A model generated the notes under the pieces. That model made no database searches. It was not told the DNA's origin and was given only the letters and a program-made list of their open reading frames with translations. This document shows positions 1 through 44,643 of a stretch of DNA of 44,643 nucleotides, piece by piece. The position numbers and the translations under genes are program-made. Source of the stretch: an uncultured Janthinobacterium sp. (GTDB lineage Bacteria > Vulcanimicrobiota > Vulcanimicrobiia > Vulcanimicrobiales > Vulcanimicrobiaceae); assembly GCA_964658025.1 (NCBI GenBank), contig CAZZXB010000005.1, forward strand, positions 1 through 44,643, written 5' to 3'. Within the stretch, counting starts at the first letter, position 1, and each line of letters starts with the position of its first letter.

Positions 1-1672
1 CGACGACGACGAATTCGAAGACGACGAATACGACGGCGAGTTCGACGACGACGTGGACGGCGACGTCGACGATCGCATCGTCGCGACGCCGAGCGGCGCC
101 GCGATCTCGGGCGGGGCGGCCGCGGTCGCGCGCGGCGCGACGGGTGCGGCGACCGCCGGGGTCGCGGCGTCCGGCGCATCCGCCGCGATCGTCGGCGAGT
201 ACGAGCCGCGAACGCTCGCGGGCGATCCGCTCCAGCGCAAATACGCGCTGCCGAATCTCGATCTCTTCGATCCGCCGCAGGCGCAGATCGTCGACGACTC
301 CACGCGCTCGCAATTACTCGAAGAGACGCTCGCGTCGTTCGGCGTCGGCGCGAAGGTGACGCACGTCCAGCGCGGCCCCTCGATCACGCGCTACGAACTG
401 CGGCCCGAGAAGGGCGTGAAGATCTCGCGCATCACCGCGCTCGCCGACGATCTCGCGCTCGCGCTCGCCGCCACGTCGGTGCGCATCGAGGCGCCGATCC
501 CCGGGAAGTCCGCCGTCGGGATCGAGGTGCCGAACGCGCAGACCTCGATCGTCGCGATTCGCGAGATCCTCGACGCGTTGCCGCAGCGCGGAACCGTCCC
601 GCCGCTCCACATGGCGCTCGGCAAGGACATCACCGGTCGTCCGGTCTTCGGCGATCTCGGCAAGATGCCGCATCTCCTCGTCGCGGGCGCGACGGGGAGC
701 GGGAAGAGCGTCTGCCTCAACACGATCATCGCGTCGTTACTCGTCTCCGCGACGCCCGATCAAGTGCAGATGCTCTTCATCGATCCCAAGCGCGTCGAAC
801 TCACGGTCTACAACGGCATCCCGCATCTCATCAAGGAGGTCATCACGGACGCCCGGCTCGCCGCGGGCGCGCTGTTCGAGATGACCAAGGAGATGGACTC
901 GCGCTACGAGCGCTTCCAGAAAGCCTCGGTCCGCAAGATCGAAGAGTACAACGCGAAGTATCCCGACGAAAAACTGCCGTACGTCGTGATCGTGATCGAC
1001 GAGCTCGCCGATCTCATGCTCATCGCGCCCGCGAAGGTCGAGACGACGATCTGCCGCCTCGCGCAACTCGCGCGGGCGACGGGCATCCATCTCGTCGTCG
1101 CGACGCAGCGACCGTCGGTCGACGTGATCACGGGGATCATCAAGGCGAACATCCCGTCGCGGATCGCGTTCGCGGTGAGCTCTCAGGTGGACTCGCGGAC
1201 GATCCTCGACATGGTCGGCGCGGAGCGCCTACTCGGGCGCGGCGACATGCTCTTTCTCCCGATCGACGCGCCCAAGCCCGTGCGCTCGCAAGGCGCGTAC
1301 ATCACGGGGCCCGAGGTGTCGCGACTCGTCGAGTTCTGGGCGACGCAGGCGGCGCCCGAAAATCTGCTCGACGTCGAGGTCGTGCCGATCGAGGAAGACG
1401 ACAAGAAGCGCGAGGTCGATCCGCTCTGTTACGAAGCCGCGCGCTTCATCATCGAAAGCGATTTCGCGTCGACCGCGCAATTGCAACAGCGCTTTTCGAT
1501 CGGCCACCCGCGCGCCGTCCGCGTGATGAAACAACTCGAAGAGTTCGGCGTCGTCGGTCCGCACGAGGGTACCAAACCGCGTCGCATCAACATCGGGATC
1601 GGCGAGCTCGAAACGATCGCGGATCGGCTCGGCCGGGACGAACAGATGGGACTCGACCTGTCGGCGACGTGA
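1..1672 (+). CDS. ftsK: DNA translocase FtsK/SpoIIIE (5' partial; the reading frame is open to the window edge)
   Basis: The frame continues upstream of the ATG at 53 through an acidic D/E-rich linker. Walker A 'AGATGSGKSV', Walker B 'YVVIVIDELADLM' and 'VVATQRPSVDVITG' are present. The C-terminal gamma winged-helix is 'QLQQRFSIGHPRAVRVMKQLEEFGVVG'. Confidence 0.93.
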   Translation, partial: DDDEFEDDEYDGEFDDDVDGDVDDRIVATPSGAAISGGAAAVARGATGAATAGVAASGASAAIVGEYEPRTLAGDPLQRKYALPNLDLFDPPQAQIVDDSTRSQLLEETLASFGVGAKVTHVQRGPSITRYELRPEKGVKISRITALADDLALALAATSVRIEAPIPGKSAVGIEVPNAQTSIVAIREILDALPQRGTVPPLHMALGKDITGRPVFGDLGKMPHLLVAGATGSGKSVCLNTIIASLLVSATPDQVQMLFIDPKRVELTVYNGIPHLIKEVITDARLAAGALFEMTKEMDSRYERFQKASVRKIEEYNAKYPDEKLPYVVIVIDELADLMLIAPAKVETTICRLAQLARATGIHLVVATQRPSVDVITGIIKANIPSRIAFAVSSQVDSRTILDMVGAERLLGRGDMLFLPIDAPKPVRSQGAYITGPEVSRLVEFWATQAAPENLLDVEVVPIEEDDKKREVDPLCYEAARFIIESDFASTAQLQQRFSIGHPRAVRVMKQLEEFGVVGPHEGTKPRRINIGIGELETIADRLGRDEQMGLDLSAT

Positions 1673-2325
1673 GCGCGACGGGCGCGCGCGTCGCCGGCTC
1701 GAGACGCTCGCGCACGCGACTGCTCGCGGTCGTCGCCGTCGCGGCGCTCGCGTATCTCGCGATCGGGCTCGCCGTCGCGCACCGGCCGCCCGGGGCGATC
1801 GATCTCGTTCTCGCGCCGCTCGTCGGCCAAGCGACGCCGCTCGCCGCGCTCCTCACGAAGCTCGGTCGCTTCGAGGTCTATTTTCCGGTCTGCGTCGCCG
1901 TCATCGTCGCGGGTCTCGTCCGGCGCGTCTGGCTCGGGCGCGCGCTCTCCGCGGTCGCCTTCCTCATCATCGCCGAGTTCACGAGCGACGCGCTCAAGCT
2001 CGCGTTCGGTCGCGCGCGTCCGACGCATTGGCTCGTGACGCACGAAACGAGTTATTCGTACGCGAGCGGGCACGCCACGCTCTCGCTCGTCTTCTATGGA
2101 TTCTGGGCCTACGTCGCCGCCCGCTCCACGCTGCCGCGGCCGGCGCGCGCCGTCCTCGTCGTCGCGCCGCTCGCGCTCTCCGCCGCGATCGGTTGGTCGC
2201 GGCTCGCGCTCGGCGCACACTTTCTCACCGACGTTCTCGGGGGGTACGTGCTGGGCGCCGGACTGCTCGCGCTCGAAATCGCCGTCGTCCCCGAGCGTTT
2301 CTATCGATTCGGGCGAGAAAAGTAG
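1669..2325 (+). CDS. PAP2-family (type 2 phosphatidic acid / undecaprenyl-PP type) membrane phosphatase
   Basis: Tripartite PAP2 motif: 'KLAFGRARP', 'YASGH', 'SRLALGAHFLTDV'. There are several hydrophobic helices. The GTG start overlaps the ftsK stop (GTGA). Confidence 0.8.
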   Translation: MSATGARVAGSRRSRTRLLAVVAVAALAYLAIGLAVAHRPPGAIDLVLAPLVGQATPLAALLTKLGRFEVYFPVCVAVIVAGLVRRVWLGRALSAVAFLIIAEFTSDALKLAFGRARPTHWLVTHETSYSYASGHATLSLVFYGFWAYVAARSTLPRPARAVLVVAPLALSAAIGWSRLALGAHFLTDVLGGYVLGAGLLALEIAVVPERFYRFGREK

Positions 2326-2368
2326 GAGCCCGGCGAGCGATGTTCGTCGGCGAATTAAGGGTGTGTCG

Positions 2369-2394
2369 TCGCGCGCAACGGTGAACGCGCGCGA
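2369..2394 (+). terminator. GC-rich hairpin downstream of the PAP2 gene (TCGCGCGC - 10 nt loop - GCGCGCGA), followed by TTAGTCT
   Basis: A perfect 8-bp stem read directly from the sequence, 44 nt after the PAP2 stop. There is no long U-tract, so an intrinsic-terminator role is inferred. Confidence 0.4.
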
Positions 2395-2458
2395 TTAGTC
2401 TAAGAGAGGTACAGCGTCACGGGCCGAAGCGCCGTGGCGCGATGAAAGGCCCGTACCC

Positions 2459-3625
2459 GTGATGTTCGCGACCGACCCCGCGCTCCGCGCGATCGAAGAA
2501 AAAATCGATGCCGGAATCTCGCTCGACCGCCGCGACGGCGTCGCGCTCTTCGAGACGCGCGACCTGCACGCGCTCGGTCGCTTGGCCAAGGCGGCGAAGG
2601 AGCGCAAGAGCGGCAAGAACGTCTACTACGTTCTGAACCGCTACGTGAACTCGACGAACGTCTGTTATGCGAACTGCAAGTTCTGTTCGTTCGCGGTCGA
2701 CGAGTTCAAGGAACGCGACCGCGTCGTGCGGATGCCGAGCGACGAGGTGTTCGCGAAGGCGCTCGAGACCGGGAACAACTTCAACCAGATCCACATCGTC
2801 GGCGGCCACGACCCCAAGCAACTCTCGCTCGATTATTGGTTGCCGCTCATGCGTCGTTTCAAGGAAGCGTTGCCGCACGCGCAACTCTCGCTCTTCACCG
2901 CGGCCGAGATCGACTACATGGCGCGCCGCCACCGCCTCTCGTACGACGAACTGATCGGGCGACTCCGCGAGGCGGGTCTCGACAACATCAACGGCGGCGG
3001 CGCCGAAGTCTTCAGCGCGCGATTCCGTAAGGAAGTCTGCCCGAATAAGGTCGACGCGGCGCATTGGCTCGAAGTTCACGAGATCGCGCACCGTCACGGC
3101 ATCGCCTCCAACGCGACGATGCTCTACGGGACGATCGAGACGCTCGAGGAGCGCGCCGAGCATCTCATCATGCTGCGCGAATCGCAACAGCGCTCGCCCG
3201 GCTTCAACGCGTTCATCCCGCTCGCGTTCCATCCCGACGGCAACGAACTCTCGAGTCACGGTCCGACGAGCGGGCTCGACGATCTGCGGATGTTCGCGAC
3301 GGCGCGCTTGATGCTCGACAACTTCGATCACATCAAGGCCTATTGGATGATCCAGGGGCTCAAGGTCTGCCAGGCCGCGCTCGAATTCGGCGCCGACGAC
3401 ATGGACGGCACGCACGGCTCGACGGACGAAGAGATGATCTATCACGCGGCCGGCACGTCGTCGGGTCAGTACGTCGACGATCGCGAATTCCGTCGCCTCA
3501 TCGAAGAAGCCGGCTTCGTCGCCGTCCGTCGCAACTCGACGTACGACGTCTTCCCGCACGACTGGAAACCCGAAGACGGCGAGAACGGCGTCATCCGAGC
3601 GGGCGCGACGCTCGCTCCCGCGTAA
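2459..3625 (+). CDS. mqnE: Radical-SAM aminofutalosine synthase-like enzyme (MqnE-type; futalosine menaquinone pathway)
   Basis: Radical-SAM cluster motif 'CYANCKFCSF'. The N-terminus 'IEEKIDAGISLDRRDGVALFETRDLHALGRLA' and 'GFNAFIPLAFHPDGNEL' are typical of the MqnE/MqnC/CofH family. The gene is adjacent to mqnA. The MqnE versus MqnC assignment is from remembered family signatures and is not verified. Confidence 0.72.
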   Translation: MMFATDPALRAIEEKIDAGISLDRRDGVALFETRDLHALGRLAKAAKERKSGKNVYYVLNRYVNSTNVCYANCKFCSFAVDEFKERDRVVRMPSDEVFAKALETGNNFNQIHIVGGHDPKQLSLDYWLPLMRRFKEALPHAQLSLFTAAEIDYMARRHRLSYDELIGRLREAGLDNINGGGAEVFSARFRKEVCPNKVDAAHWLEVHEIAHRHGIASNATMLYGTIETLEERAEHLIMLRESQQRSPGFNAFIPLAFHPDGNELSSHGPTSGLDDLRMFATARLMLDNFDHIKAYWMIQGLKVCQAALEFGADDMDGTHGSTDEEMIYHAAGTSSGQYVDDREFRRLIEEAGFVAVRRNSTYDVFPHDWKPEDGENGVIRAGATLAPA

Positions 3626-3631
3626 CCGACG

Positions 3632-4462
3632 GTGCTCCGGTCCGGCCGTATCGTCTACACGAACGATCTGCCGATCTACGCCGCGTTCGACGAAGGCGCC
3701 GTCCGCTATCCGGGCGGTCTCGTCTCGGACGTTCCCGCGACGCTCAACGCGATGCTCCTGGACGGTCGACTCGATCTCTCTCCCATCAGCGCGATGCACT
3801 GGGCGCGTCACGCGGATCGTCTCGCGCTCCTGCCCGATCTCTGCATCGGCGCGCGCGACGACGTGTGGTCGGTCGTCTGCGTGAGCGCCCGACCGCTCGC
3901 GGAACTCGGCGACGTGCCGATCGCGGTGACGAAAGAGTCGGCGAGCGGACGGAACCTCTTGCGCGTGCTGCTCGAGCGGCGCTACGGCGTGCGCGCGAAC
4001 TTCGTCGAGAGCGACGATCCGTATCGCGCGGCCGCCGACGGCAAACCCGCGCTCCTCATCGGCGATCGCGCGATCGACGCACAACAGACGTTCACGTCGC
4101 GGATCGTCCACGATCTCGGGCGCGAGTGGCACGCGTGGACGGGTGCCGACATGGTCTTCGCCGTGTGGGCCGTCCGCCGCGACGCGCTCGCGGAGCACGC
4201 GTCGTTCGTGTCGGAGGCGCACGAGGCGCTCATCCGCTCCCGCGATTGGGGCGCCGCGCACATGGACCGCGTGATCGCGCTCGCGCAGGCGACGTATCCG
4301 CGCGCCGCGGGTTTCTACGCCGCATATTTCGCGACGCTCAATTTCGATTTCGACGCCCCCGCGCGCGCGGGTCTGCGGCGTTACGTGGAAGAGTTACACG
4401 CGGTCGGGGAGATCCCCGAAGTCCCGCGCATCGAACCGGAGGTTCTCGTTGTCGGTCGCTAA
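3632..4462 (+). CDS. mqnA: Chorismate dehydratase (MqnA-like, periplasmic-binding-protein fold menaquinone biosynthesis protein)
   Basis: About 276 aa. 'GRIVYTNDLPIY...LDGRLDLSPISAM', 'LLIGDRAID' and 'DLGREWHAWTGADMVFAVWAVRR' resemble the MqnA/VitK2_biosynth family. It sits between two mqn radical-SAM genes. GTG start. Confidence 0.78.
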   Translation: MLRSGRIVYTNDLPIYAAFDEGAVRYPGGLVSDVPATLNAMLLDGRLDLSPISAMHWARHADRLALLPDLCIGARDDVWSVVCVSARPLAELGDVPIAVTKESASGRNLLRVLLERRYGVRANFVESDDPYRAAADGKPALLIGDRAIDAQQTFTSRIVHDLGREWHAWTGADMVFAVWAVRRDALAEHASFVSEAHEALIRSRDWGAAHMDRVIALAQATYPRAAGFYAAYFATLNFDFDAPARAGLRRYVEELHAVGEIPEVPRIEPEVLVVGR

Positions 4463-5531
4463 TCTGCTCGAACGGGCCGCCACGGGCGGCCGTCTCACGG
4501 TCGCCGAGGGGATCGAACTCTACGAGCGCGCCCCCTTACACGAACTCGGCGCCGCCGCGCACCATCGGCGCATGCAGCTCTACCCGACGAACGACGTCAC
4601 CTACGTCATCGACACGACGATCAACTACACGAACATCTGTAACGTCCACTGTTCGTTCTGCGCGTTCTTCCGTCCCGAGAAGCACGGCGAGGGCTACACG
4701 ATGTCGCACGACGACGTCGTCGCGCGCGTGAAGTGGGCCGCCGATCAGGGCGCGACGCAGATCATGATCCAGGGCGGCGTCAATCCCGATCTGCGCATCG
4801 GGTGGTTCGAGGACTTGTTCCGCCGCGTGCGCGCGGAGTTTCCGGCCGTCGACATCCATTCGCTCTCGGTTTCGGAGATCAACGGGCTCGCGAAGGTGGA
4901 GAACCTCTCGCCGCGCGAGGTGCTCGAGCGTCTGCGCGCCGCCGGGCTCAAATCGTTACCCGGCGCGGGTGCCGAGATTCTCGTCGAGCGGGTGCGCCGG
5001 CGGATCAGCGCGCGCAAGATCACGCCGGACGCGTGGCTCGGCATCATGCGCGACGCGCAAGAACTCGGCATGCCGACGACGGCGACGATGATGTTCGGTT
5101 CCGTCGAAACGGTCGCCGAACGGATCGAACACCTCGAGGTGATGCGGTCGCTCCAAGACGAGACGAACGGCTTCACCGCCTTCATCCCGTGGTACTACGT
5201 CCCGTTCAAGACGCCGCTGCGCGGTCAGGAATCGACGGGTCTCGATTACTTGCGCGTGCTCGCGATCTCGCGACTCTATCTCGATAACTTCCCGCATCTC
5301 CAGGCATCCTGGTTGACGCCCGGCCTCAAGATGGGTCAGGTCGCGCTCTTCTACGGTTGCGACGACATGGGCGGCACGATCCTCGAAGAACGCGTCGTGA
5401 CGCTCGCCGGTTCGACGAACGAGGCGACGCGCGTCCAACTCGAAGGTCTCGTCACGGGCGCGGGGTTCAATCCGGTCGTGCGCGACACGTACTGGAACCT
5501 GCGTCCGGAGATGGCGCTCGCGACCGCCTGA
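4449..5531 (+). CDS. mqnC: Radical-SAM cyclic dehypoxanthinyl futalosine synthase-like enzyme (MqnC-type)
   Basis: 'VIDTTINYTNICNVHCSFCAFFRP', 'IMIQGGVNPDL' and 'GFTAFIPWYYVP'. TTG start overlapping the mqnA end by 14 nt. The MqnC versus MqnE call carries the same caveat as above. Confidence 0.72.
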   Translation: MSVANLLERAATGGRLTVAEGIELYERAPLHELGAAAHHRRMQLYPTNDVTYVIDTTINYTNICNVHCSFCAFFRPEKHGEGYTMSHDDVVARVKWAADQGATQIMIQGGVNPDLRIGWFEDLFRRVRAEFPAVDIHSLSVSEINGLAKVENLSPREVLERLRAAGLKSLPGAGAEILVERVRRRISARKITPDAWLGIMRDAQELGMPTTATMMFGSVETVAERIEHLEVMRSLQDETNGFTAFIPWYYVPFKTPLRGQESTGLDYLRVLAISRLYLDNFPHLQASWLTPGLKMGQVALFYGCDDMGGTILEERVVTLAGSTNEATRVQLEGLVTGAGFNPVVRDTYWNLRPEMALATA

Positions 5532-5579
5532 CCTTCGCGCGACGCGCCGAGGTGCGGGGTTCGACCCGAGTCGTCGTTC

Positions 5580-5608
5580 GTCGTCGACGCGTTCCGACGG
5601 TCGACGAC
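5580..5608. terminator. Hairpin between the convergent genes mqnC (+) and the LuxR-like gene (-): GTCGTCGAC - 11 nt loop - GTCGACGAC
   Basis: A perfect 9-bp stem read from the sequence, placed in the 132-nt convergent intergenic gap. A bidirectional terminator role is inferred. Confidence 0.4.
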
Positions 5609-5663
5609 CCGCTCGACTCGCGGTCGCGTTCGAACGCATCGACGCGGGCACCGAACTCCGGCG

Positions 5664-6236
5664 CTAGACCGCGCTCTTGAGCGGGAACGGGCTCGCGTAG
5701 ACGATGCTCGTGAGCGCCTGACGGCCCACGCAATTGAGCTTGCGCTCGAGCTTGCGCACGACGTCGGCCATCGCGGTCGCCGGTTGTCCGATGCGCTTCG
5801 CGATGTGCGGCAATTCGTATCCCGCGACGATGAGGCGCAGTAACTCCGATTCGTTTTCGTCGAGACGGAAGAGCGTCTCCACGCGAAACATCAGGCGCCG
5901 GAGCGTCGTGCGTTCGGTGAGGACGTGATAGTACGTCCCGGCCGGTCCGACGCTGCGCGAGATGCGGAGCGCGAGATCGGTCCCCACGAGCGCCGTCGCG
6001 ACGGGTCGTTTCGCGAAATCGTGCGTCGGTAACACGAGCCGGAGTTCCGCGACGATCGCGGGCTCGAGCGCGCTCTCGGCGGTCGGCTCGCCGAGATCGG
6101 ACGACGACGCGCCCGTCATGACGAGATCGAAGTTCGCGTCGATCACGTCGAAGCGACGGACGAGCGTCGCGGGTACGGGCGTCCGGCGCGGCGGCGGCGC
6201 GGGGTAGAGCTGTAAGGCTGAGAGCGCGTCGATCAT
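5664..6236 (-). CDS. Small regulator with a C-terminal LuxR/GerE-type HTH and an unassigned N-terminal domain
   Basis: The C-terminus 'ESELLRLIVAGYELPHIAKRIGQPATAMADVVRKLERKLNCVGRQAL' fits the LuxR-type HTH pattern. Amino-acid composition is normal, unlike the overlapping +strand ORFs. There is no receiver-domain signature. Confidence 0.55.
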   Translation of the reverse strand: MIDALSALQLYPAPPPRRTPVPATLVRRFDVIDANFDLVMTGASSSDLGEPTAESALEPAIVAELRLVLPTHDFAKRPVATALVGTDLALRISRSVGPAGTYYHVLTERTTLRRLMFRVETLFRLDENESELLRLIVAGYELPHIAKRIGQPATAMADVVRKLERKLNCVGRQALTSIVYASPFPLKSAV

Positions 6237-6253
6237 ACGCCGTTATTATTCGG

Positions 6254-6292
6254 CCGAAGGAGGTGCGAATCTCGCGTTACAGACCTCCTCGG
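6254..6292 (-). terminator. Hairpin between the mnmA stop and the LuxR-like start (10 bp with a 1-nt bulge, 18-nt loop)
   Basis: CCGAAGGAGGT ... ACCTCCTCGG pairing read from the sequence. It lies 53 nt downstream of the mnmA stop on the minus strand. It could be a terminator or a regulatory hairpin for the downstream gene. Confidence 0.35.
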
Positions 6293-6344
6293 AGAGGACT
6301 GTTATGCGCTTCACCACTTCGCCTTTACAAAAGCGTGTGGGTCT

Positions 6345-7445
6345 TTACAGAGCGGCGGAGATCGTCGCGGCGCCGAGCGTTTCCGGCGTCACGGAATCGT
6401 AGAGCGCGACGAGTTGCCCGGGTGCGACGGCACGCTCGGGGAGGTCGAAACGCACGCGCAACGCGCCGTCTCCGTCGAGCGACGCAAGCGCGCCCGCGAG
6501 CGGTGCGCGATAGCGCGTCATCGCGCGCACGCGCACGGGGCCGTTCGCGAAGCGTTCGGGCCGGATCAGGTTCACGTCCGTCGCGAGCAGTTCGAGCGAA
6601 CCGAGTTCCTCCTCGCGACCGATCACGATCGTGTTCGTCGCCGGATCGATCCGCGTGACGTAGCGCGGGCCGTCGTTGAAGTGCGTCGGCGGGAGACCGC
6701 GCCGCTGACCGACCGTGAAGCCCGAGATCCCCGCGTGTCGGCCGACCGTTTCGCCCGCCGTCGTGACGACGACGCCGCCCGGTTCGCGGACGCCGCGCGC
6801 CCGATCGAGGACCGAGCGATAATCGCCGCCCTCGACGAAGCAGATGTCCTGCGAGTCGGGCTTCGCGACGACGGGGAGACCGAAGCGCTCGGCCTCTTCG
6901 CGCGTGTGCGATTTCGCGGCGTCGCCGAGCGGGAGGAGCAAGCCGTCGAGTTGCTCGGGACGCAATTGCGCGAGCGCGTACGACTGGTCTTTCTCGGCGT
7001 CGCCCATGAACAGGTGCGTGCCGGCCGAATCTCGCTCGAGGCGCGCGTAGTGACCGGTCGCGACGTACCGGGCGCCGATCCGATCGGCGAAACGGCGCAG
7101 CGTCCCGAGTTTGACGAAGTTGTTGCAGGCGACGCACGGATTGGGCGTGCGGCCGGTCCGGTAGTCTTCGGCGAAACGCTCGACGACGGTCGTGCGAAAC
7201 GCCTCTTCGAAGTCGAGCACGTAGTGCGGGATGCCGAGGATCGCGGCGCTGCGACGCGCGTCGTCGAAATCTTCGGCCCCACAGCACGATTTCGCGGCGG
7301 CCGGACGGGTGGGAGCGTACATCTTCATCGTCACGCCGACCACGTCGTAGCCGCGCTCGCGCAAGAGCGCCGCGGCGACGGCGGAATCCACGCCGCCGCT
7401 CATCGCGGCGACGACGCGCACGGACGGGCTGGCATCGGTCGTCAT
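6345..7445 (-). CDS. mnmA: tRNA-specific 2-thiouridylase (tRNA 5-methylaminomethyl-2-thiouridine synthesis)
   Basis: PP-loop '[18 protein letters not shown]', '[15 protein letters not shown]' and 'YVATGHYAR'. The full-length 366 aa is typical of MnmA. Confidence 0.93.
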
Positions 7446-7489
7446 TCGCCTTACAGGATAACCGATGGGCGACGCAAACTCCAGAGCGC

Positions 7490-8230
7490 ATGCCAGGAGT
7501 GGGTGATGAGTTTCGCGCTGCGCGTGAAGCGCGCCACCTTTCCCTGTCGGACGTTTCCGAGCAGATCCACATCCGCTCCGTCTACCTCCAGAGCATCGAA
7601 GACGAAGACTACGGCGCGATCGGCGCGCCCGTGTACGTGCGGGGCTTCATCCGGACGTACGCGCGATTTCTCTCGCTCGATCCCGAACGCGCGGTCGAAG
7701 CCTTCAACGGAAGCGCCGGACGCGGCGGCGGCACGTCGTCGCCCGCGACCGACCACGGCGCCTCGTACGCCGCGCTCGGGCGCGGGCGACGTCCCTCGGC
7801 GTGGATCTGGGGCGGCATCGTCGTCGCCGCGATCCTCGTCGGATTCGTCGGCTACAACCTCGTGTCGCTCCGCATGGACGGCGCGCGCGCTCCCGTCGTC
7901 GCCGACGCGACCGCGGCGCCGAGTCCGGCCGCTTCGTCCGCGACGCCCTCGCCGACGCCGACCGTCGTCGCCACGGCGAAGCCCGTCGCCGTCCGGACGA
8001 TGAGCGTGCGCCTCACGCAGTCGTCGTGGCTGCTCGTCACGATCGACGGGAAGCACGCCCTCGAGGGCACGTATCCGGCCGGTACGCGGAAATCGTTCGT
8101 CGGCGACGTCGCCCAGATCCGCGCGGGGAACGCCGGCGGCGTCGAGCTGACGGTCAACGGGCGCGATCTCGGCACGATGGGCCATTCGGGCGACGTCGTC
8201 ACGCGGCGCGTCGCGCTCGCGAAAGTCTAA
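7490..8230 (+). CDS. rodZ: RodZ-like cytoskeleton/shape protein (XRE-type HTH + TM helix + DUF4115-like C-terminal domain)
   Basis: N-terminal HTH '[34 protein letters not shown]...[13 protein letters not shown]'. One TM helix '[20 protein letters not shown]', then a Pro/Ala/Thr linker. The C-terminus '[16 protein letters not shown]...[19 protein letters not shown]' matches RodZ architecture. The start could instead be a nearby GTG. Confidence 0.78.
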
Positions 8231-8232
8231 CC

Positions 8233-8721
8233 GTGGCGGACTTTTCGTTCGACGTCGTCTCGCGCGTGGACGAGCAAGAACTCGACAACGCGCTCAACCA
8301 GACGCGCAAGGAGATCGAGGGCCGCTTCGATTTCAAGAACTCGAAGACGACGGTCGAGCACGTCGCGGAAAAGATCACGATCACGACCGACGACGAGCTC
8401 AAGCTCAAGAACGTCGTCGACATGCTGCAGAGCAAGGCGAACAAGCGCGGGATCTCGCTCAAGGCGTTCGAGTTCGGGAAGGTCGAGCCCGCGGCGGGGA
8501 ACGCCGTGCGCCAGGTCGTCACGGTGAAGAGCGGCATCGCCAAGGACAAATCCAAGACGTTCGTCGAGGCGATCAAGGCCGCGAAGCTCAAGGTCTCCGC
8601 GCAGTATCAGGACGAGCAGATCCGCGTCTCGGGCAAGAGTAAGGACGACTTGCAGAAGGCCCAGCAGTTGCTCAAGGGCCTCGACACCGACGTGCCCCTG
8701 CAGTTCACGAATTATCGTTAG
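8233..8721 (+). CDS. yajQ: YajQ family (UPF0234) nucleotide / cyclic-di-GMP-binding protein
   Basis: 'ADFSFDVVSRVDEQELDNALNQTRKEIEGRFDFKNS...' is the canonical YajQ N-terminus. I place the start at the in-frame GTG at 8233, giving about 162 aa. The track ORF beginning at 7801 is an Arg-rich artefactual extension overlapping rodZ. Confidence 0.9.
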   Translation: MADFSFDVVSRVDEQELDNALNQTRKEIEGRFDFKNSKTTVEHVAEKITITTDDELKLKNVVDMLQSKANKRGISLKAFEFGKVEPAAGNAVRQVVTVKSGIAKDKSKTFVEAIKAAKLKVSAQYQDEQIRVSGKSKDDLQKAQQLLKGLDTDVPLQFTNYR

Positions 8722-8801
8722 ATGAGGAACCGCCCCCGGCGCCCCGTACTCCCGGGACTTCCGTGCGGTCCGGGAGAAGGGCGGCCGACGTGTCTTCCAT
8801 C

Positions 8802-10178
8802 ATGAACCGCGTCGCGTTCGTTTCGCTCGGATGCGCGAAGAATCTCGTCGATTCCGAAGTGATGATCGGCAAACTCGGCGCGGCCGGCTGGGAACTCGTC
8901 CCCGACGCCGCCGACGCCGAAGCCGTCGTCATCAACACGTGCGCGTTCATCGACCCCGCGAAGGCCGAATCGACCGATACGATCCTCGCGCACGCGGCGG
9001 AGAAGAAGCCCGGCCAACAGTTGATCGTCGCCGGCTGCCTCTCGCAACGTTTCGGCGAGGAACTCCGCGCGCTCGTCCCCGAGATCGACGGCGTCGTGGG
9101 TACGGGCGCGTACGCCTCGATCGTCGAGGTGTTGGAAGAAGCGCGGGCCGGGCTCGCGCCCGTGCGGCTCGATTTCGAAGCCGAACCCGAGCACGACTTT
9201 CTTCCGCGGCTCGTCACGACGCCGCGCGCGACCGCGTATCTCAAGGTCGCCGAGGGCTGCGACCATCCGTGTACGTTCTGCATCATCCCGCAGTTGCGCG
9301 GCGGATTTCGCAGCCGTTCCCACGAGTCGGTCCTCAAGGAGGCGCGCGCGCTCGTCGCCGCGGGGACGCGCGAACTCATCCTGATCGCCCAGGACACCTC
9401 GATGTACGGCCGCGATCGCGGCGAGCGGCAGGGCGGGCTCGCGACGTTACTGCACGAGCTGAGCGAGATCGACGACCTCGCGTGGATCCGACTCCTGTAC
9501 CTCTATCCGGCGACCGTCGACGACGCGCTGATCGAGGCGATCGCGACGCTCCCCAAAGTCTGCACGTACATGGACATGCCGCTCCAGCACGCGCACCCCG
9601 AGGTGTTGCGCGCGATGCGTCGGCCGTCGAACGGCGAGCGCTATCTGGAGATCATCGCCGAGTTCCGGCGCCGCGTCCCCGGCATCACGATGCGCTCGAC
9701 GTTCATCGTCGGCTTTCCGGGCGAGACCGACGAGCACGTCGCGTATCTCGAGGAATGGATCGCGCGTGCGGAACTCGATCGCGTCGGCTTCTTCACCTAC
9801 AGTCGCGAGGACGGGACGCCCGCGGCCGAGCTCGGCGCGATCGTCCCCGCGAAAACGAAACGCGCGCGGCTCATCCGTCTGCGCGAGGCGCAGCGGCTCG
9901 CGAGCGCGCGCGCGCGCGCGAAGCGCGTCGGACGCACGGAGCGCGTGCTGGTCGAGGAGTTGCGCACGTTCCGGCGGACCGATCCCCTGCGCGGCGCGCT
10001 CGGGGCGCCGCGCGCGTGGGTCGGCCGCTCGATGGGCGAAGCGCCGGGCGTCGACGGCGGGATCTACTTCACGGGCGACGCGGAGCCGGGCGAGTTCGTC
10101 TCGGTCACGCTCGACGGAGCGACGGCGTTCGATTTTCACGGAACGCTCGTCCGCGTTCCGGAACTCGTGGGAGCGTAG
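8802..10178 (+). CDS. rimO: Ribosomal protein S12 (uS12) methylthiotransferase RimO (radical SAM + TRAM)
   Basis: 'MNRVAFVSLGCAKNLVDSEVMIGKL', radical-SAM 'EGCDHPCTFCIIP' and a C-terminal TRAM-like domain. Alternative in-frame starts are GTG at 8763 and GTG at 8790. Confidence 0.9.
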   Translation: MNRVAFVSLGCAKNLVDSEVMIGKLGAAGWELVPDAADAEAVVINTCAFIDPAKAESTDTILAHAAEKKPGQQLIVAGCLSQRFGEELRALVPEIDGVVGTGAYASIVEVLEEARAGLAPVRLDFEAEPEHDFLPRLVTTPRATAYLKVAEGCDHPCTFCIIPQLRGGFRSRSHESVLKEARALVAAGTRELILIAQDTSMYGRDRGERQGGLATLLHELSEIDDLAWIRLLYLYPATVDDALIEAIATLPKVCTYMDMPLQHAHPEVLRAMRRPSNGERYLEIIAEFRRRVPGITMRSTFIVGFPGETDEHVAYLEEWIARAELDRVGFFTYSREDGTPAAELGAIVPAKTKRARLIRLREAQRLASARARAKRVGRTERVLVEELRTFRRTDPLRGALGAPRAWVGRSMGEAPGVDGGIYFTGDAEPGEFVSVTLDGATAFDFHGTLVRVPELVGA

Positions 10179-10184
10179 GCGAGC

Positions 10185-11528
10185 GTGAGAATCGTCCGAA
10201 ACGCCGCCGTCGGCTTCGCGTTACTCTTGGGAATCCTCGTCGGGATCGTCGCGACGCAGGCGATCGTCCAGCGTCGCGCCCCGACGGACGTGATGGCCGA
10301 TTACGGCGCGCCGTTCGTTCCGTCGCCGCAACAACTGTTCCACAAGGACCGTATCGCGCTCTTACTGCTCGGGATCGATTACAGTTACAACGCCAAGGAC
10401 ATCGAGTATTCGACGAACGCGCGGACCGATACGATCAAAGCCGTTGCCCTGAACTTCCCGAATCCGAAGTTGCCCGCGGGCTCGATCGCGATCCTCTCCG
10501 TGCCGCGCGACACCGATTACACGTACGAGAACGGTCGCGAAGACAAGATCAATTCCGTCTACACGGGATATACGGATCAGCACAAGGCGGCGACGGCGAC
10601 CGAGGCCGCGGTATCGCGATTCCTCGGCATGCCGCCCTTCGATCGTTACGTCACCTTACGGATCGACGCGACGAAGGATCTCGTCGACGCGATCGGCGGG
10701 ATCGACGTCGTTCCCGACGAGACGATGAACTACGACGACAATTGGGGGCACCTGCACATCCATTTCGTCGGCGGCAAGAAGTATCACATGAACGGCGATC
10801 AAGCCGTGTCGTACAGCCGCTTCCGACACGACGCGTGCAGCGATCCGTGTCGGATCAAACGTCAGGACCAGATCATCCGCATCACGATGGCGAAGCTCAA
10901 GAGCGATAAGTTCAACGATCTCGTCCACATCACGTCGCTCATCGACGTCGTGCGCAAGAACGTCTACACGAACCTGACGCAGCAAGAGATCCTGAGCCTC
11001 GCCTGGTCGATGCAACACGTCGATCTCAAGACGAACGTGCGGACGGATCAGGTGCCGTTCCTCTCCGACAAAGAACTCTCGTGTTGCGGCGACGTCGTCG
11101 TCGCCGACGACGCGGCGAAGGCCGCGCTCGTCAAGAAGATGTTCCTCGACTCGCCCTATCCGCTTCCGGCGCCCAACGCCGCCGCGGTCGCCTCCGTCGT
11201 GCCGTCGCACGTCCGCGTCGACGTCGAGAACGGCTCGGGCTTGCGGGGTCAGGGCGCGCTCCTCGCCGGGATCTTGCGCAAGGCGGGCTTCGTCGTGAGC
11301 TCGGTCGCGAACGCCGCGACGTTCGGCTACGAGGACACGGAGATCGACGTCCATTCCGCGACCGAACCCCTCGCGGGCGAGCGCGTCCGCGACGCGCTCG
11401 CGCTCAAGACCGCGACGATCCGTCCCGACGCGAAGCCGACGGTCGCGATGCCCGTCACGAGCGACGTGACGGTGATCGTCGGTCGCGATTTCGCTTCCGT
11501 CCACGCGGAGCGTCAGGCGTATCGCTAA
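10185..11528 (+). CDS. LytR-CpsA-Psr (LCP) family protein with a C-terminal LytR_C-like domain
   Basis: N-terminal TM helix, 'LLLLGIDYS...NARTDTIKAVALN', 'ILSVPRDT' and 'LRIDATKDLVDAIGGIDV'. The C-terminus 'VRVDVENGSGLRGQGALLAGILRKAGFVV' is LytR_C-like. Confidence 0.85.
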   Translation: MRIVRNAAVGFALLLGILVGIVATQAIVQRRAPTDVMADYGAPFVPSPQQLFHKDRIALLLLGIDYSYNAKDIEYSTNARTDTIKAVALNFPNPKLPAGSIAILSVPRDTDYTYENGREDKINSVYTGYTDQHKAATATEAAVSRFLGMPPFDRYVTLRIDATKDLVDAIGGIDVVPDETMNYDDNWGHLHIHFVGGKKYHMNGDQAVSYSRFRHDACSDPCRIKRQDQIIRITMAKLKSDKFNDLVHITSLIDVVRKNVYTNLTQQEILSLAWSMQHVDLKTNVRTDQVPFLSDKELSCCGDVVVADDAAKAALVKKMFLDSPYPLPAPNAAAVASVVPSHVRVDVENGSGLRGQGALLAGILRKAGFVVSSVANAATFGYEDTEIDVHSATEPLAGERVRDALALKTATIRPDAKPTVAMPVTSDVTVIVGRDFASVHAERQAYR

Positions 11529-11571
11529 CGCCGGACGGCGCGGTCCGCTCGCGGCCGTCGTCGCGCTCGTT

Positions 11572-12354
11572 TTGATCGCGGCCGTTTTTTTCGGCGTGCG
11601 GCACGTGCTCGAAGCGCCCGTCGTTCCGGCGATCGTCGCGCGCGACGCGAACGCGCACCGTCTCCTGTCGCGTTCGCTCGCCGCGCACGTCGAGCGTTTC
11701 TTCAAGGAGCGTTCGCACGGCGATCGGTCGCATCGCCCGCGGCTCGTCGCGCTCACGTTCGACGACGGTCCCTATCCCGTCGACACGCCGCTCTTACTCG
11801 ACGCGCTCCGCGACCTGCACGTGCCGGCGACGTTCTTCCTGATCGGCGACGACACGGAGCTCTTCCCCGCGCTCGCCGAGCGCATCGAGCGCGACGGCGA
11901 CGAGATCGCGAACCACACGCAGACGCATCCGGCGAATTTCGACGCCCTCTCGCCGGACGCCGTGCGCGACGAGTTGCGCGCGGGGGCCGCGACGCTCGAA
12001 CGCTACGTCCGCGATCCCGCGATCGCCACGATGATGCGGCCGCCGCACGGCCGCTTCACGGAGGCGACGGTCGAGGCCGCGCAGTCGGTCGGCTATCACG
12101 TGATCCTGTGGAACGACGATCCGGGAGATTGGCGCGCCGTCGCGACCCCGACGGTCATCGACGACCACGTCGCGAAATACGCGACGGCCCCCGATATCCT
12201 GTTGCTCCACAGCGGCCGCATCGCGACGATCGACTCGCTCCCGCCGCTCGTCCGGCGTTTCCGCGCGGCCGGTTTCCGATTCGTGACCGTCGGGGAAATG
12301 ATGCGCGAGGTGCCGGTCGCCGAAATCGTGCATCCCGAAAAACTTCCGCTGTAA
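11572..12354 (+). CDS. Polysaccharide deacetylase (NodB homology / CE4 family)
   Basis: 'VALTFDDGPYP', 'HVPATFFLIGD', 'DGDEIANHTQTHP' and 'RPPHG'. TTG at 11572 is the first canonical start. The in-frame upstream codons continue a TM-like helix (see findings). Confidence 0.85.
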   Translation: MIAAVFFGVRHVLEAPVVPAIVARDANAHRLLSRSLAAHVERFFKERSHGDRSHRPRLVALTFDDGPYPVDTPLLLDALRDLHVPATFFLIGDDTELFPALAERIERDGDEIANHTQTHPANFDALSPDAVRDELRAGAATLERYVRDPAIATMMRPPHGRFTEATVEAAQSVGYHVILWNDDPGDWRAVATPTVIDDHVAKYATAPDILLLHSGRIATIDSLPPLVRRFRAAGFRFVTVGEMMREVPVAEIVHPEKLPL

Positions 12355-12372
12355 TCCCGAAAGGTCGCATCC

Positions 12373-12573
12373 ATGAGTCGTCAGATGATCCGCACCGACC
12401 GTCACGGTCTCGCGAAGTCCACGGCGGTGCGCTTCGCCGCGATCTGCACGGTCGTCGCGGTTCTCGTGCTCGTTCTCTTCCTCGGGCTCTCGAAGGCGAA
12501 GGGCCCCGATTCCGTCGACGTTCCGACGACCTCGGGATCGGCGATGGGGGCTCCGTCGCCCGAGACGAAGTAG
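12373..12573 (+). CDS. Hypothetical small single-pass membrane protein (66 aa)
   Basis: ATG preceded by GAAAGG. One clear TM helix 'AVRFAAICTVVAVLVLVLFLGL'. Third codon positions are mostly G/C, as in genuine genes here. No recognisable family. Confidence 0.4.
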   Translation: MSRQMIRTDRHGLAKSTAVRFAAICTVVAVLVLVLFLGLSKAKGPDSVDVPTTSGSAMGAPSPETK

Positions 12574-12671
12574 CTCCGATCGAAGACCGAGCGGCGAGCG
12601 ATCGCAGGCGGCGGGCGGAGAGCGTCGAGCGTTCCGTCGTCGCGCTGCGCGAATCGCGCGAGGCGCACGAC

Positions 12672-14189
12672 ATGCTCGCGATCGTCGCGCGCGGCATCGG
12701 GCGCGAGTTCCGCCGGAACTGCGTCGCGTACGAGTTGCGCGATCGACGGTTCCGGCCGGTCGCGGCGAGCGAGAGTTCGGGCGAGCGCGTCGCGCGCCCG
12801 ACCGATAACTTCGATCTCGACGTCCTGCGCTTGCGCGTCGTCGTGCGGCGCGGCACCGAAGACCTGATCGCGGTCGCATCGGAGGGTCAGGTGCTCGCGA
12901 TCTTCGTGCTCGAGAACGCGACGATGCCGCTCACGGACGACGACATCCGCTACCTGCGGACGCTCGTCGGCCACCTCGCGCTCGCGCTCTCGAGCGCGTT
13001 CGCCTTCGAGCAACTCCGTCGCTACGCGGCCGAAGGCGCCGCGCTCGTCGACGCCGCGCGGACGATCCTCGGCGTCACCGAAGTCGAACCGCTCGTGCAG
13101 ACGCTCTGCACGCTCGTCATGCGGCTCGTCTTCGCGCAGTTCGCGGGCGTCTACGCGCGACGCGGCGAGACGCTGCGTTTGCTCGGATCGGCCACGGCAC
13201 CGGGCGCCACGCTCGCCGGCCCGAGCGAACTCCCGCTCGAGGATCTCGCCGCGCGCGCGGCGCTACGCGAGGCGTTCAACGCGCACGTTTCGGTCAACCG
13301 GCTCCTCATCGGCGCGGGCGAGAGCCTCGAAGCGCAACCGGGTTTTCTCGTCGTCTCGCGGCCGCAACCGTTCGAACGGCAGGAGCAACGACTCGTCGAC
13401 GCCCTCGTCACCCTCGCCGCGCTCGCGATCCGCAACGTGGAACTCTACGAACGCGCGGTGCTCGCGTCGCGCGCGCTCGCCGAGAGCAACGCGTTCAAGG
13501 ACGATCTCATGGCGATGTTCGCGCACGATTTTCGCGGCCCGCTCACGGTCATCTCGGGCTTCTCCGAACTCTTGCTCGAAACGGACGACCCCGGCACGAA
13601 ACGCAACGCCGAAACGATCATCGAGCAAACGCGTCGGCTCGCGAAACTGAGCGAGGACGCGCTCGCGCTCGCGGCCACGCAGAGCGCCGGATTCTCGCTC
13701 CAGCGGACGGCCGAGGATCTCGCCGCGTTCGTCTGCGAGGCCATCGCGCCGCTCGAGCGGGCGACGGGTCGCCTGACCTTCGTCGCGCCCGAGACGGACG
13801 TCGTCGTGCCGTTCGACCGCTCGCGCTTGCGACACGTCATCGACAACGTGGTCGGCAACGCGCTCAAGTACTCGACCGGAATGGTGACCGTGCGGGTTTT
13901 GGGTGACGCGATCGAGGCGCGCGTCGAGGTCTCCGACGACGGGATCGGCGTTCCGGCCGCGGAGGTCCACCGCATCTTCGAGCGCTCCGGCCGAGCGACG
14001 AACGCCCGTTCGCGCGGGATCGCGGGTTCGGGGATCGGGCTCTACATCGCCAAGAAGATCGTCGACGTCCACGGCGGTCGCCTCGAAGTCCGAACGATCG
14101 AAGACCGGGGGAGCACCTTCGTCATCTCGCTCCCCGTCGAGGTCGCCGTCGCCTCGGTGATCGCTCCGGAAGCTCCGGTTCCGAGCTGA
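12672..14189 (+). CDS. Sensor histidine kinase with N-terminal GAF-like domains (cytoplasmic; no TM segment seen)
   Basis: H-box 'FAHDFRGPLTVISGFSELL', N-box 'DNVVGNALKYS', G1 'DDGIGVP' and G2 'GSGIGLYIAKKIVDVHGG'. The start is set at the first ATG (12672) after the small ORF. The track ORF from 12108 is an Arg-rich extension overlapping the deacetylase gene. Confidence 0.85.
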   Translation: MLAIVARGIGREFRRNCVAYELRDRRFRPVAASESSGERVARPTDNFDLDVLRLRVVVRRGTEDLIAVASEGQVLAIFVLENATMPLTDDDIRYLRTLVGHLALALSSAFAFEQLRRYAAEGAALVDAARTILGVTEVEPLVQTLCTLVMRLVFAQFAGVYARRGETLRLLGSATAPGATLAGPSELPLEDLAARAALREAFNAHVSVNRLLIGAGESLEAQPGFLVVSRPQPFERQEQRLVDALVTLAALAIRNVELYERAVLASRALAESNAFKDDLMAMFAHDFRGPLTVISGFSELLLETDDPGTKRNAETIIEQTRRLAKLSEDALALAATQSAGFSLQRTAEDLAAFVCEAIAPLERATGRLTFVAPETDVVVPFDRSRLRHVIDNVVGNALKYSTGMVTVRVLGDAIEARVEVSDDGIGVPAAEVHRIFERSGRATNARSRGIAGSGIGLYIAKKIVDVHGGRLEVRTIEDRGSTFVISLPVEVAVASVIAPEAPVPS

Positions 14190-14245
14190 CCCTCGGAGGC
14201 GGTGGCCGAAAACGGCGCCGGAGGCGGTGTGATCGGAGGCGGCAA

Positions 14246-14267
14246 TCGGAAGCGGCGCCGCTTCCGA
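14246..14267 (+). terminator. Perfect 22-nt palindrome TCGGAAGCGGCGCCGCTTCCGA between the histidine kinase stop and secA
   Basis: Read directly from the sequence, 57 nt after the kinase stop and 48 nt before the secA ATG. It could be a terminator or an operator; there is no U-tract. Confidence 0.4.
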
Positions 14268-14314
14268 GGTAAGAAGCGGAACCCCGAGGCGAGGGCGAAC
14301 GGTTCTAGGTAGCC

Positions 14315-17011
14315 ATGGCCTTTCTCAAAACGCTCTTCGACGGCAACGAACGCGAAGTCAACCGCTTGCGCCGTACGGTCGAAGCGACGAACGCGCTCGA
14401 ACCCGAGATCTCGAGCCTCTCCGACGCCGAATTGCAGGCGAAAACGCTCGAATTCCGAGGTCGTCTCGAGGGGCTCGACAAGGCGGCCGCGCGCGCGGCG
14501 CTCGACGAGATGCTCCCGGACGTGTTCGCGGTCTGTCGCGAAGCCGGAAAACGCGTGCTCGGGATGCGCCATTTCGACGTGCAGCTGATGGGCGGTCTCG
14601 TCCTCCACGAGGGCAAGGTCGCCGAGATGAAAACGGGCGAGGGCAAGACGCTGTGCGCGACGCTCGCGGTCTACGCGAACGCGCTGCTCGGACGCGGCGT
14701 GCACGTCGTGACCGTCAACGACTATCTCGCGCGTCGGGACGCGGAGTGGATGGCGCCGCTCTACAATTTTCTCGGGCTCTCGGTCGGCGTGATCCAGCAC
14801 GATCTCGCCCCGCCCGATCGCCGTCGCTCCTACGGCGCCGACATCACGTACGTGACCAATAACGAAGTCGGGTTCGATTATCTGCGCGACAACATGGCGC
14901 TGCAACTCGACGACATGGTGCAACGCGAGCTCTTCTACGCGATCGTCGACGAAGTCGATTCGATCCTCATCGACGAAGCGCGCACGCCGCTCATCATCAG
15001 CGGCCAGGGTCAGGACGCGACCGAATTGTACGGAAAATTCGCGAAGATCGCGCCGCGTCTGATCAAGGACGAAGATTTCACGGTCGACGAAAAAGCGCAC
15101 GCCGTCCCGATCAGCGAGAAGGGCGTGACGAAGGTCGAGCGGATGCTCGGCATCACGAACCTCTACGATCAGCGCAATCTCGAACTGACGCACCAACTCA
15201 ACGCCGCGCTCAAGGCGTGGAATCTCTTCCACCGCGACCAGCAGTACATCGTCAAGGACGACGAGGTCATCATCGTCGACGAGTATACCGGTCGGCTCAT
15301 GTACGGCCGCCGCTACTCCGACGGCATCCATCAGGCGATCGAAGCGAAGGAAGGCCTCTCGGTCCGTAGCGAGGATCAGACGCTCGCGACGATCACGTTC
15401 CAGAATTACTTCCGGCTCTACGAAAAGCTCGGCGGCATGACCGGTACGGCGAAAACCGAGGAGCGCGAGTTCCGCGACATCTACGGTCTCGATTGCGTCG
15501 TCATTCCGACGAACCGGCAGATCGCGCGCTCCGACATGGGCGACATCGTCTACAAGAGCGAGAACGCGAAGTTCGAAGCGGTCGTCGACGAGATCGTCGC
15601 CGAGCACGCGAAGGGGCGCCCCGTGCTCGTCGGCACGCGCTCGATCGAGAAGAGCGAACGTCTCGCCGCGATCCTGCGTCGGCGTGGCGTGACGTGCGAG
15701 GTGCTCAACGCGAAGTATCACGAGCGCGAGGCCGAGATCATCAAGGATGCGGGTCAAGCCGGCGCCGTGACGATCGCGACGAACATGGCCGGACGCGGCG
15801 TCGACATCAAGCTCGGCGAGAACGTCGCCGAGACGGGCGGCCTCCACATCATCGGCACCGAGCGGCACGAGTCGCGCCGGATCGACAACCAGTTGCGCGG
15901 TCGCGCCGGCCGTCAGGGCGATCCCGGCTCGACGCGCTTCTACGTCTCCCTCGAAGACGAGGTGATGCGGTTATTCGGTCAGGAGCGGATCAACGGGATC
16001 ATGAATCTCGTCGGATTCACCGACGAGACGCCGATCGAAGCGAAGATGATCTCGCGTTCCTTCGAACGCGCGCAGTCGAAGGTCGAGACGCACAACTACG
16101 AGATCCGCAAACACGTCCTCGAGTTCGACGACGTGATGAACAAACAACGCGAGGTCATCTACGACGAGCGTCGCAAGATCTTGCGCGGCGAATCGCTCCG
16201 CGATTTCATGCTTCAGTCCTTGACCGATAAGGTCGAGCAGGCCGTCGATCGGAGCGCGCCCGAGAACGTGCATCCCTCCGAGTGGGATCTCGAGGAGATG
16301 CTGAACGAGATCGAACTCGTGTTCCCGATCCGCGAACGCGTGTCGGTCGAGGCGCTCGAGAAGCTCGATCGCGAAGGCATGAAGGCCGCGCTCGCCGACG
16401 CGGCGCTCGCGGCGTACGAAGCGAAGGAGGCGGAGTTTCCGCCGGAGATCGCGCGCGTCGTCGAGGCGCAGTTCATCATGTTGCCGATCATCGACCGGCT
16501 GTGGGTCGACCATCTCTACGTGATGGACGCGCTCAAGACGGGGATCGGTCTGCGCGGCTACGGTCAGCGCGATCCGCGCGTCGAGTACGAAAAAGAAGCC
16601 TACGAGATCTTCGAAGATCTCAAGAGCAACATCGCGGACGAAGCGATCAAGGCGTGGTTCCGCGTCGAGTTCGAATTCGGCGATCCGAACGAAGCGGGGT
16701 CGCCCGAAACGGGAGAGACCGGCTCGAACGGGATGCCGAGTTTCGAGGCGCTCCCCGCCGGCGCGCTCGCGCCGCCGCCGGCGCCCGCTCCCGTCCCCGA
16801 ACCCGCGGGGGTCGCGCGCCTCGATCCGGTTTCTGCGATGCAGTTACTCGGGCCGCCGCCCGGCGCGAACGCGCGACGCGAACTCCACACCAATCTCGGC
16901 AACGACGAGCCGAAGAAGCCGACGCGCGGTGAGGCGAAAGTCGGACGCAACGATATCTGCCCCTGCGGATCCGGGAAAAAGTTCAAGCGCTGCCACGGTG
17001 TCACGGCTTGA
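14315..17011 (+). CDS. secA: Preprotein translocase ATPase SecA
   Basis: '[18 protein letters not shown]', Walker A 'MKTGEGKTL', '[11 protein letters not shown]', DEAD-like '[22 protein letters not shown]' and the C-terminal zinc-binding tail '[14 protein letters not shown]'. 898 aa. Confidence 0.97.
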
Positions 17012-17101
17012 CGTGTTGCGTCTAGCGTAACGCGCTAAACGCGCCGGACGCTCCCGCTCGCGGTCGGCGCCCGGCGTCGGTCTTTCGAGGAGTCCGCAAA
17101 C

Positions 17102-18640
17102 TTGAGTTCCGCCGCCGTCGTCGTCGAATCGCCGGCACCGGTCGAGGTCCCCGAACTCTCGATCGAGATCGCGGACGGCATCTCCCTCACGAAGGTCGTC
17201 GTGATGGTCGCGGCGTTGATCTCGTTGTTCATCGATCAGTCCTTCGCGGCCGTGTACGGCGCGATCGCGAACTACGCGAGCGGAACGCTCGGCGCTTCGG
17301 CCGACGAGTTCTCGTGGGCGACGATCGGGTACAGCGCCTGTTATTGGACCGTCATCCTGCTCTCGCCGTGGCTCGTGCGGCGCTACGGGCGGCGCGGCGT
17401 GTTCGGATACGGCCATGCGTTCTTCGGCGTCACGTCGTTCTACTTAGCGATCACGACCTCGCTACACGGGTTCATCATCGGTCGCGCTATCCAAGGGATC
17501 GCGCAGGGCACGTTCTTCGTCTGCTCGGTCGCGACCGTGCTCACGCTCTTCCCGCCGAAATATCGCGGGATCACGTTTTCGATCTTCTCGGTGACGTCGC
17601 TCTCGGCCGCGGCGTCGGGATCGTTCGTCGGCGGATGGTTCATCGATCACGAATATTGGCGCGGCGCGCTCGCGCTCTACGGCGTCCTCGCGACGATCGC
17701 GGGCGTCATCGTCGCGCTCCTCCTCCAAGCGCCCGCGCCCGATCGCACGGCGCCGCACGACTGGCGCGGCGTGGAGCTCGTCTTCGTCGCGTTTTTCGGC
17801 TACCAGTTCGTCGCCGCGTTCGGCGAGCGGCGCGATTGGTTCGGCGACGAATCGATCGTCTCGTTCGCGCTTCTGGGCGTCGCGGGCTTCGTCGCGTTCG
17901 TGTTCTGGGAACTGCGCCGGGGCGAGGGCTCGTTCATCAAGCTCGGACTCTTCAGTACGGGGAATCTCGCGGTCGGGAGCATCCTCGGTTTCTGCCTCGG
18001 CTCGCCGCTCTTCGGCGCGAATACGTTCTTGCAGTACGCGCAGAGCGTGCTCGGCTTTCCGCCGTCGACCGCGGGGGCGCTCTTGACGCTGCGGATCATC
18101 GCCGTCGTCGTGGTCGCGCCGACCGCGGTGATGCTCGTGAGTTTCGATAAGATCGACGTCAAGGTCCCCGTCGCGATCGGGTTCGCGCTCGTCCCGCTCT
18201 CGTACGGCATGCTCGCGTTACAGACGACGTACGTCTCGCACTTCTGGGTCTTCGGTGCGGCGCTGATCATCTCGGGAGCGGGCTTCGCGTGCCTGTTTTC
18301 GCCCGTCGCGAACGTGACGATCCGTTCGCTCCCGCAGGCGCAGGCGTCGCAGGGCATCGCGATCTTCAAGATGAGCCTGCTCATCGGTGGCTCGATCGCG
18401 TCGACGGCGCTCGGCGTGCTCTACGATCACGATTTCGCGAGTTACCAATCGCTCTTGCGCGGCGGCGCGTCGCTCGCGCATCTGCAGGAGGTGGGTACGA
18501 CGATCGCGCCGATCGCGTACGCCGGACTCGTCTCCGCGCAAGCCTCCGTGCTCGCGTTCGCCGATAATTCGAAGTGGATCGCGCTCACGTCGGTCCTCGC
18601 GTTGCCGCTCGTGCTCTTCCTCAAGAAGCCTCCGGCGTAA
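17102..18640 (+). CDS. MFS transporter, DHA2 (EmrB/QacA-like, about 14 TMS) family
   Basis: 512 aa with about 14 hydrophobic segments. 'LVRRYGRRGVF' is an MFS loop 2-3 motif and 'GRAIQGIAQG' is also present. TTG start as given by the track. Confidence 0.82.
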   Translation: MSSAAVVVESPAPVEVPELSIEIADGISLTKVVVMVAALISLFIDQSFAAVYGAIANYASGTLGASADEFSWATIGYSACYWTVILLSPWLVRRYGRRGVFGYGHAFFGVTSFYLAITTSLHGFIIGRAIQGIAQGTFFVCSVATVLTLFPPKYRGITFSIFSVTSLSAAASGSFVGGWFIDHEYWRGALALYGVLATIAGVIVALLLQAPAPDRTAPHDWRGVELVFVAFFGYQFVAAFGERRDWFGDESIVSFALLGVAGFVAFVFWELRRGEGSFIKLGLFSTGNLAVGSILGFCLGSPLFGANTFLQYAQSVLGFPPSTAGALLTLRIIAVVVVAPTAVMLVSFDKIDVKVPVAIGFALVPLSYGMLALQTTYVSHFWVFGAALIISGAGFACLFSPVANVTIRSLPQAQASQGIAIFKMSLLIGGSIASTALGVLYDHDFASYQSLLRGGASLAHLQEVGTTIAPIAYAGLVSAQASVLAFADNSKWIALTSVLALPLVLFLKKPPA

Positions 18641-18646
18641 ACGGAG

Positions 18647-19723
18647 CTAACCTCCGCGCGCGACGGACGGCCGCGCGGTCAGGCGCGCGACGGCCTTCGA
18701 GAGCGAGGGACCGACGAAGAGCACGACGACGAAGCGCGCGATCTGCATCGTCATCACGAACGGGACGTCGACCTTGCTGCCGCTCGCGATGATGGCGACG
18801 GTATCGGCGCCACCCGGGCTCGTGGCGAGATACGCCGTGAGCGGATCGATGCCGGCCTTCCAAACGAGTAACGCACCGAACGCACCGCAGACGACGACGA
18901 GCGTGAGGATCGAAGCGACGATCCGCGGCAACGCGCGCGCGGCATACGCGAGGATCGAACGCGTGAAGCGCAGGCCGATCGTCCACGCGACGAACGCGTA
19001 ACTCGCGGCGAGCAGCCACGGCGGGAGGACGATCGTCAGTTCCGCCGTGTCCTGCGCGGCGACGCCGAGCATCATCGGAACGAGTAACGCGCCCGCGGGC
19101 ACGCCGAGACGCCTACCGAGGAACGCGCCGCCGATCGCGACGACGAGCGTGAGCGCGAAGTGCGGTTCGGCGAGGGTCGGAAACCACGCGATCGCGGTGT
19201 CGTTCGAAGCCGCGCCGCGAGCGAAGAGGTGCGCGACGACGCTCGCGATCGCCGCGACGCAGACGACGCGCAGATATTGCATGATGGCGACGAGGCGCAC
19301 GTCGGCGTCGCTCGTCTCCGCCATCAGGACCATGACGGTCGCGGCTCCGGGCGACGAACCCCAGACGGCCGTCGAGCCGGGCAACACGTGCAGGCGTGCC
19401 AGCGCGTATCCGAGCGCCGACGACGCGACGATGACGACGCCGACGCCGAGCGCGAAGAGCGGCCAGCGTTTTCCGATCTCCACGAATATCCCGGGCGTGA
19501 TGCTGCGGGCGATGAGGCATCCGACGACGCCCTGCGCGACGACGAACGGGACGCTCGGAACGCGTACCGGGATCTCCATCGCCGCGATCGCGATCGCGGC
19601 GACCATCGGCCCGAGCAAGAGCGCGGCCGGGAGCCGCATCGCTTCGAGCGCCAGCGTGCACGCGACGGAGAGGCCGAGGAGGAACGCCCACCGTCGGACG
19701 ACGGTGCGGAATCCGGCATACAC
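18647..19723 (-). CDS. AbrB-family (PF05145-type, internally duplicated) integral membrane protein, putative transporter
   Basis: 'MRLPAALLLGPMVAAIAIAA...VPFVVAQGVVGCLIARS' recurs as 'LGVPAGALLVPMMLGVAAQ...LLAASYAFVAWTIGLRF'. The track start (19876) would overlap the divergent prfB start. I place the start at the GTG at 19723, preceded by GGGAGA, so the start is uncertain. Confidence 0.68.
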   Translation of the reverse strand: MYAGFRTVVRRWAFLLGLSVACTLALEAMRLPAALLLGPMVAAIAIAAMEIPVRVPSVPFVVAQGVVGCLIARSITPGIFVEIGKRWPLFALGVGVVIVASSALGYALARLHVLPGSTAVWGSSPGAATVMVLMAETSDADVRLVAIMQYLRVVCVAAIASVVAHLFARGAASNDTAIAWFPTLAEPHFALTLVVAIGGAFLGRRLGVPAGALLVPMMLGVAAQDTAELTIVLPPWLLAASYAFVAWTIGLRFTRSILAYAARALPRIVASILTLVVVCGAFGALLVWKAGIDPLTAYLATSPGGADTVAIIASGSKVDVPFVMTMQIARFVVVLFVGPSLSKAVARLTARPSVARGG

Positions 19724-19817
19724 GTTCTCCCGTATACCGCAATCGCTCCGTCTCCGATGCACGCGGCGTCGCCTCGCGCGGACGGAAACGCGTGGTCGGA
19801 ATCGAAGCAATGCCGAC

Positions 19818-20934
19818 ATGAGCGACTCCCAATTTACCGCAATCGCCCGGCTCGACGAGCGCCTCGTCGTGCTCAAGGAGCGTCTTTGACTACGCGAGCA
19901 AATCGCGTCGCATAGCCGAACTCGACCTGCGCACGCGCGACGAGTCGTTTTGGAACGATGCGGAAGCCGCGCAGCGCACGATGAAGCAACTCGCCGATCT
20001 CCGCGAAGAGGTCGACGAGATGACGGGGGTCGCGCGTCAGCTCGCCGACGCGCGCGAGACGCTCGAGGTCCTCGGTGACGAAGCGGGCGCCGCGGACGAA
20101 GTAGACGGCGACATCGCGGCCGCGACCGAACGCATCGCGGCGCTCGAGATGGCCGCGAATTTCGATCGCGAGTACGACGGTCACGGTGCGATCGTGACGA
20201 TCCACGCGGGCGCGGGCGGCGTCGATGCGGCGGATTGGACGCAGATCCTCGCGCGGATGTACATGCGTTGGGGCGAGCGGCGCGGCTACGAGACGCACAT
20301 CACGGAGGAGTCGGCGGCGGAAGAAGCCGGGCTCAAGTCGATCACGTTCTTCATGCGCGGTCGCAACGCGTACGGCATGCTCGAGAGCGAGCGCGGCGTA
20401 CACCGACTCGTGCGCATCTCGCCGTTCGACCAGCAACACCGTCGGCACACGTCGTTCGCATCGGTCGACATCGTCCCCGAAGTCGCGCACGACGAGAAGA
20501 TCTCGATCGACATCAAACCCGAAGACCTCAAGATCGAGACCTATAAGTCCGGCGGCGCGGGCGGTCAATACGTCAACAAGACCGAGTCCGCGATCCGCAT
20601 CACGCATCTTCCGACGGGGCTCATCGCCGCCTCGCAACAGGAGCGTTCGCAGATCCAGAATCGCGAGACCGCGATGACGATGCTGCGTTCGCAACTCGTC
20701 GCGCGCGAACTCGAGGAACGCGAGGCGAAGCTCGCCGAACTCCGCGGCGAGCGGCGCGCGAACGAATGGGGCTCGCAGATCCGTTCGTACGTGCTCCAAC
20801 CGTACACCCTCGTGAAGGACCATCGGACGAACGTCGAATCCGGCAACGCGCAGGCCGTCCTCGACGGCGATATCGACGGCTTCGTGTGGCCGTATCTGCA
20901 ACAGCGACCGAAGCTCGAAGCGAACGTCTCGTGA
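19818..20934 (+). CDS. prfB: Peptide chain release factor 2, requiring a programmed +1 ribosomal frameshift at 19884-19890
   Basis: Frame 0 runs 19818-19886 ('MSDSQFTAIARLDERLVVLKERL') and ends at an in-frame TGA (19887-19889). The +1 frame from 19888 reads 'DYASKSRRIAELDLRTRDESFWNDAEAAQRTMKQL...' and contains the RF2-specific 'SPF' and the universal 'GGQ' motifs. The joined product is about 371 aa. Confidence 0.93.
19876..19890 (+). promoter_or_regulatory. prfB autoregulatory +1 frameshift cassette: AGGAG-CGT-CTT-TGA-C
   Basis: An internal Shine-Dalgarno-like AGGAG lies 3 nt upstream of the slippery CTT, followed by TGA C. This is the same layout as the E. coli prfB site (AGGGGG-UAU-CUU-UGA-C). 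Confidence 0.9.
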
Positions 20935-21821
20935 GCGCGATCGACGTGATCGTCGTGTGTTGGAACGATCGCGATAAGATCGTCGTCGCGCTCGATTCGG
21001 TCTTCGCGCTCGCCGAGGTCCGCGACGATCCCGGCTTCGCGCGCGTCGTCGTCTCGGACAACGGCTCGGAGGACGGGAGCCGAGAATTCTTACGCGAGCG
21101 CTACGGCGACCGCATCGCGATCGTGGAGAACGGCGCGAATCTCGGGTTCGGCGCGGCGTGCAATCGCGCGTTCGCGGCGACGGATTCGCCGCTCGTGTTC
21201 TTACTCAATCCCGACGCGCTGCTCTACGACGGCGCGCTCGCCGAGATCGTGCGGTTCATGCAGGCGCATCGGCGCTGCGGGATCGCGGGTTCGCGGATCT
21301 ACAATCTCGACGGCACGATCCAAGAATCGTGCGGCGCGTTCGACACGTGGACGGGCGCGTTCTTGCGCTCGAGCGCGTGGGGCGAGTGGCCGATCTTCCG
21401 ACGCTATGCGAACGGCGCGGACCTGCGCGCGTGGGGCCACGCGGACGAACGCCGCGTCGACATCGCGATCGGCGCCGCGCTCTGCATACGTCGCGCGACG
21501 ATCGACGACATCGGAGCGTTCGACGAGCGTTTCTTCCTCTATCACGAGGAGGTCGATTTCGCGAAGCGCGCCGCCGCGGCCGGATGGGAGACGTGGTACG
21601 TCCCGGCGAGCCGCGCGATGCACGAGGGGATGGGAAGCGCGCGCGGACGGTACGACGTCGAACGCCGCAAGCAAAAATCGCGTCGCGCGTATTGGCTGAA
21701 GCATCACGGCGGGCTCTGGTACGCCGCGCTCGTCGCCGCGCTCCTCGGACGGTACGCGCTCTATCTCGGTGTCGCGAGCGCCGCGATCTTCGGCACGCGC
21801 CGGGCGCTACGCGGCCGGTGA
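20931..21821 (+). CDS. Glycosyltransferase family 2
   Basis: 'IDVIVVCWNDRDKIVVALDSV', 'VVVSDNGSEDGS', 'NLGFGAACNRA', 'LNPDALL' and 'EEVDFAKRA'. The GTG start at 20931 overlaps the prfB stop (GTGA). The track ORF from 20766 is an overlap artefact. Confidence 0.85.
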   Translation: MSAIDVIVVCWNDRDKIVVALDSVFALAEVRDDPGFARVVVSDNGSEDGSREFLRERYGDRIAIVENGANLGFGAACNRAFAATDSPLVFLLNPDALLYDGALAEIVRFMQAHRRCGIAGSRIYNLDGTIQESCGAFDTWTGAFLRSSAWGEWPIFRRYANGADLRAWGHADERRVDIAIGAALCIRRATIDDIGAFDERFFLYHEEVDFAKRAAAAGWETWYVPASRAMHEGMGSARGRYDVERRKQKSRRAYWLKHHGGLWYAALVAALLGRYALYLGVASAAIFGTRRALRGR

Positions 21822-22168
21822 CGATCGTACCGGAGGCGGTGGTGACGTTCTCGCGACTCGACGGATTCTCGATCGTGTCGTCGCTCGGCGCCGTGCGCGG
21901 CGAGGCGATCGCCCCGCGTAATTTTTTGCGCTCGACGTTTCGCTCGATCGGCGCCCTCGTCGGATTGACGGCGCTCGAGATCGCGAGCGATGCCGAACGG
22001 GCGCGCCGCGAATCGCTCGCGGCGATGGTCCGTCAGGCGCAGACGCTCGGCGCGAACGCCGTCGTGTCGCTCCGCTTCGAGGCGCGCGAACTCGGCGACG
22101 GGTCGACGCGCGTGCTCGCGGCGGGCGAGGCGGTGCTTCTCGATCCCGCGCCCGGACGCGCGCCGTGA
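21818..22168 (+). CDS. YbjQ/UPF0145 (DUF74) family protein
   Basis: 'FSIVSSLGAVRGEAIAPRNFLRS...ERARRESLAAMVRQAQTLGANAVVSLRFE' matches the YbjQ family. GTG at 21818 overlaps the GT2 stop. The alternative starts GTG 21839 and 21842 follow a GGAGG at 21832-21836 and may be the real start. Confidence 0.78.
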   Translation: MTIVPEAVVTFSRLDGFSIVSSLGAVRGEAIAPRNFLRSTFRSIGALVGLTALEIASDAERARRESLAAMVRQAQTLGANAVVSLRFEARELGDGSTRVLAAGEAVLLDPAPGRAP

Positions 22169-22833
22169 GCGTCTCCGAGCGTGCCGACCGCGAACAGCGG
22201 CTCGCCAACGCGAGCGCCGTCGTCGATCGTTGCCGGAAGTGCGCGATCGGGTCCACGCGGCGCAACGCCGTGTACGGCGAGGGCGATCCGTGCGCCGACC
22301 TTCTCGTGATCGGCGAGGGCCCGGGCGAAACCGAGGACGAGCTCGGGCGTCCGTTCGTTGGCCGTGCCGGCGCGCTACTCGACAAGATGTTGCTCGCGAT
22401 CGCGCTCCCGCGCGAGGACGTCTACATCTGCAACACGGTGAAGTGCCGACCGACGTTCGACGACGGCGTGCGCTTGAAGAACCGCGCGCCGACGCCGGAA
22501 GAGATGGATCACTGCCGTGCGTATCTCGACGAACAGATCGCGGTCGTGCGTCCGAGAGCGATCCTCTGCCTCGGGGCGCCGGCGGCGAAAACGTTCCTCG
22601 GACCGAAATTTTCGATCTCGCGCCAGCGCGGGCAATGGTTCGCGGGCCCGGGCGATCTCCCGCTGATCGCGACCTTCCATCCCGCGTATCTCTTGCGAAT
22701 GACGGGCGGCGAACTCGAAGCGACGAAGCGGCTCGTCTGGAACGATCTCAAAGCGATCCGCGCGAAGCTCGACGAACCGCCCGCGCCGCCGCCGGAGCCC
22801 GAAATCGCGCAAGGCTCGCTCTTCGATCCGTGA
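22165..22833 (+). CDS. udg: Uracil-DNA glycosylase, family 4
   Basis: 'CRKCAIGSTRRNAVYGEGDPCADLLVIGEGPGETEDELGRPFVGRAGALLDKML', 'YICNTVKCRP' and 'ATFHPAYLLR' are family-4 UDG signatures. The GTG start overlaps the upstream stop (GTGA). Confidence 0.9.
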   Translation: MSVSERADREQRLANASAVVDRCRKCAIGSTRRNAVYGEGDPCADLLVIGEGPGETEDELGRPFVGRAGALLDKMLLAIALPREDVYICNTVKCRPTFDDGVRLKNRAPTPEEMDHCRAYLDEQIAVVRPRAILCLGAPAAKTFLGPKFSISRQRGQWFAGPGDLPLIATFHPAYLLRMTGGELEATKRLVWNDLKAIRAKLDEPPAPPPEPEIAQGSLFDP

Positions 22834-22848
22834 TATACTTCGGAAACG

Positions 22849-23955
22849 GTGAATTTGCGGGCACGAGACGTTTGGTTCGACGACAAGGCACGACGCGCGG
22901 GCTGTGACGACGGGGTCGCTTTCGCAACCCGGCACGCGCTCAAACCCTATCGGCTCGACCAACTCTACCACGCGGCGACGAAGGAACTCGCGCCCGATCT
23001 CGATGCGGTGACGGTGCTCCCGCGCGACCTGCGCGCGACGCTTGCGGCCGAGGGCTTCGCGCTCGAATCGGTCGAGCCGGTCCTCCTGCAACGCTCGAGC
23101 GACGGGCAGACGACGAAGGGCCTCTTCCGCCTCCACGACGGGAGCGAAGTCGAAGCCGTGCTCATGGAGCATTGGGGCGGTCGGACGACCGTCTGCATCT
23201 CGAGCCAAGCCGGGTGCGCCTACGCGTGCACGTTCTGCTCGACGGGGCAGGCCGGGTTCACGCGCAATCTCACGTCGGTCGAGATCTTCGATCAGGCGCG
23301 CTTCTTCGAACGCGAACTGCGCACGCGCAATAAGAAGATCACGAACGTCGTGTTCATGGGTCAGGGCGAACCGTTCGCCACGTGGGATTCGGTCATGGGA
23401 GCGGTGCGGCTCTTCAACGATCCGACGGGCTTCGGTCTCGGCCACCGCCACATCACGATCTCGACCGTCGGACTCGTCCCGCAGATACGACGCTTCGCCG
23501 ACGAAGGTTCGCAGGTGAATCTCGCGATCTCGCTCCACGCGCCGACGGACGAACAGCGCGGCAAGATCATGCCCGTCAATCGCAAGCACCGCATCGCCGA
23601 ATTGATGGATGCCTGCGCGTATTACGTCGACAAGACGAACCGCAAGGTCTTCTTCGAATACGTCATGCTCGACGGCGTGAACGACGACGACGACTCCGCC
23701 CGCGCGCTCGGTGCGTTACTGCGCCCGCGGGCCCGGCTCTATCACGTCAACCTGATCCCGTACAACGTCACGCCCGACGCGCCGTTACAGGGGACGCCGG
23801 ACGCACGCATTCGCGCGTTCCAGAAGATCCTCGACGCCGCGGGGATTCCGACGACGGTCCGAACGCCGATGGGCCGCGACATCGCGGCCGCCTGCGGCCA
23901 GCTCCGCGCGCAGACGCAACCGAAGGCGAAGAACGCGGCGGCACTGTCCGTTTAG
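22849..23955 (+). CDS. rlmN: 23S rRNA/tRNA adenine-C2 methyltransferase RlmN (radical SAM)
   Basis: 'CISSQAGCAYACTFCSTGQAGFTRNL', 'NVVFMGQGEPF', 'ITISTVGLVP', 'LAISLHAP' and 'AACGQL' near the C-terminus. 368 aa. Confidence 0.93.
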   Translation: MNLRARDVWFDDKARRAGCDDGVAFATRHALKPYRLDQLYHAATKELAPDLDAVTVLPRDLRATLAAEGFALESVEPVLLQRSSDGQTTKGLFRLHDGSEVEAVLMEHWGGRTTVCISSQAGCAYACTFCSTGQAGFTRNLTSVEIFDQARFFERELRTRNKKITNVVFMGQGEPFATWDSVMGAVRLFNDPTGFGLGHRHITISTVGLVPQIRRFADEGSQVNLAISLHAPTDEQRGKIMPVNRKHRIAELMDACAYYVDKTNRKVFFEYVMLDGVNDDDDSARALGALLRPRARLYHVNLIPYNVTPDAPLQGTPDARIRAFQKILDAAGIPTTVRTPMGRDIAAACGQLRAQTQPKAKNAAALSV

Positions 23956-23974
23956 TCTGTTTTGGTAGATCGCG

Positions 23975-24460
23975 ATGACTCAAGAACTCAGCTCGAAAAT
24001 GACCTATGTTGTCGCACAACTATTTTTTACGGAGACGTGTGCGCGGACGAAATCAGAAGATCTGCTGACGCTCGCGTCGGGGATGTTATTGAGTCTCGAC
24101 GGAGAGCGAAGCGGAGATCCCGCGATGATCTACGATTGGGCGGGCGTCGTCGGAAGCCGAACCTACTTTACCAGGCTCACGGGGTTTATCGTGACGAGAG
24201 AATATCTCGAAAACTGGTATGCGATCGGTCCGCAACCTGAAATCAGAGCGGTTATTGATTCCATGTCGGTCGACGCCGATGGCGAACCGCTCGATGCAAC
24301 CGTACGGGCCGAATGGAATTCGAGCTGGGAACGAGTCTTAGATAACCTTCACGCACGCACGCCGTTTATTTCGGCACATTGGCCGGGGACGGGTCCTCAA
24401 GGCAGATCGGGAAGTGCTGAATGGACGCCCGCTAATAGTTATGAATTCATCGAGGATTGA
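23975..24460 (+). CDS. Hypothetical acidic protein (161 aa), an orphan in a low-GC islet
   Basis: It is the only long ORF with plausible composition in 23956-24511. Codon usage is visibly A/T3-richer than the neighbours. I recognise no family or motif. An alternative start is the ATG at 23999. Confidence 0.5.
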   Translation: MTQELSSKMTYVVAQLFFTETCARTKSEDLLTLASGMLLSLDGERSGDPAMIYDWAGVVGSRTYFTRLTGFIVTREYLENWYAIGPQPEIRAVIDSMSVDADGEPLDATVRAEWNSSWERVLDNLHARTPFISAHWPGTGPQGRSGSAEWTPANSYEFIED

Positions 24461-24511
24461 CGCGATCGCGAGCGTCGATGCCGCAAGCGCCGTTGCCGTG
24501 CTGACTCTGCT

Positions 24512-25681
24512 ATGTGGATGACGCGCGCATCTTCGCTCGTCGCGCTCGCGTTTGCGGCGCGGGGGGCGAAATTTCCGGCGAGTTGGTTCGATATTCCGCT
24601 CGTGCGCGAGGCTCCGGCGGAGGCGCTGCCCAGCGTTTCGATCGTGGTGCCGGCGCGGGATGAGGAGCGGTCGATCGAACGGTGCGTGCGGTCGCTCTGC
24701 ACGCAGCGGTTCGTCGATGCGGAGGTGATCGTCGTCGACGACCGGTCGACGGATCGAACGTCCGAGATTCTCGCGCGACTCGCGGATGAGTATTCGAACC
24801 TTCGGATCGTGACGGGCGAGCCGCTACCCGACGGTTGGGTCGGAAAGCCGTGGGCGCTCGTGCAGGGCGAACGGATCGCGCGCGGTGCGTGGCTGCTCTT
24901 CACCGATGCGGATTCGGTCCACGCGCCGGAGGGCACGGCGTCGGCGCTCGCGTTCGCGCGGCTGATCGACGTCGATGCGGTCACGATCGTCACGCATCAG
25001 GAACTCGGCACGCTCGCGGAGCGCGCGACGTTGCCGTTCATCCTCGGGATGATCTTCTACGCCTCGGGGACGCTCGAACAACTCAACGATCCGATGCAGC
25101 CCGAGCGCGCGCTCGCGAACGGCCAGTACATCCTCGTCCGGCGCGACGCGTACGACGCGCTCGGCGGCCATACCGCGCTGCGCGCGGAGCTCGTGGAAGA
25201 CGTGGCGTTCGCGCGACGGATCAAGGCGGACGGCCGATTCCGGCTCGCGATCGGCGGCGGCTCGGAGCTCGCGAGCGTGCGGATGTATCAGTCGCTCCCC
25301 GAGATCTGGAACGGCTTCACGAAAAATCTCTTCATCGGGGCCGACGGCAACGTGGGCGTCTTGTTCTTGGGTGTCGCGTTCACGGCGGCGCTCGCCGCAC
25401 CGCCGCTCCTCGCGGCACGCGCGATCGCCCGTAAACGCTGGCTCGAAGCGCTCGAGGCGACGGCCGCAACGGCCCTGCTCGTCATCGCGTCGCGCCGCGG
25501 CATCGCGATGGTCGGACTTCCCCCGTCGACGGCGCCGCTCGCCTTTTTCGGAAGCGCGTTCTTCGGCGCGGTGGCGCTCAACTCGGCGCTCTGCGTCGCG
25601 AGCGGACGCGGCGTGAGCTGGCGCGGACGTCGCTATTCGGGGAGGCCGCAGCGGCAGGCGGACCTAAACGCACCGCAATGA
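24512..25681 (+). CDS. Glycosyltransferase family 2 with a C-terminal membrane domain (resembles the HpnB / carotenoid-glycosyltransferase class)
   Basis: 'VSIVVPARDEERSI', 'VIVVDDRSTDRT', 'PLPDGWVGKPWALVQG' and 'LLFTDADSVHAP', plus hydrophobic C-terminal helices. There are no hpn or crt neighbours, so the substrate is unassigned. Confidence 0.8.
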   Translation: MWMTRASSLVALAFAARGAKFPASWFDIPLVREAPAEALPSVSIVVPARDEERSIERCVRSLCTQRFVDAEVIVVDDRSTDRTSEILARLADEYSNLRIVTGEPLPDGWVGKPWALVQGERIARGAWLLFTDADSVHAPEGTASALAFARLIDVDAVTIVTHQELGTLAERATLPFILGMIFYASGTLEQLNDPMQPERALANGQYILVRRDAYDALGGHTALRAELVEDVAFARRIKADGRFRLAIGGGSELASVRMYQSLPEIWNGFTKNLFIGADGNVGVLFLGVAFTAALAAPPLLAARAIARKRWLEALEATAATALLVIASRRGIAMVGLPPSTAPLAFFGSAFFGAVALNSALCVASGRGVSWRGRRYSGRPQRQADLNAPQ

Positions 25682-27015
25682 TGACGGAGAAAACCGGCGT
25701 TACGATGGAAGAGATCACCGCGCTCGCGAAGCGGCGCGGTTTCATCTTCGGATCGAGCGAGATCTACGGCGGCATCAACGGATTCTTCGATTACGGCCCG
25801 CTCGGCGCGATCCTCAAGCGCAACGTGAAGGACGCGTGGTGGCGCGACATGGTCGAGATGCGCGACGACGTCGTGGCGTTCGATTCCTCGATCATCATGC
25901 ATCCGAACACCTGGGTCGCTTCGGGCCACGTCGCGGTCTTCCACGACAAGCTCGTCGACTGCACGAACTGCAAGCATCGTTTCCGCGCGGATCATCTCGC
26001 GTCGCTCGAACAATGCCCCGACTGCGGAATGCGGAACACGCTCACCGAGCCGCGGAACTTCAACCTCATGATGTCGACGGCGGTCGGGCCGATGGAGGAT
26101 TCCGCGTCGCGCGCGTACCTGCGGCCGGAGACGGCTCAGGGCATGTTCGTCAACTTCAAGAACGTCTACCAGACGGCGCGCGTGAAGCCGCCGTTCGGCA
26201 TCGCGCAGATCGGGAAATCGTTCCGGAACGAGATCACGCCCGGCAACTTCACGTTCCGCGTGCGCGAGTTCGAACAGGCCGAGCTCGAGTTCTTCGTCCC
26301 CGACGACGGCAACGATCTCAAGTGGTACGACGAGTGGGTCGTCGCGCGCAAAAAATGGTACAGCGATTACGGAATTCGCGAGGAGCGGCTCCGCTTCTAC
26401 GAACTCAAAGATAACGAACGGCCGCACTACGCGAAGGCGGGCACGGACGTCGAGTATCTCTTCCCGTGGGGTTGGGGCGAACTCGAATCGATCGCGCATC
26501 GCGGCACCTACGACCTCGACGCGCACATGAAGCTCTCGGGCAAGGATCTCTCGTTCTTCGACGAGGCGTCGAAGTCGCGGTACACGCCGATCCTCATCGA
26601 GAGTTCGGCCGGGATGGATCGGACGACGCTCACGATGCTCGTCGATGCGTACGAGAACGAGACGACGGTCGATCCGGAATCGGGGAAAGAGACGAAGCGC
26701 GTCGTGCTCCACTTCCATCCCAAGATCGCGCCCGTGCAGGTCGGCATCTTCCCGCTCGCGCGCAACAAATCCGAACTCGTCGACCGCGCTCGTAACATCG
26801 AACGCGGCTTACGGCCGCATTTCCGCACGACGTACGACGAAGGCAACGTCGGACAGCTCTACCGGCGTCAGGACGAGATCGGTACGCCGTACTGCATCAT
26901 GGTCGATTACGAGTCGCTCGACGACGCGTCCGTCACGGTGCGCGAGCGCGATTCGATGCGTCAGGAACGCGTCTCCGTCGAGGCCCTCCGGACGTACCTC
27001 ACCGAACGCCTGTAA
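25678..27015 (+). CDS. glyQS: Glycine--tRNA ligase (homodimeric GlyQS type, class II)
   Basis: 'ITALAKRRGFIFGSSEIYGGINGFFDYGPLG', 'LRPETAQGMFVNF', 'GKSFRNEITPGNFTFRVREFEQAELEFF' and a C-terminal anticodon-binding domain. The ATG overlaps the upstream stop (ATGA). The alternative start is the ATG at 25705. Confidence 0.95.
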   Translation: MMTEKTGVTMEEITALAKRRGFIFGSSEIYGGINGFFDYGPLGAILKRNVKDAWWRDMVEMRDDVVAFDSSIIMHPNTWVASGHVAVFHDKLVDCTNCKHRFRADHLASLEQCPDCGMRNTLTEPRNFNLMMSTAVGPMEDSASRAYLRPETAQGMFVNFKNVYQTARVKPPFGIAQIGKSFRNEITPGNFTFRVREFEQAELEFFVPDDGNDLKWYDEWVVARKKWYSDYGIREERLRFYELKDNERPHYAKAGTDVEYLFPWGWGELESIAHRGTYDLDAHMKLSGKDLSFFDEASKSRYTPILIESSAGMDRTTLTMLVDAYENETTVDPESGKETKRVVLHFHPKIAPVQVGIFPLARNKSELVDRARNIERGLRPHFRTTYDEGNVGQLYRRQDEIGTPYCIMVDYESLDDASVTVRERDSMRQERVSVEALRTYLTERL

Positions 27016-27027
27016 GCGGGCGCGCGC

Positions 27028-28161
27028 GTGCACGTGGTGTTCGTCGGACAGAGCGGTTCGAGTGCGGGCGGCGCCGAGCGGAGCATGCAACTACTGCTCT
27101 CGCATCTGCCCGAGCGGATCGCGTTCACGGTCGTGCTCTTCGAGGACGGTGCGTACGCGGACGAACTGCGCGGTCGCGGCTTCGCCGTCGAAGTCGTCCC
27201 GCTCGATTCGGGCGTGATGGGCGTCCAGCGCGAACGTCTTCCCATCTCCGCGGCGGCGGGATCGGTCGCGATGGTGCGCCGCTTGATCTCCGCGTTCCGC
27301 CGCCTCGCTCCCGACGTCGTCTACACGAACACCGTGAAGGCGCACGTGCTCGGGACGATCGCCGCGCGGCTCGCCGGCTTCCGGAGCGCGATGCATCTGC
27401 GCGACATCCTCGACGGGCGCGGACGCGACGTCCTGCGCGTCGTCGCTCGCACGTGCGCGAAACGGCGCATCGCGATCTCGCACGCCGTCGCGAACGCGCT
27501 CGCGGTTCCGCCGACGGAGGTCGTTCCGAATCCGCTCGATCTTGCCGAGTACGAGCGTCTCCCCGCGCGCGAGGCCGCCCGCGACGAACTCGGCCTCCCG
27601 CGCGACGTGCCGATCGTCGGCATCATCGGCCGGATCAATCGCTGGAAGGGCCACGACCGGTTCCTGCGCTCGATGGCGTTCGTCGCGAAACATTCGGGCG
27701 CGCATTTCGCGATCGTCGGCAAGCCGATGTTCCGCGACGCCGATTTCGTCGGCGAACTCGAGACGCTCGCCGCGTCGCTCGGCATCGGAGCGCGCGTCCA
27801 CTTCGTCCCGTGGCTCGAGGATCCGCGCGTCGCGTACGCCGCCTTCGACGTGAACTGTAACGCCTCGCACGAAGAACCGTTCGGTCGCACGATCATCGAA
27901 GCGGCCGCGTGCGGCGTGCCGACCGTGTGTTACGCGGAAGGCGGCGCGCCCGAAGCCGTCGCCGATCGCGAGAGCGGTCTCGTCGTCGCGGCGGGCGACG
28001 AGCGCGCGTTCGGCGGCGCCGTGCTCGAGCTCTTACTCGCCGATCGCGACGCGGTCGCACGACGGTGTCGCGCGCACGCGCGCACGTTCGATGCGGGGCT
28101 ACACGCCGAGCGTATCGCCGCGATCCTCGACGGTATGGTGGGAAAGAACGGCCATGTCTGA
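27028..28161 (+). CDS. Glycosyltransferase family 4 (GT-B, GT1/GT4 type)
   Basis: 'MHVVFVGQSGSSAGGAERSM', 'RINRWKGHD' and the C-terminal 'EEPFGRTIIEAAACGVPTV...GGAPEAV' (EX7E-like region). Confidence 0.85.
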   Translation: MHVVFVGQSGSSAGGAERSMQLLLSHLPERIAFTVVLFEDGAYADELRGRGFAVEVVPLDSGVMGVQRERLPISAAAGSVAMVRRLISAFRRLAPDVVYTNTVKAHVLGTIAARLAGFRSAMHLRDILDGRGRDVLRVVARTCAKRRIAISHAVANALAVPPTEVVPNPLDLAEYERLPAREAARDELGLPRDVPIVGIIGRINRWKGHDRFLRSMAFVAKHSGAHFAIVGKPMFRDADFVGELETLAASLGIGARVHFVPWLEDPRVAYAAFDVNCNASHEEPFGRTIIEAAACGVPTVCYAEGGAPEAVADRESGLVVAAGDERAFGGAVLELLLADRDAVARRCRAHARTFDAGLHAERIAAILDGMVGKNGHV

Positions 28162-29260
28162 GGGACCGAAGATCGCGATCGTCTCCGACCCGCTCGTGCA
28201 ACGCGGCGGCGCCGAACGGATCGTCGAGGCGCTCGCGGAGGCGTTTCCGAGCGCGCCCGTGTTCGCGTTACTCTATTCGGCCGAGACCGGGCCCGCGAGC
28301 ATCGCGGATCGGGTCCGCGCGTCGTGGCTCAATTCCGTCCCGCAGGCGACGAAACGGCACCGGCTGTTCTTTCCGTTCTATCGCGCGGCGATCGAATCGC
28401 TCGACGTCTCGGATTACGACGTGATCGTCTCGTCGCATCATACGGTCGGCAAGGGCGTCCTCACGCGCGCGGATCAGGTCCACGTCTCGTACTGCCACAC
28501 GCCGATGCGCGCGCTCTGGGAGCGCAGCGTCGCCGAATTGCAGACGCTCCCCGCGATCGCGCGGCCGCCCGTGGCCGCGCTCTTCTCGCACCTGCGCGTA
28601 TGGGACGTGGTGACCGCCGCGCGCGTGCAGAAGTTCGTCGCGAACAGCCGCACGACCCAGCGTCGGATCGCGACGTACTACCGCCGCGAGAGCGAACTCG
28701 TGTTTCCGGCGATCGATACCGAACGCTTCACGCCCGGCGGCGAGGTCGGCGATTACTATCTCGTCGCGTCGCGGCCGGTTCCGTACAAACGCGTCGACAT
28801 CGCGGTCGACGCCACGCGCCGGCTCGGGCGCGAGCTCGTCGTCGTCGGCGGTCTCCACGCGATGGGCAGCGACGTCCCCGCGCACGTCACGGCGCTCGGC
28901 CACGTCTCCGATACGGAATTGCGCGACCTCATGCGCGGCGCGCGCGCGCTGCTCTTCCCGCAATACGAGGACTTCGGGATGACGCCGCTCGAGGTCAACG
29001 CGTGCGGTCGGCCGGTGATCGCCTACGGCGCGGGCGGCGCGCTCGATACGGTGATCGACGGCGAGACGGGCATCCTCGCGTCCGAACAGAGCGTCGGAAG
29101 CTTCGTCGATGCGATCGAGCGTTTCGAGCGCGCGACGTTCGATGCCGAACGCGTCCGCGCGCACGCGCTCGCCTTCTCGCGCGATCGCTTCATCGATCGG
29201 ATGCGGGAGATCGTCGCACGTGCGTGGGTCGAACGCGGCCGGGCTTCGCCCAACGTGTGA
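28154..29260 (+). CDS. Glycosyltransferase family 4 (GT-B)
   Basis: 'KIAIVSDPLVQRGGAERIVEAL', 'YKRVDIAVDA' and 'EDFGMTPLEVNACGRPVIAYGAGGALDTV'. The start is set at the ATG at 28154, which overlaps the upstream gene by 8 nt. The track ORF from 28091 is over-extended. Confidence 0.85.
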   Translation: MSEGPKIAIVSDPLVQRGGAERIVEALAEAFPSAPVFALLYSAETGPASIADRVRASWLNSVPQATKRHRLFFPFYRAAIESLDVSDYDVIVSSHHTVGKGVLTRADQVHVSYCHTPMRALWERSVAELQTLPAIARPPVAALFSHLRVWDVVTAARVQKFVANSRTTQRRIATYYRRESELVFPAIDTERFTPGGEVGDYYLVASRPVPYKRVDIAVDATRRLGRELVVVGGLHAMGSDVPAHVTALGHVSDTELRDLMRGARALLFPQYEDFGMTPLEVNACGRPVIAYGAGGALDTVIDGETGILASEQSVGSFVDAIERFERATFDAERVRAHALAFSRDRFIDRMREIVARAWVERGRASPNV

Positions 29261-29344
29261 TCTGTGCTCGGCCTGGGAGCGGGGTGAAAACACGGTGATC
29301 GCCCAGAAAGTTGCCAGGATCGTATCGTACCGTCAGAACTTGGA

Positions 29345-30655
29345 ATGAGAGCAATGCAGATTCAGCGCGTGATCGAATCCGTCCGACGCGTTCTCGCGGT
29401 CGCCAGCGTCGCGATCGTGGTCGCCGGATGCGCGCATCGCGGCGGCGCGAAGGGCGGCCGGGCGGGGCGCGCGGCGGCCTCGCCGCCGCCGATCGCAACG
29501 ACGCAAGCGAAGACGCAGACGATCCATCCGACGCTGACGCTCGCGGGCATCATCGCTCCGTATCAGAACGTGGCGATCACGGCCTCGCTTTCGGAACCGA
29601 CGCTCCGCGTCAACGTGAACGAGGGCGATACCGTCCATGCGGGCGAGGTGCTCGCCGTCCAAGACGTGACCGATCTGCAGGCCAACCTCGAGGCGCAGAA
29701 CAGCCTCGCGCAGTCCGACGACGCGCGGATCGCGCAGAGCAAGTACACGGCCGATCTCAATTACGGTCAGAATCCCGATGCCGTGCGGCAGCAGCGCGCG
29801 AACCTCCGGCAGGCGCAGCACACGCTCGCGCAGGCGAAGATCGATCTCGCGCGGGACAAAGACCTCGCCTCGAACGGCTACATCTCGGACCAGATCTACG
29901 TCCAACAGCAGACGACCGTCGCGAACGACGAGCAATCCGTCCGTTCCGCGGCGGCGGCGCTGTCGTCGGCACAAACCAATAACGACATCAACGGCTCGCC
30001 GACGCGTAACGGCTTGCAATCGGCGAACATCGACTCGGCGGTCGCCTCCGCGGCCTCGGCTCGCGCTCAGGCCGATCAGATCAAGGCGCAGATCTCGCGC
30101 GCGACGATCGTCTCGCCCGTCGACGGCGTCGTGGTCAACCGCAACCTCAATCCGGGCGAGTATCCCGGCGGCCGCACGGCGTTCACGATCCAAGAGATCT
30201 CGAAGGTGTATGCCATCCTCAACGCCTCGAGCGCCGACGTCTTCCGCATCTCGAACGGTGCCGCGGTCGGCGTGACGGCCGGCGACGACCGCAGCGGTCG
30301 CAAGTACGATGGGACGGTCGTCGGCGTCCTCGGGCAGGTGCAGCCCGGCTCGACGAACTTCACGGTCAAGGCGGTGCTCGCGAATCCCGGGAACCGCCTG
30401 CAATCCGGGATTCCCGTGACCGCGACGATCGCGCTCGCGCCGATCACGGGCGTCGCGGTTCCGGCGACGGCATTTCTCGACGACTCGCACGGATCGCTCG
30501 TCGTCGATCGCGGCGGAAACGCGGCGGTCGCGAACGTCCGCGAACTCGGAACGTCGGGCAACACGTCGATCGTCTCGGGGATCGACGAAGGGACGACCGT
30601 CGTCTCGAACGGTCAGCTCGGGATCACGAACGGGCAGAAACTCGGCGCGCGATAG
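29345..30655 (+). CDS. Efflux RND periplasmic adaptor (membrane fusion protein, HlyD/AcrA family), probable lipoprotein
   Basis: Signal peptide ending in the lipobox 'VVAGC'. A lipoyl-like hairpin 'VNVNEGDTVHAGEVLAVQD', a coiled-coil stretch (QANLEAQ...LRQAQHTLAQAKIDLARDKDL), 'IVSPVDGVVVNRNLNPGEY' and beta-barrel/MP domains follow. Confidence 0.88.
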   Translation: MRAMQIQRVIESVRRVLAVASVAIVVAGCAHRGGAKGGRAGRAAASPPPIATTQAKTQTIHPTLTLAGIIAPYQNVAITASLSEPTLRVNVNEGDTVHAGEVLAVQDVTDLQANLEAQNSLAQSDDARIAQSKYTADLNYGQNPDAVRQQRANLRQAQHTLAQAKIDLARDKDLASNGYISDQIYVQQQTTVANDEQSVRSAAAALSSAQTNNDINGSPTRNGLQSANIDSAVASAASARAQADQIKAQISRATIVSPVDGVVVNRNLNPGEYPGGRTAFTIQEISKVYAILNASSADVFRISNGAAVGVTAGDDRSGRKYDGTVVGVLGQVQPGSTNFTVKAVLANPGNRLQSGIPVTATIALAPITGVAVPATAFLDDSHGSLVVDRGGNAAVANVRELGTSGNTSIVSGIDEGTTVVSNGQLGITNGQKLGAR

Positions 30656-30692
30656 TGACGCTCGTGGGTCGCGCTAACCGCGGGATGCGCGC

Positions 30693-33600
30693 GTGTCGCT
30701 GACGCGGCTCTTCGTCCGCCGTCCGACGCTCGTCGTCGTCGTGCTCGCGCTCGTCGCGATCGCGGGCGTGCTCGCGTTCGCGGGGCTCGTCCAGCAGAAT
30801 TTTCCGAACATCGATTTTCCGACGATCCAGGTCCGCACGTCGTATGCGGGCGCGTCGCCGAGCGAGATCCGCGACGCGATCGTCAAGCCGATCGAAGACG
30901 CGATCGCGGGCGCGCCGAACCTCGACCACCTCACGACGAACATCCAGTCGGGTCAGGCGACGATCACCGCGACCTTCGAACTCGGCTCGGATCAGACGAG
31001 CGATCTCGTGGAAGTCCAACGCCGCGTCGAATCGACGCGCTCGGTCCTTCCGACCGATCTCACCGCGCCGACGATCGGGTCGTTCGATCCCGCGCAGACG
31101 GTGGTGGCGACGTATTCGGTCACCTCGACGTCGCTCACGCAAGCCGAGCTCTCGGCGATCGTCACCAATAATATCGTACCGGAGATCGAACAGGTCGACG
31201 GCGTCTCGAACGTCAACGCGGGCGGGACGGTCACGCCGTCGATCCAAGTCGAAGTCGATCCGCACAAGCTCGACGCGACGCAGTTCACGCTCGGCGACAT
31301 CGTGACGTCGATCTCGAGCAATAACGTCCGCGCGCCGGGCGGCATCGCGTACGGTTCCGATCGCGAGACGTCCGTCGACGTGCGCGGCGACGTGACCGAT
31401 CCGCTCAGCGTCGCGATGCTCCCGATCTTTTCGTCGGCCGGCGGCACGGGCGCCGCAACGCTCACGGGACCGCAGGGCGGCACGGGATTGCAGAGTCCGG
31501 CGAACAGCACCGGCACGTCCGCCGCGACTTCGAGCGCGGTCGCCGGGGGCTCGTCGTCGACGACCTCCGCCGCGACCTCCACCGCTTCGAATTCGACGAC
31601 CTCGAGCACGTCGAGCACGTCGACGGGCTCGACGCTCTCGACCTCGACGACCGTCAACGGAACGACCGCCGCGAGCGCCTCGAATTCGTCGGCGACGAAC
31701 GCGTCGGCCGCGACCTCGAGTCAGACGACCGCCACGTCCGTCGGCGCGAGCACGCCGTCCGCGACCGCGACGTCGGCCGCACAATCCGCTTCGAACGGGG
31801 CGAGCACGGCCACGACCGGTTCGTCGTCGGGATCGTCCGCGACGGGCTCGACCTCGACGCAATCCGGATCCTCGAACGCGAACGGCTCCTCCGGAAGCGC
31901 GATCTCGGTCACCACGGGATCGTCGAGCACGCTCTCGAGCGGATCGGCCTCGACCGCGACCGGCGGGAATACCACGACGAGTTCGGGTGCCCGTGCGAGC
32001 GCGACGATCGCACCCGTCTCGCCGCAGAACGTGACGACGGGCTCGTCGACGTCGACGACCGTGCAGACCGGCGCCACGAGTTCGCCGTCGCCTTCGAGCG
32101 ATACCGCGTCGTCGACCGCGGGGAGCAACGCGTCCGACGCGATCTCGTTTACGAACGGGTCGAGCGCGGGCGCGACGTCGTCGACGGATAGCTCGAACGC
32201 GGGCTCGTCGGGCTCGTCGTCGGGGAGCACCACTTCGACCTCGTCGTCGGGGAGCACGACCTCGACCTCGTCGTCGGGATCGAGTTCGTCGTCGCTCTCG
32301 AGTCTCAACCCGTGGAGCGTGTCGTCGCGCATCTATCGGATCGCCGACGTCGCGCGCGTATACGCGGGGTTCGAGATCAAGCGCGTGTTCGGCTACATCG
32401 GCGCGGGCCCCGCGATCACGCTCTCGGTGCAGAAGGCGACGGGCGCGAGCGAGATCACCGCGTCGCGCAACGTGCAGGCGGCGATTCCGGCGATCTCGCG
32501 CGAGTATCCGCAGCTCGCGATCGCGCCGCTCAACATCCAAGCCGACTACACCCAGCAACAGCTCGACAGCGTCTACCGCTCGCTCGCCGAAGGCATCCTC
32601 TTCACGGGCATCGTGATGATGTTCTTCCTACGCTCGTGGCGCAACGCGATCGTCGTGTTGATCGCGATCCCGTCGTCGTTACTCGTCACGCTCTTCGTGA
32701 TGCGGCTCGCGAACTTCACGATCGATACGATCTCGCTCCTCGCGATGACGCTCGTGATCGGCATCCTCGTCGACGATTCGATCGTCGTGCTCGAGAACAC
32801 CGAACGCCATTACGAAGACGGCGAGGCGCCGCAGACGGCCGCGATCCTCGGCCGCACGGAGATCGGTCCGGCGGCGATCGTCATCACGCTCGTCGACGTC
32901 GTCGTGTTCTTGCCGGTCGCGTTCTTACCCGGGACGGTCGGGCGTTTTCTCGCGGAGTTCGGGCTCGTCGTCGTCGTCGCGACGCTCACGTCGCTCGCCG
33001 TCTCGTTCACCATCACGCCGGCGCTCGCCGGCAACTGGTCGTTGCTCTCGAAGTGGAAGACCCCGTGGATCGTCGATCGGTTCACGGCCGCGTTTCACGC
33101 GACGCGACGCTTCTACGTCGAGCGCGTCCTCGATTGGGCGCTCGGACACAAGTTCGTCGTCGCCGCCGTATCGTTGCTGCTCGTCGTCGGATCGATCTCG
33201 CTCGTGCCGCTCGGCTTCGTCGGATTCGAATTCATCCCGGCGGTCGATCGCGGCGAGATCTTCCTGCAACTCACGTTTCCGACCGGGACGCCGCTCGCGA
33301 CGACGAACGCCGCGATCGCCCGCCTCTCGAAACAGATCGGCGCGTATCCCGACGTGAAGCGGCTCACGGGGACCGCGGGATCGTATCAGTCGGGCTTCGG
33401 CGGCAACCTCGCCGAAGGTTCGGTCGGACAGATCCACGTGTTCTTGGTCGACAACCCCAAGCGCACGACGTTGCAGTGGGTGACGCAACTCAACAAGCTC
33501 GCGACGCGCGAGTATCCGGGCGCGAAACCCGCGGCGATCCCGGCGACCGGGACGGGCGGCGGCAACGCGCAACCGATCGATTACGTCATCACCTCCAACG

Positions 33601-34709
33601 ACGATCAACCCGAGAAGTACGCGCCGCAGATCCTCGACGCGCTCAAGAAGACGCCCGGCACGCTCAATCCCAACGACTCGCTCGCGAACCTCCAACCGCA
33701 GGTCGACGTCACCTTCGATCGGGAGCGCGCGCGCGCGCTCGGCATCGATATCGCGACCGCGGCGAACGCCGTACGCGCGTCGTTCGGCGGCACGCAGGCC
33801 GCGCAGTTCGAGACGTCGCTCGGCACGCAATACGTCCAAGTGACGTATCCGCAGAGCGCGCAGACGTCGACGACGTCGATCGCCGATATTCCGATCCGCA
33901 CGCGCGCGGGCAACCTCGCCTACGTCGGCGACGTGGCGCATCTCGTCGAGAATCCGACGTCGCCGCTCATGTCGCGCGTGAACCGGCAGACCGTCGTCCA
34001 CCTGAGTTCGAACGTCCAGCCGGGCTTCGTGCAGTCGAACGTGCAGAACGATTTTCTCAAGCGCGTCGACGCGCTGCATCTGCCCGCGGGCGTGCAGATC
34101 GGCCCGAATGCCGGCGGTCAGGCGCAGAATCTCGGCGAGACGGTCAACGGGCTCGTCGCCTCGTTACTGCTCTCGTTCGCGCTCGTCTATCTCCTGATGG
34201 TCGCGCTCTACGATAGCTATCGCCTGCCCTTCATCATCATGTTCGCGATCCCGGTCGCGGCGGTCGGCGCGGTCGGCGCGCTCGCGCTCACCGGACAATC
34301 GCTCAACCTCTTCTCTCTGATCGGAACGGTCATGCTCGTCGGGCTCGCCTCCAAGAACGGAATCTTGCTCGTCGATTTCGCGAACCATCGCTTGCGGCGC
34401 GGCATCGATCGCTACGCGGCGATCCGCGAGAGCGCGATGGAGCGCTTCCGTCCGATCGTGATGACGACGTTCTCGATGATCGCGGGGATGACGCCGATCG
34501 CGCTCGCCCTCGATCCCGGCTCCGCGACGCGTCGGTCGCTCGGCATCGTCGTGATCGGCGGACTCGTGAGCTCGCTCGTCCTCACGTTGCTCATCGTTCC
34601 CGTCGCCTTCGTGTGGTTCGCGCCGCGTCACGCGACGCCGGAACCGACCGACGACGACGACACGGCGCGGCCCGCGCTGCAGCCCGGAATGGCGGGAGTT
34701 TCCTCATGA
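30693..34709 (+). CDS. RND efflux permease (AcrB/MdtB-like, HAE1-type) with a low-complexity periplasmic insertion of about 290 aa; 1338 aa
   Basis: 'RRPTLVVVVLALVAIAG', 'VLIAIPSSLLVTLFVM', 'LLAMTLVIGILVDDSIVVLENTERH' and a second-half repeat 'LIGTVMLVGLASKNGILLVDFA'. It is collinear with the downstream paralog except at residues about 247-538. GTG start. Confidence 0.93.
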   Translation: MSLTRLFVRRPTLVVVVLALVAIAGVLAFAGLVQQNFPNIDFPTIQVRTSYAGASPSEIRDAIVKPIEDAIAGAPNLDHLTTNIQSGQATITATFELGSDQTSDLVEVQRRVESTRSVLPTDLTAPTIGSFDPAQTVVATYSVTSTSLTQAELSAIVTNNIVPEIEQVDGVSNVNAGGTVTPSIQVEVDPHKLDATQFTLGDIVTSISSNNVRAPGGIAYGSDRETSVDVRGDVTDPLSVAMLPIFSSAGGTGAATLTGPQGGTGLQSPANSTGTSAATSSAVAGGSSSTTSAATSTASNSTTSSTSSTSTGSTLSTSTTVNGTTAASASNSSATNASAATSSQTTATSVGASTPSATATSAAQSASNGASTATTGSSSGSSATGSTSTQSGSSNANGSSGSAISVTTGSSSTLSSGSASTATGGNTTTSSGARASATIAPVSPQNVTTGSSTSTTVQTGATSSPSPSSDTASSTAGSNASDAISFTNGSSAGATSSTDSSNAGSSGSSSGSTTSTSSSGSTTSTSSSGSSSSSLSSLNPWSVSSRIYRIADVARVYAGFEIKRVFGYIGAGPAITLSVQKATGASEITASRNVQAAIPAISREYPQLAIAPLNIQADYTQQQLDSVYRSLAEGILFTGIVMMFFLRSWRNAIVVLIAIPSSLLVTLFVMRLANFTIDTISLLAMTLVIGILVDDSIVVLENTERHYEDGEAPQTAAILGRTEIGPAAIVITLVDVVVFLPVAFLPGTVGRFLAEFGLVVVVATLTSLAVSFTITPALAGNWSLLSKWKTPWIVDRFTAAFHATRRFYVERVLDWALGHKFVVAAVSLLLVVGSISLVPLGFVGFEFIPAVDRGEIFLQLTFPTGTPLATTNAAIARLSKQIGAYPDVKRLTGTAGSYQSGFGGNLAEGSVGQIHVFLVDNPKRTTLQWVTQLNKLATREYPGAKPAAIPATGTGGGNAQPIDYVITSNDDQPEKYAPQILDALKKTPGTLNPNDSLANLQPQVDVTFDRERARALGIDIATAANAVRASFGGTQAAQFETSLGTQYVQVTYPQSAQTSTTSIADIPIRTRAGNLAYVGDVAHLVENPTSPLMSRVNRQTVVHLSSNVQPGFVQSNVQNDFLKRVDALHLPAGVQIGPNAGGQAQNLGETVNGLVASLLLSFALVYLLMVALYDSYRLPFIIMFAIPVAAVGAVGALALTGQSLNLFSLIGTVMLVGLASKNGILLVDFANHRLRRGIDRYAAIRESAMERFRPIVMTTFSMIAGMTPIALALDPGSATRRSLGIVVIGGLVSSLVLTLLIVPVAFVWFAPRHATPEPTDDDDTARPALQPGMAGVSS
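31431..32306 (+). repeat. In-frame low-complexity Ser/Thr/Gly/Ala(Asn)-rich coding insertion inside the RND permease
   Basis: The translation 'SSAGGTGAATLTGPQGGTGLQSPANSTGTSAATSS...GSSSGSTTSTSSSGSTTSTSSSGSSSSSLSSL' has essentially no charged or aromatic residues. The paralog has only about 25 residues ('LLLTGGASSSGSTLGTDVFSTQN') at the same position. Confidence 0.9.
32214..32280 (+). repeat. 27-nt tandem repeat, about 2.5 copies (TCGTCGTCGGGGAGCACSACYTCGACC), encoding SSSGSTTST units
   Basis: Unit 1 (32214-32240) and unit 2 (32241-32267) differ at 2 of 27 positions. A third, partial unit follows. Read directly from the sequence. Confidence 0.85.
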
Positions 34710-37700
34710 GCATCACCGCGCTCTTCGTCAAACGACCCACGCTCGTCACGGTGCTCATCGCGCTCGTGCTCCTCGCCGGGACGCTCTCGGCGTTCGCGCT
34801 CGTGAAGCAACAGTTCCCGAATTACGACGTTCCGACCGTGCAGGTACTCGTGACGTATCCGGGCGCGTCGACGACGGAGCTGCGCGACGCGATCGTGCGC
34901 CCGCTCGAAGATCAGATCGCGGGCGCGCCCGATCTCCAAACGATCGAGACGGCGATCCAACCGGGGCAGGCCTCGCTCGTCGTGCGCTTCACGCTCGGTT
35001 CCGACGTCAACAGCGATCTCGTGCAGACGCAGGGTCGCGTGCAGAATGCCCAGCGGAGTCTTCCGAGCGATCTCCAGACGCCGACCGTCTCGATCTACGA
35101 TCCCGCGCAGGCCGTCGTCGTCTCGCTCGTCGCGAGTTCGACGACGCTGGCGCCCGGCGCGCTCTCGTCGCTCGTCACGAACAAGGTCGTCCCGGCGCTC
35201 GAACAGGTTCCCGGCGTCTCGTACGTCGTCTCGAACGGCGCGGTGACGCCGTCGATCCAAGTCGCCGCGGACCCGCGCGCGCTCTCCGCGCGGAGCCTCA
35301 CGCTCACCGACATCACCTCCGCGATCTCGAGCAACAACGTCCGCGCGCCGGGCGGGATCGCGTACGGTCGCGATCGCGAGACGAACATCGATATCCGCGG
35401 CGACATCACGGATCCGCTCTCGGTGTCGTCGCTCTTACTCACCGGCGGCGCGTCGTCGAGTGGGAGCACCCTCGGCACGGACGTCTTCTCCACGCAGAAT
35501 CGGTACTTCCGCATCGGCGACGTCGCGAACGTTACGGATACGTTCGAGCCGCAGCGCGTCTACGCGTACACGCACGGGCGTCCGTCGATCGCGCTCGACG
35601 TGCAGAAGGCGAGCGGGACGAGCGAGGTGACCGCGTCGCAGGCCGTGCTCGCCGCGCTCCCGGCGCTCCGGTCGCAGTATCCGAACATCGCGTTCGACGT
35701 GCTCAACGTCCAGGCGACGTACACGCAGGAGCAACTCTCGGGCGTCGTGCGGACGCTCGTCGAGGGGATCGTCTTCACGGGCATCGTGATGCTGTTCTTC
35801 CTGCGCTCGTGGCGCAACGCGGTCGTCGTGATGATCGCGATTCCGACGTCGCTCCTCGTCACGCTCGCCGCGATGCATCTCGCGAACTTCACGATCGACA
35901 CCGTCTCGCTGCTCGCCATGACGCTCATCATCGGGATCCTCGTCGACGACTCGATCGTCGTGCTCGAGAACATCGAACGCCACGCGGCGGACGGAGAAGA
36001 AGCCCAAGCGGCGGCGATCCGCGGACGGACGGAGATCGGCATCGCGGCGATCGTCATCACGCTCGTCGACGTCGTCGTCTTTCTCCCGATCTCGTTCTTG
36101 CCGGGGACGGTCGGACTGTTCTTGCGCGAGTTCGGACTCGTCGTCACGGTCGCGACGCTGACGTCGCTCTTCGTTTCGTTCACCGTCACGCCGGCGCTTG
36201 CGGGACGCTGGTCGCTCTTCTCGACCTGGCGTCCGTGGGGGATCGTCGATCGGTTCACCGCGTTCTTCGAACGCGTGCGCGAATGGTACGTCGCGCGCGC
36301 GCTCGCGTGGGCGCTCCGGCGTCCGCTGGTCGTGATCGGCGGCTCCGCGATCTTACTCGTGCTCGCGTTCGCGCTCATCCCGCTCGGTGTCGTCGGGTTC
36401 GAATACATCCCGCCCGTCCTCCGCGGCGAGGTGTACGTCACGGTGCAGTATCCCAACGGCACGCCGCTCGAAACGACGCGTAAGGGGATCCTCGCGGTCG
36501 AGCGCGTCGTGAACGAAGATCCGGGCGTGCAATCGGAGACGGCGCTCGCGGGCGCGTCCGAAGGGAATCTGCCGGGCTACGTCAACTCGGCGACGACGGG
36601 GCAGCTCCACGTGTTCCTCACGTCGGGCGCGGCGCGTTCGACGGCCGCGTGGAGCGCGAAGATCTCGACGAAGGCGCGCGACGCCGTTCCGGGCGCGACC
36701 GTCGTCGCGATCCCCGCGACGAACACGGAAGGCAACGTCCAGCAACCGATCGACGAAGTCGTCACGTCGACGGGCACGAAAGATCCCGACGCGTACGCGC
36801 AAACCGTGCAGGACGCGCTGGCGAACACGCCCGGTGCCGTCGACGTCACGACGTCCTCGACCGGACTCTCGCCGCAGGTCGACGTCGAGTTCGATCGCGA
36901 GCGCGCCCGCGCGCTCGGCGTCTCGATCGGAACCGCATCGACGACGATCCGCGCGGCGTTCGGCGGCGTGATCGCGACTCAATTCACCGGGACCGACGGG
37001 CTCAAGGACGTCCAGGTCATCTATCCGCAGGCCGATCAGACGAATCTCGCCGCGATCGCCGCGATCCCGATCCGCACGAGCGGCGGGAGCACGATCCACG
37101 TCGGCGACGTGGCGAAGCTCACGAACGCGCCGGCCCCGCCGATCATCGCGCGCATCAATCGTCGGAGCGTCGTCTACGTCGGCGCGAACGTCGCCGACGG
37201 CTCGCAGCTCTCGAACGTCCAGAACGCGTTCAACCGCCGCCTCGCGCGCCTGCATCTCCCGTCCGACATCACGGTGACGCCCGTCGTCGGCGGCAACCAG
37301 CAGAACGTGAGCGACACGATCGTCGGGATGAGCGTCTCGCTCGTGCTCTCGATCGCGCTCGTCTACCTGCTCATGGTCGCGCTCTACGATAGTTACCGGA
37401 CGCCGTTCGTCATCATGTTCAGCGTCCCGGTCGCCGTCGTCGGCGCGCTCGGCGCGCTCGCGCTCACGCATCAGACGCTCAACCTGTTCTCGTTCATCGG
37501 GTCGGTCTTACTGATCGGACTCGTCTCGAAGAACGGGATCCTGCTCGTGGATTTCGCCAACCGTTTGCGCCGCGAGGGACGCGACAAGCGCGAGGCCGTG
37601 ATCGAGAGCGCGCGCGAACGGTTCCGTCCGATCGTGATGACGACGCTCGCGATGATCGCGGGCATGCTCCCGCTCGCGCTCGCGCTCGATCCGGGTTCGG

Positions 37701-37894
37701 AAGCGGAGCGCTCGCTCGGAACCGTCGTGATCGGCGGCCTCTTGAGTTCGCTGCTCCTGACGTTACTGCTCGTGCCGATCGTCTACTTACGCTTCGCACC
37801 ACCGCCCCGCGCGGCCGAAGCCCCGGAGCCGCGGCGCGACGATCGCCGCCTGCCGAATCGCCCGTTACCGACGACGACGGGCGCGACGAAGTAG
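34706..37894 (+). CDS. RND efflux permease (AcrB/MdtC-like, HAE1-type); 1062 aa
   Basis: 'MSITALFVKRPTLVTVLIALVLLAG', 'LLAMTLIIGILVDDSIVVLENIERH' and 'LIGLVSKNGILLVDFANRLRREG'. The ATG at 34706 overlaps the upstream RND stop (ATGA). The track ORF from 34613 is over-extended. Confidence 0.93.
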   Translation: MSITALFVKRPTLVTVLIALVLLAGTLSAFALVKQQFPNYDVPTVQVLVTYPGASTTELRDAIVRPLEDQIAGAPDLQTIETAIQPGQASLVVRFTLGSDVNSDLVQTQGRVQNAQRSLPSDLQTPTVSIYDPAQAVVVSLVASSTTLAPGALSSLVTNKVVPALEQVPGVSYVVSNGAVTPSIQVAADPRALSARSLTLTDITSAISSNNVRAPGGIAYGRDRETNIDIRGDITDPLSVSSLLLTGGASSSGSTLGTDVFSTQNRYFRIGDVANVTDTFEPQRVYAYTHGRPSIALDVQKASGTSEVTASQAVLAALPALRSQYPNIAFDVLNVQATYTQEQLSGVVRTLVEGIVFTGIVMLFFLRSWRNAVVVMIAIPTSLLVTLAAMHLANFTIDTVSLLAMTLIIGILVDDSIVVLENIERHAADGEEAQAAAIRGRTEIGIAAIVITLVDVVVFLPISFLPGTVGLFLREFGLVVTVATLTSLFVSFTVTPALAGRWSLFSTWRPWGIVDRFTAFFERVREWYVARALAWALRRPLVVIGGSAILLVLAFALIPLGVVGFEYIPPVLRGEVYVTVQYPNGTPLETTRKGILAVERVVNEDPGVQSETALAGASEGNLPGYVNSATTGQLHVFLTSGAARSTAAWSAKISTKARDAVPGATVVAIPATNTEGNVQQPIDEVVTSTGTKDPDAYAQTVQDALANTPGAVDVTTSSTGLSPQVDVEFDRERARALGVSIGTASTTIRAAFGGVIATQFTGTDGLKDVQVIYPQADQTNLAAIAAIPIRTSGGSTIHVGDVAKLTNAPAPPIIARINRRSVVYVGANVADGSQLSNVQNAFNRRLARLHLPSDITVTPVVGGNQQNVSDTIVGMSVSLVLSIALVYLLMVALYDSYRTPFVIMFSVPVAVVGALGALALTHQTLNLFSFIGSVLLIGLVSKNGILLVDFANRLRREGRDKREAVIESARERFRPIVMTTLAMIAGMLPLALALDPGSEAERSLGTVVIGGLLSSLLLTLLLVPIVYLRFAPPPRAAEAPEPRRDDRRLPNRPLPTTTGATK

Positions 37895-38059
37895 GGCGAG
37901 GGCGACGTCCGGTTACCGCCACGTGTCCGCGCGCGACGATCCCGGCGAGCGTAGCGGACGTGGTCCGCGGCGCGCCGTCGACCGGCGATCTCTGGGCCGC
38001 GTCGAGTCGCGCGGCGAGGCTCGCGGAATCATCTCTCGCGCCGGCGAACGCGCTCCGCC

Positions 38060-38246
38060 ATGCGGGAATCTATCGTCAAGGAGTTCGATGCCGAGACCTA
38101 TCTCATGTGGGAATCGCGTCAGCGCGAGCGCTTCGAACTCCATTACGTGGTTCACGACGGTTTCCGAACGCGAGTCGATCCCACTCGGCAACGGCGCGCT
38201 AACGCTCGACGCCGTATACGCTCGCACGTCGCTCGCCGCTCCGTAA
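38060..38246 (+). pseudogene. Possible decayed remnant of a Uma2/DUF820-like gene (very tentative)
   Basis: 'FDAETYLMWESRQRERFELHYVVHDG' resembles Uma2-family N-termini. After an apparent frameshift, the adjacent frame ends '...ESIPLGNGALTLDAVYARTSLAAP', which resembles a C-terminus of that family. The whole region is far too short for an intact gene. Confidence 0.22.
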
Positions 38247-38249
38247 CAC

Positions 38250-38726
38250 GTGACGGAGAGTGAATCGCGTCCGCCCGTGCCGCCGTTCGGCCGAGAAGCG
38301 GCGGCGGAGAAGGCGCGCAAAGCGGAGGACGCGTGGAACACCCGCGATCCCGAGCGCGTGTCGCTCGCGTACACGGAAGACAGCGTGTGGCGTAATCGCT
38401 CGGAATTCTTTTCGGGTCGCGCGGCGATCGTCGCGTTCTTACGCCGTAAGTGGTCGGTCGAGTCGGAGTATCGCTTGATCAAAGAGGTCTGGGCGTTTAC
38501 GGACGATCGGATCGCCGTGCGTTTCGTCTACGAATTTCGCGACGCGGCGGGCGCGTGGTTCCGCGCGCACGGCAACGAGCAGTGGGAGTTCGACGAACGC
38601 GGTCTCATGCGCAGGAGAGAAGCCTCGATCAACGACGTGCCGATCGCGGAGACCGAACGCCGATTCCGATGGCCGCTCGGCCCGCGTCCGCCGGAGCATC
38701 CGGGCCTCAGCGAACTCGGCCTGTAG
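38250..38726 (+). CDS. DUF1348 family protein (NTF2/SnoaL-like fold)
   Basis: '[76 protein letters not shown]...[25 protein letters not shown]' closely matches the conserved DUF1348 core as I remember it. Confidence 0.88.
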
Positions 38727-38782
38727 CCGCCCGAATCGGGACGTGCGTCGTCACGACGCCGTTCGCGTCGACGACGCGAGCC

Positions 38783-39226
38783 TCAGTATTCCTTGCCCGC
38801 GCCGCGCGCCGGGATCGACGTCGGGACGCCGGGCGTTCCGACGTACGTGATGATCAAGACCGTGGGTAACGCGCCCGTGACGCCGCGATGGACGCCGTCG
38901 ACCGTCTCGCCGAAGGCTTGCCCCGCGCGGAACGTCTTTCGCCTTCCGGATCGGCCGTCTTCGAGCGTGATCGCGCCGGAGGCGACGTAGCCGACCTCCT
39001 GAAACGGGTGCGTGTGCCACGGCAACGCCGTGTGCGGCGGGATCGTCAGCCGCAGCGTCGTCAACTGCGGCCGACCCGTCGGGTAATGCGTGTAGGCGGA
39101 ACCGTTCCACGCGCCCGTCGCCTTCAAGAGAACTTGCTTCGCGGCCGGCGCGGTCGTCTGCGCGGCGGCGGTACCGCAGGCGACCGCGGTCAGGATGCAG
39201 GCGGCGAACGTGCGCGTTGCGATCAT
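38783..39226 (-). CDS. Secreted cupin-domain protein (147 aa)
   Basis: Signal peptide 'MIATRTFAACILTAVACGTAAAQ'. Cupin motif 'PPHTALPWHTHPFQEVGYVASGAITLE...GETVDGVH'. The start is set at the ATG at 39226; the track ORF to 39763 is an Arg-rich extension. Confidence 0.8.
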   Translation of the reverse strand: MIATRTFAACILTAVACGTAAAQTTAPAAKQVLLKATGAWNGSAYTHYPTGRPQLTTLRLTIPPHTALPWHTHPFQEVGYVASGAITLEDGRSGRRKTFRAGQAFGETVDGVHRGVTGALPTVLIITYVGTPGVPTSIPARGAGKEY

Positions 39227-39348
39227 CACGGCCACGCTTTTATGCCTCGCGACGGCGTTCCCGCCGAGAACGACGATGCTCGCGGCGCGAGAGCCGCCCG
39301 GACCCAAAACGCGCGCGAGACCGCAGCGCGAACGTCGAGGTCGGCGCG

Positions 39349-39723
39349 CTAACGTTTCGTTTCGTGAAGCCAGACGGTGTTGCCGTCGGGATCTCTGACG
39401 CTCGCGATGCGGCAGGCCGCGAGATCGAACGGGGGCACCGTCTCGATGCCGTGAGTTTTCAAGCGCTCGAGAAAGGCGTCGAGATCGGAAACCTCGAGCG
39501 CGAACGATTGCGCGGTTCCCGCTTTGCCGACTTGTTCGAACGTGCCGATTCCGAACGTGCCGCCGCCGACTTCGTATTCCGTCCACGCGTCGTTCGCCAC
39601 GGAGCCGTTCGGAAGGCCGAGGACGTCGCCGTAGAACGCGCGCGATCGCGCGACGTCCGTCACCGGATACATGGTGAACGCGATGTGTTCGATGGCCACG
39701 GCACCCTCCAAACGCGCGACCAT
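39349..39723 (-). CDS. VOC family protein (glyoxalase / bleomycin-resistance fold), 124 aa
   Basis: 'IEHIAFTMYPVTDVARSRAFYGDVLGL' and '...IASVRDPDGNTVWLHE' are typical VOC beta-alpha-beta-beta-beta modules. The start is set at the ATG at 39723; the track ORF to 40359 is over-extended. Confidence 0.85.
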   Translation of the reverse strand: MVARLEGAVAIEHIAFTMYPVTDVARSRAFYGDVLGLPNGSVANDAWTEYEVGGGTFGIGTFEQVGKAGTAQSFALEVSDLDAFLERLKTHGIETVPPFDLAACRIASVRDPDGNTVWLHETKR

Positions 39724-39837
39724 TTCGCGCTGGTTCGAGAGAATCGACGTTACCGTCGAGCACCCTGCCGCGGCGCCGATATGCGAGCGAACCCGAGGCG
39801 AGAGTAGGGATCGGGCTCGCGGACGAAATGCCCGCGC

Positions 39838-41286
39838 ATGACGTCCCGATATCGCTCCCTCGCGCTCGCGCTCGCCGCGGGCGTCCTCGTCGTCCCGCTC
39901 GATTCGCACGCGGCGGAAGCGCCCGTCTACGCGCCGAGCACGCTCGCCGCGTTGCCCGCGATCGTCCGTGCGGCGCGGGCGAGCGACTACGCGTACCGTC
40001 AAGACGAATATCTCAGCGACGCGATCGGCGCGCGCCTGAGCGGGTCGCCGCAGGCCGAACTCGGCGTCCGGTACGTCGCGGCGAAGATGCGCGACCTCGG
40101 GCTCGCCGTGCGGCTGGAGAAGGTCATGGTACCGCATTGGGTTCGCGGCGCCGAAACCGCCGAAGCGACCGATTGGCCCGGCCATAGCGGTTCCATCGTG
40201 CAGAAGCTCGCGATCACGGCGCTCGGCGGTAGCGTCGCGACGCCGGCCGGCGGCATCACGGCGCCCGTCGTCGTCGTGCACGATTACAAAGAACTCGACG
40301 CGCTCGGCGCGAGCGTGCGCGGCAAGATCGTCCTCTACGACGTCGTGTTCGACAAACACTTGGCGGCGGCGGGACTCGGCGGTGACGCGTACGGCGATAT
40401 CGTCGGCTATCGGGGACGCGGTCCGAGCGCGGCCGCGAAGTACGGCGCCGTCGCGACGCTGATCCGCTCGCTCGGAAGCGCCGATTATCGGTTACCGCAT
40501 ACCGGGCTCACGGGCTACAAGGCGGGCGTTCCGAAGATCCCCGCGGGCGCGCTCGCGACCGAGGACGCCGATCTCATCGCGCGTCTCTCCGAACGCGGTC
40601 CGGTGACCGTCCACCTCACGCTCACGCCGCAAACGCTCCCCGACGCGCCGAGCGAGAACGTCGTCGCCGACCTGCGCGGTTCGACCGATCCCGACAAGAT
40701 CGTCATCGTCTCGGGCCATCTCGATTCGTGGGATCTCGGCACGGGCGCGACGGACGACGGCGCGGGCGTCGCGGAGGCGATGGGCGCGATGTCGGTGCTG
40801 CACGATCTCGGCCTCCGTCCGCGCGCGACGATCCGTTTCGTCGCGTGGATGAACGAAGAGAACGGCGTCCGCGGGGGCAACGCCTACGCCGTCGACGAGA
40901 AAAGTTCGCTGCCGAACCATATCGCCGCGATCGAGTCGGACTCGGGCGCCGATACGCCGGACGGCATCTCGACGTCGCTCTCGAACGCGAGCGAACCGTT
41001 CCTCGAGCCGATCGCCGAAGCGCTCGTCGCGAATTCGAGCCCGCATCTCACGTATCAGGGCGGTTCGGAGACCGACATCGGGCCGATCGTGAAGCTCGGC
41101 GTCCCCGCGTTCGCGCCGGAGCAGAACAGCCCGACGTACTTCGCTTACCACCACACGGCGGCCGACACGTTCGATAAAGTCAGCGAGACCGGGATCGCCG
41201 CGAACGTCGCGGTCCTCGCGACGCTCGCGTACGGGCTCGCGGACGCGATCCGTTCGCCCGCGCGCGAGGCGTACACGGGCGAATAA
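39838..41286 (+). CDS. Secreted M28-family metallopeptidase (aminopeptidase) with a PA-like insert
   Basis: Signal peptide 'MTSRYRSLALALAAGVLVVPLDSHAAEA'. Zinc-ligand region 'IVIVSGHLDSWDLGTGATDDGAGVAEAM', 'FVAWMNEENGVRG' and 'YHHTAADTFDKV'. Confidence 0.88.
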   Translation: MTSRYRSLALALAAGVLVVPLDSHAAEAPVYAPSTLAALPAIVRAARASDYAYRQDEYLSDAIGARLSGSPQAELGVRYVAAKMRDLGLAVRLEKVMVPHWVRGAETAEATDWPGHSGSIVQKLAITALGGSVATPAGGITAPVVVVHDYKELDALGASVRGKIVLYDVVFDKHLAAAGLGGDAYGDIVGYRGRGPSAAAKYGAVATLIRSLGSADYRLPHTGLTGYKAGVPKIPAGALATEDADLIARLSERGPVTVHLTLTPQTLPDAPSENVVADLRGSTDPDKIVIVSGHLDSWDLGTGATDDGAGVAEAMGAMSVLHDLGLRPRATIRFVAWMNEENGVRGGNAYAVDEKSSLPNHIAAIESDSGADTPDGISTSLSNASEPFLEPIAEALVANSSPHLTYQGGSETDIGPIVKLGVPAFAPEQNSPTYFAYHHTAADTFDKVSETGIAANVAVLATLAYGLADAIRSPAREAYTGE

Positions 41287-41296
41287 CCCGGGCGCG

Positions 41297-42286
41297 CTAC
41301 GCGCGTCGGCGACGCTCCGCGTCGGCCGCCCACAGATGCATCACCGCATACGCCCGCCACGGTCGCCAGGCTTCGGCGATCCGTAGCGCGTCGCGTTCGC
41401 TCGGCCGACGGCCGTCGCGCGCGAGCGCGCGGAGCACGCCGATGTCGGCGGCCGGAAACGCGTCGGGCTCGCCGAGCGCGCGCATCGCGACGTACTGCGC
41501 CGTCCACTCGCCGATGCCGGGTAGCGCGCGCAGGCGGGCGACCGATCGCGCGAGATCGGCCGCGGGTTCGAAGAGCGTCGGGTCGGCGATCGCGGCGCGC
41601 GCGACGTGGCGGACGGCCTCGGCGCGCACGGGGGGCATGCCGATCGACGCGACGTCGGATTCGGCGAGCGTTTCCGGAAGCGGAAACGCGTGGGTAAGGG
41701 GACTTCCCGGTGCGAGCAGCGTCGCCGGAAGCGGTTCGCCGAAGCGCCGCACGATGGCGCCCGCGAGGCGAGACCCCGCGGCGACCGTCACCTGTTGTCC
41801 GAGCACCGCGCGCACCGCGAGTTCGTATCCGTCCCACGCGCCCGGCATGCGCAATCCCGGGCGTAGCGCGACGAACGCCGCGAGCACCGGATCGCGCGCG
41901 AACCGCGCCTCGATCGTCGCGATATCGGCGTCGAGATCGAGCATCCGACGCACGCGCGCGACGAACGCGTCGCCCGGTCGGCCATCGGCGTCGCCGCGCT
42001 TCGGCCCGACCATCGCTTCGCCCGTGCGGGCGTCACGAAGGTCCGGACCCGAGCGGACGGAGAGGACGAAGGCGTCGTGCCGTCCGAGCGCGCGCCCGAT
42101 CGCGATCGTCGCCGGGCCGCGGCTCGTGCGGATCGAGCGGACGTAGCGCCCGTCGCCGTCGATCCCGTCGACGCCCGGGATCGCGTGCTCGGCGAACCAC
42201 GTCCGGCTCCTCTCCCAATCGAAGGCGCCGCGAAACGCGAGCGCGAGCTCCGGCGTCGCGCGGGTCGGCACGACCGCATCCTCCAT
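41297..42286 (-). CDS. alkA: DNA-3-methyladenine glycosylase II (AlkA-type: AlkA_N + HhH-GPD)
   Basis: 'PGAWDGYELAVRAVLGQQVTVAAGSRLAGAIVRRFG' and the HhH-GPD 'LRALPGIGEWTAQYVAMRALGEPDAFPAADIGVLRAL' with the catalytic Asp context. The start is set at the ATG at 42286 (329 aa). The track ORF to 43252 is an artefactual extension. Confidence 0.88.
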   Translation of the reverse strand: MEDAVVPTRATPELALAFRGAFDWERSRTWFAEHAIPGVDGIDGDGRYVRSIRTSRGPATIAIGRALGRHDAFVLSVRSGPDLRDARTGEAMVGPKRGDADGRPGDAFVARVRRMLDLDADIATIEARFARDPVLAAFVALRPGLRMPGAWDGYELAVRAVLGQQVTVAAGSRLAGAIVRRFGEPLPATLLAPGSPLTHAFPLPETLAESDVASIGMPPVRAEAVRHVARAAIADPTLFEPAADLARSVARLRALPGIGEWTAQYVAMRALGEPDAFPAADIGVLRALARDGRRPSERDALRIAEAWRPWRAYAVMHLWAADAERRRRA

Positions 42287-42442
42287 CGTCGCGTTCGTTT
42301 CGCGCCCGGCGCTCGGTCGCCGCTCCGTCGCGTCCGCGGACGACGCCGGTCCGTCTCGCGACGGGCGGCGCCGCTCGCGTCCCCGGTTCCGGCCGGGCGA
42401 CCGGGTACGACCGGTACGAACCGATCTCGGCTTGGAGGATTC

Positions 42443-42913
42443 ATGATCGCATCCGGTCTCGTCGCCGGCGCCGCGGGCGTCGCGGCGCTCGACGTCTATT
42501 CGTATCTCGACATGCTCGTGCGGGCGCGGCCCGCGAGCGAACTGCCGTCGACGGTCGTGAAGGAACTCGCCGAACGCGGCGGGCTCGCCGCCCTCGCCTC
42601 GGGCGAAGGCGACGCGCCGAAGAATCGCCGGAGCGGTGCGGGCGCCCTGCTCGGCTACGGCGTCGGCCTCGGTTCGGGCATCGTCTACGCCGCGATCCGC
42701 CCGGCGTTCCGCGACCGGCTCCCCTGGCCCGTGGCGGGTGCGATCCTCGGCGCGGCGACGCTCGTGCTGAGCGAAGGTTCGGCGACGGCGCTCGGCGCGA
42801 CGGATTGGTCGACGTGGACGTTGTCGGAATGGGTCTCCGACGTCGTCCCACGAACGCTGTACGGGCTCGCGGTCGCGCTCGTCGTCGAAAAGCTCGCGGA
42901 CGGCGATCTCTGA
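42443..42913 (+). CDS. Hypothetical membrane protein (156 aa, about 4 hydrophobic segments)
   Basis: The ATG at 42443 is preceded by GGAGGA at 42434-42439. Hydrophobic segments include 'IASGLVAGAAGVAALDVY', 'GALLGYGVGLGSGIVYAAI', 'VAGAILGAATLVL' and 'LYGLAVALVVEKL'. No family recognised. Confidence 0.6.
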   Translation: MIASGLVAGAAGVAALDVYSYLDMLVRARPASELPSTVVKELAERGGLAALASGEGDAPKNRRSGAGALLGYGVGLGSGIVYAAIRPAFRDRLPWPVAGAILGAATLVLSEGSATALGATDWSTWTLSEWVSDVVPRTLYGLAVALVVEKLADGDL

Positions 42914-42986
42914 CCGTTTCTCGGATTCCTCACAGAGAGTTCCGGGATGATGAAAGTCGTACGACCCGCGGTCGATAAGGTGATTG

Positions 42987-44643
42987 ATGGTAAAGCTTTC
43001 GTTCGTCCGGCAACGGCACGTCGCCGCGTCCCTCCTCATGGCGGGGACGTTCTTGGTCTCCGCATGCGGCGGCGGAGGCGGCGCCCCGTCGACGCCGGGT
43101 GCGACGCCGACGCCGATCTCGACGGCGACGGCGGTCCCCGCCGCGACGCCGACGCCGACGCCGGTACCCGCGAACGACGCGGCCTTCGTGTGTCCGTCGT
43201 CGGATACGCCGGCGTCGGTCGCGAGCCGCGCGTCGGGTGAAGCCCGGCTCATGCCGCGCCGCTACGCGCCGGCTTCCGCCACGCAGATGCGGACGGTCGC
43301 GGTCGCGTACGAACGATATGCCGTCGCGACGCAGATGGCGACGATCTCCTCGCGCGAACGCGTGCTCGGCGCTTCGCTCGTGCGTTCGACCGCACAGACG
43401 AACGGGACGACGACGCGCGTGCTCTCCGTCCCGGCGTCTCGCGCGACGGCACTCGTCGCCGCGCTCCGCACGTCGACGGGAGTCCGCTCCGTCGCGCTCC
43501 GCGGCGGTCGTAGTTATCCGATGACCGTGAGCGGTCCGTACTACACGAACGATCCGTACTTCACGGGCTTCCAAGTCACCGCGCCGCCGACGCCTACGGC
43601 GACCGCGCCGCCCGCGACGTACGAGCAGTTGCCCTACGCCGAATCGGCGAGCGTCCCCGGCCAGTGGGGCGACCACGCGATCCAACTCGAACACGCTTTC
43701 GAATACAGCCAGAGCAATAACGGCAGTTCGGTCGGAAACGCGAACGCGCTCGGATCGGCCGGTATCAAGATCGCGATCATCGACACGGGTGAGGACAAAA
43801 ACCATCCCGAGCTCGCGTCGAAAATCGTCCACGAGCAGTGCTTCATTACGAATCCCACGTCGGGCGTGCAGTCGAATTCGAGCTTCGCGCTCGATCCCGA
43901 CGGCCACGGGACCGACGTCTCGGGGATCGCGGCGGCAGCGAGCAATAACGGTTTCGGGTTCGTCGGCTCGGGTGGCAACGCGCAGATCTACGCGTATCGC
44001 GTCGATCCCACGCCCGATAACTCGTGCATCACGGCGACGGGCTCGAACATCCCCGCACAGTGCGGCGCGGACACGGAAGACATCGCCTCCGCGATCTACG
44101 ATGCGATCGCGAATCACGTCAACGTCATCAGCATGAGTCTCGGACAATCCGGTGGCAAATGCACCAACGGCGTCGATCCCGACTCGTACGAGGACGCCGC
44201 CGTGAAAGCCGCGATCGCCGCGAACATCATCGTCGTCGCGGCGTCGGGGAACGACTCGGCGAACAACGTCACGCCGCCGGCTTGCGACGCGAGCGTCATC
44301 GCGGCCGGAGCGACGGCGCTCTCGGACGGACAACCGACCGGTGGACAGAACACTTCGGGCACGGCCGCGAACCCGGTCGAGTACGTCGCGTCCTACTCCG
44401 ACTACGGGACGCCGGGTGCGTCGTTTCGCAACACCAGCGCGTGGGGCATCGTGGCGCCGGGCGGCGATCCGGTCGATCAAGACGCGGACTACCTGCATTG
44501 GATCGAAAACGTCTGGACGACGACGCCCGCGACGAGCATGTACGACGGCTCGTGCGGGACGGATTACTCGGGCGCGAACGGCGACTGCCGCATCCTGATC
44601 GCCGGAACCTCGATGTCGACGCCGCTCGTCGCGGGTGCGGCGG
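42987..44643 (+). CDS. Subtilisin-like S8 serine protease, probable lipoprotein (3' partial, runs off the window; absent from the supplied ORF track)
   Basis: Hand-translated with no stop from the ATG at 42987 to the window end. N-terminus 'MVKLSFVRQRHVAASLLMAGTFLVSAC' has a lipobox and is followed by a Pro/Thr/Ala linker. The catalytic triad contexts are 'IAIIDTGED', 'DGHGTDVSG' and 'IAGTSMSTPLVAGAA'. Confidence 0.88.
   Translation, partial: MVKLSFVRQRHVAASLLMAGTFLVSACGGGGGAPSTPGATPTPISTATAVPAATPTPTPVPANDAAFVCPSSDTPASVASRASGEARLMPRRYAPASATQMRTVAVAYERYAVATQMATISSRERVLGASLVRSTAQTNGTTTRVLSVPASRATALVAALRTSTGVRSVALRGGRSYPMTVSGPYYTNDPYFTGFQVTAPPTPTATAPPATYEQLPYAESASVPGQWGDHAIQLEHAFEYSQSNNGSSVGNANALGSAGIKIAIIDTGEDKNHPELASKIVHEQCFITNPTSGVQSNSSFALDPDGHGTDVSGIAAAASNNGFGFVGSGGNAQIYAYRVDPTPDNSCITATGSNIPAQCGADTEDIASAIYDAIANHVNVISMSLGQSGGKCTNGVDPDSYEDAAVKAAIAANIIVVAASGNDSANNVTPPACDASVIAAGATALSDGQPTGGQNTSGTAANPVEYVASYSDYGTPGASFRNTSAWGIVAPGGDPVDQDADYLHWIENVWTTTPATSMYDGSCGTDYSGANGDCRILIAGTSMSTPLVAGAA

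Follow-up and report, generated by a model that had tools for sequence, protein, structure and literature searches.

The first of two tandem RND permeases in a Vulcanimicrobiaceae (Eremiobacterota) soil bacterium carries 299 residues where AcrB of Escherichia coli has a seven-residue turn. The insert is real, periplasmic, located at the tip of the DN beta-hairpin and present across the clade, with a fast-evolving centre and conserved ends. Structure modeling predicts it to be disordered. On balance, we favor the interpretation that the permease belongs to an MdtABC-like cassette and that repeat slippage has built a disordered, possibly O-glycosylated appendage onto its DN hairpin, at the seam between permease and adaptor. 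The genes were analyzed within a window of 44,643 nucleotides (the whole stretch of contig CAZZXB010000005.1 under study).

An adaptor and two tandem permeases

The gene with the insert (RND1) is preceded by an adaptor gene and followed by a paralogous permease gene (RND2). The features of this cassette are:

29345-30655, forward strand: gene for a periplasmic adaptor (membrane fusion protein) of 436 aa, a lipoprotein (lipobox VVAGC) with Pfam matches HlyD_D23 and HlyD_3
29852-29887, forward strand: RLS hairpin-tip signature of the adaptor, R170-x3-L174-x6-S181, RDKDLASNGYIS, located by regular expression
30693-34709, forward strand: RND1, HAE1-type RND permease of 1338 aa, Pfam ACR_tran (PF00873, E 1e-210), bearing the insert
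34706-37894, forward strand: RND2, tandem paralog of 1062 aa, whose ATG at 34706 overlaps the RND1 stop codon (ATGA)
35444-35500, forward strand: RND2 loop at the site equivalent to the insert, 19 aa (GGASSSGSTLGTDVFSTQN)

RND1 and RND2 are tandem, translationally coupled permeases of an MdtABC-like cassette with a lipoprotein adaptor. RND1 matched ACR_tran with a score of 702 bits (cutoff 28), and the match is split in two near profile position ~250 by the insert. Searches of the PDB with phmmer returned AcrB, MexB, MdtB and OqxB with E values from 1e-80 to 1e-96. The RND1 core and RND2 share 57% identity, and all five proton-relay residues of AcrB (D407, D408, K940, R971 and T978) are conserved in both proteins. 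As these residues are intact and the DC hairpin is of ordinary length, the sequence predicts an active transporter. The adaptor retains its helical hairpin, including the RLS signature (a motif named in PMC8277102) through which outer-membrane factors are docked. This signature is in register with RYQKLLGTQYIS of AcrA (R128) and RYQQLAKTNLVS of MdtA, and the adaptor ortholog of a sister strain has precomputed matches to HH_MFP_RND and BSH_RND.

The adaptor-RND1-RND2 order was found in 16 Eremiobacterota loci, comprising the window and 15 more (L001, L004-L008, L010, L011, L013, L014, L016, L017, L025, L029 and L084), and the insert is always in the first permease of the pair. We assume that RND1 and RND2 form a heterotrimer, by analogy and with two indirect hints: the pairing is conserved, and the RND1 stop codon overlaps the RND2 start. 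MdtABC, the enterobacterial pump with an MdtB2C heterotrimer, is encoded in the same order, with a single adaptor gene ahead of a tandem pair of paralogous RND genes. In the relative L004, a two-component system adjoins the cassette, like baeSR in E. coli. However, RND1 and RND2 show 57% identity to each other but only 27-30% to either MdtB or MdtC, so they are not orthologs of MdtB and MdtC. These identities suggest that the two pairs arose by separate duplications. MdtB and MdtC also both have short DN turns, unlike RND1.

Extent and composition of the insert

The insert consists of a hypervariable centre between two conserved bases:

31431-32327, forward strand: whole insert, aa 247-545 of RND1, 299 aa, standing in for the seven-residue DN hairpin tip of AcrB (V253-R259)
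31431-31565, forward strand: conserved N-terminal base, aa 247-291, SSAGGTGAATLTGPQGGTGLQSPAN...TSAATSSAVAGG, with the motif G(S)TGxAxLxGPxGGxG...TAATSxA in homologs
31566-32291, forward strand: hypervariable low-complexity centre, aa 292-533, made partly of short in-frame tandem repeats (TRF units of 9-27 nt)
31602-31623, forward strand: 9-nt tandem repeat TCGAGCACG, 2.4 copies (TRF), the site of a 9-nt in-frame deletion in the sister strain
32213-32278, forward strand: 27-nt tandem repeat, 2.4 copies with 94% matches (TRF), coding for SSSGSTTST units
32292-32327, forward strand: conserved C-terminal base, aa 534-545, ...SLSSLNPWSVSS, followed by the returning hairpin strand RIYRIADVARV

In RND1, the insert is bordered by SVAMLPIF before and RIYRIADV after. 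It contains 105 Ser (35%), 63 Thr (21%), 44 Ala (15%), 35 Gly and 14 Asn, so that S, T, G, A and N make up 87% of its residues compared with 37.5% in the remainder of the protein. Pro accounts for 3%, and only four residues are charged. GC3 is 0.886 both in the insert and in the remainder of RND1, and TCG, ACG, GCG and GGC prevail in the two parts alike. The initial annotation, made from the sequence alone, had described an in-frame S/T/G/A/N-rich insertion of about 290 residues at 31431-32306, in a 1338-aa permease next to a 1062-aa paralog, and had read it as a native expansion in an open frame. Our analyses bear this out in length, composition, gene sizes, codon use and the uninterrupted 1338-aa ORF (the frame is also open in the sister strain). 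The start was exact, but the end was placed 21 nt short of 32327.

Scanning the six frames of the window showed that the insert is the sole long Ser/Thr tract without Arg. Among ~101,000 residues of Eremiobacterota ORFs, a biased sample since these loci were collected around RND genes, comparable tracts occur almost exclusively in RND1-type genes. An antisense ORF (30624-32558, 644 aa) had no match in a family search and was taken as a by-product of TCG/ACG/GCG codon use.

Position on the fold and predicted structure

A MAFFT alignment with E. coli AcrB (26% identity) showed that the insert takes the place of VNQDGSR (V253-R259), the tip of the DN beta-hairpin, and phmmer aligned RND1 residue 545 to AcrB residue 258. 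This puts the insert on the membrane-distal DN subdomain of the first periplasmic loop, in agreement with the placement proposed in the initial annotation. In the cryo-EM pump, AcrB S258 in this hairpin adjoins AcrA S273 (PMC5404916), and the same paper describes the hairpin as required for pump assembly. RND1 otherwise resembles the AcrB/HAE1 pumps (AcrAB-TolC, MexAB-OprM): it shares their fold, ACR_tran domain and proton-relay residues, has both the DN and DC vertical hairpins, and is encoded next to a lipoprotein adaptor with the RLS motif. The difference lies in the DN turn, which has seven residues in AcrB, where it is the AcrA contact, and 299 in RND1.

AlphaFold models of RND1 residues 1-1199 and of the homolog P0027 both have the helix and strand pattern of the RND family, with twelve transmembrane helices and two large periplasmic loops. 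Foldseek comparisons of the P0027 model with AcrD, AcrB and AdeB gave TM-scores of 0.81-0.89. In RND1, residues 253-544 have a pLDDT of 25-30 (<50) and no secondary structure; in P0027, the pLDDT is below 50 for residues 255-311. The conserved ends are also unstructured in both models, which are monomer predictions from a shallow alignment. An extended rigid beta-hairpin was considered, and the monomer models left it unsupported, although the assembled complex may still contain one.

Variation among homologs

An insert occurs at the same site in all 120 of the 120 best homologs, with a length of 45-303 aa. The ends are conserved (GTGxAxLxGPxGG... and ...LNxWSV) and the centre is hypervariable. 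LNxWSV(S/A) is present at the C-terminal base in most homologs at any insert length. In three orthologs with core identities of 75-80%, the N-terminal base matches that of the window insert at 74-83% identity; in a fourth ortholog, P0008, the figure for the base is 64%. The centre is only 46% identical to that of an ortholog with 80% core identity, compared with a shuffled baseline of 40%.

Differences in length run along phylogenetic lines, and inserts of 237-303 aa are kept across orthologs with cores only 70% identical. Since the range spans 45-303 aa and P0024, with only 62 aa, falls inside a long-insert clade, a given length is not strictly required. The window insert is one of the longest versions and is the richest in Ser and Thr. 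Cybelea-type inserts are instead rich in Ala (27-29%), Pro (14-15%) and Ser. Inserts of 143-303 aa contain 0-4 charged residues. We found no obvious relation between adaptor length and insert length across loci, using the extent of the tblastn match as a proxy for adaptor length.

The RND2 paralogs stay at ~19-24 aa at the same site. In a set of 138 representative RNDs retrieved with P0027 as the query, the median loop length at this site is 5 aa, and the loop is shorter than 15 aa in 118 of the proteins. Three distant RNDs have small low-complexity expansions at this turn: P0207 (52 aa), P0133 (26 aa) and P0214 (23 aa). Separately, an unrelated low-GC protein (P0145) has a ~170-aa, coiled-coil-looking insert at the DN hairpin tip.

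Comparison with a sister strain

The independently assembled sister strain L003 (ENA ERZ24794437; protein P0001) is 99.2% identical to the window over 17 kb. It carries the same insert in an open frame, with two in-frame indels at short repeats (-9 and +3 nt, the former a gap at 31602-31610), both in the hypervariable centre. As this assembly is independent, misassembly or pseudogenisation is very unlikely.

The insert has 14 differing codons compared with 4 in the remainder of RND1 (p 8e-7), and 11 of the 14 are synonymous. We considered a strong substitution excess in the insert and rejected it: with 11 substitutions per 900 nt, compared with 0-15 in the other bins of the shared 17 kb, the insert merely reaches the top of the range. 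It is the indels, rather than substitutions, that set the insert apart from the remaining shared region.

Relation to other periplasmic insertions and to glycosylation

Large periplasmic insertions in RND permeases are also found in the mycobacterial HAE2 proteins MmpL5 and MmpL4. In MmpL5, 196 residues inserted in the periplasmic domain project from the membrane; they fold in PD2 into an antiparallel coiled coil that efflux depends on and that assembles as a trimeric tube (PMC12501195). The RND1 insert belongs to another RND family and lies instead in the DN subdomain of loop 1, and it is uncharged, of low complexity and disordered by prediction. Its pLDDT of 25-30 and the complete lack of predicted helix do not match an MmpL4/5-like coiled coil. 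Searches of the literature for unstructured or low-complexity stretches inserted into the docking domain of RNDs retrieved no account of such a tract. The initial annotation had likewise known of no characterised HAE1 pump with such a tract; the insert is nevertheless a clade-wide feature, of which this gene is the long extreme.

Low-complexity regions in diderm efflux components are known as targets of glycosylation. O-oligosaccharyltransferases modify Ser in periplasmic low-complexity regions, including that of the adaptor MtrC (PMC9239064), and CmeABC is N-glycosylated in a way that affects its function (PMC7683400). The RND1 insert resembles the targets of Neisseria PglO/PglL, the Burkholderia O-glycosylation targets, MtrC and CmeABC in that an efflux component of a diderm has extracytoplasmic Ser/Ala low-complexity sequence. 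By this analogy, the insert, which is periplasmic by topology, may be O-glycosylated. However, the known O-glycosylation target regions are short, and the known O-oligosaccharyltransferases favor regions rich in Ala and Pro; Cybelea-type inserts resemble the known targets in being rich in Ala, Pro and Ser, but the window insert is Pro-poor. Upstream GT2 and GT4 genes were considered as evidence of glycosylation and set aside, as they are not neighbors of the cassette in L001, L004 or L084. To our knowledge, neither a glycosylation enzyme nor a glycan has been demonstrated for this clade, and we know of no permease with an O-glycosylation-type low-complexity region at the docking hairpin.

Interpretation and alternatives

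In the reading that we favor, the lineage-specific insert sits at the tip of the DN hairpin of the first permease, in the element that contacts the adaptor beta-barrel domain in AcrB. It would consist of a conserved base (~45 N-terminal and ~12 C-terminal residues) and a nearly uncharged S/T/A/G-rich disordered centre enlarged through slippage of short in-frame repeats. From an ancestral ~45-70 aa, it would have grown to ~145, 210 and 240-300 aa in separate sub-lineages. The conserved base may join in or reshape the adaptor contact, with the floppy centre looping outward from the RND-adaptor seam into the periplasm. There, the centre could serve as a steric or entropic spacer or brush whatever its precise sequence. 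It may bear O-linked glycans and may tune pump assembly or its surroundings, and it would not replace the outer-membrane partner. A bolder version, which we find doubtful, is that the permease itself supplies a long, probably glycosylated polymer. Here, the base would re-engineer the adaptor joint and the tract would be a leash or brush reaching the peptidoglycan, the adaptor tube or the outer-membrane channel, with assembly or gating unlike that of AcrAB-TolC. The DN tip would then be a recurrent site for periplasm-spanning appendages, with P0145 echoing MmpL5.

The insert could also be a neutral passenger, with the DN tip a permissive exposed turn inflated by repeat slippage in a GC-rich genome and tolerated without contributing anything. 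We consider this rather unlikely, and yet much of the behavior of the centre is compatible with it: rapid, indel-rich evolution with identity at the shuffled level when the core is 80% identical, short tandem repeats, in-frame indels in the sister strain, a wide length range with an apparent contraction in P0024, and no predicted structure. The small expansions at the same turn in P0207, P0133 and P0214 also fit a permissive site. Constraint is nevertheless visible, since none of the 120 homologs falls below 45 aa and conservation of the ends is close to that of the core. Furthermore, RND2 in the same operon and genome remains at ~19-24 aa, charged residues are kept out even of tracts as long as 303 aa, and the 237-303-aa tracts endure across orthologs with 70%-identical cores. 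The predominance of synonymous changes relative to the sister strain (11 of 14 codons) points the same way. In AcrB this site makes a functional contact, and a cost-free passenger of 300 aa would be unexpected there. Another possibility is that the tracts point into the funnel or adaptor duct as an uncharged polar plug, sieve or gate, or thread toward the outer-membrane channel. The position of the hairpin at the funnel rim, below the adaptor beta-barrel ring, and the strict lack of charge in a polar composition would suit such a passive gel-like filter. We judge it improbable all the same, because a 299-aa tract occupies an estimated 3x10^4 cubic angstroms, so two or three copies would take up most of an AcrA-like duct, and efflux should then be blocked. 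The six-fold length variation among otherwise equivalent-looking orthologs also speaks against it.

The initial annotation had proposed a wall-spanning or glycosylated tether that substitutes for, or modulates, the outer partner. As a wall-spanning replacement for the adaptor or the outer-membrane channel, in an envelope lacking an outer membrane, the tether is highly improbable, although monoderm bacteria do have Ser/Thr-rich linkers that cross the cell wall. The envelope of this clade comprises an inner membrane, a thin peptidoglycan layer and an outer membrane covered with LPS, as evidenced by electron microscopy of Vulcanimicrobium alpinus and by LPS and BamA genes (PMC9758169, PMC6664022), and a diderm phylum argues against a substitute for the outer partner. 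The adaptor is also complete, with its helical hairpin and RLS tip, and a disordered chain could not form a sealed conduit. No outer-membrane factor gene was found beside the cassette in five genomic contexts (the window and four other loci), as a tether would lead one to expect; this is uninformative because E. coli mdtABC, like the window cassette, has no such adjacent gene either. An artefact, whether misassembled reads or a pseudogene, is barely credible. GC-rich low-complexity DNA is prone to misassembly, and some ortholog entries in databases have only 782-804 aa. However, a single ORF crosses the insert in the 120 homologs, which come from many samples and several assemblers, and both the independent assembly of the sister strain and the uniform codon use of the gene contradict this explanation. 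The short entries were considered as disrupted genes: L084, the sole such locus examined (P0301, 804 aa), has an uninterrupted 1280-aa ORF, and its short entry is a gene-calling error.

Significance

Vulcanimicrobiaceae place 45-303 extra residues exactly at the contact that is needed for tripartite assembly in the best-studied pump. The joint between permease and adaptor thus seems more plastic than Proteobacteria-based models imply. With the insert restricted to one of two paralogous permeases, the tandem permeases may be structurally non-equivalent, and if so, they would offer a natural system for studying the assembly of heteromeric RND pumps. Should it prove to be glycosylated or to bind the envelope, the tract would be the first periplasmic polymer carried by the permease of an HAE1 pump; if it is a neutral passenger, it is merely a curiosity of low-complexity evolution. 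On the practical side, the tract makes gene callers truncate these genes in public databases.

A Ser/Thr-rich tract in the first of two paired RND permeases

RND1 is an HAE1-type RND permease by profile, fold and proton relay, and it is followed by a tandem paralog, RND2. The two proteins are collinear apart from the stretch between '...SVAMLPIF' and 'RIYRIADV...', where RND1 carries a long Ser/Thr-rich tract.

Features of the cassette
29345-30655: adaptor, a lipoprotein, upstream of RND1
30693-34709 (+): RND1, 1338 aa
31431-32327 (+): tract, aa 247-545 of RND1, 299 residues versus 19 in RND2 at the same site
34706-37894 (+): RND2, the next ORF, from the ATG at 34706, 1062 aa

Ser (105), Thr (63), Ala (44), Gly (35) and Asn (14) make up 87% of the tract versus 37.5% of the remainder of RND1, and only four residues are charged. 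Across all frames of the window, this is the only long Ser/Thr stretch without Arg. The initial annotation gave its start exactly but ended it 21 nt too early. In real frames of the window, just one other stretch is of low complexity and Ser/Thr type, a Thr/Pro/Ala-rich linker behind the lipobox Cys (ACGGGGGAPSTPGATPTPISTATAVPAATPTPTP) of a lipoprotein-like S8 subtilase (42984-44642, +), whose gene runs off the window.

The tract is a native part of the gene

The same gene is an ORF of 1336 aa in L003 (ENA ERZ24794437 NODE_32), a separately assembled sister strain that is 99.2% identical to the window across 17 kb. Inside the tract the strains differ by two in-frame indels (-9 nt and +3 nt in L003), the former precisely at a 9-nt tandem repeat. 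A single ORF also spans the equivalent region in all 120 best database homologs. Some cluster members of only 782-804 aa (e.g. P0301) suggested gene disruption, but the one such locus checked, L084, has an intact 1280-aa ORF. Given these open frames, misassembly and pseudogenisation are very unlikely, and we regard an artefact as essentially excluded. GC3 is 0.886 in the tract and in the remaining gene alike, and codon choice is identical; together with the open frame in L003, this upholds the earlier reading of a native in-frame expansion.

Of all 900-nt bins in the 17 kb common to both strains, the tract varies most, chiefly through indels. It holds 14 codon differences, 11 of them synonymous, compared with 4 in the other 1039 RND1 codons. 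Relaxed constraint alone would predict a smaller synonymous share. The excess could reflect selection on composition, a local rise in mutation or recombination, or a mixed-strain assembly consensus.

Public gene calls shorten these permeases to 782-804 aa, as in P0301. At L084 (4573-8412) the gene caller picked antisense ORFs over the low-complexity, TCG/ACG/GCG-rich part. A spurious antisense ORF of the same kind (644 aa, 30624-32558, -) lies in the window and gave no family match. In two long-read MAGs (L014 and L025, Microflora Danica), RND1- and RND2-type genes do not seem to stay in a single reading frame, probably because of frameshift errors. A strain-specific indel lies just 3' of RND2, where ~0.25 kb in the window (37899-38146) corresponds to ~2.1 kb in L003 (17202-19284); the additional L003 sequence contains a gene of the Uma2 family and an ORF of 230 aa without a family.

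The insert sits on the adaptor-docking hairpin

The Pfam ACR_tran match to RND1 falls into two pieces with a break at profile position ~250, and phmmer against PDB sequences pairs RND1 residue 545 with AcrB residue 258. In a MAFFT alignment with E. coli AcrB, the tract replaces V253-R259 ('VNQDGSR'), between '...FGKILLK' and 'VLLRDVAKIELG'; the corresponding turn is 6-7 residues long in four outgroup RNDs. In AcrB this site is the tip of a short vertical beta-hairpin in the DN docking subdomain (PMC4403515). By cryo-EM of AcrAB-TolC, the hairpin residue S258 adjoins S273 of the AcrA beta-barrel domain, a pair used as a disulfide to lock the complex; the hairpin touches AcrA protomer II and is required for assembly (PMC5404916).

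For P0027, an ortholog with a short insert, the AlphaFold model (mean pLDDT 76) gave TM-scores of 0.81-0.89 to AcrD, AcrB and AdeB. The membrane-distal docking region proposed in the initial annotation thus stands and is refined to the adaptor-docking hairpin. In both RND1 and RND2 the other vertical hairpin, DC, is of normal length and the proton-relay residues D407, D408, K940, R971 and T978 are kept.

In the AlphaFold model of RND1 (residues 1-1199; alignment of 58 sequences), residues 253-544 have a pLDDT of 25-30 and lack secondary structure, while the flanking fold reaches 80-90. The 66-aa insert of P0027 is also below 50. Inserts of 143-303 aa contain 0-4 charged residues each. The best description of the tract, on these models, is a polar, uncharged loop that is intrinsically disordered.

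The insert is a clade trait with a hypervariable centre

A survey of orthologs found the insert at the DN site in 120 of the 120 best homologs, with lengths of 45-303 aa. Its ends, here called the base, are conserved as G(S)TGxAxLxGPxGGxG...TAATSxA on the N side and LNxWSV(S/A) on the C side, immediately ahead of the returning strand R..R[IV].DVA. Insert length tracks the phylogeny of permease cores.

Insert length by lineage in the neighbour-joining tree of permease cores
Basal lineages: 45-53 aa
Cybelea-like clade: 143-158 aa, rich in Ala, Pro and Ser
One pair: 210 aa
Baltobacteraceae-like clade: 60-73 aa
Clade with the window protein: 237-303 aa, with one 62-aa form nested inside

This distribution implies at least three expansions and probably one contraction as well. 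The centre is 75-85% identical, with indels, between orthologs at 95-97% core identity. At 80% core identity it falls to 46%, versus 40% for shuffled sequences, while the N-terminal 45 residues remain 74-79% identical. The centre lengthens and shortens through slippage of in-frame repeats, and the ends are conserved.

Among 138 representative RNDs (clusters at 50% identity), the loop at this site has a median of 5 aa and is shorter than 15 aa in 118. Loops above 100 aa occur only in P0123, P0126, P0128 and P0134 (identity at least 43%) and in the unrelated P0145. With its presence in all 120 homologs, this makes the insert a clade trait, not a one-off, that is rare elsewhere.

Genomic context and host envelope

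The RND1 stop and RND2 start codons overlap (ATGA). An RLS signature (R170-x3-L174-x6-S181) marks the helical hairpin of the adaptor and aligns in register with both AcrA (R128/L132/S139) and MdtA, so that the adaptor looks built for docking an outer-membrane factor. The order adaptor, insert-bearing RND, short-loop RND recurs at 15 further Eremiobacterota loci (L001, L004-L008, L010, L011, L013, L014, L016, L017, L025, L029, L084). Upstream of the cassette in L004 are genes for a histidine kinase and a response regulator, an arrangement that resembles baeSR beside mdtABCD in E. coli. The pair is like MdtBC in layout, but sequence identities (57% between RND1 and RND2, 27-30% from either to MdtB and MdtC) indicate that it is not orthologous. 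No outer-membrane factor gene was found near the cassette; E. coli mdtABC likewise lacks one nearby.

The window is ordinary chromosome, with FtsK, SecA, RF2, HisS and glycosyltransferases among its genes. Just 5' of the cassette (20766-29260) is a GT2, GT2, GT4, GT4 run interleaved with radical-SAM and HisS genes; its linkage to the cassette is common to the sister strain only and is missing in L001, L004 and L084. The gene at 10185-11528 (+) encodes a member of the LytR-CpsA-Psr (LCP) family that includes a LytR_C domain. Although these enzymes are best known from monoderms, where they join glycopolymers to peptidoglycan, this one belongs to a diderm lineage within the Terrabacteria.

The named homologs (Candidatus Baltobacteraceae, Vulcanimicrobiaceae, Cand. 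Cybelea, Cand. Velthaea, Eremiobacteraeota) all fall within family Vulcanimicrobiaceae, phylum Vulcanimicrobiota (= Eremiobacterota), in the NCBI taxonomy. The envelope of Vulcanimicrobium alpinus, the sole cultured member, comprises an inner membrane, a thin peptidoglycan layer and an outer membrane covered with LPS (PMC9758169), and genomes of the phylum carry LPS synthesis and BamA genes (PMC6664022).

Possible role of the insert

The first permease of the pair bears a real, periplasmic, uncharged and, as modelled, disordered insert at its adaptor-docking hairpin. We lean, by a modest margin, towards a combined reading in which the base would alter, or join in, contact with the adaptor, the centre would loop into the periplasm at the permease-adaptor seam, and the centre would work as a spacer or brush whose exact sequence is immaterial. 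The corresponding seam of resting AcrAB-TolC is open (PMC5404916).

The main rival, a tolerated neutral expansion, is less probable but deserves weight. Several observations weigh against it: loss of the insert is never seen, the base is conserved, charge is kept out of the insert, the long form survives deep divergence, and the RND2 paralog is spared. A plug within the duct is improbable and hard to square with efflux. More doubtful still is the wall-spanning tether replacing the outer partner, as originally proposed, which fits neither a diderm envelope nor the presence of a complete adaptor.

The location is unexpected in view of the known AcrA-AcrB interface, and the pattern across the clade is clean. 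Low-complexity loops, however, often prove of little consequence, and the role given here is a proposed one. O-glycosylation of the tract is plausible by analogy: bacterial O-oligosaccharyltransferases target Ser in low-complexity periplasmic regions, including that of the adaptor MtrC (PMC9239064), and CmeABC is N-glycosylated with an effect on function (PMC7683400).

The nearest precedent for a large periplasmic RND insertion is the 196-aa coiled coil of MmpL5 (PMC12501195). That insert is folded and lies in another domain of another RND family, whereas the RND1 tract is predicted to be disordered and lies on the DN hairpin. Literature searches turned up no account of RND permeases whose DN hairpin bears a disordered insert.

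Other expansions at the hairpin tip

P0145 (L086 3426-7019, Logan SRR22387971) is an unrelated low-GC RND permease of 1197 aa (33% identity) with a ~170-aa, Q/A/E/K-rich, coiled-coil-like insert at the same DN hairpin tip. A TetR gene lies immediately upstream, and no adaptor gene was found at this locus. Its insert may represent, in an HAE1-type permease, an analogue of the MmpL5 coiled coil. P0207, a distant RND (1076 aa, 32% identity), carries 52 aa of 'SSLG'-type repeat at this tip (residues 247-298); in P0133 and P0214 the tip is a low-complexity loop of 26 aa and 23 aa, respectively. Small expansions at the DN turn are thus sporadic outside Eremiobacterota. In P0210 (1300 aa), the N-terminal ~260 residues resemble an HlyD-type membrane-fusion adaptor, and the protein looks like an adaptor and an RND permease fused in one polypeptide.
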